Positions 1-64,000 of a stretch of DNA of 64,000 nucleotides are shown here, piece after piece. The position numbers and the translations under genes were made by a program. How positions within the stretch are numbered: position 1 is the stretch's first letter; each line of letters begins with the position of its first letter. Source of the DNA: Candidatus Zambryskiibacteriota bacterium (lineage in GTDB: Bacteria; Patescibacteriota; Minisyncoccia; Phycocordibacterales; WO2-35-19); NCBI GenBank assembly GCA_963840745.1, contig CAWJAC010000004.1, positions 4,027-68,026 on the forward strand. The letters are read 5' to 3'. The notes beneath the pieces were generated by a model that was not told the origin of the DNA, made no database searches, and saw only the letters and a list, made by a program, of their open reading frames with translations.

Positions 1-100
1 GGCTTATAAGCGAAAACATCATGCATGAAAAAACGGAAATAATTATAATCAGAATTACAAGAGTATCTCCTATTTGTTTTTTGTTTCTGTTTACTTTCAT
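1..100 (-). CDS. hypothetical membrane protein, 5' part only (gene runs off the window start)
   Basis: Minus-strand ATG at 100..98 overlaps the stop of the upstream gene (TAATG). It opens MKVNRNKKQIGDTLVILIIIISVF..., a basic N-terminus followed by a hydrophobic helix. Same strand and operon as the two pseudopilin genes. Confidence 0.4.
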   Translation of the reverse strand, partial: MKVNRNKKQIGDTLVILIIIISVFSCMMFSLIS

Positions 101-729
101 TAATTTCCTAAGTTAATTTTCAGATTTCTCATTGCCGCGCCTCCGGAAACAAGAAAAGTCGTAGTGGCGTTGCGGATTTCTTGTTTAGTTATGACAAGAT
201 TGATTTGGACAAACTTAACATCGTTGACATTTACCGGTTGAGACAGTGGTGTGGATGTGCCTGCGTAACTTCCATCAAAGTAAGAAAATGTGGTTGTAGT
301 TGCCAAGCCCGTCAACACCGAAGAGGTTGCTTCGGTCGAGCCGTAAGTAAGCGGATTACCCGTGGGTACAATGACTCCTTTGTATAATGTCGAGTTTGTA
401 ATGTAATAACGGATTCTGTTGATATTATTGCTGCTAGCACCATAAGTTGAAAAGAAGATTATTTGTGAACTGCTCGCTTGGTTTAAAGGAAATGATCCGT
501 CGTTGCCATATGCGGCGTTGCGGATTTCATTGGTAAAATTAAATGAAGCTAGGCGTGCAGCATCAATACTGTTCAATGTTAAGTTTTGCTGGTTAAATGT
601 ATAGAAAACATCTTTTAGCATTAGAGTTACGCCGATCATCAGCATTGTAAAAATAGAAACGGCAACCAAGGCTTCAACTAAAGTGAACCCGAACAATCTG
701 TTATTTTTTTTGATATTTTCTATGGACAT
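100..729 (-). CDS. type IV pilin-like / pseudopilin protein (prepilin N-terminal cleavage-methylation motif)
   Basis: 209-aa ORF. N-terminus MSIENIKKNNRLFG|FTLVEALVAVSIF matches the G-F-T-L-x-E prepilin signature followed by a hydrophobic helix. Confidence 0.8.
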   Translation of the reverse strand: MSIENIKKNNRLFGFTLVEALVAVSIFTMLMIGVTLMLKDVFYTFNQQNLTLNSIDAARLASFNFTNEIRNAAYGNDGSFPLNQASSSQIIFFSTYGASSNNINRIRYYITNSTLYKGVIVPTGNPLTYGSTEATSSVLTGLATTTTFSYFDGSYAGTSTPLSQPVNVNDVKFVQINLVITKQEIRNATTTFLVSGGAAMRNLKINLGN

Positions 730-731
730 TT

Positions 732-2540
732 TTAATGGCTTAGTAATACCTGTAAAACATTATTTCCGCTTATATTTATATTGTTAATAGTTTGGGTGCT
801 GTAACCGGTTATACCGGCAATTAACTGATAATTAGATCCGGCTGATAGACCCGGGAACATTACTTGTCCTGGTGTGGAACATCCGGAAACATAATTTATG
901 CTTACACTGGTTAGCACCGGAGTTTTGGAAGTATCGGTTGTATTTAAGAATGCTTTGTAACGAACATAGCGGCTGTTATTATTTACTGAATTTATCATTG
1001 TTCCGGATACGGTATAGTAAGTGGCGCTTGTGCCATCGGGGCCGACAAAGTTCCATGTCAAATTGTCATTATTAGTTGCGATTTGGAATTTAATACTGGT
1101 CGCCGGATCTTGCGAAGTTGGTTGCCAGCTTATGGTGCTGTAAGTACTTGAAGCTGTCCCAGTATCGAAAGTTGAAGATGTAAGCGTGCCGCTCAAACTA
1201 TACAAAGTCCCGTTATAATATAAGCGCAGTCCGTAAGGAATAACTCCGGTGCTTATACTTCCGCTGTCGTTCGAATACATTGTTGGATCACCGATATAAA
1301 TTTGTCCGCTACCCCCTGTCCAACTATTTTGTGTCCATGTGCTACCACCAGTTATCCCGCTCCCATCGCTTGATGGACTCGTGCTTTTTAATTCGACATT
1401 TACACCTTCAATGGCATTTTGTGTTGAAGAATCTTTTACAATAACCAGCAGGCTGTTTGTTGTTTTTGGCCCGAGAATTAAAGCGAATTGCTGGCTTGTA
1501 TTTGGCGACAAATTAACTTGTTGTATCGGTGAAGACCCGTAAATCATGTTGGTAGCGGCCGTAAGAATCGGTGTGTAATTATCCCACTCAAGATTGTTTA
1601 AAGTAATCAGGCCGTTTGAATCCGAAATGTAATTGTTGTCAAATTTTAAAACATTCGGCGTCCCGATAAGTTTTGAACCGCGCACTTCGAGACCGATATT
1701 TCCCATAGCTCCGCAAGTTTGATTCAAAGTGTTAAAAACCAGGGTACTTAATTGGTCTATGGCAAAACTCACTCTAGTAACCTGTCCGTTCGAAATTGTT
1801 GAGTCGGCTTTTATAGGATTCGGATTTTGCCCGCTTATTGGATATGTTTGGTCGGTTGAATAGCCGCCTTTGGTTACTACGATGTGATAACTGTTTGCAC
1901 TGTCTGGTAATCCGACTTCGATCCAATTCCCGCTTGAGTCTGCAGTTCGTGTCAAATTGATTCTGGGAGTCAAGGCGTTGTTAGTTATAGTAATTGTGGC
2001 ATTAGGTACCGGTTGACCGACCGAATTAATAACCTGTATGGACAAGGCTCCGCCACTACTTAAACCCTCAAGACCTTTTGGTGCAATGGTAGTCAGAAAA
2101 TTCGATACGAGGCCAGTGGTTACATTTTGAATATAGAGTTTGATCTGTTTATAATCATTCGGAGCGGGATCTGTTCCGGCCAGGGCGGTTCCATCGGCAG
2201 GATCGTCCACATAACTCACCGCGTAATATATTTTATAACTGGTGTTATCGATAGTCGCTATTGTCGCATTAGGAAGATCCGACAGAATGCCATGAGGGTT
2301 GCCATTTATTGTTCCTATTTGAGAGTAGGGAATATTGCGGGCAATTTCCAAGTATTGGTCGGCCAATCGAGAAATCGTCATATCCTGTCTGTAAAAAAGA
2401 GCTCCGCGAGTAATGCTCGAAGCAATGCCGTATACAGCCATTGCAAGAATTGCAAAGATAGCGGCACTTACCACGCATTCAACCAAAGTAAACCCCGCCT
2501 TAGATTTCTTAAAATCTTTTTTTATAGGAACTAAAATCAT
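732..2540 (-). CDS. large pseudopilin-like protein (prepilin N-terminus + long beta-rich extracellular region)
   Basis: 602-aa ORF. N-terminus ...KKSKAG|FTLVECVVSAAIFAIL is a prepilin motif. The remainder is Thr/Ser/Asn/Gly-rich, with segments resembling carboxypeptidase-regulatory-like beta-sandwich repeats (IQVINSVGQPVPNATITITN, VIVKDSSTQNAIEGVNVELK). Confidence 0.8.
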   Translation of the reverse strand: MILVPIKKDFKKSKAGFTLVECVVSAAIFAILAMAVYGIASSITRGALFYRQDMTISRLADQYLEIARNIPYSQIGTINGNPHGILSDLPNATIATIDNTSYKIYYAVSYVDDPADGTALAGTDPAPNDYKQIKLYIQNVTTGLVSNFLTTIAPKGLEGLSSGGALSIQVINSVGQPVPNATITITNNALTPRINLTRTADSSGNWIEVGLPDSANSYHIVVTKGGYSTDQTYPISGQNPNPIKADSTISNGQVTRVSFAIDQLSTLVFNTLNQTCGAMGNIGLEVRGSKLIGTPNVLKFDNNYISDSNGLITLNNLEWDNYTPILTAATNMIYGSSPIQQVNLSPNTSQQFALILGPKTTNSLLVIVKDSSTQNAIEGVNVELKSTSPSSDGSGITGGSTWTQNSWTGGSGQIYIGDPTMYSNDSGSISTGVIPYGLRLYYNGTLYSLSGTLTSSTFDTGTASSTYSTISWQPTSQDPATSIKFQIATNNDNLTWNFVGPDGTSATYYTVSGTMINSVNNNSRYVRYKAFLNTTDTSKTPVLTSVSINYVSGCSTPGQVMFPGLSAGSNYQLIAGITGYSTQTINNINISGNNVLQVLLSH

Positions 2541-2581
2541 TATTTTAATTTTAACACATACAGATTTTTGAGTGCTATAAT

Positions 2582-3358
2582 ATGAGAATGAAAAAAAGAA
2601 ATTTAGTGGTGGCTAATTGGAAGATGAGGCCGGAAACTCTGATTGATGCTAAAAAAGCCTTTAATAACAGCAGATTAGCAGCCAAAGGACTTAGGAATAC
2701 GGATGTATGCATATGCCCGCCTTTTCCTTTTATTTTCCCACTTTCAAAATTAAATTATCCCAAGAATTTATTTTTAGGAGTGCAGAATATTTTTAGCGAG
2801 ATCAAAGGCGCTTTTACTGGAGAGGTCAACGCGGAAATGGTAAAAGGTTTGGGGGCCAAATTTTGCATAATCGGCCATTCGGAGAGAAGAACAATGGGGG
2901 AGAGTAATGAAGTGGTAAGAAAAAAAATGCAGATTGCTTTTGATACCGATCTTACGCCCATTCTTTGTGTTGGAGAAAGAGAAAGAGACAAAGAAGGAAA
3001 CCATCTGGAATTTATAAAAAATCAATTAAAGGAATGTCTTTCTAATTTGCAAAAAAAACATTTGGTCGGCATCATGATCGCTTACGAACCTGTTTGGGCC
3101 ATAGGCAAATCCTATAAAGAAGCTATGAGTCCGACCGATATCCACGAAACGACTTTATTTATAAAAAAAGTTATAACAGAACTGTTTGGACGTGATATTG
3201 CTGGTGGCGCCAAAATCCTTTACGGCGGCTCAGTAGAAGCCGAAAACGCTAGGGAAATTTGTGAGTATGGAGACATAGACGGCTTCCTGGTCGGCCATGC
3301 TTCTCTCATTTCCGAACAATTCTCTGCAATCTTAAAAGCGGCGGATTTGAAGAGATAA
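2582..3358 (+). CDS. tpiA: triosephosphate isomerase
   Basis: Motifs VVANWKM, IGHSERR, AYEPVWAIG. TGcTATAAT at 2573-2581 suggests the second ATG (2588, MKKRNLVV...) may be a leaderless start. Confidence 0.95.
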   Translation: MRMKKRNLVVANWKMRPETLIDAKKAFNNSRLAAKGLRNTDVCICPPFPFIFPLSKLNYPKNLFLGVQNIFSEIKGAFTGEVNAEMVKGLGAKFCIIGHSERRTMGESNEVVRKKMQIAFDTDLTPILCVGERERDKEGNHLEFIKNQLKECLSNLQKKHLVGIMIAYEPVWAIGKSYKEAMSPTDIHETTLFIKKVITELFGRDIAGGAKILYGGSVEAENAREICEYGDIDGFLVGHASLISEQFSAILKAADLKR

Positions 3359-3362
3359 AAAT

Positions 3363-4391
3363 ATGATCAAATCAATTGAAAAGGCAGAAATAATAGAAGG
3401 AACGATGGTTCTTATGAGAACAGATTGGAACGTGCCTATAGCGGAAGGAAAAATTTTAGATGCCTCAAGGATTGAAGCGAGCTTAAAAAGCATAAATTTT
3501 GCTTTAGATAAAGGAGCCAAAGTAATAGTGATGAGCCATCTCGGCGATGGGGCGGACTCACTTGAAAATGTCGCCAAAGAAGCTCAAAATTTTTTCCCAA
3601 ATACGCAAGTAAAGTTTATGAGAGATCCCTGGAATGCTTCATCTCCAGATGGCAAGAAAGTTTTGGAAAATTTAAAATGCGGAGAGGTGGCGGTTTTGGA
3701 AAACCTGAGATTCTGGATGGAAAAAGAAAACGATGAGGATTTTGCCAAAAAACTGGCTGATTTTGGCGACATTTATGTAAACGAAGCATTCCCTTGTTCT
3801 CATAGAGTTCATGCATCAATTGTTCTCTTGCCTAAACTTTTGCCTCACTATGCAGGTTTCAGATTTATGGAAGAATATAAAAATTTATCGGAAATTTTTA
3901 ATCCGGAACACTCGTTTCTCTTGATTTTGGGTGGCGCCAAATTTGAAACCAAGCTACCTTTGGTTGAAAAGTTTTTAAATATTGCAGATTATATTTTTAT
4001 AGGAGGAGCAAATAGCTTGCCTGCTTCGGGCCAGTTTTTCGCTAATAACCCCAAAATAATTTTTCCTGTTGGCGATTATGCAGCACTGGATGCCAACACC
4101 GAAACTTTGACAATTTTGAGTGAAAAAATAAAAGAATCCAAATTTATTTTGTGGAATGGGCCCTTGGGCAATTATGAAAAAGGTTTTTTGGCGGGTACGG
4201 TGGCTCTAGCCAGATTTCTGGCCGAATCAAAAGCCAAAGTTATAGTCGGTGGGGGAGACACTCTGGCTATTTTGAAGCCGGAAATAAAAAAAGAGATTTC
4301 CTCTCATGGCTTCATCTCAACCGCCGGCGGCGCTATGCTTGAATTCCTGGCCAACGGCACTTTACCTGGTATAGAAGCGTTACAGAGCTGA
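3363..4391 (+). CDS. pgk: phosphoglycerate kinase (short, 342 aa)
   Basis: RTDWNVP, SHLG, ENLRF and GGGDT motifs typical of PGK. Immediately follows tpiA. Confidence 0.9.
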   Translation: MIKSIEKAEIIEGTMVLMRTDWNVPIAEGKILDASRIEASLKSINFALDKGAKVIVMSHLGDGADSLENVAKEAQNFFPNTQVKFMRDPWNASSPDGKKVLENLKCGEVAVLENLRFWMEKENDEDFAKKLADFGDIYVNEAFPCSHRVHASIVLLPKLLPHYAGFRFMEEYKNLSEIFNPEHSFLLILGGAKFETKLPLVEKFLNIADYIFIGGANSLPASGQFFANNPKIIFPVGDYAALDANTETLTILSEKIKESKFILWNGPLGNYEKGFLAGTVALARFLAESKAKVIVGGGDTLAILKPEIKKEISSHGFISTAGGAMLEFLANGTLPGIEALQS

Positions 4392-4392
4392 T

Positions 4393-4466
4393 AAAAAACA
4401 AAAACATACTGTTCCTGCGTTAGGTCATAAGGATAAGGCTCTTGGAACAGTAGTTTTTGTTTTTTT
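4393..4466. repeat. long A/T-flanked hairpin (bidirectional-terminator-like) with conserved 41-nt core, copy 1 of 2
   Basis: aaaaaacaaaaacatactgttcc-[27-nt loop]-ggaacagtagtttttgttttttt. Core 4409-4449 (ctgttcctgcgttaggtcataaggataaggctcttggaaca) is identical to 35260-35300. It fills the gap between convergent pgk and HIT genes. Confidence 0.7.
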
Positions 4467-4821
4467 ATTTCAGTTTTTCCATTATCTTTTTTGCATTTCC
4501 TTCAAAATCTTTGAGATCGCCCTTGACGGCTGGGAAAACCCATATATGAGCATGTTCAACATCTTCGCCGACAACTTTTGAGAGTACCCACTCGGTGTTA
4601 AAAGCTTTTTGTTGTGCCAAAGCTACCTTTTTGACAACTTCAAAATAATCTCCGACATTTGGCACTTGCCAAACCCAGCGGTAGTGTTTTTTGGGAATAA
4701 CCTGAACGTGGCCGGGGGACTGAGGATTAATATCAAGGAAAGCCACGAAATTATCATTCTCATAAACAATGTGAGCCGGAATTTCTTTGTTTGCTATTTT
4801 GCAAAAGATACAGTTTTTCAT
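4465..4821 (-). CDS. HIT (histidine triad) family protein
   Basis: N-terminal CIFCKI..., [14 protein letters not shown] and C-terminal EHAHIWVFP histidine-triad-like motif. Confidence 0.85.
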
Positions 4822-4844
4822 GCTTTATATGATATCATCTTTTT

Positions 4845-6539
4845 ATGCCTAAAAAATACAGTGTCAAGCCCAAAGTTTCTGACAATTTGGTGGAACAGCT
4901 TTTGTATAATAGAGGTATAAAAACAAAAAAAGAAATAGATGATTTTTTAAATCCTGATTTTGTAAAACATCTGCACGACCCGTTTCTCTTACCTGATATG
5001 AAAAAGGCGGTTGACCGAATTTTGAAAGCTATTGAAAATAACGAACGTGTTGGTATCTGGAGCGACTATGACGCCGACGGTATTCCGGGCGGGGCGTTGC
5101 TGCATGATTTTTTTAAGCTTATTGGTTTTAACAATTTTATAAATTATATTCCGGATAGACATCTTGAAGGTTATGGTCTTAACGGCGATGGAATAGAAGA
5201 ATTGGCTAAGGATAAAGTAAAACTTTTAATAACAGTTGATTGCGGTATAAGGGACCACAAAGAAATTTTACACGCCAAAAAATTAGCCATAGAAGTAATC
5301 GTTACCGATCACCATGAACCAGGAGATAAATTACCCAAAGCTTTTGCCATAGTTAATCCAAAAAGAGAAAATTCTAAATATCCCGAAAAAATACTTTGCG
5401 GTTGCGGTGTGGTTTGGAAACTTATTGAAGCTATTTTAAAAACCAAAAGAGATTTATTAAAAGAGGGTCAAGAAAAATGGTTACTTGATTTAGTCGGACT
5501 GGCCACTCTTTCTGATATGGTGCCTTTAGTTGGTGAAAATAGAGTCTTGGCCTTTTATGGATTGAAAGTTTTGCGCAAAAACAAGCGGCCCGGACTTTCA
5601 AAACTTTTTTATAGTTTGAGAATAAATAAAAATAATATTTCTGAAGATGACATTGCTTTTATGATTACTCCCCGCATCAACGCCGCTTCGCGCATGGGTC
5701 ACCCGCGTGATGCTTTCAAACTTTTAACTGCGATGAATGAAGCGGAAGCTGATGCTTATGTAAAACATTTGGATAATATAAATAATGAAAGGAAAGGCGC
5801 GGTTGCAAGCATAGTCAAAGAAGCCAAGAAAAAAGTAAAAGAAAAATTTGAAAATGGGGGAGAGAAACCGATTATCGTTTTGGGCAATCCTGACTGGCGG
5901 CCGGCGTTTTTGGGTCTGGCTGCCGGCTCGCTGGCCGAAGAATATAATCGGCCGGTATTTCTCTGGGGCCGCGCTTCCGATCCTAATCTGGGCGAAGCGG
6001 AAGGTTTGCTCAAAGGTTCTTGCCGATCTGATGGGACGACTGATCTAGTGGCTTTGATGGAGAAGACAGCAGATTATTTCGCTGAATTTGGCGGCCACAA
6101 ATTATCCGGCGGATTTTCTGTTTTGTTTGAAAAAATTCATACTCTCGAAGATGCTTTGGTTGAAGCTTCCACTCATATCGTAAACAATGATTTGGAGACT
6201 TTGGTTGATGCGGAAATAGACCTGAAAGACATTTGTGAAAATTCTGTCAAAGAAATTTTGAGTCTGGCGCCGTTTGGTGTCGGCAATGAAAAGCCCTTGT
6301 TTATTTTCCGCAACGTTTTACCTGAAAAAATAAATAGATTTGGCAAAGCCAAAGAGCATCTCTCAATAGATTTGCGGGACGGCTCAAAAACAATCAGAGC
6401 TATTTTATTTTTTGCTTCTCTCGATCAATTTGGCGACACTCTTAAAGAAGGCATCAAAACAAATTTGGTTGCCAACATTGAAAAATCTTTTTATAACGGC
6501 TCCTCTGAAATTCGTTTGCGCATCGTGGATTTCTTTTAA
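4845..6539 (+). CDS. recJ: single-stranded-DNA-specific exonuclease RecJ
   Basis: DHH-family motifs DYDADGI and VTDHH. Length 564 aa with a DHHA1-like C-terminal region. Confidence 0.9.
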   Translation: MPKKYSVKPKVSDNLVEQLLYNRGIKTKKEIDDFLNPDFVKHLHDPFLLPDMKKAVDRILKAIENNERVGIWSDYDADGIPGGALLHDFFKLIGFNNFINYIPDRHLEGYGLNGDGIEELAKDKVKLLITVDCGIRDHKEILHAKKLAIEVIVTDHHEPGDKLPKAFAIVNPKRENSKYPEKILCGCGVVWKLIEAILKTKRDLLKEGQEKWLLDLVGLATLSDMVPLVGENRVLAFYGLKVLRKNKRPGLSKLFYSLRINKNNISEDDIAFMITPRINAASRMGHPRDAFKLLTAMNEAEADAYVKHLDNINNERKGAVASIVKEAKKKVKEKFENGGEKPIIVLGNPDWRPAFLGLAAGSLAEEYNRPVFLWGRASDPNLGEAEGLLKGSCRSDGTTDLVALMEKTADYFAEFGGHKLSGGFSVLFEKIHTLEDALVEASTHIVNNDLETLVDAEIDLKDICENSVKEILSLAPFGVGNEKPLFIFRNVLPEKINRFGKAKEHLSIDLRDGSKTIRAILFFASLDQFGDTLKEGIKTNLVANIEKSFYNGSSEIRLRIVDFF

Positions 6540-6560
6540 TTTTACGTATAATATAGTTTC

Positions 6561-7049
6561 ATGAATAAAATAATTATTTATACAGACGGATCATCAAAAG
6601 GAAATCCGGGATCCGGTGGTTTTGGAGCAATTATTGTTGATGGAGAAAATGTAAGAGAAATCGGGGGAAGGGAAGAGAAGACGACAAACAACAAAATGGA
6701 AATGATGGCAGCTATCGAAGCTTTAAAATATATGTCTAAAAATTTCGCAGATACTGAGAGCATCGAAGTACACACCGACTCAGAATATTTGATGAAAGGG
6801 ATTACAATTTGGATTAAAAATTGGCAGAAAAATAATTGGCGTACTAAAAATAAAAAAGAAGTTTTGAATAAAGATTTGTGGGAAAAACTTTTGGAAGAAA
6901 CTTCAAAAAGAAAAATCGAATGGAAAAAAGTTTTAGGACACTCAGGTCACGAGTTTAATGAAAGATGTGATGAAATCGCGACAAGTTTTGCGGATGATAA
7001 AAAAGTTGATTTGTATGAAGGGCCAAAAGAGGGTTACATCGTTTCATAA
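6561..7049 (+). CDS. rnhA: ribonuclease HI
   Basis: IYTDGSSKGNPG, TNNKMEMMAAIEAL, TDSEY and a C-terminal NERCDEIA motif (the D-E-D-D catalytic pattern of RNase H). Confidence 0.9.
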   Translation: MNKIIIYTDGSSKGNPGSGGFGAIIVDGENVREIGGREEKTTNNKMEMMAAIEALKYMSKNFADTESIEVHTDSEYLMKGITIWIKNWQKNNWRTKNKKEVLNKDLWEKLLEETSKRKIEWKKVLGHSGHEFNERCDEIATSFADDKKVDLYEGPKEGYIVS

Positions 7050-8537
7050 ATGATATATCAATTTGTCGTTTCATTTTCTATAGGAATTGTTTTTGAAAAA
7101 TTTTTTCATTTGGGGTGGAGCGTCGGAGTTCTGTTGTTCCTAGTTTCTTTAATTTTATTTTTTTATTTTAAAAGAGAGGGAGTATCTCTTGGAAAAAATA
7201 TTTTGATAATCGGTTTAGCTTTTGCTTTGGGAATTTTGAGAATGAGTTTCGTCGACACCTCCCCAGATCAAAATCTTTTAAAACTTGTTGGCCAAAAAGT
7301 TTCTTTTGAAGCCACTATTTCGCAAGAGCCTGATGTGAGAGATACTTCTACTCATTACATAGTAGGACCTGCTGATTCAAAAAGTCTCATACTTCTTGTT
7401 GCCGACCGATATCCTGAACTCCAATATGGCACTAGAATAAAAGTTTCTGGGAAACTGCTATTGCCGGAAAATTTTACCAATGATAATGGCACCGAGTTTG
7501 ATTACATTTCATATTTATCAAAAGATAAAATTCATTTTGTAATTTATTATCCAAGCATAGAAAAAATGGGAAGCAACCCTAGGGCAAACTCGGGGCAAGC
7601 AATTATTTCTTCTTTATATTATCTAAAAAAATATTTTGTAGAAAAGATCGGGAATGTGGTGCCGGAGCCCAACTCCTCGTTTCTTGCCGGTTTGATTTTT
7701 GGCGCCAAGCAATCTCTTGGCCAGACCTTATTGGATGATTTCCAAAAAGTGGGCCTCATTCATATTGTGGTGCTTTCCGGAGAAAATCTGACCATTGTGG
7801 CGGCCGGTGTTTTGTCACTTACTTCTTACTTTGGCAGGAGGAAGTTTGGTTTAATCGCTTCTGCTTTGGGTATCCTTATTTTTTCGGCTATGGTCGGGTT
7901 TACCACTACGGTTTTGCGCGCCGCCATTATGGCCTTGATTGCCATCATGGCAAAGTTTTTGGGCCGGCCAAATGATGCTCTGCGGGCTCTTTTTGTGGCC
8001 GGCTTTTTGATGATTGCCTGGAATCCGCTCGTTATTTTCTATGATCCGTCTTTCCAACTTTCTTTTATGGCCGCTCTGGGGCTTATTATTTGGAGTCCCA
8101 TTATTGATTCTTTGGTAGTCAAAAAATTTAATTTTATTCCCTCAAAATTTGGCCTCCGAGAAATTATTTCCGCCACTTTTGCCGTCCAAATTTTTATCTT
8201 ACCTCTGCTTATAAGAATGTCCGGCACCTTTTCTTTGATTTCTTTTATTGCCAATTTAATTGTCTTACCAATTATTCCAACCGTGATGCTTTTTGGATTC
8301 TTAACCGGCCTTGTCGGTATGATCCCCACTCAAGTCGGTTTGCTTTTATCTTGGCCTTTCGGTTTTGTTTCTTATTTTGTAAGCGAAGTCGTAATCAAAC
8401 TAACCGAAATTTTTGCCGCCATTCCTTTTGTGGCCATAAGCGTGAACATCCTGCCACTCTGGGTGATTTTTATTTGGTATTTGGGTTACGGAATTTTGTT
8501 TTGGAAATTAAGAAACAAAAATTATTGTGCGTTTTGA
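7050..8537 (+). CDS. comEC: ComEC/Rec2 competence channel protein, membrane part (no beta-lactamase domain)
   Basis: 495-aa polytopic membrane ORF. It has an N-terminal OB-like soluble segment and the ComEC core (LAGLIFGAKQSL..., HIVVLSGENL). It stops before the usual C-terminal MBL domain. Confidence 0.85.
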   Translation: MIYQFVVSFSIGIVFEKFFHLGWSVGVLLFLVSLILFFYFKREGVSLGKNILIIGLAFALGILRMSFVDTSPDQNLLKLVGQKVSFEATISQEPDVRDTSTHYIVGPADSKSLILLVADRYPELQYGTRIKVSGKLLLPENFTNDNGTEFDYISYLSKDKIHFVIYYPSIEKMGSNPRANSGQAIISSLYYLKKYFVEKIGNVVPEPNSSFLAGLIFGAKQSLGQTLLDDFQKVGLIHIVVLSGENLTIVAAGVLSLTSYFGRRKFGLIASALGILIFSAMVGFTTTVLRAAIMALIAIMAKFLGRPNDALRALFVAGFLMIAWNPLVIFYDPSFQLSFMAALGLIIWSPIIDSLVVKKFNFIPSKFGLREIISATFAVQIFILPLLIRMSGTFSLISFIANLIVLPIIPTVMLFGFLTGLVGMIPTQVGLLLSWPFGFVSYFVSEVVIKLTEIFAAIPFVAISVNILPLWVIFIWYLGYGILFWKLRNKNYCAF

Positions 8538-9118
8538 AAATTTTGTTCAATAACTTCCCAGTTCAGATTGGCGAAAAAGGCTTCCACATATTTTTTCTTT
8601 TCTGACGTGGGATAATCGTAGACGAAAGCATGTTCCCACATATCAAGGGCGAGGATAGGCGAACATGATGCGAGCTGGCCTAAATGATGCTCGTCTACCC
8701 ACTGGTTTAAAAGTTGTTTGGTGTGCGAATCCCAGTAAACAAACGCCCAGCCGACGCCTCTGGTGAGAGCGATAGTTTTAAATCTGTCGAGCCACTTATC
8801 AAAATCTCCAAATTCTTCTATTATTGTTTTTTTTAATTCACTTCCTTCCCCCAAATCTTTTGGACCAGTTTCAAAACAAGAAAAATAATATTCATGATTT
8901 CTCATGCCGTTAAACTCAAAAGCAAAACGGCGAGTGATTTCAGATACTGAATATTTGCCGCCTTCATCGGGAACCTTATCGTACATCTCTATCATTGATT
9001 GGATAAGGTTGGCGTTTTTCACATAGCCGGCATAGAGCTTTAGATGCTCATCTATATTTCTCTCCGAAATACCTTCTAATTTTGGAATATTAAACTTTTT
9101 CTCTTCAAATTTTTTCAT
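8522..9118 (-). CDS. Fe/Mn superoxide dismutase
   Basis: C-terminal DMWEHAFVYDY and NHEYYF motifs (metal ligands of Fe/Mn SOD). 198 aa. The 3' end overlaps the comEC 3' end by 16 nt (convergent). Confidence 0.9.
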   Translation of the reverse strand: MKKFEEKKFNIPKLEGISERNIDEHLKLYAGYVKNANLIQSMIEMYDKVPDEGGKYSVSEITRRFAFEFNGMRNHEYYFSCFETGPKDLGEGSELKKTIIEEFGDFDKWLDRFKTIALTRGVGWAFVYWDSHTKQLLNQWVDEHHLGQLASCSPILALDMWEHAFVYDYPTSEKKKYVEAFFANLNWEVIEQNFQNAQ

Positions 9119-9139
9119 AACTCTTATATTATTTGATTA

Positions 9140-10012
9140 ATGAGATCCACTAAGTTAAGACTAATTATACTCTCTCTTTTGTTACTTGGTGCCACACTTT
9201 CTATTTATGCCGCTTGGCGAGAAGAAAGAAACGGCATTTTGACTGTGGCTTTTTTGGATGTTGGCCAGGGCGATGCCATATATATTGAAGCGCCGAGCGG
9301 CAACCAGATGCTTATTGATGCCGGTCCAGGTAAAGCAGTATTACGGGAGCTGTCAAAAGTAATGCCTTTTTATGATCGCTCTATCGATGTGGTCATTGCC
9401 ACTCATGCCGACCAGGATCATGTCGGCGGCTTGCCTGATGTTTTAAAAAAATACAAAGTAAATATTTTTATGGAACCCGGAGTTCCAGGTGAATCTTCCT
9501 CGTATAAAGAAGTTGAAAAAATTGTTGCTAGCTCTAACTCGTCCGGGGGTGGGGCGGGGATTAAAAAAATATTGGCAAGAAGAGGTATGAACGTTGATTT
9601 GGGGGACGGGACTATTTTACAAATTCTTTTTCCTGTCATAGATTCACCAAGCACTGATACAAACATGTCGTCTATCGTGGCAAAGTTGGTTTATGGAGAA
9701 AACGAATTTATGCTGACTGGTGACGCGCCGCAAGCCGTTGAAAATTATCTTGTTGATACAGAAGGGACCCTTCTGCAAAGCGATGTACTCAAAGCCGGTC
9801 ATCATGGTTCCAAAACCTCAACCAGCCAAGTCTTTGTTTCAGCCGTCTCTCCGCAATATGCTGTCATATCAGTTGGTAAAGACAATAAATACGGTCATCC
9901 AAATCAAGAAACTCTAGACACTCTCAGGAACTTCGGCGCCAAAATCCTGCGCACCGACCAGCTCGGAGACATTGTTTTCAAAAGTGATGGGGTGAATTTG
10001 AAAAAAGAATAA
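9140..10012 (+). CDS. ComEC-type metallo-beta-lactamase domain protein with its own N-terminal membrane anchor
   Basis: N-terminal TM/signal (LRLIILSLLLLGATLSIYAAW). MBL motifs FLDVGQGDA, HADQDHVGG, KAGHHGS, as in the C-terminal domain of full-length ComEC. Confidence 0.8.
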   Translation: MRSTKLRLIILSLLLLGATLSIYAAWREERNGILTVAFLDVGQGDAIYIEAPSGNQMLIDAGPGKAVLRELSKVMPFYDRSIDVVIATHADQDHVGGLPDVLKKYKVNIFMEPGVPGESSSYKEVEKIVASSNSSGGGAGIKKILARRGMNVDLGDGTILQILFPVIDSPSTDTNMSSIVAKLVYGENEFMLTGDAPQAVENYLVDTEGTLLQSDVLKAGHHGSKTSTSQVFVSAVSPQYAVISVGKDNKYGHPNQETLDTLRNFGAKILRTDQLGDIVFKSDGVNLKKE

Positions 10013-10080
10013 AAAACAAAAAACCTAAAATAATTTTCTTGCAAGACGAGCCTCAGAAAATTATTTTTTGATTTTGTTTT
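10013..10080. terminator. long A/T-rich hairpin, bidirectional terminator between convergent genes
   Basis: aaaaacaaaaaacctaaaataattttct-[tgcaagacgagcctc]-agaaaattattttttgattttgttttt fills the gap between the MBL gene stop and the rpmB stop exactly. Confidence 0.6.
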
Positions 10081-10323
10081 TTAGAAAATTCCAGCTTCTT
10101 TTAAAGTGGCGTAGGCGCCGTTTTTTTGAATGGTTTTGATGGCTTTGGTCGAGAGGGTCAGGATGAAAGATTTGTTGAGTTCGGGAACGAAAATTTTCTT
10201 TTTATGCAAATTTGCAAATTTCCTTGTGCTGCCGCAAGGATTAAATTGGGTGGCGCGAGTCCTGTTTGAATAGGAACCGCCCATCTGCGATGATTTTCCT
10301 GTTATTGCGCATTCTTTTGCCAT
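10081..10323 (-). CDS. rpmB: 50S ribosomal protein L28
   Basis: MAKECAITGKSSQMGGSYSNRTRATQ... aligns by eye with L28 ([21 protein letters not shown]...). Confidence 0.9.
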   Translation of the reverse strand: MAKECAITGKSSQMGGSYSNRTRATQFNPCGSTRKFANLHKKKIFVPELNKSFILTLSTKAIKTIQKNGAYATLKEAGIF

Positions 10324-10396
10324 AATTCAAACATACTAACAGATAATTCAATCTTTGCAAGCAGTTTATGAATTTGGTTGTATAAAATGATATAAT

Positions 10397-11014
10397 ATGG
10401 TCATGGATTTTATCTTTGTAGTCATCATTTTAATAATGTCGGTAGTCATACACGAAGTCTCGCATGGCTATGCCGCTTTGGCACTGGGCGATCCGACAGC
10501 CAAGTATCAAGGCCGACTTACTTTAAATCCGATTTCTCACCTTGATCCCATCGGCTCTTTCCTGGTGCCTTTAATAGGTTATTTTGCTGGCGGTTTTATT
10601 ATAGGCTGGGCCAAACCGGTACCTTTCAATCCTTACAATTTAAGAAACCAAAGGTGGGGCGAAGCCATTGTTGCCATCGCCGGTCCTTTATCAAACATTT
10701 CTTTGGCAGTCATATTTGGAGTTATTATCAGATTCGCATCTGGATATGGAATTTCGAACCAATCTTTTTTGAGTTTGGCCGGTTATGTGGTTCTTATAAA
10801 TATCACTTTGGCTATATTTAATCTCATACCCATTCCGCCGCTTGACGGCTCTAAGATACTTTTCGCCTTTTTGCCTTACCGATGGCAACGCGTACGCGAA
10901 TATTTTGAAAAATACGGCCTCATTCTCGTTTTTATATTCATATTCTTTCTTTGGCAAGTAATGAGTCCCGTTGTCAGTTTCCTTTTCACTTGGCTTACCG
11001 GACTTCCAATTTAA
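10397..11014 (+). CDS. site-2 protease family (M50) zinc metalloprotease
   Basis: HEVSHG (HExxH) inside the first TM helix, multiple TM segments, and an LNLIPIPPLDG motif. TATAAT at 10391-10396 suggests a leaderless start at the second ATG (10403). Confidence 0.8.
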   Translation: MVMDFIFVVIILIMSVVIHEVSHGYAALALGDPTAKYQGRLTLNPISHLDPIGSFLVPLIGYFAGGFIIGWAKPVPFNPYNLRNQRWGEAIVAIAGPLSNISLAVIFGVIIRFASGYGISNQSFLSLAGYVVLINITLAIFNLIPIPPLDGSKILFAFLPYRWQRVREYFEKYGLILVFIFIFFLWQVMSPVVSFLFTWLTGLPI

Positions 11015-11017
11015 ATA

Positions 11018-12322
11018 TTGATATATATGCAAAGTATTGGAACTTTAGTAAAACACGCCCTTATAACTTCACTGACCTTTATTATTTTGTATATTTTAAT
11101 TCACCTTTCTTTTAACTTAGAGCAAAGTATGCTCCCAAGTGAATTAAACCTGTTTTTAATTGATATTCTATTGATTATTTCTAGCGTTCTAGTGTCATAT
11201 ATTTTTTATCTGCTTTTGTCATCAAAAACCAGAGCAGAATTTATAGCTGGAAGAATAACGCGATCGCTATATGCGTCACTGGGACAATTGGAGAGTATTT
11301 ATGAAGAAGCCCCGGTGCCTTATCTTACACTTGATAACAAAGGCAATATATTGGATCCAAACAAAGCAGCCCTGCGATTTTTTGGTGTTGTCTCTGAAGA
11401 AATAACTGGTAAAAATATTTTTTACTATCAACCCAAAGAAGATCTTGAAAAGGCGGAGAAATTTATGCAATATTATAAATCAAATATACCTATAAATAGA
11501 GAAGAAGTGAGAATGATAACCAAAAATGGCAAGACAAAATGGGTTTTGCTCTCCATATTTAAAATGGAAGGTCCAATAAAAAACGGACGATCCGGGTTGG
11601 CCACTATTTTTGATATAACGGAGCAGAAAGAGTTGGATAAAGCAAAAACTGAGTTTGTATCATTAGCTTCGCATCAACTGCGGACTCCGTCAGCAACCAT
11701 CAAATGGTATATGGACACGTTGCTTTCCGGAGAAATAGGAGAACTTTCTCCTAAACAAAAAGATTATTTAACCAGGGTACACAAAGTGAACGAGGGAATG
11801 ATTGATCTTATAGAAACCCTGCTCAATGTCTCAAGAATTGAAATTGGCTCTATTAAACCGGAATCAAAGCCGACTAATGTTATTGAACTCTGCGAGAGCG
11901 TACTTATAGAACTTTCTTATCAAATTGAAGAAAAAAAGATCAATATCGTGAAGCAATACAATGACAATCTGAAAGATATTGAAAGTGATCCAAAATTCTT
12001 GCGGATTGTGATACAAAATCTGGTTTCTAACGCGGTAAAATATACGCCAGATGGAGGCACTATTATTATCACTTTCAAGGAATCTTCTGGAGAAAAAGCT
12101 ATAATTGTTTCTGATACGGGAGTTGGTATTCCGGAAGGAGAGCAAGATAAAATCTTCACAAAATTGTTCCGAGCGGACAATGTTCGCAGTCTGGTTGGCA
12201 GCCAGGGTACCGGTCTTGGCTTATATTTGGTAAAATCAATAATGGAAGCCATGGGTGGAAGCATAAGCTTTGTGTCAGAAGAGAATAAGGGCAGCACTTT
12301 TACCATAAATTTTAAAAGTTAA
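11018..12322 (+). CDS. sensor histidine kinase (2 TM + PAS + HisKA + HATPase)
   Basis: H-box SLASHQLRTPSATI. N and G boxes (NLVSNAVKYTP, DTGVGIP, GTGLGLYLV). PAS-like segment LTLDNKGNILDPNKAALRFFG. Confidence 0.85.
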   Translation: MIYMQSIGTLVKHALITSLTFIILYILIHLSFNLEQSMLPSELNLFLIDILLIISSVLVSYIFYLLLSSKTRAEFIAGRITRSLYASLGQLESIYEEAPVPYLTLDNKGNILDPNKAALRFFGVVSEEITGKNIFYYQPKEDLEKAEKFMQYYKSNIPINREEVRMITKNGKTKWVLLSIFKMEGPIKNGRSGLATIFDITEQKELDKAKTEFVSLASHQLRTPSATIKWYMDTLLSGEIGELSPKQKDYLTRVHKVNEGMIDLIETLLNVSRIEIGSIKPESKPTNVIELCESVLIELSYQIEEKKINIVKQYNDNLKDIESDPKFLRIVIQNLVSNAVKYTPDGGTIIITFKESSGEKAIIVSDTGVGIPEGEQDKIFTKLFRADNVRSLVGSQGTGLGLYLVKSIMEAMGGSISFVSEENKGSTFTINFKS

Positions 12323-12336
12323 CAATAAAAATAAAT

Positions 12337-12723
12337 ATGTCAGACGAAAATAAAAAAAAGGTTCTGGTGGTGGATGATGATGAAAATCTAAGATTGGCAC
12401 TAACAGACAAGTTAAAAATTGAAGGATTTGAAGTTTCGGAAGCTAAGAACGGCCAGGAGGGTTTAGATAAGGCGCTTGAGATACAGCCTGATATCATATT
12501 GCTTGATATTATGATGCCCGTAATGAGCGGATGGGAAATGCTTAGCAAACTGAGAAAAGATAAGTGGGGTGAAAAAGCCAAAGTTATCATGCTTACCGCC
12601 GTTTCAGATTCTGGGTCCGTCGCACGGCTGATGCAAGATGGTGGTGCTGGTTTTCTTGTTAAAACAGAACAAAGTATGGACAGCATAGTTGAAAAAGTGA
12701 AAGATATGCTGGAAATGAAATAA
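12337..12723 (+). CDS. response regulator, receiver domain only (CheY-like)
   Basis: VLVVDDDE..., phospho-acceptor context DIILLDIMMP, conserved T and K positions. 128 aa with no output domain. Confidence 0.85.
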   Translation: MSDENKKKVLVVDDDENLRLALTDKLKIEGFEVSEAKNGQEGLDKALEIQPDIILLDIMMPVMSGWEMLSKLRKDKWGEKAKVIMLTAVSDSGSVARLMQDGGAGFLVKTEQSMDSIVEKVKDMLEMK

Positions 12724-12814
12724 ATACGAGGTTGCATTTTTACTGGCTTTATATTAGATTAGTACTTGTCCGCTCAGGCGGATTTTGAATGTTTAAACAC
12801 TGAGTAAAACGAAC

Positions 12815-13231
12815 GTGCCTACAATAAATCAATTAAAAAGAAAAAAGAGAAAAATACTCCGCTCCAAATCAAAAGCGGTGGCTTTGGCGCGCGGTTTTAA
12901 TGCAATTAAAAATAGGCCGGTATATTATCCTTCTCCTTTTAAACGTGGTGTTTGCACCAAAGTGACCACCAAAACTCCTAGGAAACCAAACTCAGCTATC
13001 CGCAAAATTGCCAGAGTCCGCCTGACCAACGGTATGGAAGTGACCGCTTATATCCCCGGTATCGGACACAATTTGCAAGAACACAGCGTGGTCATGCTTC
13101 GCGGCGGCAGAGTCAAAGACATTGGAGTGCGCTATACCATAGTGAGAGGCAGATTGGATGCTGGTGGGGTAGAAAAGAGAAGAACTTCCAGATCAAGTTA
13201 TGGAGTTAAAAGACCAAAAGATAATAAATAA
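12815..13231 (+). CDS. rpsL: 30S ribosomal protein S12
   Basis: GTG start. PTINQL..., [22 protein letters not shown]. Confidence 0.95.
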
Positions 13232-13234
13232 AGT

Positions 13235-13705
13235 ATGAGAGGAAAAGTAAAAAACAGAAATATCGCCAAACCGGACATCATATTCAATTCTCAAAAGGTG
13301 GAGAAGTTTATAAATTATGTGATGCAGGAAGGCAAGAAAAATACTGCTCGAAAAATCGTTTACACCGCTTTTGATTTAATAAAAGATAAGCTCAAGGTAG
13401 AAAACCCAATGGAAATTTTTGACACAGCCCTAAGAAATGCCGGACCAACCATGGAGGTGCGCTCACGCCGGGTGGGGGGCGCCAACTATCAAGTGCCGAG
13501 GGAAGTGCGACCGGAGAGAAAAGTCTATCTTTCAATGAAATGGATTATTGACGCGGCCAAAGCCAAAAAAGGCAAACCGATGGCTGAAAAACTTTCGGAA
13601 GAAATCATAATGGCCAGCAAAAACGAAGGCGACGCCGTGAAGAAACGTGAAAACGTCCACAAAATGGCCGAAGCCAACAAAGCCTTCGCCCATTTCGCGT
13701 GGTAG
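13235..13705 (+). CDS. rpsG: 30S ribosomal protein S7
   Basis: Follows rps[17 protein letters not shown] and ...[10 protein letters not shown] terminus typical of S7. Confidence 0.95.
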
Positions 13706-13707
13706 TT

Positions 13708-13811
13708 TTGCAAAATTTTCTCTATTAGTGTATATTTTTAATGTTCCTTACGGAACTTTTTATTTATTTTATTCGTAGCAATTCGTTAACTTATTCGTTA
13801 CTTCGTATATT
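13708..13811 (+). promoter_or_regulatory. fusA promoter and leader (TTGCAA-17-TATATT; mini hairpin + U-run; tandem TTATTCGT repeats abutting ATG)
   Basis: -35 at 13708-13713 and -10 at 13731-13736. Hairpin gttcc-ttac-ggaac at 13743-13756 plus ttttt. ttcgt recurs four times in 13768-13811. The last 23 nt nearly match the nusA leader. Confidence 0.5.
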
Positions 13812-15965
13812 ATGGAAAGAGATTATCCTTTAGAGAGAGTTAGAAATTTCGGCATCATAGCCCATATTGACGCAGGCAAAACGACGACGTCCGAGCGCAT
13901 TTTGTATTACACCGGCAGCCAGCACAAAATAGGCGAAGTGCATGAGGGAGACACTACAACCGACTGGATGGAACAGGAAAGAGAGCGAGGTATCACTATC
14001 ACTGCTGCGGCTATTACTTGCTTTTGGGCACCAACTTATTTGAATAAGGAAGAGAGAAAGAAAAAAGAAAACAAAATTCGTTTTAATATTATTGATACCC
14101 CAGGACACATTGATTTTACTGTTGAAGTTAAAAGATCGATGAGAGTGCTTGACGGAGCAGTTATTGTTTTTGATGGAGTGGCTGGAGTGGAACCTCAAAG
14201 CGAAACAAACTGGCGATATGCCGAAGAAGCAGCAGTGCCTCGGCTTTGCTTTATAAACAAACTTGACCGAACCGGTGCCAATTTTGAAAAATCATATCAG
14301 TCAATTTTAAATCGTCTTTCAAAAAAGGCGGTACGCATGCAAATACCTATAGGAGAAGAAGACAAGCACGAAGGAGAAATCGATTTGCTTACAATGAAGG
14401 CCTACAAATTTGAAGGCCATCTCGGCGAGGATGTGATTGAATCTGAAATTCCTGAAAATTTAAAAGCTGATGCCGAAAAATATAGAGCCGAGTTGGTGGA
14501 GAGAATTGTAGAAAACGATGATGCTGTGATGGAAAAATTCCTTGGCGGCGGAGAAATACTGGTTCCAGAACTCAAGAAAATTTTGCGTAAGGCTGTGATT
14601 GCCAATAAAGTTTTCCCTGTTTTTTGCGGTTCCGCTTTGAAAAATAAAGGCGTGCAGCTTGTACTTAATGCGGTGGTTGATTATTTGCCTTCGCCCCTTG
14701 ATATGCCGGCCATTAAAGGCATTGATCCGAGAAATGGGGAGGAAATAGAAAGACATCCGAAAGATGAGGAACCATTTTCCGCTCTGGCTTTCAAACTCCA
14801 AGCCGATCCATTCGTTGGCCAGCTGACATTCTTCAGAGTTTATTCGGGAACTATTGAATCGGGTTCTTATATTTACAATGCCTCAACCGGAGACAAAGAA
14901 AGACTGGGCCGTATCGTACGGCTACAAGCAGACAAAAGAGAAGAGGTTAAAAAAGTTTTTGCCGGAGAAATTGCCGCTGCTGTCGGTCTAAAAACCGCTA
15001 AAACCTCTCATACTTTTTGCGATGAAAACAATCCCATTATTTTGGAAACTATCATCTTTCCCGAGCCGGTCATTTCTCTGCGCATTGAACCAAAAACAAA
15101 GGGCGACCAGGAGAGAATGGGCATGGCGCTCCACCGACTCTCTGACGAGGACCCGACATTTAAAGTCAAAGCCGATTCCGAAACCGGCGAGACAGTTATT
15201 TCAGGCATGGGTGAACTCCATTTGGATATTATCGTAGACCGGATGAAGAGAGAATTCAATGTTGAAGCCAATGTCGGTGCGCCGCAGGTCGCTTACAAAG
15301 AAACTATCACCGGCACGGCCGAAGCGGAAACCAAATATATAAAACAAACCGGAGGCAAAGGCCAGTACGGCCACGTTAAACTTAATCTAAAACCTTTGGA
15401 ACCGGAAGTTAAAAACAAAAAGAAGCAAAAAAATATTCATCGTGAAGAAGGATTTGAATTCATTGATTCCATCAAAGGCGGTGTTATCCCCGCTGAATTT
15501 ATTCCAGCTGTTGAAAAAGGTGTCAAAGAAGCGATGGAACGAGGCATTGTCGCCGGTTATAAAATGGTCAATGTCTCCTGCGAGCTTACCTTCGGTTCTT
15601 ATCATGATGTTGACTCTTCAGAAATTGCCTACAAAATCGCCGCCTCTCAAGCCTTCCAAGAAGCAGCCAAAAAAGCCAAGCCGGTTATACTTGAGCCTAT
15701 TATGAAAGTGGAAGTAGTGGTGCCGGAGCAGTTTATGGGTGATATTACTGGTAATCTTTCTTCAAAACGAGGCCTTATTGAAGGCATGGATGACAGGGCG
15801 GGACTGAAAGTCGTTAAAGCCAAAGTGCCGCTCTCGGAACTTTTCGGTTATGTCACCACTCTCCGCTCAATGACCGAAGGCCGCGGCTCAGCCAACATTG
15901 AATTTGACCATTACGCTATCGTCCCCGCCAATGTCGCTACATCTATAATTGAGTCGAGGAAATAA
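13812..15965 (+). CDS. fusA: elongation factor G
   Basis: G-domain AHIDAGKTT, DTPGHIDF, NKLD. 717 aa. Downstream of rpsL-rpsG (str operon order). Confidence 0.95.
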   Translation: MERDYPLERVRNFGIIAHIDAGKTTTSERILYYTGSQHKIGEVHEGDTTTDWMEQERERGITITAAAITCFWAPTYLNKEERKKKENKIRFNIIDTPGHIDFTVEVKRSMRVLDGAVIVFDGVAGVEPQSETNWRYAEEAAVPRLCFINKLDRTGANFEKSYQSILNRLSKKAVRMQIPIGEEDKHEGEIDLLTMKAYKFEGHLGEDVIESEIPENLKADAEKYRAELVERIVENDDAVMEKFLGGGEILVPELKKILRKAVIANKVFPVFCGSALKNKGVQLVLNAVVDYLPSPLDMPAIKGIDPRNGEEIERHPKDEEPFSALAFKLQADPFVGQLTFFRVYSGTIESGSYIYNASTGDKERLGRIVRLQADKREEVKKVFAGEIAAAVGLKTAKTSHTFCDENNPIILETIIFPEPVISLRIEPKTKGDQERMGMALHRLSDEDPTFKVKADSETGETVISGMGELHLDIIVDRMKREFNVEANVGAPQVAYKETITGTAEAETKYIKQTGGKGQYGHVKLNLKPLEPEVKNKKKQKNIHREEGFEFIDSIKGGVIPAEFIPAVEKGVKEAMERGIVAGYKMVNVSCELTFGSYHDVDSSEIAYKIAASQAFQEAAKKAKPVILEPIMKVEVVVPEQFMGDITGNLSSKRGLIEGMDDRAGLKVVKAKVPLSELFGYVTTLRSMTEGRGSANIEFDHYAIVPANVATSIIESRK

Positions 15966-15978
15966 TTTATAAAAAGTG

Positions 15979-16014
15979 AAAGCCGTCGAGCACTCTCTGG
16001 TGCTCGGCGGCTTT
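15979..16014. terminator. bidirectional intrinsic terminator (15-bp stem)
   Basis: aaagccgtcgagcac-tctctg-gtgctcggcggcttt lies between the fusA stop (15965) and the stop of the minus-strand ORF (16018). Confidence 0.75.
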
Positions 16015-16017
16015 ATA

Positions 16018-16239
16018 TCAGCTGACGATTCTTTTTTCGCTGACATGAATAAAGGTCACCAGCCCGATTTGAACTTCTGTAATCCAGCCACCACCGTGCT
16101 GGGGACTGTTCTTACAAACCTTGCCTCCCATGCGAGCAAGGAAAGTAACGGTATTTTCGTTGTCGATGTAGACCTTGTCGTCCTCGGGGTTACTGGCTCT
16201 GACATTGTCCACAATCTCAGTTATCATATTCAAGTCCAT
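16018..16239 (-). CDS. hypothetical protein (73 aa, GC-rich orphan)
   Basis: The minus-strand ORF is preceded by AGAGGAA about 8 nt upstream of its ATG and ends at the shared terminator. One sampled 60-nt line has ~57% GC. The overlapping plus-strand ORF 15976-16281 runs through the terminator and lacks a start context. Confidence 0.5.
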   Translation of the reverse strand: MDLNMITEIVDNVRASNPEDDKVYIDNENTVTFLARMGGKVCKNSPQHGGGWITEVQIGLVTFIHVSEKRIVS

Positions 16240-16326
16240 ACGCAGGTTCCTCTGAGAGATAGTATAGTACAGTGTTTTTAAAAAGTCAAATTTAGTAAAA
16301 AATTTTATTTATGTTATATTACTCAA

Positions 16327-17457
16327 ATGACATCTAAAAAGTTTGAAGTTGAGATTGGCGGCGAAAAATTAATAGCCGAATTTAGTGATTTGGCCGAAAA
16401 CGCCCACGGCTCGGTTACGTTGCGTTTAGGGGACACAGTGGTGCTCGCTACCGCGGTTATGTCAAAAGGAGAAAAAGATTTGGAATATTTTCCTCTTTCG
16501 GTTGAATATGAGGAAAGATTTTATGCTTCCGGCCAGATTTTGGGCTCTAGGTTTATGAGAAGAGAAGGTCGGCCGTCGGATGAAGCTATTCTTTCTGGAC
16601 GTATTATTGATAGAACCATAAGGCCTCTTTTTGATAGCAATTTAAGAAACGAAATTCAGGTGGTGATAACGGTGCTTTCTCTTGATAAATATGATCCTGA
16701 TGTTTTGGGTGTTATAGCATCATCGCTGGCTTTGACCACCTCGGAAATTCCTTGGAACGGCCCCGTTTCAGCAGTGCGAATAGGAAAACTTAAAGGTCAG
16801 GAAGAGTTTTTGATTAATCCTTCTTATGAAATTAGAAATCCGTCAGCTGACGGGGGAGATTATGAGTTGGATTTAATAGCTTGCGGTAAAGATGGCACCA
16901 TAAATATGATCGAAGTGGGAGCAAATGAGGTCTCAGAGGAAGTTTTGATGAAAGCTTTGGAAAAAGCCAAGGAGGAATTAAATAAAATTCAAGAATTTCA
17001 AGAAAAAGTGATTAAAGAAATGGCCAAGAAAAAGGTTGAGATTAAAAAGACAGAAGTACCAGAAGATTTACAAAAGGCTTTTAAAACCCAAGTTTTGGTC
17101 AAAATAGAAAGCGTTATGGGCGAGGCCGGCAAGCACAAAATTTATGCACTTGAAGATGCTTGGTTTGAATATTTAAAAGAAAATATGCCTGAAGCGGACC
17201 AAAGAGTCGCCAAGAAACTTTTTCACGAAGCCATTAATGATTTTGTTCATAAAATTTCTATTGAGCAAAATAAACGCATTGACGGCAGAGGTTTTGATGA
17301 ATTGCGGCCGCTTTTTGCCAAAGCGGGCGGTATTTCACCGGTGCTCCACGGCTCAGGCATATTTTATCGCGGCGGCACTCACATCTTTTCGGCTTTGACT
17401 CTTGGGCGCCCCAGGAGATTCTCAAATGATAGATGGTATGGAAACTCATGCCGATAA
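16327..17457 (+). CDS. pnp: polynucleotide phosphorylase, N-terminal part (reading frame changes at ~17404-17407)
   Basis: First RNase PH domain and the start of the second (GRGFDELRPL...IFSALTLG). After ALTLG the ORF runs into nonsense (RPRRFSNDRW...) and stops. Confidence 0.85.
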   Translation: MTSKKFEVEIGGEKLIAEFSDLAENAHGSVTLRLGDTVVLATAVMSKGEKDLEYFPLSVEYEERFYASGQILGSRFMRREGRPSDEAILSGRIIDRTIRPLFDSNLRNEIQVVITVLSLDKYDPDVLGVIASSLALTTSEIPWNGPVSAVRIGKLKGQEEFLINPSYEIRNPSADGGDYELDLIACGKDGTINMIEVGANEVSEEVLMKALEKAKEELNKIQEFQEKVIKEMAKKKVEIKKTEVPEDLQKAFKTQVLVKIESVMGEAGKHKIYALEDAWFEYLKENMPEADQRVAKKLFHEAINDFVHKISIEQNKRIDGRGFDELRPLFAKAGGISPVLHGSGIFYRGGTHIFSALTLGRPRRFSNDRWYGNSCR

Positions 17458-18436
17458 AAGATTTATGCATCATTATAATTTTCCGCCTTTTTCGGTTGGC
17501 GAAGTGGGCCGAGTGGGCGGTATGAATCGTAGAATGACAGGCCACGGCGCTCTGGCTGAAAAAGCTTTAATTCCCATTTTGCCGACCAAAGAAAATTTCC
17601 CTTACACCATAAGAATAGTTTCGGAAGTTTTGGCTTCAAACGGCTCGAGTTCCATGGGTTCTGTTTGCAGCAGCTCGATAGCTTTGATGGATGCTGGCGT
17701 GCCAATTAAGAAACCCGTTGCCGGCATAGCTTCCGGTCTCATGATGAATGGCTCAAAATATAAAGTGCTCACTGACATTCAAGGGCCGGAAGACGAACAT
17801 GGCGATATGGATTTCAAAGTGGCAGGTACCAGAGACGGAGTGACGGCGGTGCAAATGGATGTCAAAGTAAATGGTATTCCTCTATTTATTCTCAAAGAAG
17901 CTTTTGAAAAAGCCAAAGCAGTCAGATATAAAATTTTGGACTGTATGGAAGCTGAAATAAAATCACCGCGATCGGATTTGTCACCTCGTGCGCCAAGGAT
18001 TATTTCTATCAAAATAAAGCCTGATCAAATCGGTATGGTCATCGGCACTGGCGGCAAGGTTATAAATGAAATCAAGGAAAATACCGGAGTGGAAATTGAT
18101 ATAGAAGAAGATGGCACAGTTTATATAACTGGTGAAGCGGTAGGGGCTGAAAAAGCCAAATCTTTAGTTGAAGATATTGTCAAAGAATACAAAGAAGGCG
18201 ACAGATGTATGGGAGAAGTGGTGCGAGTGGCTGACTTCGGAGTCATAGTAAAACTGGGGCCCAAGAGCGATGGACTGGTTCATGTTTCAGAAATTGCTCC
18301 TTTCAGAATAGAAAAAGTGGAAACCTATATGAAAATAGGAATGAAAGTGCCGATAATCATAAAAGGCATAGATGACAAAGGCCGGCTCAAACTCTCCATC
18401 AAAGACGCAGACCCCAATTTCATTCAGAGAAAATAA
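17402..18436 (+). CDS. pnp: polynucleotide phosphorylase, C-terminal part (RNase PH 2, KH, S1)
   Basis: Continues the protein in the +1 frame: (L)GAPGDSQMIDGME...FPPFSVGE...GHGALAEKAL, then KH (GTGGKVINEIKE) and S1 (GEVVRVADFGVIVKL) domains. Confidence 0.85.
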   Translation: MGAPGDSQMIDGMETHADKRFMHHYNFPPFSVGEVGRVGGMNRRMTGHGALAEKALIPILPTKENFPYTIRIVSEVLASNGSSSMGSVCSSSIALMDAGVPIKKPVAGIASGLMMNGSKYKVLTDIQGPEDEHGDMDFKVAGTRDGVTAVQMDVKVNGIPLFILKEAFEKAKAVRYKILDCMEAEIKSPRSDLSPRAPRIISIKIKPDQIGMVIGTGGKVINEIKENTGVEIDIEEDGTVYITGEAVGAEKAKSLVEDIVKEYKEGDRCMGEVVRVADFGVIVKLGPKSDGLVHVSEIAPFRIEKVETYMKIGMKVPIIIKGIDDKGRLKLSIKDADPNFIQRK

Positions 18437-18558
18437 TAGTATAATGTAAATATGGATCCCGAAGAAAAAAAAAACTCTTCCGAAGATTTTGGCAAGAGTC
18501 ATTGACGCTTTGCATAGCAAGCAAAAATTGCTCTTCTTTGCGCACCTATCAGGGCGAT

Positions 18559-19374
18559 ATGGCCGAATTTATAAAGAATAAAAACGAATCGGTGATTTCT
18601 GTTGCGGTAAAAGAAAAAGAAAGAAAAGAAGAAAAAATAGAAACAGAAGAAAAAGAAAAAAAGGAAAACCCTCATTCCTCTCAAAAATCAACTCCAAAAA
18701 AAGAAGGTTTTCAAATAAACTTTACAATACTTTTGCTGAGCGTTTTCTTGATTGGTGGAGGTGTTTTAGTTTATTTTTATGTTTTTAAATTTATAAAAGA
18801 AGCGCCGCCGGCAGAAGTTGTCGTCAAAGAAGAAATTATTCCCTACAACAACGAAATTGCTCTTGCTAACGTAACAAACGGAAGTTTTGGAGAGGAGCTC
18901 GGAAAACTTCCGGTTTCTAATGGCATTAATATTGTGAATATATCCGATGCAAGCGGCCTCTCTCTCCAGAAAGTCAAAGATTTTTTTAATTTTTTAGGAA
19001 TATCACTGCCTCCCGCATTGGATAGAACACTCAAAGACCAATATGCGGTTGGAGTAATTTCTCAAGATCAAGAAGATTCTTACTTTTTGGTTATAACCGT
19101 AAATGATTTCGGTACCGCTTTTTCGGCCATGCTTGATTGGGAGGGTAATATGGACAAAGACCTGTCTTTCTTAAATACCGCTTCGAGCACTGAAACTTTC
19201 AGCTGGAAAGATCTTATAGTTAAAAATAAAGATACAAGAGGCTTGGTAGATGACAAAGGCGAAAGCAAAATCGCTTATACTTTCCTTGATAAAAACACTA
19301 TTCTGATCACCAACAATCTTTCCGCCATCGGCGATATTTCATCAGCCTATGTTTCTCGTTCGGTTGCCAGATAG
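18559..19374 (+). CDS. hypothetical membrane-anchored protein
   Basis: First ATG of ORF 18502-19374. Lys/Glu-rich N-terminus, one TM helix (FTILLLSVFLIGGGVLVYFYVF), then a soluble domain. The start codon is uncertain. Confidence 0.6.
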   Translation: MAEFIKNKNESVISVAVKEKERKEEKIETEEKEKKENPHSSQKSTPKKEGFQINFTILLLSVFLIGGGVLVYFYVFKFIKEAPPAEVVVKEEIIPYNNEIALANVTNGSFGEELGKLPVSNGINIVNISDASGLSLQKVKDFFNFLGISLPPALDRTLKDQYAVGVISQDQEDSYFLVITVNDFGTAFSAMLDWEGNMDKDLSFLNTASSTETFSWKDLIVKNKDTRGLVDDKGESKIAYTFLDKNTILITNNLSAIGDISSAYVSRSVAR

Positions 19375-19394
19375 TATTATATTATGATAAAATA

Positions 19395-19766
19395 GTGGCC
19401 ATCATGAGAGAAGACATAGACATTAAATACTTTAAGGATAAATTAGAAACAGAACTTTCTTTGATAGAGAAAGAACTGAATGAGGTTGGCAGAAAAAATC
19501 CAGACGTCAAAGGCGATTGGGAAGCTGAGCCTTCAGATGATACCGATAGTGCCGATCCTAATGAAGCGGCTGATAAAATAGAAGAATACGAGGGGAACAC
19601 TGCTGTGCTTAAAGAATTGGAAATAAGATACAATGATATAAAAGATGCTTTGACCAAAATTGAAAAGGGCACTTATGGATTTTGCGAAGTTTCGGGCGAG
19701 CCGATTGAAAAGGATAGACTGGAAGCCAACCAAGCCGCTCGCACCTGCAAAAAACACATGTCTTAA
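19395..19766 (+). CDS. DksA/TraR-family zinc-finger protein
   Basis: Coiled-coil N-terminal half and a C-terminal YGFCEVSGEPIEKDRLEANQAARTCKKH motif. Only two Cys, so a degenerate finger. Confidence 0.7.
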   Translation: MAIMREDIDIKYFKDKLETELSLIEKELNEVGRKNPDVKGDWEAEPSDDTDSADPNEAADKIEEYEGNTAVLKELEIRYNDIKDALTKIEKGTYGFCEVSGEPIEKDRLEANQAARTCKKHMS

Positions 19767-19776
19767 AGTATGAATT

Positions 19777-21315
19777 ATGTCTTACGCTAAGGTTCACAGT
19801 GCACAGGCTTCATTACTCAAACCTTACATAGTTGATGTGGAAGCGGACCTCTCACGGGGTCTTAATTCTTTTTCTATTGTCGGTTTGGGAGACAAGGCGG
19901 TGGATGAAGCCAAAGATAGAATTAGCGCGGCTGTCAAAAATTCCGGATTTGAATCTCCAAAATCCAAAAATCACAAAGTTGTCATATCGCTCGCTCCCGC
20001 TGAAGTTAGAAAAGAAGGTTCTGGACTTGATGTGGCTATCGCTCTCTCATATTTGCTTGCCAGCGGAGATATTCTTTTTGATCCTAAAGACAAAATATTT
20101 TTAGGGGAGCTTTCCTTGGATGGTTGTCTGCGTTCTGTTAAGGGGGCTTTGGCTTTTGCCCGTAAAGCTAAAGAAAAAGGATTCAGAGAAATATATTTAC
20201 CCATTGAAAATGCTCCTGAGGCAGCCCTTGTTGACGGTATTAGAGTTTATGGCGCCGAGACTCTGCAGGAAATAATAAATCACATAGCCCATGACGCCAA
20301 CATAAATCAAAAATTAAAAAAGCAAAATAAAAAAGAAATTAAGAACCTCTACAATATTTCACTTGACCTGGCCGATATAAAGGGTCAAGAAGCGGCCAAG
20401 AGAGCGCTAGAAATAGCTGCAGCCGGAGGTCACAACATTGCTCTTTATGGTCCGCCCGGCACTGGCAAGACTATGCTTGCTAAAGCTTTGCCTGGCATTT
20501 TGCCGCCTCTTTCGTTTGATGAAATTTTGGAAGTGACAGAGATCCATTCAATGACAGGAGCCTTGGGCGATACATTAATAGCCGAGAGACCCTTTCGCTC
20601 TCCTCACCACACAGCATCTTATGTGGCTTTGATCGGTGGCGGTACTAATCCTCGCCCTGGGGAGGTGACACTGGCTCATAAAGGAGTTTTGTTTCTGGAT
20701 GAATTTCCTGAATTTGAAAATAAAGCGCTAGAATCTTTAAGAGAACCTCTAGAAGAAAGAGTAGTTTCTGTTTCTCGTGCCAAAGGCACTGTCAAATTTC
20801 CCGCTCATTTTATTTTAGTAGCGGCTATGAACCCTTGCCCTTGTGGAAACTTCGGCATTAAGGGCAAGCCTTGCAGCTGTTCGCCGCTTCAGATTGAAAG
20901 ATATAAAAGAAAAATATCAGGGCCAATTATTGATCGCATTGATATTTGGACGGAGGTTTCAAAAGTTGATCACGAAAAGCTCACCGAAAAGGCCGAAAAA
21001 AGTGAAAGCATCCCTGCGCGAGAGAGGATAATCAAAGCTCGCGGCATCCAAGCCAAAAGATTCAGAGATGCTGGCCGAAAAATATCCACCAACTCCGAAA
21101 TGAGCGCTCGCGATATTACTCTCATTTTAAATATATCGGATGAAGTCAAAGAGATTTTAAATAAATCAGCTCGCACTTTGGATCTCTCCGCTCGCTCTTA
21201 TCACAAAATAATAAAACTGGCTCGCACCATCGCCGATCTTGACTCCTCTCTCGAAATTTCTCCTTCCCACATCCTCGAAGCTATCTCTTATCGCCCCAAA
21301 CAGAAGCAGTATTAA
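19777..21315 (+). CDS. comM: ComM/YifB Mg-chelatase-like AAA+ ATPase
   Basis: N-terminal Lon-protease-like domain, Walker A GPPGTGKTM, Walker B VLFLDEFPEF, CxxC...C zinc motif (NPCPCGNFG...CSC). 512 aa. Confidence 0.9.
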   Translation: MSYAKVHSAQASLLKPYIVDVEADLSRGLNSFSIVGLGDKAVDEAKDRISAAVKNSGFESPKSKNHKVVISLAPAEVRKEGSGLDVAIALSYLLASGDILFDPKDKIFLGELSLDGCLRSVKGALAFARKAKEKGFREIYLPIENAPEAALVDGIRVYGAETLQEIINHIAHDANINQKLKKQNKKEIKNLYNISLDLADIKGQEAAKRALEIAAAGGHNIALYGPPGTGKTMLAKALPGILPPLSFDEILEVTEIHSMTGALGDTLIAERPFRSPHHTASYVALIGGGTNPRPGEVTLAHKGVLFLDEFPEFENKALESLREPLEERVVSVSRAKGTVKFPAHFILVAAMNPCPCGNFGIKGKPCSCSPLQIERYKRKISGPIIDRIDIWTEVSKVDHEKLTEKAEKSESIPARERIIKARGIQAKRFRDAGRKISTNSEMSARDITLILNISDEVKEILNKSARTLDLSARSYHKIIKLARTIADLDSSLEISPSHILEAISYRPKQKQY

Positions 21316-21364
21316 AATTTGCTTTTTAATTACACATGAGTAATATCTAAACGGGAGGTGCATT

Positions 21365-21952
21365 TTGATAGAGACAGAGTCAAACCCAAGAATAACATCT
21401 TGGGGTAGGGACAGCATGACCATTTCTGGTATTCTTGAAGAAGATCAGGAAAGAGTCACAGCTTGCTTACAGGCAGGTGCTTACTGGATAAGGGTCCGGG
21501 ATGGAAAGCTTGAGATTGTGGAATCTTGGGAAAAACTGCCGGATCCGATTAATGACGAAAAAATGCTTCCGTTTTGGAGAAAACCAACGGAAGCAGAAAC
21601 TACTCAACTTGAGCTTTTTGAGATGGGGATGGTGGGTGAGCATGACTCGCCATCAATATCTATCCAGCATCTTTGCGGGTATGATTATTCGCCAGAGAAT
21701 TACAGAATGCAGACTGAGAAACTTGAGTCTTACGGATTCGAGTGTCTGCGTTCTCGTCGGGGATTGGATGGAAAATATTGGGAAGTCTGGTTCTTGTCAG
21801 GACTGTGGGCAGCCAAAGGGGATCTGAAGGAAAAAATCGGATCTCATAAGGGAAAAAATGCGCTGAAAACGGCTACCAGTTTCCTCGGCCAACATGTCTC
21901 GTTTGGTACTTTGGACGTTTCTGTCCAGCGTCTGGCGATGGTTATTGAATAG
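21365..21952 (+). CDS. hypothetical protein (cassette 1 orphan, 195 aa)
   Basis: TTG start 6 nt after a strong GGGAGGTG Shine-Dalgarno. Sampled lines have ~47% GC. Followed by a strong terminator. No family recognised. Confidence 0.6.
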   Translation: MIETESNPRITSWGRDSMTISGILEEDQERVTACLQAGAYWIRVRDGKLEIVESWEKLPDPINDEKMLPFWRKPTEAETTQLELFEMGMVGEHDSPSISIQHLCGYDYSPENYRMQTEKLESYGFECLRSRRGLDGKYWEVWFLSGLWAAKGDLKEKIGSHKGKNALKTATSFLGQHVSFGTLDVSVQRLAMVIE

Positions 21953-21963
21953 CGCTCTTTTTG

Positions 21964-22001
21964 GCCCCCGAAGATTTTATTGCTTCGGGGGCACTCTTTT
22001 T
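21964..22001 (+). terminator. intrinsic terminator of the cassette 1 gene
   Basis: gcccccgaag-attttattg-cttcgggggc (10-bp GC-rich stem) followed by actcttttt. Confidence 0.75.
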
Positions 22002-22012
22002 ATTAAAAGGTA

Positions 22013-22045
22013 ATCTCCTACCGCCCAAAACAGCAACAATACTGA
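22013..22045 (+). repeat. displaced copy of the comM 3' end (att-like repeat B)
   Basis: atc tcc tac cgc cca aaa cag caa caa tac tga = ISYRPKQQQY*. It differs from the resident comM end mostly at synonymous positions. Confidence 0.65.
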
Positions 22046-22108
22046 GATATTCTTTGTCTTAATATTAGGGTTTGATATTTTTGTTTAAGTTATGTTAATA
22101 TGTGATAT

Positions 22109-22333
22109 ATGAAAAATACTAAAGAAGAAGTAATAAAAAGCCCCAATTTGTCGGTTATAAAAAAGAGCCATGTAAACAAATGGGTTGTCTTGACTTCTAA
22201 CTATAAGAAACTAATTGCCGTAGGAGATACTCTTTCTTCAGCGCTTAAAAATGCAAAAAACAATAGGTCTGATAATAACGTGGTAATAAAAGTACTTCCG
22301 AATGTTGGATATGCTCCTAATATAAGAAGATGA
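22109..22333 (+). CDS. hypothetical small protein (74 aa), upstream partner of the retropepsin-like protease
   Basis: ORF with an ATG start. Its TGA overlaps the ATG of the next gene (ATGA). No motif that I can assign with confidence. Confidence 0.6.
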   Translation: MKNTKEEVIKSPNLSVIKKSHVNKWVVLTSNYKKLIAVGDTLSSALKNAKNNRSDNNVVIKVLPNVGYAPNIRR

Positions 22334-22767
22334 AATTCAATTACACAATTCCTGCTGGTGGAGATGGTATGCCCTTATTAGATTCCAGCGGGAAAATGGT
22401 AAAAAGGCCGTTGTTGCAAATAATTCTCAAGGGAGAAGATGGCAAGGAAATAAATTCTCTCGCACTTATAGATTCTGGTGCCGACACAGCAACCATTAAT
22501 ATTGAATATGCTAGATTCTTAGGTATTGACTTAAGTAAAAGCAAAATTAGGAATATTGCAGGTATAGGTCAAGGAATTATCCCTGTTTATGAAGGAATTT
22601 TCCCTTTCAAAATAAAGGAAATGGATATAGATATGAAAGTGCCGGCGTGGTTCGTTGATAGCCAAAATGTAAATATTTTACTGGGCCAAGAAATTTTCTT
22701 CAATAAATTCAAGATAAAGTTTGAAAAAGACCATGATATTTTTGAATTGGTTGAAGTTAAGAAATAA
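22330..22767 (+). CDS. retropepsin-like (clan AA) aspartic protease
   Basis: LALIDSGADTATIN contains the D-S-G-A catalytic signature in the usual hydrophobic context. Its ~145 aa size is typical of single-lobe bacterial/archaeal retropepsin homologues. Confidence 0.7.
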   Translation: MKFNYTIPAGGDGMPLLDSSGKMVKRPLLQIILKGEDGKEINSLALIDSGADTATINIEYARFLGIDLSKSKIRNIAGIGQGIIPVYEGIFPFKIKEMDIDMKVPAWFVDSQNVNILLGQEIFFNKFKIKFEKDHDIFELVEVKK

Positions 22768-22787
22768 ATAAATAAATTAGAAAGCCA

Positions 22788-22821
22788 TCTCTTAATCGTC
22801 CCAAACAGAAGCAATATTAAT
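22788..22821 (+). repeat. displaced copy of the comM 3' end (att-like repeat C, with a 1-nt insertion)
   Basis: atctcttaAtcgtcccaaacagaagcaatattaa. Removing one A gives ISYRPKQKQY*. Flanks (gaaagcc upstream, aaatttg downstream) also resemble the comM end. Confidence 0.65.
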
Positions 22822-22906
22822 TTTAAAATTTGTAGGGGCCTGAGATACTCTCTTGAAGCAAACACAAGATGCTCTCAGAGAATTTGACGAACTTGCCAAT
22901 ATGCAG

Positions 22907-22938
22907 ATCGGACTAGCCAATGCTAGCCCGATTTTTTT
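22907..22938 (+). terminator. intrinsic terminator
   Basis: atcggactagc-caat-gctagcccgat (11-bp stem, one mismatch) followed by ttttttt. It lies downstream of repeat C and upstream of the capA-like gene. Confidence 0.6.
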
Positions 22939-22961
22939 ATAAATTAGGTATAATTATTAAA

Positions 22962-23851
22962 ATGAAAAAAGTTTTTGTATTTATTTTGAAGCTTGTAGAT
23001 TGTGTTGACGGCGGTTTTGTTTTTTGGTCAGAAACAGAGGAGCCAAGATTTTATTTGTGGGGGATATGATCTTTGACAGATACATTAGGCAGGTAAGTTA
23101 TACAAAAGGCGGAGATTTTATTTTTTCATGTCATATGGTAATTTCTTAAAAGATTCGGACTTGGTGGTGGGAAATCTTGAAGGGCCTATTACTGAAAATG
23201 CCTCAAGAAGCTTACTGTCAGAAGCGGGAGAGTTCAGATAATTTCACTTTCACTTTCCCGACTGCTACAGCAAAACTTTTGGCCGACAATAACATAAAAC
23301 TGGTTAATTTGGGCAATAATCATATAAATAATTTTGGACAATCTGGAATTTCTTCAACTAAAAAATATTTAGACGAAGCGGGAGTAAATTATTTTGGTGG
23401 TTTAAGCGGCAGCGAACCTATTTATCGCACCAATTTAGGAGGACAAAATATCTCTTTTATTTCTTACAACGAATTCGGGGGAGAGAGTACTCAAAAAGTT
23501 GCTTCACAAATTTCCAGTGAAAAAGCAAAAGGCCAGATGGTTTTTATTTATGCACATTGGGGTGATGAATATTCTGAAGTTCCACAAAGAGTCAAAGATA
23601 TAGCAAATCTTTTCGTTCAAAGCGGAGCTGATTTAATTATTGGTTCACACCCACATGTAATTTTGCCTTCTCAAAAAATTGGCGGTTCTCTCGTTTATTA
23701 TTCCCTCGGCAATTTTATTTTTGACCAGTATTGGAACAGAGATGTCTCTACTGGTCTTGTTTTGGAAGTTGATATAAGTAGCGGCAAGTTAAACATAATT
23801 GAACACAAAGTCTCTTTAAATAAAGACGGGAGAACTTGTTTGGTGGATTAA
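22962..23851 (+). pseudogene. CapA/PgsA-like (poly-gamma-glutamate synthesis / metallophosphatase family) gene, disrupted
   Basis: Family-like segments lie in four successive frames: MKKVFVF... (stop 23067), ...ILFVGDMIFDRYIRQ... (stop 23147), ...DLVVGNLEGPITEN... (stop 23239), then ORF 23177-23851 (NLGNNH, HWGDEY, GSHPHV). Confidence 0.6.
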
Positions 23852-23855
23852 ATTG

Positions 23856-24282
23856 TGGAGAAGGGGGCATTGAAGCCCCATGCAAACAAGTTTTGATAAT
23901 GCTTCTACGCGATGTATTTAATTTTATTCTGTCTTTCAACAGAGATTTGATATTTGTTCTATAAAATTAACAAAACAAACAAATATCTAGTTTCTTAGTT
24001 TCAAATATGGAGCGAAACACTTTCTATATTCTAAGCCCGATTTATTACAATCATTCTTTCCTCCGGACGAAAGAAAGATGACCGTCGCTTAGGAGAGAAA
24101 CTTAAAATTAAGCTCTGACGTAAGCGAAAGCGAAATCGTTGACTCCAAAATATGGAGAAACAACAGATTTGGCTTGTGCAAGAATGTTTTTAGCATTTAT
24201 GCGTTGGAAACTTTTTAAGAGTTTTTCCAGCTCTACCGCGCGCATTGTCAAAGAATCTCATTTGTCTAAACCTGTCATCCCC
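23856..24282 (-). ncRNA. ssrA: tmRNA (SsrA)
   Basis: On the minus strand, directly downstream of smpB. 5' GGGGAUGACAGGUUUAGAC..., 3' ...GGGGC-UUCAAU-GCCCC-CUUCUCC-A. Acceptor GGGGAUG/CUUCUCC has the G3:U70 alanine identity pair. There is an internal ORF ...NDFAFAYVRA-UAA whose stop lies in a hairpin. Confidence 0.7.
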
Positions 24283-24321
24283 GCGAAATTTGCCTTATAG
24301 GTAAACTTTGCGTGAATGATG

Positions 24322-24771
24322 TTATTTTAAATTTCTTCTAATCTCTCGTTCTACGTCGCGTTTTTTAATACTCTCTCTTTTATCGTATTTTTTCTTGCCT
24401 CGGACGATAGCGATTTCTATTTTAAGCTTTCTGCCCTTATTATAAACCGAAAGGGGCACAATTGTCAATCCTTTTTGGTTTTCTTCTTCATTAAGTTTTT
24501 CTATTTCCTTTTTAGTCAAAAGTAAACGGCGATTTCGCAGGGGGTCGTAACTTTCTGGCGTATTTGCCGGCTGATATGGAGGGATTTGCATATTGACAAC
24601 AAATGTCTCGTTGCCTCGTACCACAATGTGCGAGCCTTCCAGAGAGCCATGCCCCTTTTTAAGCGACTTTACCTCAAAACCGAGCAATTCAATACCGGCC
24701 TCTATTTTTTCAAGAATTTCATAATTAAAATATGCTTTTTTATTTTGAATTAAGGACATACTCGTAATCAT
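24322..24771 (-). CDS. smpB: SsrA-binding protein SmpB
   Basis: IQNKKAYFNYEILEKIEAGIELLGFEVKSLK... and a basic C-terminal tail, typical of SmpB. An alternative start is 4 codons in (MSLIQNK). Confidence 0.9.
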   Translation of the reverse strand: MITSMSLIQNKKAYFNYEILEKIEAGIELLGFEVKSLKKGHGSLEGSHIVVRGNETFVVNMQIPPYQPANTPESYDPLRNRRLLLTKKEIEKLNEEENQKGLTIVPLSVYNKGRKLKIEIAIVRGKKKYDKRESIKKRDVEREIRRNLK

Positions 24772-24797
24772 ACCATTTTTATGTTATTATTTAATAT

Positions 24798-26723
24798 ATG
24801 CCAAAACAAAATAAACAAAATAAAAAAGACGACGATAAGAAAATTATTTTAAAAAAGATTCCAAGTAGAAAAATTGGAGGTTCCTTTTTTAGCAATTTTA
24901 TTATAGGCGTTTTGATTTTATTTTTTATAATTTCTGTTTATTCTCTGTTTATGGGCAATAAAAGTAAACAGCAAATCAGCATTTCCGAACTGGCCAATTC
25001 CGTTAGAGCCGGAGAAGTAAAAGAGTTAACTGTGATGGGCGGAACAGTAGATGCCACATATAGAAATGGCGATGTTAAAACGGCAGTCAAAGAAGACACA
25101 GTAGGCATCGCCGAAACCCTTGCCGCCTACGGCGTGACCCCGACAGATTTAAGTAAATTAATAGTGACCGTAAATGGAAACAGCGGCTTCTTATATTGGC
25201 TGATCAATCTTTCTCCAATAATATTTCCCATTCTTTTCATTGCCGTTTTCATTTGGCTGATGACTCGCCAGATAAAAGGGGCGGGTATGCAGGCTTTTTC
25301 TTTCGGCCAGTCGCGAGCTAGGATCACAGCGCCGGATGATTCCAAACAGAGAGTTACTTTCAAAGATGTGGCCGGGTGCAAAGAGGCCAAAGAAGAACTT
25401 TCCGAAATAGTAGATTTCCTCAAAAATCCTAAAAAGTTTTTTGAAATCGGAGCCAGAATTCCGAAGGGCATACTGCTGATGGGTGCTCCGGGGACAGGCA
25501 AAACTCTCCTCGCGAGGGCAGTGGCCGGCGAAGCTGGGGTGGCCTTCTTTTCCATTTCAGGATCTGAGTTCGTGGAAATGTTTGTTGGAGTGGGGGCTTC
25601 TAGAGTAAGAGACCTTTTTCAAATGGCCAAAAAAATGGCTCCGGCTATTATATTTATGGATGAAATCGATGCGGTGGGTAGAGTGCGTGGTGGCGGCCTT
25701 GGTGGTGGCAATGATGAAAGAGAGCAGACTTTAAATCAGATTTTGGTTGAAATGGACGGCTTTGAACCGACCGAAAAAGTGGTGGTGATGGCGGCGACAA
25801 ACCGGCCGGATGTTTTGGACCCGGCACTCCTCCGCCCGGGCAGGTTTGACCGCCGAGTGACCATTGATTTGCCGGATCGCGCCGATCGGGAAGAAATTCT
25901 TAAAATACATTCAAAAGAAAAACCCTTTGCTGAAGATGTAAATTTGATCGTGGTTGCCGAGCGTACTCCCGGATTTTCGGGTGCTGATCTTTATTCTCTT
26001 ATGAACGAAGCAGCCATACTGGCGGCCAGAGAAAACAGAACTAAAGTGGCTCAATTTGATTTGGTTCGCTCTATTGAAAAAGTTATGCTTGGTCCGGAAC
26101 GCAGAAGCCACATCCTCTCCAAAAAAGAAAAAGAAATTACCGCTTATCATGAGGCCGGACATGCTCTGGTGGCCAGCGTCTTGCCTTACGCTGATCCGGT
26201 GCACAAAATTTCAATCATTAGTCGCGGTCGAGCCGCCGGTTATACTCTCAAATTGCCCATTGAAGACAAACGACTTCAATCCAAAAAAGAATTTTTGGAT
26301 GATATAGCCATGTCACTTGGTGGTTATGTCACCGAAAAAATAGTGTTTAATGATTTAACTACCGGACCATCAAATGATTTGCAGGTTTCTACCGCATTGG
26401 CTCGGGATATGGTCACCAAATACGGCATGTCGGACAATTTGGGGCCGGTGGCGCTGGAAGGTACGGAAGGCAAAGCTCTTTTTGGCAGGGGAGTAAATGA
26501 AAAAGAATATTCCGAGCAGGTTGGAGATACGATAGACAAAGAAGTTTCAAAAATAATGAAAGACGCTTACGACAAAGCCGAGAAAATTATTACCGAGCAC
26601 CGTCCATTGCTTGATATCATTGCCAAAAGGCTTATAGAAAAGGAATCTATCGAACGGGATGAATTTGAATCAATATTGGTTGTCAACGGCGTCCAGCCTA
26701 AAAGAAAAGAAGAGGTGGTTTAA
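24798..26723 (+). CDS. ftsH: ATP-dependent zinc metalloprotease FtsH
   Basis: Two N-terminal TM helices, Walker [12 protein letters not shown], and a zinc site HEAGHAL. Confidence 0.95.
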
Positions 26724-26787
26724 AACTTATACACAAAAGGAGATTGATTTACTTGAAATTGAGTATACAGTTTATTGTGTGAGTTAT

Positions 26788-27219
26788 GTGAATAAAAATT
26801 TAATCTACAGAGGTTTTACTTTGATAGAGCTTCTGGTAGTGATCGCAATTATAGGAGTGCTTTCTTCAATAGTACTCGCTTCTCTCAATAATGCGCGAAG
26901 TAAAGGCAATGATGCCAAAACCAAAGCCCAACTTTCGGGCGTGCGCGCGGCGATGGAAATTTATTATTCTACGAATTTAAACTATGGAGCTGCTGCCACA
27001 AATTTATGCACCGCCAGTCCATTTACAGACTCAATTATAACTCAGTATATTAACAATATGCCGTCTGGAGTTACACCGAAATGTGTCTCTACAATAACAG
27101 GATATGCCATATCCGCAAATCTTTTAAATGTGTCTGGCAAATATTGGTGTGTTGATTATAAGGGTTTTTCTCAGGCAAATAGCGCGACTCAAGCGGACGG
27201 TGATGACACCTGCAACTAA
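26788..27219 (+). CDS. type IV pilin (major-pilin-like)
   Basis: GTG start giving MNKNLIYRG|FTLIELLVVIAIIGVLSSIVLASLNNAR. C-terminal Cys pair (CVDYKG...DDTC). The longer ORF from 26659 overlaps ftsH and is unlikely. Confidence 0.8.
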   Translation: MNKNLIYRGFTLIELLVVIAIIGVLSSIVLASLNNARSKGNDAKTKAQLSGVRAAMEIYYSTNLNYGAAATNLCTASPFTDSIITQYINNMPSGVTPKCVSTITGYAISANLLNVSGKYWCVDYKGFSQANSATQADGDDTCN

Positions 27220-27287
27220 TTTTTAAAGTTTCTACTAGCTTTCTTTTTTGTGCTTGCACCGCGTAGCTCTGTTAATACAGAGCGAAG

Positions 27288-27363
27288 TGGTGCGCGCTGA
27301 GGGATTTGAACCCCCGACCAATCCGGTATAAGCGGAGTGCTCTACCAACTGAGCTAAGCGCGC
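27288..27363 (-). tRNA. tRNA-Ile (anticodon UAU), CCA encoded
   Basis: GCGCGCU-UA-GCUC-AGUUGGUA-GAGC-A-CUCCG-CUUAUAC-CGGAU-UGGUC-GGGGG-UUCAAAU-CCCUC-AGCGCGC-A-CCA. Manual cloverleaf with a perfect 7-bp acceptor stem. The body resembles minor tRNA-Ile. Confidence 0.85.
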
Positions 27364-27417
27364 ATGCCTTAGGATAATATAAATTTTGCTAAAACTCAAT
27401 TTTAATTTGAACTCGTT

Positions 27418-28506
27418 TTAAAACGGCAGGCCATAAGATTTGTTTATAAGTATGGAAGAAATTAAAGAAGATATGGGATACAGGATCAAAATTGCGACAA
27501 AAAAGACATTGGCAATTTTTGATAAAGCCGGCCTCAATTTGGCAGTTAAAGAAAAAATAAACAAAGGCAAAAATGTCTGCCAAATATTAATGAGAGGCAA
27601 AAAATATCTTGAAGCCTGGCATTCCGCCGTCAGAAATACCATATAAAGCGCTGCGGTGACTATAAGCAAAATATAAATAAGTTTAGGCGGCAGAGGGGAT
27701 TCTATTTTTTCTTCCATAAATAAAAATATAATTGAAAAAAACATAGAGATAAACGTAAAGATAGAAATAGTCAAAACATCAGAAAAAGTTAGTCTATTTG
27801 GGGCAAAATATTCATAATGATAAATTATTTTAAATAAAAGATCGCTAATATGTTGCACGGGCATATACCACATAAATGGATCAAATAAAACGAAAGACGC
27901 ACCTGTGCCTAAAATTATATAAAACATTTGCTGCCAGCTGATTTTTGATTTTAGAAATAACAAAAATAAAAAAACCATTATTGATCCTATATCAACTCGA
28001 GTGGCTATAATAAGTCCGGCCAAAATGCTCCAAAAAACCAAAAGAGAAGGCTCAACTTTTTCTTTTTTGTAAATATACAGAGAAAACAAACACAAAAAAG
28101 TTATCAGCAATGACACCATAGTAGATGGTGGAGTGGAATTTGCGTAAAGCCAATTGGAAGAAAGAGTGATCAAAACGATCGGCCACCACAAATTATTTTT
28201 ACTTAAAACAAAACAAAGAGCACATGTGCCGGCGATGGCCAGTCCATCTAAAATAATCATCAAAATCAGAAGTGAATTTTCATAAGATAAATCAAAAGCA
28301 TTGTGAAGAATTAAAACTCCTTCAATAATAGGTCCGCCCGGATGGCCATATGCACCCAAAATATCAAATTGAGCCGGATTATTTGTCTGCACATATTCGG
28401 CTTGTTTAGCCCAAATGCTGAAATCAGCCATTCCTAATTTGGTAAATATAAATCCTTGTATAAAACAGGCGATTACAAAACAAAAAATAAAAATTTTTTT
28501 AGTCAT
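27418..28506 (-). CDS. polytopic membrane protein (possibly a GT-C-type glycosyltransferase; function tentative)
   Basis: 362 aa with ~10 hydrophobic helices and an early loop (GAYGHPGGPIIEG). No diagnostic motif confirmed. Confidence 0.7.
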   Translation of the reverse strand: MTKKIFIFCFVIACFIQGFIFTKLGMADFSIWAKQAEYVQTNNPAQFDILGAYGHPGGPIIEGVLILHNAFDLSYENSLLILMIILDGLAIAGTCALCFVLSKNNLWWPIVLITLSSNWLYANSTPPSTMVSLLITFLCLFSLYIYKKEKVEPSLLVFWSILAGLIIATRVDIGSIMVFLFLLFLKSKISWQQMFYIILGTGASFVLFDPFMWYMPVQHISDLLFKIIYHYEYFAPNRLTFSDVLTISIFTFISMFFSIIFLFMEEKIESPLPPKLIYILLIVTAALYMVFLTAECQASRYFLPLINIWQTFLPLFIFSLTAKLRPALSKIANVFFVAILILYPISSLISSILINKSYGLPF

Positions 28507-28513
28507 AACTATA

Positions 28514-30613
28514 TTATTCCATATGCACCGCTGTCTTTGAGGAAAGGTGTTTAGCGAGCAGGGGATATCCCTTCAAATCAGGGTCTTTTTCAATCAAAGT
28601 GCGGGCTTCCAGGCGGGCGGCTTCTACCATTTTTATATTTTTTAAAGCTTCCATGGCCAGATCAGAAACGCCCCATTGCTTAGCACCAGCCAAATCGCCA
28701 GCGCCCCTTTGCTGGAGATCCGCTTCGGCCAGCTCAAAACCGTTTTTGGCCGTGGTGAATGATTTTAATCGGCTGATGGTCTTCTGGCTTTTGGTTTCGG
28801 CAAAGACAAAACAATATGGTTTGTAGGAACTTCGAAGGACTCTGCCCCGAAGCTGATGCAATTGAGCCAGACCAAACCTTTCGGCGTTTTCTATTATTAT
28901 AACGGTGGCGTTTGGCACATTTACCCCCACTTCTACTACAGAAGTAGCCACTAAAATATTAGCTTTGCCGTCTCTGAAATCTTTCATTATTTCTTCTTTT
29001 TCTTTGGCTGTCTTTTGGCCGGTTATGCTTAATATTTTAAATTCAGGAAATATTTTTTCTTGCAGCCTTTCAGTCTCTGACTTAACCGATTTGGTGTTAA
29101 TGGCATTTTCCTTGTCAGGATCAGGATCGTTTATACGGGGACAAATAACAAAAACCTGCCTGCCCGTTTTTAACTCAGCTCTCACTTTTTCATAAATTTC
29201 CTCTCTTTCGTGGGACAAAACTATTTTTGTTTCCGGTATTTGCCGTCCCGGGGGCAATTCGTCAAGAAGCGACAAATCCAAATCTCCAAAAATTGTCAGA
29301 GCCAAAGTGCGGGGAATGGGGGTAGCGGTCATAGACAATAGATGCGGGGCGATATCTGGCTTACGGCGTAGCTGCATTCTTTGTTTTACACCAAACCGAT
29401 GCTGTTCATCTATGATTATTAGGCCGAGGTTTTTAAATTTAACGGTCTTTTGGATAAGGCTATGGGTGCCGATGAGGATCGGTATCTCTCCGTTTGCCAC
29501 CCATTTCAAAAGCTGGGGCTTTGATATTTTGGTCCACTTTTCTTTGTTTGTTTTGGATGGGAATTTTTTAGCTCCCGAACCGGTCAGAAGTCCGACCGGC
29601 AATTTGAATTTTGAAAAATATTCAATAAAAGATTCGAAATGCTGTTCGGCTAAAATTTCTGTCGGCGCCATGTAAGCCGTTTGCAAACTTCCGTAAGTTT
29701 GCAAACGGCCCCGAGCGAAGTCGAAGGGCTTACTCATCGCTACCACAAAAGCGGCGGCGGCGGCCACAGCCGTTTTGCCGGAACCAACATCTCCTTCAAG
29801 CAGGCGGGACATAGGATGGCCTGTTTTAAAATCATTGAGCACTGCTTCCAAGGATCTATTTTGGGCATTGGTCAGCGGGAATGGAAACGAATCAGTAAAT
29901 TCTTTTATTTCTTCTCCTTTTTTTGCAATGGTAAAAGCTTTTTCTTTTTGGGCGATATATTTTTCTTTCTGCCTATCAAGCTGGATAAAAAATATTTCTT
30001 CAAAAGCGAATCTTTTTCTAGCCACTTCGGCATCATCTTTTTTTCTGGGAGAGTGTATCCAAATAAGAGAAGTTTTTAGACAAGGCAAGCTGTATTTTTT
30101 TAAAATTTCAGCGGGTATGGAGTCTTCTAAATTTTCTAAAACTCCACTTTTAAAAATTTTTTGGACAGCATGATAAATCCAATTTGATGAGATACCTCTG
30201 CTTTCTGGATAGATTGGAGAGAGATTCAGATTATCTTCTCCGGAAAATAAAGAATCACTGGTACCTTCGGGTATTTGAGATATTTTTTCTATTTTAGGAT
30301 TTGAAAAGTAAAGTTCATTTTTTCTTTCTGATATTTTCCCCTCGATACGGACCAAATTTCCCTCAAAAAACATTTTGGCTATATACGGCTGAGAAAACCA
30401 TATAATTTTTATTTTACCGGTTGAATCTAAAACTTCTGCAGTAGAGATAGCGACGTGTGACCTGAAAGTTTTAGATGTTTTTAATTTTGATATTTTACCG
30501 AAGACCACTGCGTTTTCTCCCGGCGTCAAAAATTCTATTGATTTAACCGCACCAGCCTCTCCATATCTAGCTGGGAAGTGCCTCAAAAGGTTCTCAACAT
30601 TTTTGAGGCGCAT
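28514..30613 (-). CDS. recG: ATP-dependent DNA helicase RecG
   Basis: N-terminal wedge/OB region. Helicase motifs GDVGSGKT, DEQHRFG, SATPIPRT-like (SMTATPIPRT), QLHQLRGRV. Confidence 0.9.
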   Translation of the reverse strand: MRLKNVENLLRHFPARYGEAGAVKSIEFLTPGENAVVFGKISKLKTSKTFRSHVAISTAEVLDSTGKIKIIWFSQPYIAKMFFEGNLVRIEGKISERKNELYFSNPKIEKISQIPEGTSDSLFSGEDNLNLSPIYPESRGISSNWIYHAVQKIFKSGVLENLEDSIPAEILKKYSLPCLKTSLIWIHSPRKKDDAEVARKRFAFEEIFFIQLDRQKEKYIAQKEKAFTIAKKGEEIKEFTDSFPFPLTNAQNRSLEAVLNDFKTGHPMSRLLEGDVGSGKTAVAAAAAFVVAMSKPFDFARGRLQTYGSLQTAYMAPTEILAEQHFESFIEYFSKFKLPVGLLTGSGAKKFPSKTNKEKWTKISKPQLLKWVANGEIPILIGTHSLIQKTVKFKNLGLIIIDEQHRFGVKQRMQLRRKPDIAPHLLSMTATPIPRTLALTIFGDLDLSLLDELPPGRQIPETKIVLSHEREEIYEKVRAELKTGRQVFVICPRINDPDPDKENAINTKSVKSETERLQEKIFPEFKILSITGQKTAKEKEEIMKDFRDGKANILVATSVVEVGVNVPNATVIIIENAERFGLAQLHQLRGRVLRSSYKPYCFVFAETKSQKTISRLKSFTTAKNGFELAEADLQQRGAGDLAGAKQWGVSDLAMEALKNIKMVEAARLEARTLIEKDPDLKGYPLLAKHLSSKTAVHME

Positions 30614-30683
30614 TTTGGCCAGCGCTTTTTTTGGAAAGGCGAAAGTCTGAAAATCGATTCAAGATAAGTATCTGTTTTAATTA

Positions 30684-30944
30684 TCATGGTGTTGTAGAAC
30701 TGCTGGTGTTTGTAGTGCTCGCCTCGCCGGCAGGCAGGGGGCAAGGTGCAAAATCACAATTTGGCCCGGTACGGCTGACATAAGAACCATCAGGGCAAAG
30801 TTTGGCTTCCATGGTGCAAGCGACCGGTTCTTTCTCATTTGGATTTTTGTATTCTACTGGATTGGGATTGTAAATATAAAGCAGTCCTCCTAAAATAAAG
30901 ACGACAGCAACAAATATGATAATAAATAATCTATTATTCATCAT
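30684..30944 (-). CDS. small membrane-anchored Cys-rich protein
   Basis: 86 aa: one N-terminal TM helix, then C-x5-C...C-x4-C (CTMEAKLCPDGSYVSRTGPNCDFAPC). Confidence 0.6.
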   Translation of the reverse strand: MMNNRLFIIIFVAVVFILGGLLYIYNPNPVEYKNPNEKEPVACTMEAKLCPDGSYVSRTGPNCDFAPCPLPAGEASTTNTSSSTTP

Positions 30945-30959
30945 TGTTTAAATTTGAGG

Positions 30960-31232
30960 TTAAAAACAAAGGAAGCCGCAAGGCAAGTCGCCATCAAGAT
31001 ACCACTTATTTTGAAATTTAACTATTTTGATCGTCTTTCCGGATGCTATTTTACAAGTTCCATAAGTATCAGTTTTTTCCAAAAGTTGCGTGCAGCCCCT
31101 GAAAGCATAATAATTTTCAAAAGTACTATGTGCCTTTTGTAGCATCACCACCTGATAAACGCCAAAAATTCCAACTGATATAGCTATCAAAATCGCCGTT
31201 TTTATTAAATCTTTTTTGTTTTTTGTGATCAT
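30960..31232 (-). CDS. hypothetical membrane-anchored protein (91 aa)
   Basis: Start trimmed to MITKNKKDLIK. The ORF-track N-terminus (MCPLNGTEGSNPSPSA) is the translated tRNA-Ser gene. One TM helix and four Cys. Confidence 0.55.
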   Translation of the reverse strand: MITKNKKDLIKTAILIAISVGIFGVYQVVMLQKAHSTFENYYAFRGCTQLLEKTDTYGTCKIASGKTIKIVKFQNKWYLDGDLPCGFLCF

Positions 31233-31323
31233 GGCGGAAGGGGAGGGATTCGAACCCTCGGTGCCGTTTAAAGGGCACACATCTTTAGCAAAGATGCACG
31301 ATAGACCACTCCGACACCCTTCC
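31232..31323 (-). tRNA. tRNA-Ser (anticodon GCU), long variable arm, CCA encoded
   Basis: GGAAGGG...CAUCU-UUGCUAA-AGAUG-[long variable arm UGUGCCCUUUAAACGGCAC]-GAGGG-UUCGAAU-CCCUC-CCCUUCC-G-CCA. Confidence 0.9.
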
Positions 31324-31463
31324 CTGTTTTTACTATTCTTGCACGAAATTGAGCTTTTATCAAAGAATTATTGCATTGTATTGTATTTGACTATTTTGCC
31401 TGCATTTGTTAGCTTTAAGGAAGCCCGAAGGGGCATTTTAATTGACTTGTTGTAATTATTAGA

Positions 31464-31649
31464 ATGGCAAAAACTTCAGTAAAAGCAAGAGCAGCAAAAA
31501 AGCCTAAGTTTAGCACTCGGGCTACTAATCGTTGTTTCAAATGCGGCCGCGGCCGAGCTTATATGGGAGATTTTGGCCTTTGCAGGATCTGTTTCAGAGA
31601 ACTTGCAAATGAAGGAAAAATTCCAGGAGTTAAAAAATCATCATGGTAA
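31464..31649 (+). CDS. rpsN: 30S ribosomal protein S14 (zinc-binding type Z, 61 aa)
   Basis: [38 protein letters not shown]. Confidence 0.9.
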
Positions 31650-32038
31650 CCGACCCCATAGGAGATTTTATAATAAGATTAAAAAATGCCGGGAACACCA
31701 AAAAAGAGAGTGTTTCGGTGCCTTTTTCAAAAATGAAGCTAGCTATAGCCGAACTGCTTTCAAGCAAGGGATATCTGGGGGAAGTGACCAAAAAAACCAA
31801 AGGCAATGCAAAATATTTAAATATAACTTTACTTTATACAGAAGACGGCAGCCCTATAATTTCGGATGTAAAAAGAATGTCAAAACCTTCCCGCCGATTG
31901 TATGAGAAGGCCAAAGACATAAAAAGATTTCGTCGAGGATTTGGTGTTTCTGTTTTCTCTACACCCAAAGGTGTTATGACTGATATGGACGCTAAGAAAA
32001 ATAATTTAGGAGGAGAATTTTTATTTAATATTTGGTAG
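31643..32038 (+). CDS. rpsH: 30S ribosomal protein S8
   Basis: [16 protein letters not shown]... Overlaps the rpsN stop by 7 nt. Confidence 0.95.
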
Positions 32039-32063
32039 TTCGACTTTGCTCACTATAAATAAA

Positions 32064-32597
32064 ATGTCAAGAATAGGAAAAAAAGGAATAGTCATACCGG
32101 ACAAAACAGAAGTTTCTATAAATTCTGGTGTTGTTTTGGTAAAAGGCCCAAAAGGTTCTTTGGAAAGAAGTTTTCGCCCCGATATTTCAATTGTTGTGAG
32201 CGATAAAAATATTTCCTTGACTCCAGTTAAAGAGAACAATCAAACCAGAGCGCTTTGGGGCACTTACGCTTCCCACATAAAAAATATGATAAAAGGAGTG
32301 AACGACGGTTTTGAAAAGAAACTTATATTGGAAGGAGTGGGTTTTAAATCTCAAGTCAATGGTGCCAAATTAGTGTTGGCTTTGGGATTTTCCCACCCGG
32401 TAGAAGTTGAAATTCCGGAAGGCTTGAATGTCAAAGCTGAAAAAAATCTTTTAACCATATCTGGTATTGATAAAGAATTAGTCGGCAGTTTCACCGCCAA
32501 GATCAGGGACCTGAAAAAACCGGAGCCTTATAAAGGCAAAGGTTTCCATTACCATGATGAAATTATAAGAAGAAAACAAGGTAAAAGAAGCGTATAG
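32064..32597 (+). CDS. rplF: 50S ribosomal protein L6
   Basis: [19 protein letters not shown]... Start taken at the internal ATG of ORF 32046-32597. Confidence 0.9.
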
Positions 32598-32599
32598 TT

Positions 32600-32947
32600 A
32601 TGGATACAAAAATTAAAAAAATACAGAGAGACAGGAGGAGAAAGCGTATCAGAGCTAAAATTTTTGGTACATCTGAAAAGCCGCGACTTTCTGTTTTCAG
32701 ATCAAATAAATACATTACAGCCCAGCTCATTGATGATTTTCGCGGAGTTACTTTGGCTTCTGCCACCAGCCGTGGCGCCAAAGGTAAAAGCGTTTTAGAG
32801 AAAGCCAAAGCAGTCGGAGCAGAAATTGCAGAACAGGCTAAGCAGAAAAAAATATCCAAAGCAGTATTTGACAGGGGAGGCTATCTTTATACCGGCTCTG
32901 TTTCTGCGGTGGCGGATGGGGCTAGAGGTGCCGGTCTAAAATTTTAA
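32600..32947 (+). CDS. rplR: 50S ribosomal protein L18
   Basis: [33 protein letters not shown]... Confidence 0.95.
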
Positions 32948-32959
32948 TTTAAAACAATT

Positions 32960-33601
32960 ATGCCTAATGAAGAAGAAAAAATAAAAGAAGAAGTAGTAGA
33001 AACAGAGACGATTGATGAAAATATTGTTCCTGTTGAAGTTTTGAAAGTGGCATTGCCACTTCCCCCAACCGGTTTTAGTTTAAGCAAGGGTGGTAGCAGG
33101 GATAGACGCAAAAATGAGCGCCGACCTTCTAGGAGACCAGAAAGAGCCAGACAGGAATTTGACAACAAAATCATCAGTGTAAGGAGGGTAACTAGAGTGG
33201 TGGCCGGAGGCCGCAGATTCAGTTTCAGCATTGCTATGGTAATCGGAGATAAAAAGGGCCGAGTAGGGGTCGGGCTAGGTAAGGCGGGAGATACGCCGAT
33301 TGCCGTCAATAAAGCCATGCAAGCCGCTAAGAAAAATATGATTACAGTGCATTTAAACAAAAAGAATTCAATTAACCATCCGACAGCAGCCAAATATTCC
33401 AGTGCCAGAGTTTCTATCATGCCGGCTCCGGGCAAAGGAGTAATCGCCGGAAGTTCAGCTAGAGTTGTTTTGGAACTCTGCGGCATCAGAGAAGTTTCTT
33501 CCAAAATTTTTTCCAGATCCAAGAATAAATTAAATATAGCCAGAGCGACAGTAGAGGCATTGAAAAATTTAAAAAAGGAAAGGATTAAAATTAAGGAGTA
33601 A
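32960..33601 (+). CDS. rpsE: 30S ribosomal protein S5 (with ~50-aa N-terminal extension)
   Basis: ISVRRVTRVVAGGRRFSFSIAMVIGDKKGRVGVGLGKA core, preceded by an acidic/basic extension. Confidence 0.95.
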   Translation: MPNEEEKIKEEVVETETIDENIVPVEVLKVALPLPPTGFSLSKGGSRDRRKNERRPSRRPERARQEFDNKIISVRRVTRVVAGGRRFSFSIAMVIGDKKGRVGVGLGKAGDTPIAVNKAMQAAKKNMITVHLNKKNSINHPTAAKYSSARVSIMPAPGKGVIAGSSARVVLELCGIREVSSKIFSRSKNKLNIARATVEALKNLKKERIKIKE

Positions 33602-33626
33602 GATAGAATAAAGACGATTCATCAAC

Positions 33627-33977
33627 ATGCAATTTCACAATTTAAAAAAGAATAAAAGTAACAGGAAAGCCAAACAAGTTGGTCGTGGCGGCACGCGCGG
33701 CAAAACTTCCGGCAGAGGCACCAAAGGCCAAAATGCGAGGTCCGGCAGGAAAAAAAGGCCGGAAATGCGAGACATTATAAAAAGATTACCCAAACTTCGC
33801 GGTCGCGGCAAAAACTTTCTCAAATCCAGATTTGAGAAGCCTATTGCCATAAATATTTCTCGCGTGAGAGCTCACTTTAAGGAAGGAGAAGAAATTAATG
33901 CCAAAACTCTTTTGGAAAAGGGTCTTATAAAAACCAGAAGCGGAAAGCTTCCGAGAATAAAAATTTTAAATGGCTAA
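33627..33977 (+). CDS. rplO: 50S ribosomal protein L15 (short, 116 aa)
   Basis: VGRGGTRGKTSGRGTKGQNARSG. Starts 25 nt after rpsE, with no room for an L30 gene. Confidence 0.9.
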   Translation: MQFHNLKKNKSNRKAKQVGRGGTRGKTSGRGTKGQNARSGRKKRPEMRDIIKRLPKLRGRGKNFLKSRFEKPIAINISRVRAHFKEGEEINAKTLLEKGLIKTRSGKLPRIKILNG

Positions 33978-35241
33978 CTTCATTCATAAAATCAAGCTGG
34001 TATTAGGCGATAAAAGTCTTAGAAATAAGATTTTGTTTACTCTTTTCGTTTTAGTTTTATTTCGCTTGATGGCAGTGATACCGATCCCGGGAATCGATGC
34101 CGCCAGGCTTCAGCAATTTTTAACCGGCAATGATTTTTTTGGTCTTCTAAACATTTTTTCCGGCGGTGGGCTCTCAAAACTTTCCATCATAATGCTTGGA
34201 GTCTCTCCTTATATCACCGCTTCGATTATTTTGCAGTTGATGACTGTTATGTTTCCCAAACTCAAAGCCATGTATCAAGAGGAAGGGGACACAGGCAGAA
34301 AAAAGTTTGCCCAATATTCAAGACTTTTGACCGTTCCTCTGGCTTTAATGCAAGGTTATGCTTTTATTGTTCTTCTGCAAAGTCAAGGGATTTTGGCTAA
34401 GCTCGGCACTTTTAATCTCATAACAAACCTCATCGTTATTGCAACCGGTTCGCTTCTTCTCATGTGGCTGGGCGAGCTTATCAGCGAATTTGGAGTGGGT
34501 AACGGGGTTTCTCTTATTATCTTCGCCGGTATTGTCTCGGTTTTGCCCGGCAATGTAGGCAATCTTTTGTTCGCCTTCGATCCTTCACAGATTCCTGCTT
34601 ATGTAGGTTTTATAGCGGCTGGACTTTTAGTTATCTGGGGAGTAGTGGTTATCACTGAAGCCGAAAGGCCAATTCCGATTACCTATGCCAAGCAAGTGAG
34701 AGGCAATAAAATATATGGCGGAGTTTCCACTTATTTGCCTCTGCGAGTAAATCAAGCAGGAGTTATACCCATTATCTTCGCTCTCTCTATTCTTCTTTTT
34801 CCTCAAATGATAGTAAAATTTTTGGTCAATGTTAATAATGTCATCATTCAAAACGTCTCCGCTTTTATACTTTCTATTTTATCGAATCAGGTATTTTATG
34901 GAATTGCTTATTTCTTGCTTGTTTTTATTTTCACCTATTTTTATACCGCTATCACCTTTGATCCTGATTCCATTTCCAAAAACTTGCAAAGAAGCGGCGC
35001 ATTTATTCCCGGTGTCCGTCCCGGCGTTTCCACCTCTGGCTATATTGCCAAAACACTTTTCCGACTAACCATGGTTGGAGCTTTGTTTCTCGGTATCATT
35101 GCCGTCTTGCCTCTTATAGTTCGGGCTTTTACTGGCATAAGCGCGGTGGCTATCGGCGGCACAAGTCTCCTCATCGTTGTCTCCGTTGTCATTGATCTCA
35201 TCAAAAAAGTTGATGCTCAAATATCAGCCAGAGAATACTAG
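33970..35241 (+). CDS. secY: preprotein translocase subunit SecY
   Basis: 10-TM protein with motifs LFRLMAVIPIPGID, GVSPYITASIILQL, GELISEFGVGNG. Confidence 0.95.
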   Translation: MANFIHKIKLVLGDKSLRNKILFTLFVLVLFRLMAVIPIPGIDAARLQQFLTGNDFFGLLNIFSGGGLSKLSIIMLGVSPYITASIILQLMTVMFPKLKAMYQEEGDTGRKKFAQYSRLLTVPLALMQGYAFIVLLQSQGILAKLGTFNLITNLIVIATGSLLLMWLGELISEFGVGNGVSLIIFAGIVSVLPGNVGNLLFAFDPSQIPAYVGFIAAGLLVIWGVVVITEAERPIPITYAKQVRGNKIYGGVSTYLPLRVNQAGVIPIIFALSILLFPQMIVKFLVNVNNVIIQNVSAFILSILSNQVFYGIAYFLLVFIFTYFYTAITFDPDSISKNLQRSGAFIPGVRPGVSTSGYIAKTLFRLTMVGALFLGIIAVLPLIVRAFTGISAVAIGGTSLLIVVSVVIDLIKKVDAQISAREY

Positions 35242-35318
35242 AAAAAACCAAAATAGCTGCTGTTCCTGCGTTAGGTCATAAGGATAAGGCTCTTGGAACA
35301 ACACTATTTTGGTTTTTT
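35242..35318. repeat. long hairpin with conserved 41-nt core, copy 2 of 2 (between co-directional secY and adk)
   Basis: aaaaaaccaaaatagctgctgttcc-[27-nt loop]-ggaacaacactattttggtttttt. Core 35260-35300 is identical to 4409-4449. The outer stems differ in sequence but still pair. Confidence 0.7.
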
Positions 35319-35341
35319 CTTTATTCTGTTATACTAATTTT

Positions 35342-35932
35342 ATGACTCCCCAAACTTTTATATTTTTTGGACCGTCGGGCTGTGGTAAAGGCACGCAGGC
35401 TACTCTTTTGCAGGAAGAACTTAAAAAGAAAGACCCAGAGAGAAACATTGTCTATATAGAAACGGGCCAGAAGTTCAGAGAAATAGCTCAAGGCAGTTCT
35501 TTTACATCGCAAAAGATAAAAGAACTTATCGGAAGTGGCGGTTTAGCTCCAGTTTTTCTGCCAATTTGGATTTGGACCGGAATGATGATGGAGAACATAA
35601 CTGGTGACGAACATCTTTTTATGGACGGCATGTCAAGAAGGTTGGTTGAGGCCAATGTTTTAGATTCTGCTCTTAAATTTTATGATAGAAAAAATCCGAT
35701 AATCATTTCGTTTGAGGTTTCAGATGAATGGGCAAAAAAACTTATGAAAGGCAGAGGCAGAGCCGATGATACCGAAGAAGAGATGAACAAACGGTTAGCT
35801 TGGTACAAAGAAAATACAGTTCCGGCTATAGAATATTTCAGAAACGATCCTGATTACAAATTTATTTCTATAAACGGCGAGCATACCATAGAAGAAGTGC
35901 ATCAAGAGATAATGGATAAAGTTGGTTTATGA
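35342..35932 (+). CDS. adk: adenylate kinase
   Basis: MTPQTFIFFGPSGCGKGTQA P-loop. Start taken at the internal ATG, because the ORF-track start lies inside the hairpin repeat. Confidence 0.85.
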   Translation: MTPQTFIFFGPSGCGKGTQATLLQEELKKKDPERNIVYIETGQKFREIAQGSSFTSQKIKELIGSGGLAPVFLPIWIWTGMMMENITGDEHLFMDGMSRRLVEANVLDSALKFYDRKNPIIISFEVSDEWAKKLMKGRGRADDTEEEMNKRLAWYKENTVPAIEYFRNDPDYKFISINGEHTIEEVHQEIMDKVGL

Positions 35933-36705
35933 TTAAATACAAAACAGAAGAAGAGATAGCTATCATGAGAGAAGGGGGCAAGATACACGCCCGAATTTTG
36001 AAGGAAGTGGCCAAGAAGGTTAAGCCTGGAGTTAAAACGAGTGAACTCAATTCTTATGCCGAGCAATTAATTGATGAAGCCGGATGCATAGCTTCTTTTT
36101 TGGGCTACCAGCCTTATGATGCCAAGAAACCTTATCCGGCCGCGCTTTGTGTTTCAATAAATGAAGAAATAGTGCATGGCATTCCCAATGAAGGCGGCGG
36201 TCGGATTTTATTTGAAGGAGATATTGTTTCTTTAGATATGGGCCTGACTTACAATGGTCTTATAACCGATGCATCAGTGACTGTGCCGGTAGGCAAAATA
36301 AGTGATGACGCGGCAACTCTTATCAGAGCGACTCATGAAGCTCTGGACGCGGCCATCAAGGCTATGCGCCCGCATGGTCATATTGGCGACATTGGTGATG
36401 CTGTTATACATGTGGCTATGAAATATGATTTTGGTGTCATAGAAGGGCTCTCAGGCCACGGGGTGGGTTACAGCGTACACGAGGAGCCTTTTGTTCCCAA
36501 CAAAGCCGAGCGTGGCGAAGGTCCTGAGCTTCGCGAGGGACTTGTAATAGCTATTGAACCGATGCTTTCTCTCGGCAGTCGTGAAATAAAAAGACTTTCT
36601 GATGGTTATACATTTATAACTCGCGATAAATCATTATCCGCACACTTCGAACATACAGTAGCAGTTGGTTATGATGGAAAAATTGAGATTTTAACAAAAT
36701 TATAA
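35929..36705 (+). CDS. map: methionine aminopeptidase, type I
   Basis: Pita-bread metal ligands in typical context (VHGIP, DIVSLDMG, GHGVG, IEP, EHT). ATGA overlap with adk. Confidence 0.9.
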   Translation: MIKYKTEEEIAIMREGGKIHARILKEVAKKVKPGVKTSELNSYAEQLIDEAGCIASFLGYQPYDAKKPYPAALCVSINEEIVHGIPNEGGGRILFEGDIVSLDMGLTYNGLITDASVTVPVGKISDDAATLIRATHEALDAAIKAMRPHGHIGDIGDAVIHVAMKYDFGVIEGLSGHGVGYSVHEEPFVPNKAERGEGPELREGLVIAIEPMLSLGSREIKRLSDGYTFITRDKSLSAHFEHTVAVGYDGKIEILTKL

Positions 36706-36719
36706 TTATTTTTAATAAA

Positions 36720-37325
36720 ATGGTTCATCCAAAAGAAGAGAGAACTTTGGTAGTTATAAAGCCTGATGGAGTTCAAAGGACTTTGATAGGGGAGATTATA
36801 GGAAGGTTTGAAAAACTGGGATTAAAATTGGTGGGTATGAAAATGCTTATACCGACAGCCGAGTTTGTTGAAAAACATTACACTCTTGATCCGGAATGGC
36901 GCAGGATAACGGGAGAGAAAACAATTAAAAGTTATATAAGCAAAGGACAAAAACCACCATCTGAAGATCCACTCGAAATAACGGCAAAAATTTTGGAAGC
37001 ATTAAAGAAATATTTAACTTCTGGACCAGTGGTGGCTATGGTTTGGCAGGGGGCACACTCTACAGAACTGGTCAGGAAAATTGTCGGCGGCACAGAGCCG
37101 AGAAGTTCGGATGTCGGAACAATAAGAGGTGATTATGTGTTGGATTCATACGTTATGGCCGATACTGATGGCCGAGCGGTCAGGAATTTGATCCACGCTT
37201 CTGGTTCTAGCAAAGAATCTGAGGCTGAAATAAAACATTGGTTTAAGAAAGAAGAACTTATAAATTACAGATTAGTTCAAGAACAGATTTTGTATGATGT
37301 AAACTTGGATGGGATATTGGAATAG
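36720..37325 (+). CDS. ndk: nucleoside diphosphate kinase (long form, 201 aa)
   Basis: ERTLVVIKPDGVQR..., NLIHASGS active-site His context. About 40 aa of internal insertion and a C-terminal extension relative to ~140-aa NDKs. Confidence 0.85.
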   Translation: MVHPKEERTLVVIKPDGVQRTLIGEIIGRFEKLGLKLVGMKMLIPTAEFVEKHYTLDPEWRRITGEKTIKSYISKGQKPPSEDPLEITAKILEALKKYLTSGPVVAMVWQGAHSTELVRKIVGGTEPRSSDVGTIRGDYVLDSYVMADTDGRAVRNLIHASGSSKESEAEIKHWFKKEELINYRLVQEQILYDVNLDGILE

Positions 37326-37338
37326 GGGTATAATGGCC

Positions 37339-37497
37339 GTAGGGTTGCCTGCAATATTTTCTAACTGCACATATTCAGGGAGGCTAACTTTTTTCAACGT
37401 AAAGTTGAAATCGAAGCCACCCACCTAATATTTTTCAATTAGGGAATTATTTCAGGCGATCCTACAAAAAATGCTTTGCTTCGCAAAGTATTTTTTG
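37339..37497 (+). ncRNA. candidate structured RNA (cis-regulatory leader or sRNA), unclassified
   Basis: TTGGAT-18-TATAAT (-10 at 37329-37334). A 13-bp helix pairs 37339-37351 with 37453-37465 (two G:U, plus-strand specific). Internal hairpins at 37393-37409 and 37424-37443. Helix 37378-37384/37416-37422. Terminator at 37466-37497. Confidence 0.45.
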
Positions 37498-37507
37498 TTA
37501 AAATTAT

Positions 37508-37912
37508 TTGATGCTGAAGAAACCGCTTTTTTTGGAAATGCTGATTCTTTTTGCTGTTGTGGCCGGGCTTCATATCGTTGCCAACATTTACCATCTTTAC
37601 TGGTCCATTTATGAATTTGACAGCGTGGTGCATTTTTTTGCCGGTGCCGCCATCTCATTATTTTTCTTGTGGTTTTACTTTTTCTCTGACTTTTTTAGTC
37701 CTCCCAAAAGAAACCTGACAAATTTTTTGCTCGTTTCTCTTATTGGTGCAATGTTTGTGGGTTTTTCGTGGGAAATTTATGAACTCATTTTTAGACAGAC
37801 GATGGTTTCCAAGATAGATTATCCTTATGACACCATGATGGATTTAATAATGGATCTTTTGGGCGCTGTAGCGGCTTGTTTTTATGGATATTTAAAACAA
37901 CATGAATCCTAA
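37508..37912 (+). CDS. hypothetical small membrane protein (4 TM)
   Basis: 134 aa with four hydrophobic helices and a conserved-looking FSWEIYELIF...DTMMDLIMDLLGA segment. Confidence 0.7.
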   Translation: MMLKKPLFLEMLILFAVVAGLHIVANIYHLYWSIYEFDSVVHFFAGAAISLFFLWFYFFSDFFSPPKRNLTNFLLVSLIGAMFVGFSWEIYELIFRQTMVSKIDYPYDTMMDLIMDLLGAVAACFYGYLKQHES

Positions 37913-38429
37913 ATTAATTTTTTATGGCGGTGTCGGTTCTACTACCGGAGCTAATATAATGCTTGAATATGGAAATAAAAAAATTCTTGTTGATTGCGGA
38001 CTTTTGCAGGGGGCAAAACAGATAGAGGAAAGAAATTTTGAGCCTTTTAAATACGATCCGAAAAGCATTGATTTTCTTTTGATTACTCACGCCCACATGG
38101 ATCATATAGGCAAAGTACCCAAATTGGTGAGAGATGGTTTTAAGGGTAAAATAATTTCTACCAGTGAGACCATGGAACTTGCCAGACCCATGTTGGAAGA
38201 TGCATTTAAAGTAATGAAGGTAAAGCATCCGGACAAAGTACTTTTTGATGAAGAGGATATAGCAAAAGCTCTGTCTCTTTGGGAAGGTAGAAATTATGAA
38301 GAAAAAGTTGAATTATTTTCCGGCTGTTTTCTAGAAATGCAAGATGCTGGACATATTTTAGGTTCGGCCATATGCAATGTGGAAATAACTCTCCCCCAAA
38401 AAACATTAAAAATCTGCCTTCACTGGTGA
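37902..38429 (+). CDS. MBL-fold beta-CASP ribonuclease (COG1236-like), N-terminal part (frame changes at A-run 38408-38412)
   Basis: LVDCGLLQG, THAHMDHIGKVP, and a GHILGSA motif. The ORF ends in nonsense (...TLKICLHW*) immediately after an A5 run. Confidence 0.8.
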   Translation: MNPKLIFYGGVGSTTGANIMLEYGNKKILVDCGLLQGAKQIEERNFEPFKYDPKSIDFLLITHAHMDHIGKVPKLVRDGFKGKIISTSETMELARPMLEDAFKVMKVKHPDKVLFDEEDIAKALSLWEGRNYEEKVELFSGCFLEMQDAGHILGSAICNVEITLPQKTLKICLHW

Positions 38430-38454
38430 TCTGGGTAATTCACCATCGCCTCTT

Positions 38455-39306
38455 TTGCCGGACACCGAATTTCCAAAAGACGCGGATTACATTGTAATGG
38501 AGAGCGTTTATGGAGACAGAAATCACGAAAGCAAGACAGAAAGAAGGGAAAAACTAAAAGAATATATTTTAGAAGGCATAAAAAAAGACGGAACCATTGT
38601 TATTCCGTCATTTTCCATAGAAAGAACCCAAGTTTTGCTTTATGAAATAAACAATATGGTTGAAAATAAAGAAATCCCTCAGGTGCCCGTATTTTTAGAT
38701 TCTCCTTTGGCTCTGAAAGTAACCGATATTTATAAAAAATATGAAAAAGATTTTAAAGAATCGGTGAAAGAAGAAATAAAAAGAGGTGATGACATATTTG
38801 ATTTTCCAGGGTTGAAAATTGTAAAAACAGCGCAAGAATCGGCAGAGATTGAAAATATAAAAGGGACAAAAATAATACTCTCAGGCTCTGGCATGTCGGA
38901 GGGCGGCAGGATAGTCAATCACGAAGCCTATTATTTGCCAGACCCGGGTGCCACTATTATTTTAGTGGGCTATCAGGCAGTGGGCACTTTAGGAAGGGCT
39001 TTGCAGGATGGGGTTAAGGAAATAATTCCTCCCTTGCCCCCCTCTTATGATAAGAGGGGGGTTGGGGGGCGTTATGACAGTAAGCAGAAAATTAAAGTGA
39101 AGGCCAAAATAGAAATGATAGAAGGTTACTCGTCTCACAAAGACTCGGAGCATCTTTTGGAGTTTGTCGAGAAAGTTGCTCCCCGTCATGTTTTTGTCAT
39201 TATGGGAGAACCCAAATCCTCCCTTTTCCTTATCCAGCGCATCCGCGATTATCTTGATATAGACGCTATTTATCCGGAAGAAAATAAAGAATATGAATTA
39301 GTTTAA
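38455..39306 (+). CDS. MBL-fold beta-CASP ribonuclease, C-terminal part
   Basis: This frame is open from 38410 and reads KSAFTGDLGNSPSPLLPDTEFP...DYIVMESVYGDRNH...SSHKDSEHLLEFV...VFVIMGEP (beta-CASP motifs). Confidence 0.8.
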   Translation: MPDTEFPKDADYIVMESVYGDRNHESKTERREKLKEYILEGIKKDGTIVIPSFSIERTQVLLYEINNMVENKEIPQVPVFLDSPLALKVTDIYKKYEKDFKESVKEEIKRGDDIFDFPGLKIVKTAQESAEIENIKGTKIILSGSGMSEGGRIVNHEAYYLPDPGATIILVGYQAVGTLGRALQDGVKEIIPPLPPSYDKRGVGGRYDSKQKIKVKAKIEMIEGYSSHKDSEHLLEFVEKVAPRHVFVIMGEPKSSLFLIQRIRDYLDIDAIYPEENKEYELV

Positions 39307-39307
39307 T

Positions 39308-40837
39308 TTATCTCGCAAATTCTATTGTTCTAGATTCTCTAATCACTACCACACGGATCTCACCCGGATATTTGAGTTCGTTTTCAATGCGAATGGCGAT
39401 GTCGCGAGCCATATCTTTGGCCTCAACGTCGCTAACTTGAGATGGGGTGACAAATATACGAAGCTCTCGGCCGGCCTGCAAGGCATAAGCTTTTTCTACA
39501 CCTGTTATGGAAGTGGCAATCGCTTCGAGATCGCCAAGTCTCTTCAAATAATTTTCCACACTGTCTCTTCTTGCTCCTGGTCTGGCGCCTGATATAGCAT
39601 CGGCCGATTGGACGATGTAAGATTCCAAAGTGGAGTAAGGATATTCGCCATGGTGCGATTCCATAGCCCTGATTATTTTTTCATCAGCTCCGAATTTCTG
39701 TAAAATTCTACGGCCTATATCCACATGGGTGCCGGCAATCTCGTGATCTACTGCTTTGCCTATATCATGCAGAAGTGCTCCGGCTTTAGCGACGGCTACG
39801 TTAGCGCCTATTTCAGTGGCCAACATTCCGGCAATATGGGACATTTCTATTGAATGTTGCAAAACATTTTGGCCGTAAGAAGTGCGGAAATGAAGTCTGC
39901 CCAAAATTGAAACAATCCTGGGGTCAAGGTTAAAGACGCCGCATTCATAAGCAGCTGCCTCGCCCTTTTCTTTAATTATTTTATTTATTTCCTGTTTGGC
40001 TTTTTCCACCATCTCCTCGATTTTGGCTGGCTGTATTCTACCGTCGGCAATCAAGTTTTCTAGAGCCACTCTGGCCACTTGTCTCCTGACGGAATCATAG
40101 GAAGATATGGTAATAAGTCCTGGAGTATCATCAACAATTATTTCTACCCCGGAAACTCTTTCAAAAGCTTTTATATTTCTGCCTTCTTTGCCTATAATTT
40201 TGCCTTTTATTTCGTCAGAAGGAATGGTGACAGTAGTAGAAAATACTTCGGAAGATACCGAATTTGCCAGTCGCTGTATTGAAGTGGTTAATATTTCCTT
40301 AGCTCGGCCCTCAATTTTTTCGCTGCCGCTGTTTTCCAATTTTTGCATTCTGACAGCTATGTCTTCCTCATGTTTCCTTTCTATTTCCCGTAGCAAGACA
40401 TTCTTGGCCTCCTCTTCCGTTAAGTTGGAGACTTTCTGTAATTCATCAAATTTTTGTTTTTCTAGGGCTTCCACCTTTTCCTTGATAGTTTTCACTTCAG
40501 AGATTTTTTCTTTAACTTGTTCGATTTCTTTATCTATATCAAGCTGTCTTTTATCTAAGAATTCATCTTTTTTTATGAGGCGATCTTCAGTCTTTTTAAT
40601 TTTTTCCTCCTTTTCTTTAAATTCTGCTCGGGTTTCTTTCAGAGTCTCTTCGGCTTTATTTTGTGCTTCCTCAGTAATTTTCTTGGCCTCCTCCCTCGCG
40701 TGAAGCTCCATCTGCTTGATACGGAGTTCTACCGAACCGCGTTGGCCGAGCGATATGATCCAACGCAGAAAATAACCAAAACCGACACCCACCAAAGCCG
40801 CTAAGCCCGCGAAGAGCACCGCTAATTTTAATGACAT
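39308..40837 (-). CDS. rny: ribonuclease Y
   Basis: N-terminal TM helix, long Lys/Glu coiled coil, KH domain (GKIIGKEGRNIKAFE), HD domain (HSIEMSHIAG...LLHDIGKA). Confidence 0.95.
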   Translation of the reverse strand: MSLKLAVLFAGLAALVGVGFGYFLRWIISLGQRGSVELRIKQMELHAREEAKKITEEAQNKAEETLKETRAEFKEKEEKIKKTEDRLIKKDEFLDKRQLDIDKEIEQVKEKISEVKTIKEKVEALEKQKFDELQKVSNLTEEEAKNVLLREIERKHEEDIAVRMQKLENSGSEKIEGRAKEILTTSIQRLANSVSSEVFSTTVTIPSDEIKGKIIGKEGRNIKAFERVSGVEIIVDDTPGLITISSYDSVRRQVARVALENLIADGRIQPAKIEEMVEKAKQEINKIIKEKGEAAAYECGVFNLDPRIVSILGRLHFRTSYGQNVLQHSIEMSHIAGMLATEIGANVAVAKAGALLHDIGKAVDHEIAGTHVDIGRRILQKFGADEKIIRAMESHHGEYPYSTLESYIVQSADAISGARPGARRDSVENYLKRLGDLEAIATSITGVEKAYALQAGRELRIFVTPSQVSDVEAKDMARDIAIRIENELKYPGEIRVVVIRESRTIEFAR

Positions 40838-40959
40838 ATATTTGGTTGTAATTCCGCTTTAATTTGGAGCGGTCAAAAGTTTACGCTTGATTTTATTGGG
40901 AAATAAAAACATTAAAGGAAATTACGAAATTTAATGGTAATAGAGGCAGTATACAGAAT

Positions 40960-41544
40960 TTAAAGAATTTTGTCTATGATGCCGTATTTTTTAGCCTCTT
41001 CGGCGGTCATAAAGAAATCTCGGTCAACGTCTTTTTCTACTTTTTCAAGCGGCTGGCCGGTATTTTTGGCCATAATTTTATTCAAGATTTCTCTGGTTTT
41101 TACTATATGCTTAGCTCGTATCTCAATGTCCGTAGCTTGGCCGCCAAGCCCTTCAGCCCAAGGCTGGTGAATCATAATTTCGGAATTTGGAAGTGCAAAA
41201 CGTTTACCTTTTGTTCCAGCGGAAAGAATTACGGAAGCAGCCGATGCAGCTAAACCTACGCACATAGTGGAAACATCCGGTTTTATGTAATTCATAGTGT
41301 CCAAAACGGCCAGACCAGCGGTAACTGAACCTCCCGGAGAATTTATATAAAGCGAGATATCTTTTTTAGCATCTTCGGACTGCAAGAAAAGAAGCTGAGC
41401 AATGACGATATTTGCCACGTCGTCATCTATAGGACCACTCAAAAATATAATTCGTTCTTTTAAAAGCCTCGAATAAATGTCATAGGCTCGTTCGCCTTGG
41501 TGAGTTTTTTCTATAACAGTCGGAACTAAAAATGAATTTTTCAT
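40960..41544 (-). CDS. clpP: ATP-dependent Clp protease proteolytic subunit
   Basis: [12 protein letters not shown], catalytic Ser context [14 protein letters not shown]. Confidence 0.95.
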
Positions 41545-41566
41545 ATATTATAAGTATAGCACAGTT

Positions 41567-42631
41567 TTATTGATTTTCCAAAAGTTTCAAAACCTCGGAA
41601 TTGAGGAGGATGGTAGCCACGTAAACGCGGGCGTTTGTTTCGGAAGCGTCAGGATAATGTTTTAAAACTTCTTTAGTTTCATTTTCTAAGATTTCTTTGT
41701 TTGGTTCCAATTTTTCTCCCTCGGCTATTTTATTAAATATGAGTTGTATTTTTGCTTTTTTTTCGGAGCCGTCTCTTAAATCTTTTTTTAAATCTTCCTC
41801 ACTTTTTTTCACTTGGATTAAATAATCCTCAAATTTAATGCCCGCTCTTGCGATGTCATCTTTCATTTGAGCTAAAGATTTTTCAGTTTCACTTTCTATC
41901 AAAATTTCCGGCAGTTCGACTGAAGTATTTTTTAAAAGCTCTTCCATAATTGTTGCTCTTTTCTTTTCTACATTTCTTATTTTTTTCTCAGATATTATGT
42001 TCTCTTTAACTTTTTCTTTGAGCTCATCTAAATTTTTGAAATTGCCGGCCATTTTGGCAAATTCATCATCAAGAACAGGCAAATCATCATCTTTTATTTC
42101 CGGATGATTGTGCCCACTTTCTTCTTTGTGGGCCTCATGCCAGTCAAAATGAGCTTTATTTTTTCTTATTTGCAAAAGCACATCGTCTACTTCTTTATCT
42201 GTTGATTCAATCTTTTCTTCTTTACTTTTTTCCTTTTCTGAAATATCTTTTGATATTTTTTTGTAATCAGGTAATTCAAATATAGGCAAAACAGCGAAAA
42301 CTGCTTTAAATTCAACGGGATTTTGCAGCGCCAACTTGGTAATGGAAATTTTAGGTCGACCGATGATGTCTAATTTGGTTTGCTCTATGATTTTAGGAAA
42401 GTGCTCTTTGAGCAGTATATCAGCGGCTTCTTCTAAAATTTTATCTTCACCCACTTTTTCTACAACAATATTTTCAGGCACGTGCCCCTTCCTAAATCCT
42501 GATATTTCTAAAGATGTACAAAACAAATCTACTGCTTTTTTGCGCGCTGAAACCAAAAGATCAGAGGGTAATATCGCTTCAATCTCCACTTCTGACTTTG
42601 GCAGTTTTTTTATTTTTATATCGTATGACAC
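41567..42631 (-). CDS. tig: trigger factor (short form, apparently lacking the PPIase domain)
   Basis: GTG start. N-terminal ribosome-binding signature GFRKGHVP. The C-terminal arm region follows directly. 354 aa versus ~430 aa typical. Confidence 0.8.
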   Translation of the reverse strand: MSYDIKIKKLPKSEVEIEAILPSDLLVSARKKAVDLFCTSLEISGFRKGHVPENIVVEKVGEDKILEEAADILLKEHFPKIIEQTKLDIIGRPKISITKLALQNPVEFKAVFAVLPIFELPDYKKISKDISEKEKSKEEKIESTDKEVDDVLLQIRKNKAHFDWHEAHKEESGHNHPEIKDDDLPVLDDEFAKMAGNFKNLDELKEKVKENIISEKKIRNVEKKRATIMEELLKNTSVELPEILIESETEKSLAQMKDDIARAGIKFEDYLIQVKKSEEDLKKDLRDGSEKKAKIQLIFNKIAEGEKLEPNKEILENETKEVLKHYPDASETNARVYVATILLNSEVLKLLENQ

Positions 42632-42656
42632 GAAAGCAGTTTATCAGAAAATTAAA

Positions 42657-42959
42657 TCACTGCAACTGGGAATCAATGGCGGCAGCGCCTTGGTCGAGGT
42701 TGTCTATATTAGTATTATTCAAATCTTTTTCTATTGAATTTAGATCATCAGATGAGCTTTGCTGGTTTAAGGATGCAGTTATGGTGTCGTTGGCTACTCC
42801 TGGTGTATAAACAGGTTGAGAAGATCTTTCTTTAAGAAAATATAGGCCGCCTATTATGATGAGAGCTAAAATAATAATAACGGCGATAAGAGGTCCCATT
42901 GATTTTTTACTCAAATCACTTTGTATCGGAGGCATTTGGTTTGGATTAAATGTGTCCAT
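42657..42959 (-). CDS. hypothetical membrane-anchored protein (100 aa)
   Basis: Single TM helix (GPLIAVIIILALIIIGGLYFL) followed by a polar tail. Confidence 0.6.
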   Translation of the reverse strand: MDTFNPNQMPPIQSDLSKKSMGPLIAVIIILALIIIGGLYFLKERSSQPVYTPGVANDTITASLNQQSSSDDLNSIEKDLNNTNIDNLDQGAAAIDSQLQ

Positions 42960-42971
42960 GTTATTTATAAA

Positions 42972-43586
42972 TTATTGATTGGTTGTGGTGGCGGTAGAAG
43001 CAGTAGAATTTTTTAATTTGTTATCGCCAGACTTAAGACTGTTAACTACATCTAATAATGCCGTTTGGGCTGTTTTAATGTCTTCTTTTGCTTTCTCTAT
43101 CTGGATCTTTACAACGCCATATTCTTCTTTGAGAGCGGCAGTTGAAGTTGCGGTAGAAGAAGCAATGTTGGTGTCTATATATAAAGTGCTTGTTTTGGCT
43201 ATCTCAATTTTTGCTCTGGCTGTAACTAAAAGTTCTTTGGCTTGCGTCACGTCTATCTTGTTTGCTTCTATTTTTGCTATTCTCGAGTCTATTCTGTCCG
43301 CCAATTTTTCCAACCTGCCGGTGGCGGCATCAAATCTTTCTACAATATTTTGAACAAACTGGTCTATCTGTTCTTTAATTTTGTCTATGGCATTTTGTCT
43401 TATTGTATCTACAGAATTCTTCACCGTTTCTTTTCTGGCATTTATCTCATCTTTTATTGTTGTGCTTATATTGGGCGTGGCTTTTTGGGCAAAAGAGATT
43501 ATTGGTAAAACACCAAAAGCGACTACCATTGCAAACAATAGAAATCTATTTTTCATAAATTTAATTGTATCAAATTTATTCCGCAA
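42972..43586 (-). CDS. hypothetical secreted coiled-coil protein (204 aa)
   Basis: Signal-like N-terminus (FLLFAMVVAFGVLPIISFAQ), then heptad-like Ala/Lys/Glu/Ile-rich sequence. Confidence 0.6.
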   Translation of the reverse strand: MRNKFDTIKFMKNRFLLFAMVVAFGVLPIISFAQKATPNISTTIKDEINARKETVKNSVDTIRQNAIDKIKEQIDQFVQNIVERFDAATGRLEKLADRIDSRIAKIEANKIDVTQAKELLVTARAKIEIAKTSTLYIDTNIASSTATSTAALKEEYGVVKIQIEKAKEDIKTAQTALLDVVNSLKSGDNKLKNSTASTATTTNQ

Positions 43587-44712
43587 CCTCCAATTCTTCT
43601 CCCTTTGTTGATTTTATGTCAATCCTCCAGCCGGTCAATTTAGCGGCAAGCCTCACATTTTGGCCGCCTTTGCCGATAGCCAAAGACTGCTGGTCTTCAG
43701 AAACGACGACATTAGCTTCACGATTTTCTTCGTTTATTTGGATAGAAACTATCTTTGCCGGAGAAAGAGCGTCCTCAATAAATTCCATTGGATTTTCTGA
43801 CCATTCTATAATATCTATTTTTTCTCCGCCAAGTTCTGAAGTGACAGTAGCTACCCTCACTCCTCTCTGGCCGACTAAGGAGCCTACCGGGTCGATATAA
43901 TTGTCATTTGTTGCCACTGCTACCTTAGAACGTGAGCCGGCTTCTCTAGCCACGGATTTTATTTCTATGGTACCGTTGGCAAGTTCCGGAGCTTCATTTT
44001 CGAAAAGTTTTATAAGAAAGCGTGGGTGGGAACGGGAAAGACGAAGAGCTACACCCTTGGGGCCGTCTTCTACTCGATATAAATAAACTCTCACCCTCTC
44101 ACCCTGACTGAATCTTTCGCCGGGTATCTGCTCTTCATAAGGCAATATGCCTACGGCTCTGCCGACATCCACGAATATATTACCCCTCTCGATTCGCTGT
44201 ACGGTGCCGGAAATGATCTCTCCCTCTCGCTCCCCAAATTCTTTCAGTACCGAAGATCTTTCGGCCTCTCTTATTTTTTGCATAATGACTTGTTTGGCAG
44301 TCTGGCTGGCGATACGCCCGTAATCTCCCTTTGATTCAAGTGGAAAAATTATCTCATCTCCCACTATCGCTCCTTTTTTTATTTTCTGAGCGTCGGGAAG
44401 CAATATGTGATGTTCCGGATTATAAAGTACCCGATCATCATCCTTTTCCTCCGCTGTCTCGATGGCCTCCTCTAGAGATTCTTTATCCATAAAAACTTTA
44501 GAATTATCCACCACAATTTTGACCTGATTCATTTCTACGCCACCGCTGCGCAAATCAAACTTAGCGCGAATTATCTGTCCGCGCTTGCCGTATTCTTTTT
44601 TGTAAGCGGTGGCCAAAGCCATCTCAATGGCCTCGATCACTTTATCTTTGGGTATGCCGCGCTCTTCTTCCAGCTGGTCCAGAACCGAATTTATAACCTT
44701 TAAATCAAACAT
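43576..44712 (-). CDS. nusA: transcription termination/antitermination factor NusA
   Basis: N-terminal domain, S1 (ISGTVQRIERGNIFVDVG) and two KH domains (GSRSKVAV...DPVGSLVGQRG; LAIGKGGQNVRLA). No C-terminal AR repeats. Confidence 0.95.
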   Translation of the reverse strand: MFDLKVINSVLDQLEEERGIPKDKVIEAIEMALATAYKKEYGKRGQIIRAKFDLRSGGVEMNQVKIVVDNSKVFMDKESLEEAIETAEEKDDDRVLYNPEHHILLPDAQKIKKGAIVGDEIIFPLESKGDYGRIASQTAKQVIMQKIREAERSSVLKEFGEREGEIISGTVQRIERGNIFVDVGRAVGILPYEEQIPGERFSQGERVRVYLYRVEDGPKGVALRLSRSHPRFLIKLFENEAPELANGTIEIKSVAREAGSRSKVAVATNDNYIDPVGSLVGQRGVRVATVTSELGGEKIDIIEWSENPMEFIEDALSPAKIVSIQINEENREANVVVSEDQQSLAIGKGGQNVRLAAKLTGWRIDIKSTKGEELEVAE

Positions 44713-44818
44713 GATATACGAATTAACGAATAAATTTTACTAAAAAATCCGCTTTCGAGCGGAGTATCTATCTTCCAGTATTGCCGCCATTATATACCTA
44801 GAGTAATAAACAAGTCAA
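44713..44818 (-). promoter_or_regulatory. nusA promoter and leader (TTGACT-18-TATAAT; hairpin + U-run; TTATTCGTTAATTCGTATAT abutting ATG)
   Basis: Minus strand: -35 at 44818-44813, -10 at 44794-44789. Hairpin UCCGCU-CGAA-AGCGGA at 44763-44748 plus U6. Motif at 44733-44713. Same layout as the fusA leader. Confidence 0.5.
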
Positions 44819-44856
44819 GTTTTCTTTCCGAGCACTATTAACGTATAATTTTAGGT

Positions 44857-47800
44857 ATGGAACCAACTATAGAAGGAGCATCTGATATAAGAGAAAAAAT
44901 AAATGCCAAAAGCAATGAATTAAAAGTACAGGTTCTTTTAGATATTGATCCTAGCAAAAGTCTTGACGAGAAAGAAAATATTTACAGACAGACTCTGGAA
45001 TTTTTAGAAAGTTTAAATGACGAGGAAAAACTGAAATTAAAAAAATCAGACGCTATTTTGATAGAGGATTTAAACAGTTTAGAAGAGGTTAAGAATAAAA
45101 TCGGAAGAAAAGAAGAAATTGTTGCGGAGAATACTCCCCAAGAAGAACAGGGATTTAAATTTGAACAAATAGATGGGGAACTACTCAAAAAATTAAATGA
45201 TGCGGGCATAAAAACAGAGATAGTAGAAGCTCTGATGAATCTTGCAATGTATGACGAAAACGAAAAAACGTTAATGATTCGCCAAGACGCAGATGCAGAA
45301 CATGTTAATGATTATATAAAAGACATTGTTTTTAGAGAACCAGACGAAGTGGGCTCGCCAACTGAAAATGGAGAACCTTTTGTGGAACAACATTTTGATT
45401 ATGACAAAAAAGATAAAGATGAGGGTGACAATGAAGGAGAAAGTGGTATCGGAGAAGAACCGCAACCGGAAGTAAAACCAGAACCGGCTCCGGAAACAAA
45501 AAAGCCTCTATCCAAATGGAATGAGTTAAATAGTCTTTTAATGGATTTAAATATTGATCTGGAATTCAATGAAGAGCAATTTGCAAAATTTGAAGAGAAA
45601 GGTTTAGATAAGGCAGAAGAAAAATATAATGAAATAAGAGAAGCAATAGAATCATTTTCCAATAAAAATAACTTAAAAGAAATATTTTCTACAATTAGAC
45701 TAGGTTATCCTAGATACGAAGGAAATTCTAAAATTTTCATAGAAGATAATATATTGTTTATAGATCTCGGCATTAACAAACAGGAGATAATTGATTTTTT
45801 TGATAAAAATATTACACAATCTCCGGTTTCTCTTGAAATTCCTCCGGAACAGGCAGAAGTTCCTCCAGAACCAATAACTCCCGAGCCGGCCCCTGTTGTG
45901 TTACCAGAAAATGTTCCACCAGCAGAACCGTCTCAGGTGGAAAAAATTCCAACTAATGAAGAATGGGAAGAATTTGTAAAATTAAGAAATGATTTGGCCA
46001 AAACTGAAGCCAAGAAAGGAAATTTTAGTATTGATTCTGGAATTAGTGTTGAAAATTTGAAATTAAAATATGTTAGTGATAAAGAAAAAATAGCTGGTCT
46101 GATTAGAAAAGAACAGCATAAAATATTGGGTGAAGGTCCTTTAACTGAAGAACAGGAAAGAAGCCTTAATGATTATTTATTTGAAGAGCTGGTTAAAAAA
46201 GAAAATGATGTTTATCTTAACGTTCTGAGAGCCAACAGAAAAGAAACATGGAAAGATAAAACAATAGAAACAGCAAAAAATCTTTTAGGCACTAAAGCAG
46301 TCAAGTGGTATTTGAGTCTTTCAAGATCACAAAGAATGGCTTTAAGTTTTGGCGTTGGCAGTATTGCCGGACTGGCTGCTGGAGTTACGGTAGCGCCGGG
46401 AATAATTGGATTGGCAAGTTATCTTGGGTGGCGGGCGGCTCGAGTGGGACTTTCCGGTACCGCTGGCGTGGCTGCGGGCGAATGGGCTAATAAAAAATGG
46501 TCGGCTGAGGAATTAAAAAAAGCGGAAGAAAAAGAAACAGAAGATTTAAAAAATTCCCAGCTTTCTTTGGAAGAAAAATCAAAAGGTCTTTTGGATATAG
46601 AAAAAAGATACAAGAAGGAAAGAATAAAAATGACTCTGAAAAAAGTAGGAACAACCATTGCGGCTGGCGCCGGTACGGGGTTTTTAACCGGGCTAGCCGA
46701 GCATGCAGTTATGGGGGCAGGTGGTGCTGCTAGGTCAGTCCTTGAATCAAAAGGAGGCAAGACCGGTACAGTTGTAGAAAATAAATTGCCACCAAGGAAA
46801 GGTTTTGAGCCTGCAACGAAACCGAAACCTCTTTCTATTACTGAACAAGCGCAACCAGCCAAACCAAGTGCGCTAGAACAAACTCCTGCTGCTCCTAAAA
46901 TATTTTCTGATCCATCGGTTTTGAAACATGAAGTGGTTGCCGGAGATTCAACTTGGAAGATTTTAAATAAAACGCTTGAAAATAATGATCAATTTAAAGG
47001 TATGACCGAAGCCCAAAAAACTTATGTTTTGAGTGCAATGACAAATAAAGTGATGCAAAACCCGGGAGAATATGGAATTGGCAAAGATGGGTTTTTAGCT
47101 GTGCACGACAAAACTGATTTCACGAAACTTTTTGAAAATACTAAAATAAAAGAAATTTTAGATAAAGCACACGATACAATCAAACCGGGCAGCTCGCAGG
47201 AAAGTTCTATTATTGGTAATAATGCGAAAATAGCCAGCTGGGTGAAAGAAAATCCGAATGTAAAACTGACCAACGACAAAGTGGCGGATATTTTAGCCAC
47301 TAAGCCAAAAGTAGAAGTTGCTCCAGAACCAATTCCTGCACCTGAAGTTTCAAGTCCTGAACCATTACCACAAGATATTCTTACAAATTCCCCTTATGAA
47401 TTAGAAAGTAGGACAATGTTTGCTGGTGGGGCAGTAATGGCTGGGACAGCCGCCTTGAATTCTATAGATGAGTATAAGAAAAAAAGAGATGTGGAACAGA
47501 CACATATGGATATTGCAAAAGCCAAAGGCAGACTTACCGAACTTGAAGCGCTTCAAGCCAGAGACAGAAATCCCAATCTAGAGAGATCTTTTGCTTCTGA
47601 CTCTAAATTGTTCGTTTCCAATGTTAAATTTAACCAAAAAGTGGAAGAAGCATTTAAAAATGACATTGATCAAATATATGGTAAAAAGGGCTTATTGGGT
47701 GTTGGTAAAGTAGCTGGAATAAACACCAAAGAGGGTAAAAAGATGTTAGGACGCTCAGCCAAGAAAATAGTAGAATATCGTATGGGGGATTCGGCCAAGT

Positions 47801-47982
47801 CCGGTTTGTCTCCTGGCGATATGGAAGAAATAACAAAATCTCGCCAGGACAATATTTTTATGGACAAGGTATTAGTTGATCTTATGGAAAAAACAAAAGG
47901 AGTTATTAAACCGTTTGAAAATGAAGATGTTGGAACATTTATAAAACGGCTTGGAGCTCAGGCATTAAAAAGAGCAGCATAA
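44857..47982 (+). CDS. large hypothetical protein (1041 aa; acidic/Lys-rich, Pro-rich linkers, central Gly/Ala-rich membrane-like segments)
   Basis: Uninterrupted ORF. TATAAT at 44844-44849 sits 7 nt before the ATG (leaderless-type). Contains PEPAPE-type linkers and segments such as GVGSIAGLAAGVTVAPGIIGLASYLGW. Confidence 0.75.
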   Translation: MEPTIEGASDIREKINAKSNELKVQVLLDIDPSKSLDEKENIYRQTLEFLESLNDEEKLKLKKSDAILIEDLNSLEEVKNKIGRKEEIVAENTPQEEQGFKFEQIDGELLKKLNDAGIKTEIVEALMNLAMYDENEKTLMIRQDADAEHVNDYIKDIVFREPDEVGSPTENGEPFVEQHFDYDKKDKDEGDNEGESGIGEEPQPEVKPEPAPETKKPLSKWNELNSLLMDLNIDLEFNEEQFAKFEEKGLDKAEEKYNEIREAIESFSNKNNLKEIFSTIRLGYPRYEGNSKIFIEDNILFIDLGINKQEIIDFFDKNITQSPVSLEIPPEQAEVPPEPITPEPAPVVLPENVPPAEPSQVEKIPTNEEWEEFVKLRNDLAKTEAKKGNFSIDSGISVENLKLKYVSDKEKIAGLIRKEQHKILGEGPLTEEQERSLNDYLFEELVKKENDVYLNVLRANRKETWKDKTIETAKNLLGTKAVKWYLSLSRSQRMALSFGVGSIAGLAAGVTVAPGIIGLASYLGWRAARVGLSGTAGVAAGEWANKKWSAEELKKAEEKETEDLKNSQLSLEEKSKGLLDIEKRYKKERIKMTLKKVGTTIAAGAGTGFLTGLAEHAVMGAGGAARSVLESKGGKTGTVVENKLPPRKGFEPATKPKPLSITEQAQPAKPSALEQTPAAPKIFSDPSVLKHEVVAGDSTWKILNKTLENNDQFKGMTEAQKTYVLSAMTNKVMQNPGEYGIGKDGFLAVHDKTDFTKLFENTKIKEILDKAHDTIKPGSSQESSIIGNNAKIASWVKENPNVKLTNDKVADILATKPKVEVAPEPIPAPEVSSPEPLPQDILTNSPYELESRTMFAGGAVMAGTAALNSIDEYKKKRDVEQTHMDIAKAKGRLTELEALQARDRNPNLERSFASDSKLFVSNVKFNQKVEEAFKNDIDQIYGKKGLLGVGKVAGINTKEGKKMLGRSAKKIVEYRMGDSAKSGLSPGDMEEITKSRQDNIFMDKVLVDLMEKTKGVIKPFENEDVGTFIKRLGAQALKRAA

Positions 47983-47994
47983 AAAATAAATAAA

Positions 47995-48294
47995 ATGAAT
48001 GAGGAGTTTAAGAAAAAAATAACAAAAGATTTCGGGCTTGAGGACTTGGATTCAAGGGAACAGGAGCGTATGATCGAAAAAATAGGTAATCTGCTTTTTG
48101 AATCGGTAGTGGAGAGGGCGGTGGATATTATGGACGAAGAAACAATGAATGGTTTTGATGAAGCTATCGGCAATGCCGGCAGCGATTATCAAAAAATTAT
48201 TTCTTTCCTCAGGTCCAAAGTGCCGGGCTTTGATAAAGTAGTCTCCGAAGAGCTTTCCCGCCTCAAACGCGCCACCTCCGGCATATTTGCATAA
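47995..48294 (+). CDS. hypothetical protein (99 aa)
   Basis: ORF 13 nt downstream of the large gene. Helical, acidic. No family assigned. Confidence 0.6.
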   Translation: MNEEFKKKITKDFGLEDLDSREQERMIEKIGNLLFESVVERAVDIMDEETMNGFDEAIGNAGSDYQKIISFLRSKVPGFDKVVSEELSRLKRATSGIFA

Positions 48295-48386
48295 AAATTT
48301 CCTTTTTGTTATATATAGTGTATTGCAAATAAGCGGGTTTTTAATTGCCCGCAAAAATTTTTAATAATAAATTTAATCAAAATATT

Positions 48387-49589
48387 ATGGCAGAAGCATT
48401 TGATCGTTCCAAGCCGCACGTTAACGTCGGCACCATCGGCCACGTTGACCACGGCAAGACTACTTTGACAGCGGCAATCCTTAAGATCCTTGACCTCAAA
48501 AAAGGCGAAGGATATGGTGCTCGAGTTGAAGGTGTTGATAAAATTGACAATGCGCCTGAAGAAAAAGCCAGAGGCATTACTATCGCGCTCCACCACAGCG
48601 AATATTGGACTCCTAATAAACACTACGCGCACATTGACGCTCCGGGTCACGCTGACTACATAAAAAATATGATTACCGGTGCCGCCCAAATGGATGGCGC
48701 CATATTAGTGGTAGCCGCTACTGACGGAGTGATGCCGCAAACTAGAGAACACATCCTTTTGGCTTACCAAGTTGGTGTGCCAAAAATTATAGTATTTCTC
48801 AACAAATGCGATATGGTGCCCGAACAGGATTTGATTGACTTAGTTGAGGAAGAAATTCGCGAGCTTTTAACCAAAAATCATTATGACGGCGCTGCCACTC
48901 CTATTGTGCGTGGCTCTGCTCTCAAGGCTTTGGAAGCTAAGGACACGGATGATGAGTGGGCTAAAAAAGTTTTTGAACTTGTAACTACATTGGATACTTA
49001 CATTCCAACACCAGTCCGAGATCTTGATAAACCATTCCTGATGCCAATTGAAGACATTTTCTCAATTGAAGGCAGAGGCACAGTGGTTACCGGAAAGATT
49101 GAAAGAGGAATCGTGAAAGTAGGTGAAGAAGTAGATGTAATTGGTCTGCGAGCTGCTCAAAAAACAACTGTGACTGGTATTGAAATGTTCAATAAACAAC
49201 TTCAAGAAGGACAGGCGGGAGACAATGCCGGCATTTTGCTTCGCGGTCTCAAGAAAGAAGACGTACACCGCGGTCAAGTTATAGCCAAGCCGGGTTCCGT
49301 CACTCCTCATACCGATTTTGAATCAGAAGTTTATATCTTAAAGAAAGAAGAAGGAGGCAGACACACACCTTTCTTTACCGGATACAAGCCTCAGTTTTAT
49401 ATCAGAACTACTGATGTAACCGGAGAGGTGACGCTTAAAGAAGGAGTAGAGATGGTTATGCCGGGAGACACGGTCACCTTTAAAGTTAAATTGGTGGCTC
49501 CGGTGGCCCTGGAAGAGAAGCAAAGATTTGCCATCCGCGAAGGAGGCAAGACGGTAGGCGCAGGAGTAGTTACGAAGATAGTGGCATAA
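48387..49589 (+). CDS. tuf: elongation factor Tu
   Basis: [38 protein letters not shown]. Start trimmed to the conserved N-terminus. Confidence 0.95.
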
Positions 49590-49689
49590 GATGAAATGGC
49601 AGAGAGTACATTAAAAAAAGAAAAAAAAACAGTTCAAACTACGCGGGGCAAGCAAAAAATCTTCTAAAAAAGAAGAGCCTATTTCAAAG

Positions 49690-49986
49690 TTGCGTATCAG
49701 AGTGATGGCTTATGAATATAAAGTGCTTGATCTTTCTGTCAAGCAAATCATTGATACGGCTCTCCGCTATGATGCCAAAGTTGTCGGTCCTATTCCTTTG
49801 CCAACCGAAATAAAAAAATGGACAGTCAACCGTTCGCCTTTCGTCTATAAAAATGCCCGTGAGCAGTTTGAAATGCGAGTGCATCGCAGAGTCATTGACA
49901 TCATCAATCCTTCTCCAAAAATCATGGATTCTCTGACAAATCTCTCTCTGCCGTCTGGTGTGAATATAGATGTAAAAATAATATAA
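49690..49986 (+). CDS. rpsJ: 30S ribosomal protein S10
   Basis: (L)RIRVMAYEYKVLD...GPIPLPT... aligns with the S10 core. TTG start as in the ORF track. An upstream ATG (49596) lies one frame off across A7/A9 runs. Confidence 0.85.
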   Translation: MRIRVMAYEYKVLDLSVKQIIDTALRYDAKVVGPIPLPTEIKKWTVNRSPFVYKNAREQFEMRVHRRVIDIINPSPKIMDSLTNLSLPSGVNIDVKII

Positions 49987-49993
49987 AAAAATC

Positions 49994-50018
49994 AAAAAAC
50001 CGCCTCTCGCGGTTTTTT
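49994..50018. terminator. intrinsic terminator between rpsJ and rplC
   Basis: aaaaaaccgc-ctctc-gcggtttttt (4 G:C pairs extended by A:U pairs), 8 nt after the rpsJ stop. Confidence 0.55.
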
Positions 50019-50105
50019 GTTGCGAAGATTTGAGGGAGGAGTATTTCTCTTGCAAAAAAAAGGGGTTTCTGTTAATCTATGGAAAAGCCCAGGGGCGTTT
50101 TTTAT

Positions 50106-50747
50106 ATGAAATTTATTTTAGCTAAAAAGGTGAATATGACCCAGATTTTTGGGGAAGACGGAGCGGTACAGCCGGCTACTGTTTTAAACGTTGAACCGGC
50201 GACTGTTTCGCAAATAAAAACCAAAGAAAAAGATGGTTATATTGCTGTACAAATTGGATCAGGTTTGCGAAGAGGTAAAAATATTTCTAAAGCGGTGAAA
50301 GGACAGATTAAAGGTTTGGAAGGATTCGCTGATGGCAAAACAGGATTCGCAGCGATTCGGGAATTTAAAATAGCCGAAGCTGATTCAAGTAATTTCAATA
50401 AGGGAGACAAAATTTTGGTGGACGCTTTTGCTGTTGGCGACAAGGTGACGGTTTCGGCTGTTTCCAAGGGTAAAGGTTTCCAAGGTGTAGTCAAAAGACA
50501 CGGCTTCCACGGCGGACCGAGAAGTCACGGCCAAAAACACTCGGAGAGGGAACCGGGTTCGATCGGCGGCGGAGGCAGAGGTGGAGGCAAAGTCATAAAA
50601 GGCATGAGAATGGCCGGCAGAATGGGTGGTGACAGGATTACAGTTAAAAATTTAAAGGTACTTAGTATTGATAAAGAAGCTGGCGAGATGTTAATTTCAG
50701 GAGCGGTGCCGGGGAGAAGAGGAACATTAGTTGAGATAAGAGGATAA
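50106..50747 (+). CDS. rplC: 50S ribosomal protein L3
   Basis: MKFILAKKVNMTQIFGEDG... matches the L3 N-terminus. TTGCAA-17-TAATCT promoter-like sequence at 50050-50078. Confidence 0.9.
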   Translation: MKFILAKKVNMTQIFGEDGAVQPATVLNVEPATVSQIKTKEKDGYIAVQIGSGLRRGKNISKAVKGQIKGLEGFADGKTGFAAIREFKIAEADSSNFNKGDKILVDAFAVGDKVTVSAVSKGKGFQGVVKRHGFHGGPRSHGQKHSEREPGSIGGGGRGGGKVIKGMRMAGRMGGDRITVKNLKVLSIDKEAGEMLISGAVPGRRGTLVEIRG

Positions 50748-50768
50748 ACAAATTTTTAATTTTCAAAA

Positions 50769-51428
50769 ATGGAAGCAACTGTATACAATCAAAAAGGAAC
50801 TGAGACCGGAAAAATCAAACTTCCAGACAATGTTTTTGGTTTGCCTTGGAATGAATCTTTGGTTCATCAAGTGGTGGTATCTATGACAGGAAATGAGAGA
50901 ACACCGGTAGCTCACACTAAGACAAGGGGCGAAGTTTCCGGTACTGGCATAAAACCTTGGAGACAAAAAGGTACCGGCCGCGCCAGACACGGTTCCCGTA
51001 GAAGTCCCATTTGGGTTGGCGGAGGAGTTTCTGGTGGTCCAAGGAAAGATAGAGATTTTTCAAGGAAAATAAATAAAAAAATGAAAACCAAAGCTCTCTT
51101 TACAGTACTCTCCCGCAAATTTAGAGATAGTGAAGTAGTCTTTATAGACAATATTTCTCTAAAAGTAGCCAAAACAAAAGAAGCAAAAAATATAATCACT
51201 TCTCTTTCAAAAATAAAGGAATTTGGCGGAATTGGAAGAAGAAATAATGCTGCCTTTATTGCTTTGGAGGCGAAAGATAAAAATGTTTATAAAAGTTTTA
51301 ATAATTTCGGCAATTTAGAAATGGGTCAAGTTAAAGATCTGAATGCTTTGGACCTTTTGCAATACAAATATCTCATTATGACTGATCCTGAAAAATCAAT
51401 TACAACTTTGTCATCCAGACTAAAATAA
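50769..51428 (+). CDS. rplD: 50S ribosomal protein L4
   Basis: [26 protein letters not shown]. Confidence 0.95.
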
Positions 51429-51432
51429 TTTT

Positions 51433-51720
51433 ATGACAACAGACTTAAAAGCAAAATATTCCGACATTATATTGCGGCCCAGAATTACAGAGAAGGGAAG
51501 TTTTATGACGGAATCAAATGTCCATACTTTTGAAATTGCTCCAAAAGCGACCAAGAAACAAGTGGCCGAGGCTGTTAGAGTTTTTTATAACGTTGTTCCT
51601 ATAAAAGTAAACATTGTTAAAAATCCAACCAAAGAAGTTTTTATAAGAGGCAAGAAAGGCAGCAAGGCTGGAGTAAAAAAAGCTTATGTGTATTTAAAGA
51701 AGGGAGATAAAATCGAGTAA
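51433..51720 (+). CDS. rplW: 50S ribosomal protein L23
   Basis: Position between L4 and L2. ILRPRITEKG...TFEIAPKATKKQV. Confidence 0.9.
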   Translation: MTTDLKAKYSDIILRPRITEKGSFMTESNVHTFEIAPKATKKQVAEAVRVFYNVVPIKVNIVKNPTKEVFIRGKKGSKAGVKKAYVYLKKGDKIE

Positions 51721-51728
51721 ATAAAAAT

Positions 51729-52577
51729 ATGGCAATAAAATTTTACAAACCAACATCAAAATCCAGAAGACACACTTCTAATGTGTCTTATAAATCAATT
51801 TTAACTGAAAGTAAACCCACCAAAGCTCTTACCTTCGGCCGAAAAAGAGCTGTTGGCAGAAATAATGTCGGCAGGATAACCGTTCGCCATAAAGGCGGAG
51901 GACACAAAAGATTATTTAGAGACGTTGACTTTAAATACAATAAAATAAATATTCCCTACAAAATTGTTTCGATAGAATATGATCCAAACCGCACCGGCTT
52001 TATTGGTTTGGCCGTCTATAAAGATGGCGAAAAGAAATATGTGCTTCTGCCCAAAAATATAAAAGTGGGAGAAGAATTTTTAACCGGAGAAAATGCAGAA
52101 ATAAAACAGGGCAACCGAATGCCGCTTCGGAATATACCGGTTGGCGCTTTTGTCTACAATGTAGAATTAAAACCCAGAGGTGGCGCCAAGATTGCTCGTT
52201 CAGCTGGCAATTTTGTCCAAGTGATAGCCAAAGATGCCGGGCATGTTGATTTAAAAATGCCATCGAGCGAAATACATAAAGTAAGAGAGAACTGCTTCGC
52301 AAGCATTGGTGAAGTTTCAAATGAAGAAAAGAGGCTTGAAAACTACGGTAAGGCCGGCAAAAGCAGATGGAAAGGCATTCGCCCAACAGTGCGAGGCACT
52401 GCTCAAAATCCGGTTGATCATCCGCATGGCGGAGGCGAAGGTAGGCAAGGAAGAGGCCGAAGACGCGCCATATCTCTCTGGGGCAAACCAACCGGCAAAG
52501 GCCAGAAGTCTCGCCGCGCCAAAAAATATTCAAATAAATTTATTGTTAGTAGAAGGAAAGTCGGAAAATTGAGATAA
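51729..52577 (+). CDS. rplB: 50S ribosomal protein L2
   Basis: GRNNVGRITVRHKGGGHKR, RGTAQNPVDHPHGGGEG. Confidence 0.95.
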   Translation: MAIKFYKPTSKSRRHTSNVSYKSILTESKPTKALTFGRKRAVGRNNVGRITVRHKGGGHKRLFRDVDFKYNKINIPYKIVSIEYDPNRTGFIGLAVYKDGEKKYVLLPKNIKVGEEFLTGENAEIKQGNRMPLRNIPVGAFVYNVELKPRGGAKIARSAGNFVQVIAKDAGHVDLKMPSSEIHKVRENCFASIGEVSNEEKRLENYGKAGKSRWKGIRPTVRGTAQNPVDHPHGGGEGRQGRGRRRAISLWGKPTGKGQKSRRAKKYSNKFIVSRRKVGKLR

Positions 52578-52588
52578 ATTCAAATACC

Positions 52589-53011
52589 ATGATTAAGATT
52601 TCATCAGTAAATATAGAAGAAAGAAAAAAAATGGACCTGCGTTCCGGAGATACGATTCGTGTTACCCAAAAAATAATTGAGAAAGATAAAAAAACGGCCA
52701 AGTTAAAAACTCGGTTACAGGATTTTGAAGGACTCTGTCTTTCAGTTAAACACGGCAGGGAAGCCGGCAGCACTATCACCTTAAGGAAAGTAGCTTCGGG
52801 TGTAGGAGTTGAAAGAATTTTTCCCATTTATTCTCCGATGATAGAAAAAATAGAAGTGGTTAAACGTTCCAAAGTCCGTCGCGCCAAGCTTTACCACATC
52901 CGCAAAAAAGCCGCCAAAGACATAAGGCGCCAGATGAGAAATATAAGAGAAGTTGCTGAAGTTGAAGAAACTCCAATTGAAACTCTCGCTCCAGAAATTG
53001 AAAAAAGCTAG
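52589..53011 (+). CDS. rplS: 50S ribosomal protein L19
   Basis: LRSGDTIRV...LQDFEGLCLSV...GVGVERIFPIYSP...KVRRAKLYHIR aligns with L19. It occupies the slot where S19 normally follows L2. Confidence 0.9.
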   Translation: MIKISSVNIEERKKMDLRSGDTIRVTQKIIEKDKKTAKLKTRLQDFEGLCLSVKHGREAGSTITLRKVASGVGVERIFPIYSPMIEKIEVVKRSKVRRAKLYHIRKKAAKDIRRQMRNIREVAEVEETPIETLAPEIEKS

Positions 53012-53045
53012 AAAATGGTTATACTTTTGTAGTATGCGCGGGTGG

Positions 53046-53127
53046 CGTAACGGTAGCCGCACTACCTTGAGGTGGTAGCGCCCATTGGGCGTGGAGGTTC
53101 AACTCCTCTCCCGCGCACAAGAGAAAA
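53046..53127 (+). tRNA. tRNA-Leu (anticodon GAG), long variable arm, CCA not encoded
   Basis: GCGCGGG...CUACC-UUGAGGU-GGUAG-[CGCCCAUUGGGCGU]-GGAGG-UUCAACU-CCUCU-CCCGCGC-A. Confidence 0.9.
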
Positions 53128-53156
53128 ATATTATTTTTATGCTATAATTGCCTATT

Positions 53157-53396
53157 ATGAAGGTCGGAAAAGTAACACATTATTATAATAAAGCAGGAGT
53201 TGCCATCGTGGAACTTAGCGGTGCGCTCAAGGTTGGCGATATGCTCAAATTCCAAGGGCATGGAGCAGATTTTGAACAGCCAGCAGATTCAATTCAAGTA
53301 AACCACGAGCAGGTTAAAAGTGCCGGCAAGGGAGACATTGTCGGTCTTAAGGTTCTAAAGGAAGTCAAAGAAGGCACCGAGGTTCTAAAGGTTTAA
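53157..53396 (+). CDS. small beta-barrel protein resembling EF-Tu domain II (translation-factor-like)
   Basis: MKVGKVTHYYNKAGVAIVELSGALKVGDMLKF...KGDIVGLKV pattern. Assigned from memory of similar ~80-aa proteins and not verified. Confidence 0.5.
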   Translation: MKVGKVTHYYNKAGVAIVELSGALKVGDMLKFQGHGADFEQPADSIQVNHEQVKSAGKGDIVGLKVLKEVKEGTEVLKV

Positions 53397-53497
53397 CCGA
53401 CACTCCCAAGTTTTTTATAAAAGATATTTTCTCTAGTTTTTTGGGTGTGGAAAAATTCTGTTTTTTATGCCACAATATTTTTGTCGGTTTCAGTAAT

Positions 53498-53572
53498 GGT
53501 GACTATAGTGTAGCGGTAACACGACAGCTTGTGGAGCTGTTTTCGCCGGTTCGAATCCGGCTAGTCACCCCA
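53498..53572 (+). tRNA. tRNA-His (anticodon GUG) with encoded G-1 and CCA
   Basis: G(-1)-GUGACUA-UA-GUGU-AGCGGUA-ACAC-G-ACAGC-UUGUGGA-GCUGU-UUUC-GCCGG-UUCGAAU-CCGGC-UAGUCAC-C-CCA. Confidence 0.9.
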
Positions 53573-53583
53573 AGGTATTTCTC

Positions 53584-53826
53584 GTGGTAACAAATGCCGC
53601 CATAGGCGGGGTCATCTTACTAAAGCCTATGATAAGGAATTATTTAAACATATTTAAAACCATAGTTTTTTCTATTCTAGGCTTCTTTCTAGCGGTTGTT
53701 TTTAGTGTTTACTTTTTTAATCTGACTAAAACTCTATCATACCGTATGGTAGTGGTATTCCTTGCCCTTATCTTTATTTCTAACCTGACAGCCAAACTTT
53801 TGGTATCTTTTTTTGAAAATAATTAA
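53584..53826 (+). CDS. small 2-TM membrane protein upstream of the GT2 synthase
   Basis: 80-aa ORF (GTG start; an alternative ATG gives MIRNYL...). Two hydrophobic helices. Ends 5 nt before the GT2 gene. Confidence 0.55.
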   Translation: MVTNAAIGGVILLKPMIRNYLNIFKTIVFSILGFFLAVVFSVYFFNLTKTLSYRMVVVFLALIFISNLTAKLLVSFFENN

Positions 53827-53831
53827 TAATT

Positions 53832-55214
53832 ATGTTTAAAAAACTTCCGATATACACATTGCTCTATCTCTTGACTGCATGGATCATCCTTTCGGTGTTT
53901 TTTTTAATGCCGACAGAGAGAAATAATTTTCCCATTCTTCGTTTTATCATTATCGTTTTTGCAACTGTTCTCTTGACTAAATATTTTGTTTATATGTTTA
54001 TAAGTCCCTGGCATGATGTTTATGTGGCTTTTAAAAAGTATAAACAAAATGGATTAATAGCTACAAATAAGTACGAGCCAAAAGTATCAGTACTGGTTCC
54101 GGCTTGGAATGAAGAAGAAGGCATTATCACTACGGCAGAGGCCTTGCTTAAAAGTTCCTATAAAAATATGGAAATAATTATTATAGATAACGCTTCGACT
54201 GATAATACCGAAATAAACGTAAAAAATCTGATAAGAAAATACAAAAACTCACTGGATCATCATGGTCTATCCCATATAGATATTATTTATCTGAGAGAAG
54301 ATAAACAGGGCAAAGGTCATGCACTAAATAAAGGAATTGCTATAGCAAAAGGGGATATCATCATTTCGATTGACGCAGATTGTTACATTCCTCCTTACAC
54401 GATAGAAAATTTTGTAAGCTATTTTAAAGATTCAAAAGTTTCAGCGGCTGTTGGCAATGTAAAAATCGGCAATACTCAAAATATTATTGGAGTTGTTCAG
54501 AATCTCGAATTTTTGTTCTCTTTTTATTTCAAAAAAAGTGATTCGCTGCTCGGTTCTATTTATATAATAGGAGGCGCAGCCGGGGCTTTTCGCAAAGAAA
54601 TTTTTCAAAAACTGGGAGGTTATAGCACCTCCAATATTACAGAGGACATTGATCTCTCTGTTCGAATACAACATTCAGGCATGAAAATAGTTTATGCTCC
54701 AGATGCGGTAGTTTATACCGAAGGAGCCGCTGATTTCAACGGACTGATCAAACAACGTCTGCGATGGAAGCGTGGCCGTTTTCAAACTTTTTTAGAATAC
54801 CGTCACTTATTTTTTAGCACCGAGAAGAGACACAATAAAATTCTTTCTTGGATCATCCTGCCGCTGGCAATTTTTGGCGACGTGCAGCTTTCCTTTGAAT
54901 TATTTTTTATTGCGTTCCTTTATATTTATTCATATTTGATCAATGACTATTCGTCATTTATTTCCGGTATTATTGTGGTCAGCTCTATGTTTGCTGTTCA
55001 AATCCTTTTTGACAGGTATGGCAAAAAGTGGGGACGTCTTATATTGCTAGCTCCCATAGGATGGCTTCTTTTATATGCCAGCACTTTTGTCGAATTTAGC
55101 GCCCTACTGAAAACTTTTTTGGGATATGCGCGGGGAGAAAAGATTGGCTGGCAAAGTTGGAATCGAAAAGGTGTTTTTGTGAAGCAACAAAACATCGAGA
55201 AGAATCTTTTATAA
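53832..55214 (+). CDS. processive family-2 glycosyltransferase (PgaC/IcaA/NodC/chitin-synthase-like)
   Basis: N- and C-terminal TM helices. GT2 motifs VSVLVPAWNEE, IDNASTD, SIDAD, GGAGAFRKE and QRLRWKRG (the Q-x-x-R-W motif of processive beta-glycan synthases). Confidence 0.85.
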   Translation: MFKKLPIYTLLYLLTAWIILSVFFLMPTERNNFPILRFIIIVFATVLLTKYFVYMFISPWHDVYVAFKKYKQNGLIATNKYEPKVSVLVPAWNEEEGIITTAEALLKSSYKNMEIIIIDNASTDNTEINVKNLIRKYKNSLDHHGLSHIDIIYLREDKQGKGHALNKGIAIAKGDIIISIDADCYIPPYTIENFVSYFKDSKVSAAVGNVKIGNTQNIIGVVQNLEFLFSFYFKKSDSLLGSIYIIGGAAGAFRKEIFQKLGGYSTSNITEDIDLSVRIQHSGMKIVYAPDAVVYTEGAADFNGLIKQRLRWKRGRFQTFLEYRHLFFSTEKRHNKILSWIILPLAIFGDVQLSFELFFIAFLYIYSYLINDYSSFISGIIVVSSMFAVQILFDRYGKKWGRLILLAPIGWLLLYASTFVEFSALLKTFLGYARGEKIGWQSWNRKGVFVKQQNIEKNLL

Positions 55215-55242
55215 GAATATTATTTCATAATATAATATAAGT

Positions 55243-56340
55243 ATGCAGAAACGGTCACTACTTGTCTTTTTAGTTTGTTTTGCAATCGTCATTTTAGCCG
55301 GAGTTATTTTATATAATGTTTTTTCTACATCTACCAACATTTTAAAACCAACATCAACACCAAAATCAGATCCGATTCCAGAGACAAAAGCAACAACAAC
55401 CAATAAGAGCGGATTAGAAATCCAGGCTTGGATTTATCCGGGAGAGCCGACTTGCAACGCTCCGTTGGAATACTCCGACGGCAGGAAAATTGATATTTTA
55501 AAGCCGGAATATTTCACGGTAAGTGATGGCGGCAAGATGCTGTTTCTAACGGAACAACAGAGCGGCTGCAACGGATATTCTGTCAAAAATGTCGCTGATT
55601 TAAAAAAATATTCAAAGGAGCAGTATGTTACCTTCTCATCAAATTATGCAGTAAACATGGACTCATTTTTGACTGCAGCTATAAATGATCAAACCGATAT
55701 TAATACATTGGTTTCGTTTGCGGTTGATAATAAGATGACCGGAGTTGAAATAGATTTCGAAGATTTTGGCGGCTGGAATGCCGATATGTATTCAAAATAT
55801 AAACAGTTTATTTCAGATCTTGGAGACGCTTTGCATAAAGACAATAAAAAATTGATGATTGACGGTCCGGCCACTTCAAACCAGACAGAAGAAAATTGGT
55901 ATGTCTGGCGATATACCGATTTTAATTCATTGCCGATAGATCACATGGTGGTTATGACTTACGACAATCAGTTTGATACAGGAGTCGGGCAGCCGATCTC
56001 TCCGACATCCTGGATAGAAAATACCATTAAATGGACTCTTGGCAGATTTCCTGACAAATCAAAACTTTCTTTCGGCATACCTTCATATGGATATAAAGGT
56101 ATTGCCGGAACTCAAAAATTCACGCTTCTAACCTACGACCAAATAAGCAAAGAGCCCGAATTTGATACAGCCATCCGCGACCCCAATTCTTATGAGATGA
56201 CCTGGCAAAACGGCAATAACGTTTATTTTTATCAGGACAGTCAGAGTATGTCTGACAAACTTAAAGTCATACAAAGTGCCGGTATCAATTCCGTTTCCGT
56301 CTGGCACCTCGGCGGCAATTTGTGGTTCGCTAAAAATTGA
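55243..56340 (+). CDS. GH18-like (chitinase-fold) secreted/anchored protein
   Basis: N-terminal TM/signal. TGVEIDFEDF corresponds to the GH18 DGxDxDxE strand, keeping the D-x-E. MVVMTYD and SVWHLGG are typical of the fold. Confidence 0.7.
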   Translation: MQKRSLLVFLVCFAIVILAGVILYNVFSTSTNILKPTSTPKSDPIPETKATTTNKSGLEIQAWIYPGEPTCNAPLEYSDGRKIDILKPEYFTVSDGGKMLFLTEQQSGCNGYSVKNVADLKKYSKEQYVTFSSNYAVNMDSFLTAAINDQTDINTLVSFAVDNKMTGVEIDFEDFGGWNADMYSKYKQFISDLGDALHKDNKKLMIDGPATSNQTEENWYVWRYTDFNSLPIDHMVVMTYDNQFDTGVGQPISPTSWIENTIKWTLGRFPDKSKLSFGIPSYGYKGIAGTQKFTLLTYDQISKEPEFDTAIRDPNSYEMTWQNGNNVYFYQDSQSMSDKLKVIQSAGINSVSVWHLGGNLWFAKN

Positions 56341-56595
56341 TTTTTTTGAAATTTTCGTTGACTAAAAAATATTTTGTTGTGGGTTTTAAATCATCATTAC
56401 AACACGAATGATTTCGTGCCTATTTTTGAACATATTTTTGCTTCTCAAAAACGGTTACAAATTAGACAACCGAATATTTTTTTTGTAACTAGTCATGCTA
56501 CTTATCATACTGTTAAAATTCTGCCATTAACAGATGATTAGTTTAAATTATAATCTTGATATCAATAAAGATATTCGAGTACAAAACATAAAAAT

Positions 56596-58056
56596 ATGAG
56601 TTATAAAAACGAAACTCCTACTGTTCGTGCAGGAGTATTTTTTGTGTCTGTTTTATTATTAGTTGGCATGCTGGGAGCGGGTGTTATGCCTTCTTTGGCT
56701 TTAGCCCGTGGCGGTTCTTATATAAGACCGAGTGTAAAATCAGGAGGATGCACGTTAAAGTTATCAGTCATTCCGGCAAGTAAAACAATTACATCCGGAG
56801 GAGAAATAAATTACAATTTGGTTGCCACTAATGTCGGAAATGGGAATTGTAATATGACGGAGCTTACTGAATATTATCCAAGCAATGAAAAATATGTCAG
56901 TTCCAGCATACAACCAAATGCGCCAAGTTTTTATTGGCTAATTGGTACTCTTCCTGCAGGACAATCTTATTCATTGTCATTAACTACCAAAAATGTGCCG
57001 GATAAAACCTCTCAAGTATTAAACACTGTATGTGTTTCGTACAATGGTGCAAGTGATGTCTGTGTTGATACTAAAATATCAATTTTTTCTTCATCTACTC
57101 CTACTACAACTCCGGCGCCAACGCCGACTTCCACTCTGGTCCCTACGCAGACGGGAGCTGCGACAGAGGCGTGGATTTATCCGGGCAGCCCAGCTTGCAA
57201 TGCTGCTAATGAATATTCCGATGGCAGGGTAGTGGACACGTTAAAACCTGAATATTATCAAGTTCAAAGTAATGGAACATTGCGTCAGATGACAGTTTCT
57301 TCGGACGGATGCAACGGATATAGCGTCAGCAATGTTGCCGATGTAAAAGCGCATTCAGCACATCAGTACGCTACAATCTCGGGGGACATAAGTGGCATTA
57401 GCGCCCTGCTTGCATCCGCGCCACTTCAAAATTCGGCAATTACGACACTGACAAACTTCGCTGTTTCAAGCGGATTTACGGGAATAGAACTTGACTGGGA
57501 GCAATTTGACAGTTGGTCGGCAACAGATTATTTAAATTTCAAGAAATTCACTACTTCTCTGGAAAATAGTCTAAGCGCTCAAGGCAAAAAACTTATGATT
57601 GATGCACCGGCCTTAACAACTGCCGGCTTTCAATTCAAGTATGAAGATTTTGCCAATCTGGATTACGTAGCAATAATGGTTTACGACTATCAATATGATT
57701 ATGGTGTCGGACAGCCGGTTGCGCCTGAATCTTGGATAACAAATGTGACAAAATATGCAGAATCTAAATTGCCAGTGGAAAAAATAGTTATTGGAATTCC
57801 TGCCTATGGATATCATGGAACATTGGGAAGTTACAGTATGATCATCGATACATACGCACAGTCATCAACTTACCCCGGTTTTTCAACAAGAAAAGTTAGT
57901 TCGGAAGGAGAAGAAGTGTGGACAGTCGGAAACACCTATTATTCCGCACAACCGGCATCAAACTTAGATCGTAAAAAAGCTTTGCTCGAATCGTTGGGTA
58001 TAAAAAATATCTCTGTTTGGCACTTGGGAGGCAACAACTGGTTTAGCGAAGATTAG
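56596..58056 (+). CDS. GH18-like protein with an N-terminal Ig-like (DUF11/CARDB-like) domain and Thr/Pro linker
   Basis: Signal/TM, then LVATNVGNGNC-type beta-sandwich and a TPTTTPAPTPTST linker. The C-terminal domain is paralogous to 55243-56340 (EAWIYPG.P.CNA..EYSDGR, TGIELDWEQF, SVWHLGG). Confidence 0.7.
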   Translation: MSYKNETPTVRAGVFFVSVLLLVGMLGAGVMPSLALARGGSYIRPSVKSGGCTLKLSVIPASKTITSGGEINYNLVATNVGNGNCNMTELTEYYPSNEKYVSSSIQPNAPSFYWLIGTLPAGQSYSLSLTTKNVPDKTSQVLNTVCVSYNGASDVCVDTKISIFSSSTPTTTPAPTPTSTLVPTQTGAATEAWIYPGSPACNAANEYSDGRVVDTLKPEYYQVQSNGTLRQMTVSSDGCNGYSVSNVADVKAHSAHQYATISGDISGISALLASAPLQNSAITTLTNFAVSSGFTGIELDWEQFDSWSATDYLNFKKFTTSLENSLSAQGKKLMIDAPALTTAGFQFKYEDFANLDYVAIMVYDYQYDYGVGQPVAPESWITNVTKYAESKLPVEKIVIGIPAYGYHGTLGSYSMIIDTYAQSSTYPGFSTRKVSSEGEEVWTVGNTYYSAQPASNLDRKKALLESLGIKNISVWHLGGNNWFSED

Positions 58057-58090
58057 CTTTTTATTTTGGTTATAGTATAATCGTCGTACC

Positions 58091-58576
58091 ATGAAAAAAG
58101 CACCAATTCCAAAAAATGAAAAAAAGAGAATTGAAGCTGTTCATAGAATGGCCATCTTAGATACGAAACCGGAAAGGCGGTTTGATCGTTTAACCAAAGA
58201 AGCGGTTAAGAAGTTAAAAGTTCCAATATCAACACTTTCCATCTTGGATTCAAAGAGGGAATGGTTTAAATCTTGCCAGGGTTTGAAAGAAAAGGAAGGT
58301 GAGCGAGCCATCTCGTTTTGCGGCCATACTCTGCTTGCCAGAAATATTTTCTTTGTGGAAGATACTTTGAAAGATCCGCGCTTTGCCGATAATCCGATGG
58401 TTATTGGTTCTCCTTTTATCAGGTTTTATGGAGGCATAGCTTTGGTTGATTACAAAAGCGGCCAATATGTAGGAGTCTTTTGCATCAAAGACATTAAACC
58501 AAGGACTCTTAATGCCAAGGAAGTAGATATATTTATAGATCTGGCTGAACAAACCGAAAAAGAGCTTAATAAATAA
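58091..58576 (+). CDS. stand-alone GAF domain protein
   Basis: EKKRIEAVHRMAILDTKPERRFDRLT...SFCGHTLL...FFVEDTLKDPRFADNP...FYGGIAL pattern, typical of GAF sensor domains. Confidence 0.75.
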   Translation: MKKAPIPKNEKKRIEAVHRMAILDTKPERRFDRLTKEAVKKLKVPISTLSILDSKREWFKSCQGLKEKEGERAISFCGHTLLARNIFFVEDTLKDPRFADNPMVIGSPFIRFYGGIALVDYKSGQYVGVFCIKDIKPRTLNAKEVDIFIDLAEQTEKELNK

Positions 58577-58700
58577 TTATTGGATTACTCCAAAAGTAAT
58601 TTGTAAATCGTAGACATATTGTAACAAATGTGTGGTGTTCTTTGTCATATTTAGGGCATGAAATATATGCATATTTTTAGCCAAATAATATATAAATAAA

Positions 58701-59066
58701 ATGAAAAAATTAGTTTTTATTGCGTTTTTGACGTTTGTTTCGTTTGTTTTCATACCCGGAACATCGGTTTATGCCGCCTCGAGACACGGGGCATCCGGGT
58801 TCCATCATAGGAGGAGTAACGGATTGCCTCCTCCTTCAGACTCAACTTCAACTCCACCGGTAACGCCTCCTGATCCGGTTCCTCCTGTCCCTCCGGTGAC
58901 ACCTCCTCCTTCGCCCGTGACTTCAAACTTAATATTAAACCCATCAGTTGAAAGCCAAACAGGAGGCATACCGGATAATTGGTTTACTGATGTGGAGGGA
59001 ACTACGGTTGCATCGTTTTCATTGGTGCGGGGCATACTGGCAATAGCGCAGTGCAAACTACAGTGA
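58701..59066 (+). CDS. secreted CBM + polysaccharide deacetylase (CE4), N-terminal part (frame changes at G-run 59029-59032)
   Basis: Signal peptide, Pro-rich linker, then the start of a CBM4/9-like module (NLILNPSVESQ...NWF). The ORF ends in nonsense after ...SLVRG. Confidence 0.75.
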   Translation: MKKLVFIAFLTFVSFVFIPGTSVYAASRHGASGFHHRRSNGLPPPSDSTSTPPVTPPDPVPPVPPVTPPPSPVTSNLILNPSVESQTGGIPDNWFTDVEGTTVASFSLVRGILAIAQCKLQ

Positions 59067-60040
59067 CAGTAGCTGATCCAACCGGTGGTGATGCAAAATG
59101 GATTTGGGCGCCGGTAGCAGTTGATGCGAACGCTGACTACACATTTTCAGAATATTACATGTCGGACCAAAAAAGCGTGTTGATTGTGGAGTTCAACATG
59201 GCTGATGGCACAAGACAGTTTACAAATCTGGCTGTATTGTCGCCGGCATCAACTTGGACTGAAGTTTCAAAAGAATTCAATGTTCGCCCGGGAACTGTTT
59301 CTGTGACGGTTATGCATGTCTTGCGGAACGTGGGAACTCTGACCATTGATGATGTCTCTCTTAATAAATTGTCGGATGGGACATTCTCGGAAGGATTGGT
59401 GACTCTTTCATATGACGATGGATATGCATCTTTCTTCAATAACGTTTTACCTCTCCTTCAGTCGCACAACTTTGTGGCGAGCGAAAATGTGGTGAATGAC
59501 TTCTTGAATCAAACTGATTATATGACCACAAGCCAAGCGCTTCAAGTAAATAAAGACGGGATTGATATAGGTTCTGAATCTCTCACACATCCGTTCCTGA
59601 CAAGCCTATCGGATACCCAAGCTCTGGGTGAAATACAAAACTCACGAAATGCCTATCTCTCTTCCGGTCTCACTCCAGTTTCTGTGTTCACATATCCGTA
59701 CGGAGATTATAACGACAATGTAGAAAATATGGTCAAAAACAGCGGATATATAGCTGCGCGCGGAACCGATCTCGGGTATAACACAAGGAATAGCAACCCT
59801 TATGAACTGAGAACGGAAAATGTGGAAACTCCCACAACCTTTGCCGAAGTCAAACAGTGGATTGACACCGCTATACAAAACAAAACATGGCTCATACTCG
59901 GACTTCACGATGTCGGTACTTCCAATAATGACGGATATGAAATATCTACCGCTCTTATGCAGCAAATTCTCGATTATTTGGCTCAAACCAAAGCGCGCGT
60001 TGTCACGACAGACTATGTTATGAACAATCTGATGCATTGA
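59051..60040 (+). CDS. CBM + polysaccharide deacetylase (CE4 / NodB-homology), C-terminal part
   Basis: This frame reads back to ...GHTGNSAVQTTVTV (open from 58991). NodB motifs LSYDDGY, ESLTHP, YPYGDYN. Confidence 0.8.
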   Translation: MQTTVTVADPTGGDAKWIWAPVAVDANADYTFSEYYMSDQKSVLIVEFNMADGTRQFTNLAVLSPASTWTEVSKEFNVRPGTVSVTVMHVLRNVGTLTIDDVSLNKLSDGTFSEGLVTLSYDDGYASFFNNVLPLLQSHNFVASENVVNDFLNQTDYMTTSQALQVNKDGIDIGSESLTHPFLTSLSDTQALGEIQNSRNAYLSSGLTPVSVFTYPYGDYNDNVENMVKNSGYIAARGTDLGYNTRNSNPYELRTENVETPTTFAEVKQWIDTAIQNKTWLILGLHDVGTSNNDGYEISTALMQQILDYLAQTKARVVTTDYVMNNLMH

Positions 60041-60096
60041 TTTCATTAGTGGCTTGACACGTCTGGTATAATGAAAGAGGAGAAAGGAGTTTTTTA

Positions 60097-60150
60097 ATGC
60101 GTAAACATTGGATGTTGCGCGAAGTGGCTTACTGCAAAGAGGGTTGCTGA
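60097..60150 (+). CDS. candidate 17-aa peptide gene (MRKHWMLREVAYCKEGC)
   Basis: Extended -10 (TGgTATAAT at 60064-60072), strong SD AAAGAGGAGAAAGGAG, and ATG 7 nt after GGAG. A strong terminator begins 6 nt after the stop. Coding status unproven. Confidence 0.3.
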   Translation: MRKHWMLREVAYCKEGC

Positions 60151-60155
60151 CGCAG

Positions 60156-60196
60156 GCGCCGGGGAGAAACTTTCCCCGGCGCTTTTGGTTTTTTGC
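60156..60196 (+). terminator. strong intrinsic terminator
   Basis: gcgccggggaga-aac-tttccccggcgc followed by ttttggtttttt. Confidence 0.8.
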
Positions 60197-60273
60197 AATC
60201 CACACAAAAAGGATGCGGAGGATTTATTTTAATTGTAGAATATGAGTAATTATTACTTTTAATTTTCAACAGG

Positions 60274-60540
60274 ATGGAACCAACAAATACAGATTACAAG
60301 CAAATGCTCACCGAGATAATCAAAAAGCAGATTGTTATTTTGGGGCCGCAAATCGCAGTACTTAAAGCCAGGGGTGTGCCCGGGCTGAAAAGTGTCAGAT
60401 GAAGGCGAGGTTATCGATGTTTCCGGACCGGAGCAAGTCGTGCTGCAAAAATTAATAGACGAATACGTGGCTCTTTCGGGAGAGATTGTTAAAAATGCGG
60501 TTAATTCCATTTTTGAAAAATATCCTTCAATTCAACATTA
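60274..60540 (+). CDS. hypothetical small protein (88 aa if restored) interrupted by frame changes at A-run 60388-60391 and G-run 60478-60481
   Basis: Frame 1: MEPTNTDYKQMLTEIIKKQIVILGPQIAVLKARGVPGLK. Frame 2: VSDEGEVIDVSGPEQVVLQKLIDEYVALSG. Frame 1 again: EIVKNAVNSIFEKYPSIQH*. The antisense ORF 60259-60510 looks like a shadow. Confidence 0.45.
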
Positions 60541-60560
60541 ATTTAATAAAGAAATAAATT

Positions 60561-60899
60561 ATGAATAATTTTAATATACAAATTCCCAATGACAGTTTCG
60601 CTTATGCCTCGGTATTTGCCGGCAATTTTTCATTGCTTCTCTCTATTGTAATAGGCATTATAGCGACTTTTATTGTTTTTAGAGCGGCAAAAAAGATGGG
60701 GGGCGGACTCTTCGGATCAGTCCTCAATTATATCGGTATCGGCATGTCTCTAATTGTGTTGGGAACTATAGCTACAATCGTTGATCCGTGGTACACAGGC
60801 CTTGGTTTTAACATCGTAAGTACTGTCTGCTTTGCTCTTGGTTATATATTTACGGTTATTGGCGCCAACAAACTTCTTAAAGGCATAATGAACACTTAA
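60561..60899 (+). CDS. hypothetical 3-TM membrane protein
   Basis: 112-aa hydrophobic ORF whose stop abuts the kinase gene start (TAAATG). Confidence 0.65.
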   Translation: MNNFNIQIPNDSFAYASVFAGNFSLLLSIVIGIIATFIVFRAAKKMGGGLFGSVLNYIGIGMSLIVLGTIATIVDPWYTGLGFNIVSTVCFALGYIFTVIGANKLLKGIMNT

Positions 60900-61673
60900 A
60901 TGGGAATAATAATCCCAATATTTTTGATACTGGTTATTCTGGTTTTTTATTTTTATTGGTCTCTAAAAAAAAGAGAAAAAGAAATTGTAAAGGAAAGGGA
61001 AGAATCAACCCGCCGTCTTTACGAACTGGCCATACTTAAAGAATTGGGGGAGCGCACCGGGTATTCTTTGAATATTGAGGAAATACTCCAGATTATCACC
61101 GGCTCGCTACGGCAATTTATTGATTATACGGCGGTTGGCTATATTGTTGTTGCTCCGGAAAAATTAAAAATAAATACTCACATTGAAAAACCGGTAAGCA
61201 GTTTGTTTCTAAAAGAAATGAAAAAGCGGATGATTGCTTCGCTCTCTGCCTTGACCGACAAATCCTTCTTGATTCCGCTACAGTTGGACGAGGTGGTTTC
61301 CGGAGCGATTATCGTTGACGAAATAAAACAGAGTATCGGTTCTTTGTTTAATATTCCGATTGTCATCGGCGGCGTGGTTGCTGGAGTTTTGTCGGTGGCT
61401 CATGTGGATGCCGGTTTGTACAAAGAAGAAGACATGACCATACTTTATAAAATTACGGCCCAGGCATCAGAGGCCGTTTCTCGCCTGGAAGAGGTGGTAA
61501 AAATGGAAAAAGGCAAACTGAATGCCATGGTGGAAAGTATGCAAGACGGAGTGCTGATGGTTGACACTGAGTATAGAATCGTAGTTGCCAATCCGGCTGT
61601 TAAAAAAATTATAAAGTTTGATGGCAAGAAGGACATAAACATTTTTGATTTTGTTGACTGCTCTTGGCGGTAA
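60900..61673 (+). CDS. sensor histidine kinase, N-terminal part (TM, GAF-like, start of PAS; frame changes at T-run 61649-61652)
   Basis: TM helix, sensory region, then PAS start MVESMQDGVLMVDTEYRIVVANPAVKKII...NIFD. This is followed by nonsense and a stop. Confidence 0.75.
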   Translation: MGIIIPIFLILVILVFYFYWSLKKREKEIVKEREESTRRLYELAILKELGERTGYSLNIEEILQIITGSLRQFIDYTAVGYIVVAPEKLKINTHIEKPVSSLFLKEMKKRMIASLSALTDKSFLIPLQLDEVVSGAIIVDEIKQSIGSLFNIPIVIGGVVAGVLSVAHVDAGLYKEEDMTILYKITAQASEAVSRLEEVVKMEKGKLNAMVESMQDGVLMVDTEYRIVVANPAVKKIIKFDGKKDINIFDFVDCSWR

Positions 61674-62634
61674 GTTTGATATTCACGGCAGGCTGGAAGA
61701 AGCCTTGGTCAATAAAAATTCTTTCGTCTCGGAAAGGATAAATATTGATGATTCTTTTTTTGAAATAGGAGTTTATCCGGTTTTGCACTTGCTCCAGAAA
61801 GGAGGCAGCCAGACACTGGGGGCGGTGGCCGTTTTTAATGACATCACTCACGATATAGAACTTGAAAGAGTCAGAGAAGAATTTACCGGCATGATTGTCC
61901 ACGAGCTCCGTTCGCCGCTTGATGGCATTAAAAAAATCGTAGAACTGGCGGTTTCCGGGAGAGTAGATCGAAATTCCGATCAATTTAAAGAATATCTGAG
62001 TATGATTCATCAGAACTCGTCGAGTATGCTTGAATTGGTCAATGATATTTTGGATCTTGCCAAACTGCAGGCGGGCAAGTTTGAAGTTGTTAAAGAAAAA
62101 GCGGACATAAAGGAAGTAATAGAAAACAGAATTTCTTTTTATAAAATTTCAGCTGACAGCAAGAAAATTTCTTTGGAGTCTCATTTTGACAGTAACTTGC
62201 CGAAACTTTCCGAATTTGATCCGCAAGCGCTCAAACAAATTCTTAATAATTTCCTGTCAAACGCTTTGAAATTTACCAAAGAGAGTGGCTCTATATTAAT
62301 TTCGGCATTTGTTTATGATCCCCAAAAGCCATTCCCTGAAGATTTGGATAAATCAAAGGTCTCGGTATTACCGGAGGCCGAGGATATAAACATAAAGGCA
62401 GCATCAATCTGTGTGGTCGTCTCGGATAATGGAGTGGGCATACCGGCAGAGAGCATGAAAGACTTGTTCCATACTTTTAAACAAGCCAAATTGAGTCCGG
62501 TTGATAAGGAAAGCAAAGGCACCGGTCTGGGACTTGTCATTGCCAAAGGTATTGCCGAGGCGCATGGCGGTACCATCGGCGTTGTTTCCAAAGAGGGTTT
62601 GGGCACCAGTTTCTTCTTTACAATACCTTTGTAG
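61645..62634 (+). CDS. sensor histidine kinase, C-terminal part (PAS end, HisKA, HATPase)
   Basis: ...LLTALGGKFDIHGRLEEAL..., H-box MIVHELRSPLDGI, N box LNNFLSNALKFT, G boxes DNGVGIP and GTGLGLVIA. Confidence 0.8.
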   Translation: MILLTALGGKFDIHGRLEEALVNKNSFVSERINIDDSFFEIGVYPVLHLLQKGGSQTLGAVAVFNDITHDIELERVREEFTGMIVHELRSPLDGIKKIVELAVSGRVDRNSDQFKEYLSMIHQNSSSMLELVNDILDLAKLQAGKFEVVKEKADIKEVIENRISFYKISADSKKISLESHFDSNLPKLSEFDPQALKQILNNFLSNALKFTKESGSILISAFVYDPQKPFPEDLDKSKVSVLPEAEDINIKAASICVVVSDNGVGIPAESMKDLFHTFKQAKLSPVDKESKGTGLGLVIAKGIAEAHGGTIGVVSKEGLGTSFFFTIPL

Positions 62635-62675
62635 AGGATATAATTAAACTTAGTCTTATTCGTAACATTCGCAAC

Positions 62676-63059
62676 ATGAAAAAGATATTAGTAATAGATG
62701 ATGATCAATTTTTCTCAAAAACTTTGGAAGCAGCATTGCCAGCCAACAAATATACTCTTATAAGCGCCGAAGATGGCGAAGTGGGTCTAGAAAAGCTTAG
62801 ATCCGAAAAACCGGATCTTATCATTCTTGATTTGATGATGCCAAAACTTGATGGTTCCGCTTTTCTAAAAAAACTCCAGGAATCAACCGACTTGCCAAAA
62901 GTGCCGATTCTAGTTTCCTCCAATCTTTCCAGTGTTAAAAAAATCAGCGATGTCATGGCTATGGGAGCGGTCGGCTACGTCATCAAATCAGACGAAAGTC
63001 TGCAGTCTATTGTTCAAGACATCGAACGAGTACTTGAAGTGGGAGAAAAAAAGGAATAA
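62676..63059 (+). CDS. response regulator, receiver domain only
   Basis: ILVIDDDQ..., DLIILDLMMPKLDG, conserved Ser/Lys positions. 127 aa with no output domain. Confidence 0.85.
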   Translation: MKKILVIDDDQFFSKTLEAALPANKYTLISAEDGEVGLEKLRSEKPDLIILDLMMPKLDGSAFLKKLQESTDLPKVPILVSSNLSSVKKISDVMAMGAVGYVIKSDESLQSIVQDIERVLEVGEKKE

Positions 63060-63090
63060 TTTTCTCTTTATAAAATTTTAATTAAACAAT

Positions 63091-63951
63091 ATGCTCAATC
63101 AATATTTTGGAGAAGAAGGAGCAAAAAGAATTTCTCAATGGATCTTTATATCACTGGTATTTCTTTCCATATTTCTTTTGGCAAATGTTCTGATAGATTT
63201 TAAAAGATTGCCAAATGTCGGCAAAGAAGTTTATCCGCAGTCAACCATTTCGGTCTCTGGTACCGGAGAGGCTTATGCTATTCCTGACATTGCCACTTTT
63301 AGTTTTTCAGTGACCGAGAACGACAAAACTATTAAAGCTGCCCAAGACAAAGCTAACCAAAAAATCAATGACGCTCTGGCGGCAGTTCGTGCATCCGGAG
63401 TAGCAGACAAGGATATCCAAACTACGGGTTATAATGTTTATCCGAAATATGAATACTCAAGTTCTATCTGTCCGAGACCCCCTACTCCAACTATGGACAG
63501 CACCGGAGGCGGCGTAAGCGGTGGAGTTGCAATTTACTGCCCGCCCGGCAAGCAGATTTTAACTGGTTATGAAGTTGATCAAACTATTACTGTTAAAGTG
63601 CGGGATACGAGTAAAGTGGGAGATTTGGTCACCAAAGTTGGAGCATTAGCAGTTTCCAGCATAAGCGGCATAGAATTTAGTGTTGATAACAGGGAACAAT
63701 ATGTGGCTCAAGCTAGAGCTCAAGCTATAACCGACGCCAAAGATAAAGCCAAAGAACTTGCTAAAGAGCTTGGAGTAAGACTTGGCAGCATTCTTTCCTA
63801 TAATGAGAACGGCAGTAATCCAATCTACAACAGCGCAATGGGGTTAGGTGGAACAGATATGAAAAGCTTGGCTGTTCCGGCAGTTGCAGAAGTTCCAACC
63901 GGTGAAAACAAAATAACTTCAGATGTAAGCATCACTTATGAGATTAAATAA
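63091..63951 (+). CDS. SIMPL/DUF541-family periplasmic protein
   Basis: N-terminal TM helix. ISVSGTGEAYAIPDIATFSFSV... and C-terminal ...GENKITSDVSITYEIK are typical of the SIMPL (26-kDa periplasmic immunogenic protein) family. Confidence 0.7.
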   Translation: MLNQYFGEEGAKRISQWIFISLVFLSIFLLANVLIDFKRLPNVGKEVYPQSTISVSGTGEAYAIPDIATFSFSVTENDKTIKAAQDKANQKINDALAAVRASGVADKDIQTTGYNVYPKYEYSSSICPRPPTPTMDSTGGGVSGGVAIYCPPGKQILTGYEVDQTITVKVRDTSKVGDLVTKVGALAVSSISGIEFSVDNREQYVAQARAQAITDAKDKAKELAKELGVRLGSILSYNENGSNPIYNSAMGLGGTDMKSLAVPAVAEVPTGENKITSDVSITYEIK

Positions 63952-64000
63952 AAATTTGACAAGGATTTTGATTCATGTATAATGAAATTACAATTTAATA

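Follow-up and report, generated by a model that had tools for sequence, protein, structure and literature searches.

Downstream of ndk, the plus strand of the window (the whole stretch of DNA analysed, 64,000 nucleotides) encodes a conserved structured RNA. This RNA is probably a miniaturised and divergent 6S RNA (SsrS type) of a Parcubacteria/Zambryskibacteria-like CPR bacterium. By mimicking an open promoter, 6S RNA sequesters RNA polymerase; it has been described as nearly universal in bacteria. From the likeness to this family, we infer that the RNA binds RNA polymerase and serves as the template of a product RNA. The initial annotation had described the element as an unclassified leader or sRNA with the geometry of an aptamer and its expression platform.

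Predicted fold of the RNA

Reading of the sequence placed the promoter, the helices, the hairpins and the terminator exactly where the initial annotation had put them. The features of the locus are as follows.

37305..37334, plus strand: promoter of the RNA gene, TTGGAT (37305-37310), 18-nt spacer, TATAAT (37329-37334), read from the sequence
37339..37465, plus strand: 127-nt core of the 6S-like RNA, bounded by the outermost bases of the closing helix, placed by fold, family model and homologues
37339..37351, plus strand: closing stem P1, 5' strand, GUAGGGUUGCCUG, partner 37453-37465
37353..37364, plus strand: P2, 5' strand, AAUAUUUUCUAA, the weak, A/U- and G·U-rich 'downstream duplex' adjoining the bubble, from the MFE rod
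37365..37377, plus strand: central bubble, 5' strand, CUGCACAUAUUCA, 13 nt, A/U-rich, variable in homologues
37378..37384, plus strand: upstream helix P3, 5' strand, GGG-A-GGC, partner 37416-37422
37393..37409, plus strand: apical hairpin, UUCAAC (37393-37398), GUAAA loop, GUUGAA (37404-37409)
37416..37422, plus strand: upstream helix P3, 3' strand, GCC-A-CCC, with A37381/A37419 as an A·A mismatch
37423..37438, plus strand: central bubble, 3' strand, ACCUAAUAUUUUUCAA, 16 nt, beginning with the ACCU conserved in 6S RNAs
37424..37443, plus strand: alternative hairpin P4 in the 3' bubble strand, CCUAAU (37424-37429), loop, AUUAGG (37438-37443)
37439..37451, plus strand: P2, 3' strand, UUAGGGAA, bulged U37447, UAUU, from the MFE rod and the family columns
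37453..37465, plus strand: closing stem P1, 3' strand, CAGGCGAUCCUAC, partner 37339-37351
37466..37497, plus strand: intrinsic terminator of the RNA gene, A-run, GCUUUGC-UUC-GCAAAG stem-loop, U-run
37496..37513, plus strand: promoter and start of the downstream gene, outside the RNA, extended -10 TGTTAAAAT (37496-37504), ATG 37511-37513

The MFE of the plus strand of 37336-37500 was -61.5 kcal/mol, compared with -30.65 ± 3.87 kcal/mol for 200 shuffled sequences (z = -7.97), none of which was as stable. The minus strand folded too (z = -6.0). The single-sequence MFE structure was a rod, which excluded the CCUAAU/AUUAGG hairpin. All 13 positions of P1 were paired, and because two of these pairs are G·U (G37344·U37460 and U37346·G37458), the helix is specific to the plus strand. 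The first five bases of the P2 3' strand, UUAGG (37439-37443), were common to P2 and the alternative hairpin P4.

Homologues and covariation

The downstream 134-aa protein was used as the query in a protein scan with one genome per species. Seven loci were obtained from Zambryskibacteria, Paceibacterota and 'Patescibacteria group' MAGs, and the RNA was located just upstream of the gene in 7/7. A metagenome scan with the pattern CACCCACCTA-N5-20-TAGGGMAWTAT gave 64 loci, of which 61 were true homologues and three (L016, L017 and L053) were chance matches. Covariance model R1, built from alignment A1 with 49 sequences, found exactly one strong match in each homologous locus, the full-length matches scoring 64-152 bits. 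The single copy in the window scored 132.2 bits (E = 3e-27) on the plus strand and 21.2 bits on the minus strand.

Alignment A3 comprised 54 distinct RNA sequences from Parcubacteria/Zambryskibacteria-type genomes and metagenomes, with a core length of 122-174 nt and a median of 141 nt (127 nt in the window). In this alignment, 95.1% of the cells were paired, and 19 of the 35 pairs showed changes on both sides. The covariation score was 0.474, compared with 0.194 for shuffled alignments (none of 500 reached the observed score) and at most 0.114 when the partners were slid by 1-3 columns; because A3 was fitted to the model, these values are biased in its favour. From an independent MAFFT alignment, RNAalifold recovered P1, GGGAGGC/GCCACCC, the apical stem and CCUAA/UUAGG, with 16 of 28 pairs compensated. 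The initial annotation had proposed a search for covariation among homologues; across the 54 sequences the helices were conserved and covarying, and compensatory changes indicated that its closing, GGGAGGC/GCCACCC, UUCAAC/GUUGAA and CCUAAU/AUUAGG helices are all real.

Individual helices showed the same behaviour. Both sides had changed with pairing kept in 10 of the 12 P1 pairs of A3, and changes on both sides were also seen in all five modelled pairs of the apical hairpin. The P2 column pairs were 94-100% canonical across the family. The A·A mismatch of P3 was kept in 54/54 members, and the pairing after it covaried (G-C 39, U-A 8, C-G 4, U-G 2 and A-U 1). The 5' bubble strand was 13-18 nt long (mode 14) with 74% A+U among the 54 members, and the 3' bubble strand was 12-17 nt long (mode 16). 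The sequence CACCCACCUA...UAGGG was invariant in the 47 metagenome members, an invariance partly forced by the search pattern; the seven protein-anchored loci provided an unbiased test of it, and all seven carried the sequence. Similarly, ACCUA was present in 54/54 members, which is partly pattern-forced, yet it was also found in the seven protein-anchored loci.

The apical arm was the variable part of the molecule. Beyond P3 it measured 29-35 nt in short forms, to which the apical hairpin of the window belongs, and 49-82 nt in long forms. Beyond the bubble, short forms consisted of only ~7 bp, a loop and ~7 bp. A box C/D-like GAUGA...CUGA module was found in the apical arm of long-form members (22/54 by motif search) and was absent from the window copy and all short forms. 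A canonical K-turn was considered for the long arms and rejected: the tandem G·A motif was present, but the flanking loop was 2x2 or 3x3, with no 3-nt bulge.

Transcription unit and neighbouring genes

The -35-like hexamer TTGGAT of the RNA promoter was contained in the last codons of ndk. In 51 of the 54 homologues, a -10-type hexamer (mostly TATAAT) ended 4-7 nt, with a mode of 6 nt, before the first P1 pair; the other three had TATACT or GATAAT as the -10 hexamer. A hairpin with a U-run lay no more than ~10 nt from the closing helix in 53/54 homologues, the terminator stem sequences being unrelated. The primary transcript would extend from ~37341 to ~37497, approximately 156 nt with the terminator hairpin.

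The downstream gene had a promoter-like sequence of its own. Its extended -10 box ended 6 nt before ATG 37511 in the window, and the corresponding box in homologues was TGTTAAAAT or TGTTATAAT. Of 46 distinct upstream regions from homologous loci, 36 had a -10-type hexamer 4-9 nt (mode 6) ahead of the predicted start; in most of the other ten, the start codon was mispredicted. An SD-like motif before this gene was found in 0/46 of these regions. Judged from these upstream sequences, the membrane-protein mRNA looks leaderless, with its own promoter. We also observed that SD sequences are hardly used at all by this organism. The gene had been annotated from a TTG at 37508 (134 aa); a start at ATG 37511 is more likely, and its 133-aa product is identical to database protein P0001. 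For this protein, a Pfam scan gave a sub-threshold Ost5 match only, and the precomputed database label was PF09997.

The TATAAT box 5' of P1, the terminator 3' of it and the separate -10 box of the downstream gene are the grounds on which the RNA is considered an independent gene; by these sequence signals, it is a transcription unit with its own consensus -10 box and its own terminator. Thus, of the two possibilities in the initial annotation, the sRNA is supported by an own promoter, an own terminator and conservation. The leader is not, since a separate -10 box precedes the downstream gene and two loci (L020 and L045) keep the RNA with a different downstream gene, which encodes an 1100-aa protein. 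The block of map, ndk, the RNA, the membrane protein and a beta-CASP RNase was syntenic in nearly all loci, and the neighbouring membrane protein was homologous in nearly all of them, even at only 22-40% identity. Because the whole block is syntenic, the adjacency of the RNA and the membrane protein is weak evidence of a functional link.

Resemblance to 6S RNA

The consensus of Rfam family RF00013 was obtained by scanning E. coli ssrS. In order, it contains a closing stem, a downstream helix (uGAgCC/GGuUCa), a 16-nt A/U-rich 5' bubble strand, the helix GGG a gcccuc / gagggc a CCC, and ACCU. Its core structure, <<<-<<<<<< / >>>>>>->>>, has 3 bp, a 1x1 a/a loop and further pairs, and the window sequence CA-GGG-A-GGC ... 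GCC-A-CCC-ACCU has exactly this topology. The P3 5' strand corresponds to GGGagccc of the Rfam 6S consensus, and the P3 3' strand with ACCU reads GCCACCCACCU in the window, compared with gggcaCCCACCU in that consensus. In five members (L007, L022, L041, L057 and L063), GGGAGCC ... GGGCACCCACCU agrees with the consensus at all 7 + 12 nt. Within the 6S family, conservation is highest in the core formed by the upstream helix and ACCU; the Rfam consensus gives ACCU in upper case, and E. coli 6S has it as ACCUUG. By this alignment, the A·A mismatch that the initial annotation had reported is the conserved 1x1 loop of 6S.

The model searches pointed in the same direction. L063, a family member by R1 (85 bits, E = 2e-16), matched RF00013 with 23.6 bits and E = 0.0026 over model positions 1-187 on the correct strand, and this was its only significant match. 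In the alignment, the core had high posterior probability, and P2 matched the downstream helix of Rfam 6S. The E-value of this match stays near 0.01 after allowing for five E-value scans, and the RF00013 gathering score of 46.4 bits was not reached, L063 being the best at 23.6 bits. The long members L055 and L057 gave no match to RF00013 in the E-value scans. R1 gave no match to E. coli ssrS; this miss is uninformative because E. coli has GAA/UUC where the consensus has GGG/CCC. With the core matching the Rfam 6S consensus and L063 matching RF00013, the label 'unclassified' was not retained.

An Rfam search of the window had also been proposed in the initial annotation. At the gathering threshold and at E <= 10, the window copy gave no RF00013 match, only noise, and the window gave no riboswitch, SRP, RNase P or Y RNA; the RNA was thus assigned to no family by this search. 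A resemblance to ykkC, suggested by the 5' start, found no backing, with no ykkC-yxkD match at either threshold. An Rfam search of 139 kb of related contigs gave only tmRNA and tRNAs. SRP (4.5S) RNA, which has a rod shape and a GAAGC-like string, was rejected as a candidate given the lack of a GNRA tetraloop/symmetric-loop motif and of an Rfam match, and the variable apical part. A retron msr/msd, a type I toxin-antitoxin system and a transposon guide RNA were likewise rejected, as there was no reverse transcriptase or transposase, synteny was conserved and the RNA was single-copy.

The overall architecture was that of a 6S rod, in which the 5' and 3' ends pair as a closing stem and a large central bubble lies between it and the apical stem. 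The bubble was 13-18 by 12-17 nt, as expected for a mimic of an open complex. By analogy with 6S RNAs, the 5' bubble strand would mimic the template strand, and the 3' bubble strand would mimic the non-template strand and the -10 region. The length of ~160-200 nt, the long arms and the '-35-like' apical region expected of 6S were not found, and the apical arm of short forms is probably too short for a '-35-like' contact. Other 6S hallmarks concern the product RNA, which has GG at positions 4/5 or 5/6, with an adenine immediately preceding its start site (PMC8414754). A conserved CC that would template this GG was not found in the 5' strand of the family, where most members have GCUUGGAUAUUUUCUAA. 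The segment GAUAUUUUCUAAC resembles E. coli GAUAUUUCAUACC near the product-RNA start site; it is A/U-rich and of uncertain register, and we did not rely on it. Since the core, the architecture and a sub-threshold model match are shared with 6S RNA despite the failed Rfam threshold, these results suggest a divergent, shortened 6S lineage.

Competing pairings in the 3' bubble strand

P4 and the distal part of P2 are mutually exclusive, as both contest the same 3' strand. In A3, the partner of column 169 was column 157 in P4, and column 32 in the rod. The fifth pair of P4 was A-U in 38 members, G-C in 15 and C-G in one, and was therefore canonical in 54/54. The distal P2 pair of the rod was A-U in 31 of the 54 members, G-C in 12, G-U in six and C-G in one, and was unpaired in four. 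The predicted family-mean ensemble probabilities of the two competing states were near-balanced (0.42 vs 0.36), and when the 5' strand was blocked, the predicted probability of P4 exceeded 0.5 in 51/54 members.

These pairings point to one 3' segment with two conserved partners. The second pairing, that of the rod, is suggestive rather than proven because its G-C cases probably come from one clade; A3 was, moreover, fitted to the rod model. The competition between P4 and P2 resembles the 3'-bubble hairpin of the 6S release switch, with triggering by a product RNA as a putative step.

Alternative explanations

We weighed the identification as a 6S RNA against other readings of the locus. A cis-acting leader or riboswitch, in which ligand-dependent termination at 37466-37497 would control the 133-aa membrane protein, could explain why the RNA lies directly 5' of a homologue of this protein in nearly all loci, why a terminator directly follows the closing helix and why two helices exclude each other. 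However, synteny of the whole block makes that adjacency little informative, and L020 and L045 carry the RNA ahead of the gene for the 1100-aa protein. The alternative helices do not involve the terminator, which is self-contained; no conserved antiterminator was seen in a crude test, in which at least 80% of the terminator pairs were kept in 39/54 members and the failures inspected were artefacts of the boundary rule. The 13-bp closing helix is far stabler than the switching helices of riboswitches, the 5' junction lacks the constancy of a ligand pocket, its sequence varying and its length ranging over 13-18 nt, and neither ykkC nor any other riboswitch was matched in Rfam. Together with the extended -10 box that the downstream gene has ~6 nt before its ATG (36/46 regions), these points make the riboswitch very improbable, and the description as an aptamer with an expression platform was abandoned on account of that -10 box, the self-contained terminator, the variable 5' junction and the two loci lacking the gene. 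It is hardly conceivable that the element lacks any function as an RNA and is only a DNA-level inverted repeat, for instance the relic of a transposon, a MITE or a long bidirectional ndk terminator. The symmetric terminator (A-run, stem, U-run) and the well-folding minus strand would fit such a repeat, but only one copy of the element occurs in the window and in each locus, its promoter is at a fixed distance in all members, compensatory changes span deep divergence, and G·U pairs, which would be A·C on the other strand, are frequent in P1 and P2. The R1 scores of 132 bits on the plus strand vs 21 on the minus strand argue against it as well.

A lineage-specific trans-acting or protein-binding sRNA, that is, a scaffold for a K-turn protein or a base-pairing regulator whose likeness to the 6S core would reflect convergence or distant descent, with no action on polymerase, is unlikely, although several observations suit it. 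The RNA is a stand-alone and strongly conserved gene, it reaches no Rfam family at the gathering score, its family members are smaller than known 6S RNAs, the box C/D-like GAUGA...CUGA occurs in 22/54 members, and the 'GG' hallmark of the product RNA is absent (PMC8414754). Against this, the resemblance to 6S extends over sequence, the position of the 1x1 A·A loop, the adjacent ACCU, the bubble sizes and the same topology, 6S was the sole significant Rfam match of L063, and the K-turn-like module is optional: neither the window copy nor any short form has it. It is also quite unlikely that the RNA descended from 6S and now acts differently, either as a minimal polymerase-binding RNA of these ultra-small bacteria, with loss of the '-35' arm, toggling between the rod and P4 without a product RNA and recruitment of a K-turn-binding protein by long forms, or by coupling to the membrane-protein and beta-CASP RNase genes. 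We therefore retain the 6S RNA as the probable identity.

Comparison with known 6S RNAs and other systems

Like E. coli ssrS (RF00013; L072:284-466), the RNA has a stand-alone sRNA gene and forms a rod of closing stem, bubble and apical stem. It shares with RF00013 the GGG/CCC pairs, the 1x1 A/A loop, the G-C-rich pairs, the 3' ACCU and the A/U-rich 5' bubble strand. In E. coli-type 6S, unwinding of the downstream helix releases its 3' strand to form the 3'-bubble hairpin (PMC8876501), and the hairpin here would similarly borrow this strand, with CCUAAU/AUUAGG in place of E. coli CCUUGAACC/GGUUCAAGG (PMC8876501). In contrast, the RNA is about one third shorter (127 nt, family 122-174 nt, vs 183 nt), its downstream helix is A/U- and G·U-rich unlike the consensus uGAgCC/GGuUCa, and its ends are apparently set by promoter and terminator without processing, unlike those of E. 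coli 6S.

B. subtilis 6S-1 has a pre-formed hairpin of 5-7 bp in the 3' bubble strand (PMC8876501), and 6S RNAs of B. subtilis (6S-1) and lactic acid bacteria carry, or are predicted to carry, a 3'-bubble hairpin of this size in the free RNA (PMC8876501, PMC8414754), which would correspond to P4. The 6S locus of these bacteria is strongly syntenic within a clade (PMC8414754), as is the ndk/membrane-protein locus here; their RNAs, however, are ~190 nt long and detectable by covariance models. Release of 6S-1 uses a 'central bubble collapse helix'. Truncated 6S-1 RNAs of 78-82 nt, with a bubble and short arms, showed binding, product-RNA synthesis and release in vitro (PMC8876501). Because these truncated RNAs still cycle in vitro, a short natural 6S RNA is plausible. 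The RNA shares with these engineered forms a bubble flanked by short arms (PMC8876501), but they are laboratory constructs with ~10-fold lower affinity, whereas a natural conserved gene is found here.

Ms1 RNA of Actinobacteria is another rod that is missed by 6S models, and it is 6S-related and binds RNA polymerase (PMC9130861). Unlike the RNA here, which has no Rfam match to Ms1, it is ~300 nt long and binds the core enzyme. The presence of the 6S core motif points to true 6S ancestry. The ykkC (guanidine-I) riboswitch is similar only in a GUAGGGUU-like 5' start; in the present RNA, this start belongs to a freely covarying helix with no conserved motif and has no Rfam match.

Proposed mechanism and significance

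The mechanism that we propose is taken from established 6S biology (PMC8876501, PMC8414754). When nutrients are scarce, the rod would mimic an open promoter and sequester the housekeeping sigma-RNA polymerase holoenzyme by occupying its active-site cleft. P3 and the apical arm would represent upstream DNA, and P2 and P1 downstream DNA; ACCUAAU... would stand for the non-template -10 region and the A/U-rich 5' bubble strand for the template. Once NTPs return, the 5' bubble strand and P2 would serve the polymerase as the template for a short product RNA, which would invade the 5' strand of P2 (37353-37364). Unwinding of P2 would free UUAGG (37439-37443) to pair with CCUAA (37424-37428) and form P4, and the refolded RNA would then leave the enzyme, as E. 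coli-type 6S RNAs do.

In the literature library searched, no work relevantly linked 6S RNA with CPR/Patescibacteria, the one paper naming both 6S RNA and Patescibacteria doing so in separate contexts, and the Rfam 6S model does not detect the family in standard searches. If the identification is correct, control of polymerase by a promoter-mimicking RNA would be kept even in host-dependent Parcubacteria with genomes of ~1 Mb. At 122-174 nt, the family would be a naturally occurring 'minimal 6S', a counterpart of the engineered truncations that function in vitro, and an attractive subject for structural studies and for defining the truly essential parts of 6S. The alignment and the model would let annotators label a recurrent 'orphan' intergenic RNA of CPR genomes and avoid miscalling it as a riboswitch. 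Loss of the '-35' arm with toggling between the rod and P4, or coupling to the neighbouring genes, would, if true, represent a new mode of 6S-type action.

Structured RNAs and the apical arm of long-form members

The only matches at gathering level in an Rfam search of the window were the tmRNA (74.7 bits) and three tRNAs:
23853-24282 (minus), 27291-27363 (minus), 31235-31323 (minus) and 53499-53569 (plus): tmRNA and three tRNAs

At L041, one of the homologous loci (handles beginning with L), a tmRNA was found about 5.4 kb downstream of the small RNA, which we read with fair confidence as a miniature 6S RNA. An additional module was inserted in the apical arm of the long-form RNAs; its two strands resemble box C/D (CGAUGAG ... 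UUCUGAC) and contain tandem G.A, U.U and G-C pairs, and GUGAAU ... UCUAAU occurred as variant strands. This module was found in L002, L003, L004, L006, L018, L022, L026 and L031, as well as in L034, L040, L055, L056, L059, L061, L063 and L069; it was absent from the window copy. The loop flanking the module was 2x2 or 3x3, whereas a canonical K-turn has a 3-nt bulge.

Genes flanking the small RNA

At L003, L011/L029, L036, L046 and L061, the ndk gene upstream of the RNA was of a different, shorter type (43-46% identical), with the C-terminal end KRFGVDK in L003 and L061. In L003, a relic of the 'long' ndk, comprising its final 16 codons (94% identical), persisted between the new ndk and the TATAAT of the RNA. 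The old 3' end may have been retained because it contains the upstream part of the RNA promoter. Downstream of the RNA, L020 and L045 carried neither the small membrane protein nor the RNase but a protein of approximately 1100-1175 aa with a hydrophobic segment at its N-terminus. Two RNase genes were located downstream in the window:
37902-39306: beta-CASP/metallo-beta-lactamase RNase (RNase J/CPSF-like), with a break near 38393-38419
39308-40837 (minus): RNase Y

The beta-CASP RNase was broken into two frames of 175 and 283 aa, and the run CCCCCAAAAAA at 38394-38404 adjoined the break; its homologues were unbroken ORFs of 454-485 aa. The split gene is a pseudogene with a frameshift, unless the break is an assembly error at the homopolymer. 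The beta-CASP RNase lies two genes away from the RNA gene, with RNase Y adjoining (37902-40837). In B. subtilis, RNase J1 is reported to be a key enzyme both for the processing of 6S and for its decay (PMC10578484). The closeness of the RNA gene to the RNase genes may be a coincidence inside a syntenic block.

Predicted promoter and start of the membrane-protein gene

The small membrane protein encoded directly downstream of the RNA (37511-37912) and all of its 84 relatives carried the precomputed database label PF09997, which is at odds with our Pfam scan of this protein, where only a sub-threshold Ost5 match was obtained. The initial annotation placed its start at TTG 37508; however, ATG 37511 is more likely, giving a 133-aa product identical to the database protein P0001. 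The region 37496-37513 showed an extended -10 element, TGTTAAAAT, followed by a 6-nt gap and this ATG, with no SD motif. The mRNA thus appears, from its sequence, to be a leaderless transcript, and the layout of extended -10, short gap and ATG was kept in most homologous loci. Between the RNA terminator and the -10 box, directly upstream of TGTTAAAAT, a conserved optional insert of approximately 35 nt, GTCCCGCRTAGCTTTAGCGAAGNGGGAT, was found in L002, L021, L046, L066 and L068, and also in L029, L036 and L044. The insert can form a hairpin; it might serve as an operator or represent a small mobile element.

Among the 51 window ORFs of at least 150 aa, only four had an SD-like motif, and many had a TATAAT-like hexamer at most about 15 nt from the first ATG. 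Because SD-like motifs are rare and these hexamers lie so close to the first ATG, the sequence suggests that leaderless or SD-independent initiation is widespread in the source organism.

Follow-up and report, generated by a model that had tools for sequence, protein, structure and literature searches.

We think it reasonably likely that the genes at 53584-60040 of the window (the whole stretch of 64,000 nucleotides that was analysed, from a Candidatus Zambryskiibacteriota bacterium) form a synthase-dependent system of the PgaC/IcaA/MatB type whose product is a surface polymer containing GlcNAc, with the linkage being either β-1,6 or β-1,4. Judged from sequence, the module is real and conserved in Parcubacteria-type CPR bacteria, and it most likely makes and trims a GlcNAc surface polymer rather than digesting chitin as food. 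Compared with the known PNAG-type systems, which likewise depend on a synthase, it appears to be a new version, with GH18 partners and an unrelated small protein. The first-pass annotation had proposed a GlcNAc-polymer exopolysaccharide locus here, and the placement of the synthase, the gene order in relatives and fusion proteins all argue for it.

Gene layout, the synthase and its small partner

The genes had been described as co-directional, and the open reading frame list confirms both their coordinates and the + strand. A tRNA-His (GTG) gene at 53499-53572 (+; Rfam tRNA 67.4 bits, also found by ARAGORN) abuts the first open reading frame; it is outside the system and delimits the locus upstream. 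At the other end a strong terminator-like hairpin at 60154-60184 (+; 14-bp stem, 9 of its pairs being GC, followed by a T-run) is the predicted 3' boundary. A promoter-like site, TTAACA-16-TATAAT at 56527-56554 (+; 11/12 matches in a consensus scan), falls within the 255-nt gap upstream of the second GH18 gene (GH18B), and a second transcription unit, GH18B–GAF(–CE4), may start there; the site gives this weak support, since the total of such sites in the region is not above that for shuffled sequence.

The GT2 synthase (460 aa; 53832-55214, +) was identified with Pfam (Glycos_transf_2, 1.4e-30) and NCBIfam. D124, DAD181-183, TED270-272 and QRLRW308-312 are all present and invariant in 26 homologues; they include the D, DxD and QRLRW motifs that the first-pass annotation had read as hallmarks of a processive synthase. 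From the N-terminus the protein comprises two TM helices, a GT-A domain in the cytosol, interface helices and a C-terminal set of TM helices. With its AF2 model (pLDDT 79) Foldseek finds Chlorella virus HAS first (TM-score 0.66-0.70), then PcManGT, XlHAS, BcsA and Chs1, and as modelled GT2 shares the fold of the processive membrane synthases (HAS, BcsA and Chs-type).

Among characterised families PgaC and IcaA appear to be the closest. The best NCBIfam match is PgaC_IcaA at 180 bits, with NodC at 64 and CelA at 64.5, and BLASTP identities are 28.5% for PgaC (over 386 aa) and 28.3% for IcaA (over 392), with 23.6% for NodC and 19.8% for BcsA. GT2 is collinear with PgaC/IcaA nearly end-to-end and has motifs in common with them as far as the C-terminal W..(P/W).R.G tail, and its family is sister to PgaC plus IcaA in a rough NJ tree rooted with NodC. 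The expected placement among GlcNAc-polymer synthases was thus found by NCBIfam, BLASTP and the tree. Against the main reading, 180 bits is far under the PgaC_IcaA cut-off of 422 bits, so that GT2 does not reach equivalog status, and the sequence of a GT2 enzyme does not disclose sugar specificity.

The open reading frame upstream of GT2 (53584-53826, +) opens at GTG 53584 and ends 5 nt before the synthase gene. Because the alignment of homologues begins at Met16, the true start is probably ATG 53629, giving 65 aa; the spacing given in the first-pass annotation is right, and its length of 80 aa is probably not. An alignment of about 40 such upstream open reading frames has two hydrophobic segments, with a conserved motif, Y(R/K)xV..F...LI..SN..AK (SNxxAK), in TM2. 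In the window the family HMM matches this open reading frame alone, at 65 bits and E = 9e-20. A motif-bearing small open reading frame precedes GT2 in 29 of the 48 GT2 groups with upstream sequence. We regard the protein as a putative accessory subunit of the synthase. PgaD and IcaD score about 1 bit each against the HMM, with no detectable similarity; these two small partners are not homologous to each other either, and each is required by its own synthase (PMC7112194).

The GH18 proteins, the downstream genes and the conserved core

GH18A (365 aa; 55243-56340, +; PF00704 at 4e-14, above cut-off) has an N-terminal signal-anchor helix, a low-complexity linker and an extracytoplasmic GH18 (β/α)8 domain, which the anchor is predicted to place outside the cell. 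Its catalytic signature is intact; E169-x-D171-x-E173, M238-x-Y240-D241, W354 and C71/C109 are invariant across 27 sequences. Its neighbours in PDB searches and, with the AF2 model (pLDDT 91), in Foldseek are 5jh8 (E = 4e-15), SleL (4s3j/4s3k), 4wiw, 4q6t and YdhD, with Foldseek TM-scores to GH18 CFLE neighbours of 0.65-0.75. GH18B (486 aa; 56596-58056, +; PF00704 at 3e-14, also above cut-off) has a signal peptide, a DUF11 Ig-like domain (Pfam 7e-8, residues 59-150), a Thr/Pro linker and the GH18 domain. The catalytic signature (D-x-E, MxYD and Trp) is retained in both, which at 39% identity are paralogues; the earlier description of two paralogous GH18-fold proteins, one with an Ig-like domain and a Thr/Pro stalk, holds on all points.

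The next gene (58091-58576, +; 161 aa) had been read as a stand-alone GAF sensor. The Pfam GAF_2 score of 14.7 bits is under the 28.6 cut-off, but residues 3-144 match PDB 4zmu, a diguanylate cyclase GAF domain, at E = 8e-30, which indicates a real GAF domain despite the sub-threshold score. This stand-alone cytosolic protein is possibly a regulator.

The last gene (58701-60040, +) had been described as a secreted CBM4/9-like protein with a NodB-homology deacetylase. The CE4 domain is there (Polysacc_deac_1, 1.9e-19), but not as a single open reading frame, the gene being in two frames, 58701-59066 (signal peptide, Pro-rich linker and CBM start) and 59051-60040. With one G more in the GGGG run at 59029-59032 (+) the translation regains '...LVRGHTGNSAVQTT...', which matches the intact homologue P0246, and the reconstructed protein of 446 aa is 61% identical to P0246 across the junction; this points to a 1-nt deletion in the run, either real or an assembly error. 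In addition the window's CE4 has E176 where 7/7 homologues have the first metal-binding His, and the frameshift and this His→Glu change at a metal ligand stand against the main reading. The CBM4_9-like label comes from homologues, PF02018 giving weak or faint matches on P0246 and P0249. With hhalign the CE4 family can be aligned with the deacetylase domain of PgaB at 98% probability, and it is homologous to that N-terminal domain. Split genes are also seen elsewhere in the window, for PNPase (16327-18436) and a histidine kinase (60900-62634).

All 30 evaluable groups of close GT2 relatives have an adjacent co-directional gene for a secreted TIM-barrel enzyme, GH18-like in 18 and a DUF11 plus GH97-like protein in 12, separated from GT2 by anything from a few to some tens of nucleotides, and GH18A lies directly downstream of GT2 in all close relatives with sufficient sequence. 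Two remoter relatives have CBM+CE4 at the partner position, and the type of partner tracks the GT2 tree. Taking all 47 evaluable groups together, a GH18, DUF11-X or CE4 gene adjoins GT2 in the same direction in 38; the nine without one are more distant, and count against the main reading. The arrangement is far beyond chance, since dozens of metagenomic contigs have it independently. The synteny expected for the locus was found for the order small ORF–GT2–GH18, and the GH18B–GAF–CE4 trio recurs in one relative (L112), where CE4 is intact, the GH18B orthologue is 66% identical with its architecture unchanged, and a 161-aa protein at the equivalent position is 81% identical to the GAF protein. 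CE4 is present at 3 of 83 related loci and GAF at none of 83 other related loci; that most related loci lack both is a further point against the main reading. The conserved core across Parcubacteria-type CPR is the small protein, GT2 and one secreted TIM-barrel enzyme, with GAF and CE4 as lineage-specific additions outside it.

Proposed function and other explanations

In the proposed system GT2 would polymerise a UDP-sugar, most likely UDP-GlcNAc, at the cytoplasmic face, and the nascent chain would be threaded through a channel formed by the enzyme's own TM helices. The small 2-TM protein with its SNxxAK motif, translationally coupled to GT2, would be an obligatory membrane subunit, by analogy with PgaD, IcaD or MatA. 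Outside the membrane, GH18A on its tether and DUF11-GH18B as a secreted protein would cleave or transglycosylate the nascent chain, for length control, release or wall grafting; a 2-acetamido sugar is required by the chemistry of GH18 enzymes. In this lineage the CBM-CE4 enzyme of the second unit would partially de-N-acetylate the polymer, and the cytosolic GAF protein may regulate the system.

Fusion proteins point to a shared function for GH18, CE4 and GT2. Among 29 long GT2 relatives 26 have a CE4 domain and seven have GH18 as well. The order GH18–CE4–GT2 was read for two proteins, that from Bacillus mycoides (p322; L115:5443-8796) being TM–GH18–CE4–TM–GT2. Against a profile of the CPR GT2 family (A1) the CE4–GT2 and GH18–CE4–GT2 fusions score 208-221 bits, with PgaC at 144 and IcaA at 119. 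We found no function for the triple fusions in the published literature. The CE4–GT2 fusion MatB of Streptomyces is needed for PNAG production, and its authors were unable to distinguish β-1,4 from β-1,6 by sequence (PMC5972031).

The linkage is where the evidence diverges. It is β-1,4 GlcNAc linkages that GH18 enzymes cleave. The PNAG hydrolases named in PMC5933820 are in families GH20 (DspB) and GH153 (PgaB). A PgaC-like synthase paired with GH18 is therefore at odds with one of the two linkages, which counts against the main reading. It is possible, though we think it unlikely, that the same machinery makes a chitin-like β-1,4-GlcNAc polymer as a structural or sheath part of the CPR envelope, with the GH18 proteins as true chitinases or transglycosylases remodelling it and CE4 converting part of it to chitosan; fungal and insect chitinases work alongside chitin synthase. 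The intact, invariant GH18 motifs fit this, given the β-1,4 substrates known for the family, as do the weak Pfam matches of GT2 to Chitin_synth_2. The very strong conservation of GT2 (in the 120 best clusters identity is 56-84%) would suit a housekeeping envelope function, and the linkage made by MatB is likewise ambiguous from sequence (PMC5972031). However GT2 is clearly nearer to PgaC, IcaA and MatB-type enzymes than to NodC, its model fits Chs or NodC no better than HAS or BcsA, and MatB, alone among the fusion-type relatives in having been characterised, makes PNAG, which is β-1,6-linked (PMC5972031).

We consider it improbable that the GH18 proteins are peptidoglycan glycosidases, either SleL/YaaH/YdhD-like autolysins or host-wall enzymes, that are merely co-located with a GT2 making an unrelated glycan. 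The closest solved relatives do include the spore cortex-lytic SleL and YaaH, a point against the main reading, plus YdhD, and homologues are annotated at source as 'spore germination protein YaaH'. However the close spacing and 30/30 adjacency in close relatives, the exchange of the partner in sister clades for another TIM-barrel enzyme or CE4 with position unchanged, and the fusion of GH18 to CE4–GT2 in other bacteria all argue for a tie to the synthase, and the Pfam matches include no LysM or other peptidoglycan-binding domain.

Such GH18 genes in Parcubacteria MAGs are usually annotated as nutritional chitinases. That those of this locus scavenge environmental chitin or GlcNAc, in a cluster that is not biosynthetic, seems very improbable, for while the analysis of a Moranbacteria MAG lists two 'chitinases', that MAG lacks genes for further GlcNAc conversion (PMC9530719), and here GH18 is tightly coupled to both the synthase and the small membrane protein, GH18A has a membrane tether, and fusion proteins join GH18 to the synthase. 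Just as improbable is a NodC/NodB-like pathway in which GT2 and CE4 make short, partly deacetylated chito-oligosaccharide signals and no polymer, as although the window holds a synthase and a NodB-homology deacetylase, the NodC similarity is low (64 bits against a 550-bit cut-off, 23.6% identity), CE4 is outside the conserved core, the C-terminal TM region of GT2 is collinear with that of the polymer-secreting PgaC/IcaA, and no NodA-like acyltransferase is among the Pfam matches at 50-64 kb.

Comparison with known systems

In sequence as in structure, GH18A has its best neighbours in the GH18 'CFLE' subgroup (SleL/YaaH/YdhD, with 5jh8, 4q6t and 4wiw as orphan structures), with the DxE catalytic motif in common. 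Unlike that subgroup the GH18 proteins of the locus have no LysM domains or sporulation context and carry an N-terminal membrane anchor or DUF11, and GH18A is genomically coupled to a synthase.

As a proposed system for a GlcNAc surface polymer, the locus resembles BcsA–BcsZ of cellulose synthesis, where a processive synthase likewise goes together with a hydrolase of the polymer that it makes; the order bcsA-bcsB-bcsZ-bcsC was observed in L111, and Pel with PelA is another synthase-dependent exopolysaccharide system with such a pair. It differs in that the glycosidase is of family GH18, and the polymer is presumably different too.

With the PNAG systems pgaABCD of E. coli and icaADBC of staphylococci it shares a GT2 with D, DxD, TED and QRLRW (28% identity), a small 2-TM partner gene adjoining that of the synthase, a deacetylase of family CE4 with homology to the N-terminal domain of PgaB, and an extracytoplasmic TIM-barrel glycosidase alongside the synthase. 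In contrast its GT2 is not an equivalog (180 against 422 bits), its small protein is upstream of the synthase and unrelated to PgaD/IcaD, its glycosidase is a canonical GH18, PgaA porin and IcaC were not seen, and the conserved CPR core has no deacetylase. The first-pass annotation had the locus mirroring pgaCD-pgaB and icaAD-icaB, and of this the synthase and CE4 homology stand and that of the small partner does not. Its suggestion that GH18 replaces the PgaB hydrolase domain is good as an analogy only, because no similarity was detected between the GH18 domains and the GH153 domain of PgaB.

Streptomyces MatAB and the GH18–CE4–GT2 fusions have the same three catalytic domain types, although MatB itself has no GH18 domain. 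In the CPR locus the domains are in separate genes, GH18 is duplicated with one copy having gained DUF11, and there is a dedicated small 2-TM protein. The topology of the fusions, with TM, GH18 and CE4 outside, TM, and then GT2 inside, agrees with where the individual CPR proteins are predicted to lie.

Gene layout and the small membrane protein

The first-pass annotation had read this region (53584-60040) as a PNAG/chitin-like exopolysaccharide locus of six co-directional genes, and all six are present in our ORF listing on the forward strand. They are a small hydrophobic ORF (53584-53826), the GT2 gene (53832-55214, 460 aa), which begins 5 nt past the stop of the small ORF, two GH18-like genes, A (55243-56340, 365 aa) and B (56596-58056, 486 aa), a gene for a 161-aa GAF-like protein (58091-58576), and a CE4 gene that is split into two ORFs (58701-59066 and 59051-60040). 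A promoter-like site precedes GH18B and a strong terminator follows the CE4 gene. The only Rfam match flanking the locus is a tRNA-His(GTG) gene (53499-53572) directly 5' of the small ORF, and no riboswitch or other Rfam element was found there.

The small TM protein had been described as 80 aa long. There is indeed a 2-TM ORF before the GT2 gene, but the length needs revision, as in an alignment of upstream small ORFs the homologues start at its Met16, and the start is thus probably ATG 53629, giving 65 aa. A short GC hairpin (CCGCC-ATA-GGCGG, 53597-53609) lies between the tRNA-His gene and this probable start, within the GTG-initiated frame, and could serve in tRNA processing or as a terminator. 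Small 2-TM ORFs preceding GT2 genes are typified by the TM2 motif Y(R/K)xV..F...LI..SN..AK, and an ORF carrying this motif is found 5' of the GT2 gene in 29 of the 48 groups with upstream sequence. A profile made from 36 of the small ORFs has one match in the window, the small ORF itself (65 bits). PgaD and IcaD reach about 1 bit with it, no sign of homology; the small ORF has no Pfam matches. PgaD and IcaD are themselves mutually non-homologous synthase partners (PMC7112194), and by analogy with them the small protein may be a required subunit of the synthase.

Elsewhere in the window, at 48345-53011, the genes for EF-Tu, L3, L4, L23 and L2 are followed directly by that for L19 (52589-53011) and not by S19-L22-S3, and Adk and Map (35309-36705), the normal end of the spc operon, are 13 kb upstream; the ribosomal-protein superoperon appears to be rearranged. 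A 1041-aa ORF just 5' of EF-Tu (44857-47982) has no Pfam match at E <= 0.001. There are also a tmRNA gene (23853-24282, minus strand; Rfam, 74.7 bits) and further tRNA genes at 27291-27363 and 31235-31323.

The GT2 synthase and its gene neighbourhoods

The GT2 matches several Pfam and NCBIfam GT2 models and, weakly, Chitin_synth_2. It had been called processive on the basis of D, DxD and QRLRW motifs, and in an alignment of 26 homologues all of these are invariant (D124, D181-A-D183 and Q308-R-L-R-W312), as is a TED motif (T270-E-D272). The AlphaFold2 model (pLDDT 79) has two N-terminal TM helices, a GT-A domain, interface helices and C-terminal TM helices. Its top Foldseek match is the Chlorella virus hyaluronan synthase (TM-score 0.66-0.70), and the next are PcManGT, Xenopus HAS, BcsA and chitin synthases; for PgaC, IcaA and NodC, a sequence search of the PDB gave no structure.

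The best NCBIfam match is to the PgaC_IcaA equivalog model TIGR03937, at 180 bits against a cut-off of 422.3, with 64.4 bits for the NodC model TIGR04242 (cut-off 550) and 64.5 bits for CelA. By BLASTP the GT2 has 28.5% identity to E. coli PgaC over 386 aa, 28.3% to an IcaA over 392 aa, 23.6% to S. meliloti NodC over 284 aa and 19.8% to BcsA over 253 aa, and an HMM of the relatives of the window GT2 (the CPR family profile) gives 144 bits for PgaC, 119 for IcaA, 70 for NodC and 37 for BcsA. The NodC reference sequence was read from a part of S. meliloti pSymA that carries no annotation; a Mesorhizobium protein tried for this role (H40) turned out to be another GT2. In the multiple alignment the GT2 family is collinear with PgaC and IcaA over the TM regions and has in common with them the motifs GNxxIxN, ITEDIDxS and LxGLxKQRLRW, and also a C-terminal W..(P/W).R.G tail, which is absent in NodC and BcsA. 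In a rough NJ tree with NodC as root the family is sister to PgaC plus IcaA, so that BLASTP, profile, tail motif and tree all have it nearer to these proteins than to NodC or the cellulose synthases, the placement that the first-pass annotation needed. An exhaustive search of 1.84 billion cluster representatives gave a continuum of relatives, 1,050 of them at E <= 1e-30, and the 150 best-scoring representatives are all over 165 bits, above the reference PgaC and IcaA scores in the comparisons made here. On the NCBIfam, BLASTP, profile, alignment, tree and cluster data we class the GT2, from its sequence, as PgaC/IcaA-like and not as an equivalog.

Conservation of the GT2 is unusually high, the 120 best clusters being 56-84% identical with source names in Parcubacteria or Patescibacteria. 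For GH18A homologues the range is 44-76%, and the names given are Moranbacteria, Patescibacteria or "YaaH". A search of genome contigs with the GT2 protein by itself gave distant GT2s alone (L005-L026). Local ORF calling and iterated HMMs were applied to the gene contexts on long contigs and at 80 metagenomic loci picked up by the GT2 alignment. At 95% identity the loci form 61 GT2 groups, and 47 of these could be evaluated: in 24 a co-directional GH18-like gene is next to the GT2 gene, 12 have a partner of about 520 aa (protein X) beside the GT2, and two have a CBM-like plus CE4 protein in the partner position. The nine groups with no GH18, X or CE4 neighbour are all among the more distant members. 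In the close relatives (family-HMM score at least 690 bits) all 30 groups have either GH18 (18) or X (12), and partner type agrees with the NJ tree of the GT2s. Protein X has a DUF11 domain like that of GH18B and a domain of about 285 aa that matched no Pfam family, with a weak match to a "putative GH97" TIM-barrel structure (PDB 10yv, E = 1.2e-4). It occurs in a sister clade of the GT2 (L048-L062, L066 and L069, for example L062:2444-4168), and looks like a domain swap for GH18.

The GAF gene is present at none of 83 loci and the CE4 gene at three. However, one related contig (L112) has the same order as the window, with a DUF11-GH18 protein (66% identical to GH18B), a 161-aa GAF protein (81%) and a CE4 protein (61%). 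Judged by gene content the locus is therefore two-layered, with a widely conserved core of small protein, GT2 and GH18A and a lineage-specific accessory set of GH18B, GAF and CE4, and the sites 5' of GH18B and 3' of the CE4 gene fit this division. The expectation that the cluster would be conserved in relatives is thus borne out, for GT2 and an adjoining GH18 or X gene in all 30 close groups and for the GH18B-GAF-CE4 order in L112.

In one relative (L002/L030:12777-16764), genes for a GT8, a second GT2 (cellulose-synthase-like, 512 aa) and an NTP-transferase come after the module of small ORF, GT2 and GH18 and make it a larger glycan cluster. In another (L003:6123-12406), a third GH18 paralogue is at most 9 kb from the module, together with GH15, GH57 and glycogen-synthase-like genes. 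GH18 is multi-copy in these small genomes.

The GH18 proteins, the deacetylase and the GAF protein

Both GH18 proteins match PF00704 (53.4 and 53.8 bits against a cut-off of 29.6), and GH18B also carries a DUF11 domain and a Thr/Pro linker, in line with the Ig-like domain and stalk described earlier. In 27 aligned sequences E169-I-D171-F-E173, M238-T-Y240-D241, W354 and the Cys pair C71/C109 are invariant. The D-x-E of the GH18 motif DxxDxDxE is retained, and the first two Asp positions are Thr and Glu; as judged by alignment, the catalytic acid, its partner Asp, MxYD and the -1 subsite Trp are all retained. The AlphaFold2 model of GH18A (pLDDT 91) has an N-terminal helix, a disordered linker and a (β/α)8 barrel, and since Lys/Arg residues precede the helix the GH18 domain should lie outside the cell. 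The top Foldseek matches are GH18 proteins, the nearest solved structures being 5jh8, SleL/YaaH, 4wiw, 4q6t and YdhD. For the SleL/YaaH cortex-lytic subgroup, however, LysM domains and a sporulation context are expected, whereas here there is no Pfam LysM match, and the N-terminus is a membrane anchor in GH18A and DUF11 in GH18B. The GH153 domain of PgaB is a barrel structurally like GH18 and GH20 that lacks their catalytic motifs (PMC5933820), and comparison by hhalign gave no relationship between it and the GH18 family (probability 0.2%). Among the plasmids searched, the nearest full-length relative of GH18A from outside the CPR is on one of Streptomyces sp. NBC_01431 (L114:6941-8122), with 33% identity over 98% of the query, and adjoins NRPS and lysine 2,3-aminomutase genes and not a GT2 gene.

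A tblastn search of plasmids with GH18A also found a 1117-aa protein on Bacillus mycoides p322 (L115:5443-8796) with GH18 (111-400), CE4 (480-583) and GT2 (756-1044) domains by Pfam. Its hydrophobic segments at 23-41 and 713-731 imply a predicted topology with GH18 and CE4 outside the cell and GT2 inside. This protein and P0375 are both TM-GH18-CE4-TM-GT2 proteins of about 1,100 aa annotated simply as "glycosyltransferase". Of the 150 representatives nearest to the window GT2, 29 exceed 650 aa in length; 26 of these have CE4 and seven also GH18. With the CPR family profile, three of the fusions reach 208-221 bits in their GT2 domains, higher than PgaC and IcaA. Streptomyces MatB is a CE4-TM-GT2 fusion which, with MatA (no known domains), is required for PNAG production, as documented by antibody staining, dispersin B and periodate (PMC5972031).

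In the case of the deacetylase, a CBM plus CE4 protein had been proposed, and a CBM-like and a CE4 domain are present, but not in one ORF. PF01522 scores 70.3 bits against a cut-off of 23.1 (Polysacc_deac_1, E 1.9e-19, in the C-terminal ORF), and the frame is broken at a GGGG run (59029-59032). Insertion of one G there gives a continuous 446-aa protein with a signal peptide, Pro-rich linker, CBM-like domain and CE4 that aligns across the junction with P0246, the intact 572-aa homologue on L112 found by searching with CE4, which has two CBM-like modules and CE4. The family is related to the PgaB deacetylase domain (hhalign probability 98%, E = 2.5e-13) and also aligns with 6dq3, the PgaB N-terminal domain 4u10 and PdaC. 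The window copy keeps the motif-1 DD and the second His of HxxxH, but the first His, present in 7 of 7 homologues, is Glu176 (codon GAA), so that it has neither the full Asp-His-His triad nor an intact frame. Because of the frameshift and Glu176, the activity of this copy as a deacetylase is uncertain.

We do not take the frameshift as proof of pseudogenisation. Genes for PNPase (RNase_PH twice, KH and S1; 16327-17457 and 17402-18436) and a GAF-PAS-HisKA-HATPase kinase (60900-61673 and 61645-62634) are also split into overlapping same-strand ORFs, and assembly indels are therefore at least as likely. Three split genes in 64 kb, with the break in the kinase gene outside any homopolymer, suggest indel errors in the assembly or unusual gene decay.

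With regard to the stand-alone GAF protein, the 161-aa product is below the gathering cut-off for Pfam GAF_2 (14.7 against 28.6 bits), but residues 3-144 match the N-terminal GAF domain of a solved diguanylate cyclase (4zmu, E = 8e-30), which upholds the assignment as to fold though not by Pfam threshold. Its role would be regulatory. After the CE4 gene the window has a small membrane protein, the GAF-PAS histidine kinase and a response regulator (60561-63059), and at L113:524-4475 a MASE1 hybrid histidine kinase comes after a CE4 homologue (P0249); there may be a recurring link between deacetylase and two-component signalling.

Function and comparison with known systems

GT2, GH18 proteins and CE4 probably belong to one pathway acting on a GlcNAc-type polymer, as first proposed. 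This reading is supported by near-universal adjacency in close relatives, by the swapping of partners at a fixed position, by the fusion of GT2, CE4 and GH18 domains in other bacteria and by the grouping of the GT2 with PgaC, IcaA and MatB-type enzymes. The GH18 enzymes would trim, release or graft the nascent chain. That they are instead peptidoglycan autolysins whose genes just happen to lie beside that of the synthase is disfavoured, mainly by the synteny and fusion data. The same data are the main argument against nutritional chitinases; a MAG study calls such GH18 genes chitinases, yet notes that GlcNAc catabolism is absent (PMC9530719), and with this a biosynthetic role fits better. Nod-like oligosaccharide signalling is likewise disfavoured, again mainly by synteny and fusions.

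For the linkage in the proposed polymer, the ancestry of the GT2 favours β-1,6 and GH18 chemistry favours β-1,4; the MatB authors note that sequence alone cannot tell the two apart (PMC5972031). It is possible, though we think it rather unlikely, that the core envelope of Parcubacteria-type CPR includes as a component a GlcNAc polymer that is chitin-like (β-1,4) or otherwise new, or that these GH18s, as the first in their family, act on β-1,6 PNAG. For a chitin-like or new polymer, a PgaC-descended synthase with a new small subunit would build the chain and dedicated GH18 chitinase/transglycosylases would remodel it.

Our literature search on CPR GT2 plus GH18 modules, bacterial chitin synthases and GH18 action on PNAG, incomplete in coverage, found no prior description, and likewise no paper on a GH18 enzyme partnered with a PgaC-like synthase, which is absence of evidence only. 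We rate as already known the synthase-dependent PNAG-type system, of which the locus would be a variant, and as new the small subunit family, the replacement of GH153 by GH18 or an alternative barrel, and the split-gene as against fused architectures. CPR GH18 genes are routinely read as "chitinases" or "YaaH" and as a sign of chitin scavenging (e.g. PMC9530719); here, as constant neighbours of a polymer synthase that is itself highly conserved, they call for a different view of the metabolism and ecology of these genomes. As one of few definable conserved envelope or surface-glycan systems in Parcubacteria, the module is a concrete candidate for a matrix or adhesin in host or surface attachment. 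It also exposes a link between PgaC-like synthases and GH18, as split genes in CPR and as GH18-CE4-GT2 fusions in Bacillus and others, which could mean that GH18 specificity extends to PNAG or that bacterial chitin-like polymers exist.

Fungal chitin synthase with chitinase (and deacetylase) would have a bacterial counterpart here if the polymer is chitin-like or new. The MatB-type and GH18-CE4-GT2 fusions have the highest GT2 similarity among the reference proteins scored here, but are single polypeptides, whereas the window has the domains in separate genes. In comparison with pgaABCD and icaADBC, the small partner is not a PgaD or IcaD homologue, an analogous conserved 2-TM gene being present instead; the CE4 is homologous to the PgaB domain, yet is frameshifted, has Glu176 and is absent at most related loci; and the GH153 domain of PgaB has no counterpart, GH18 being present.
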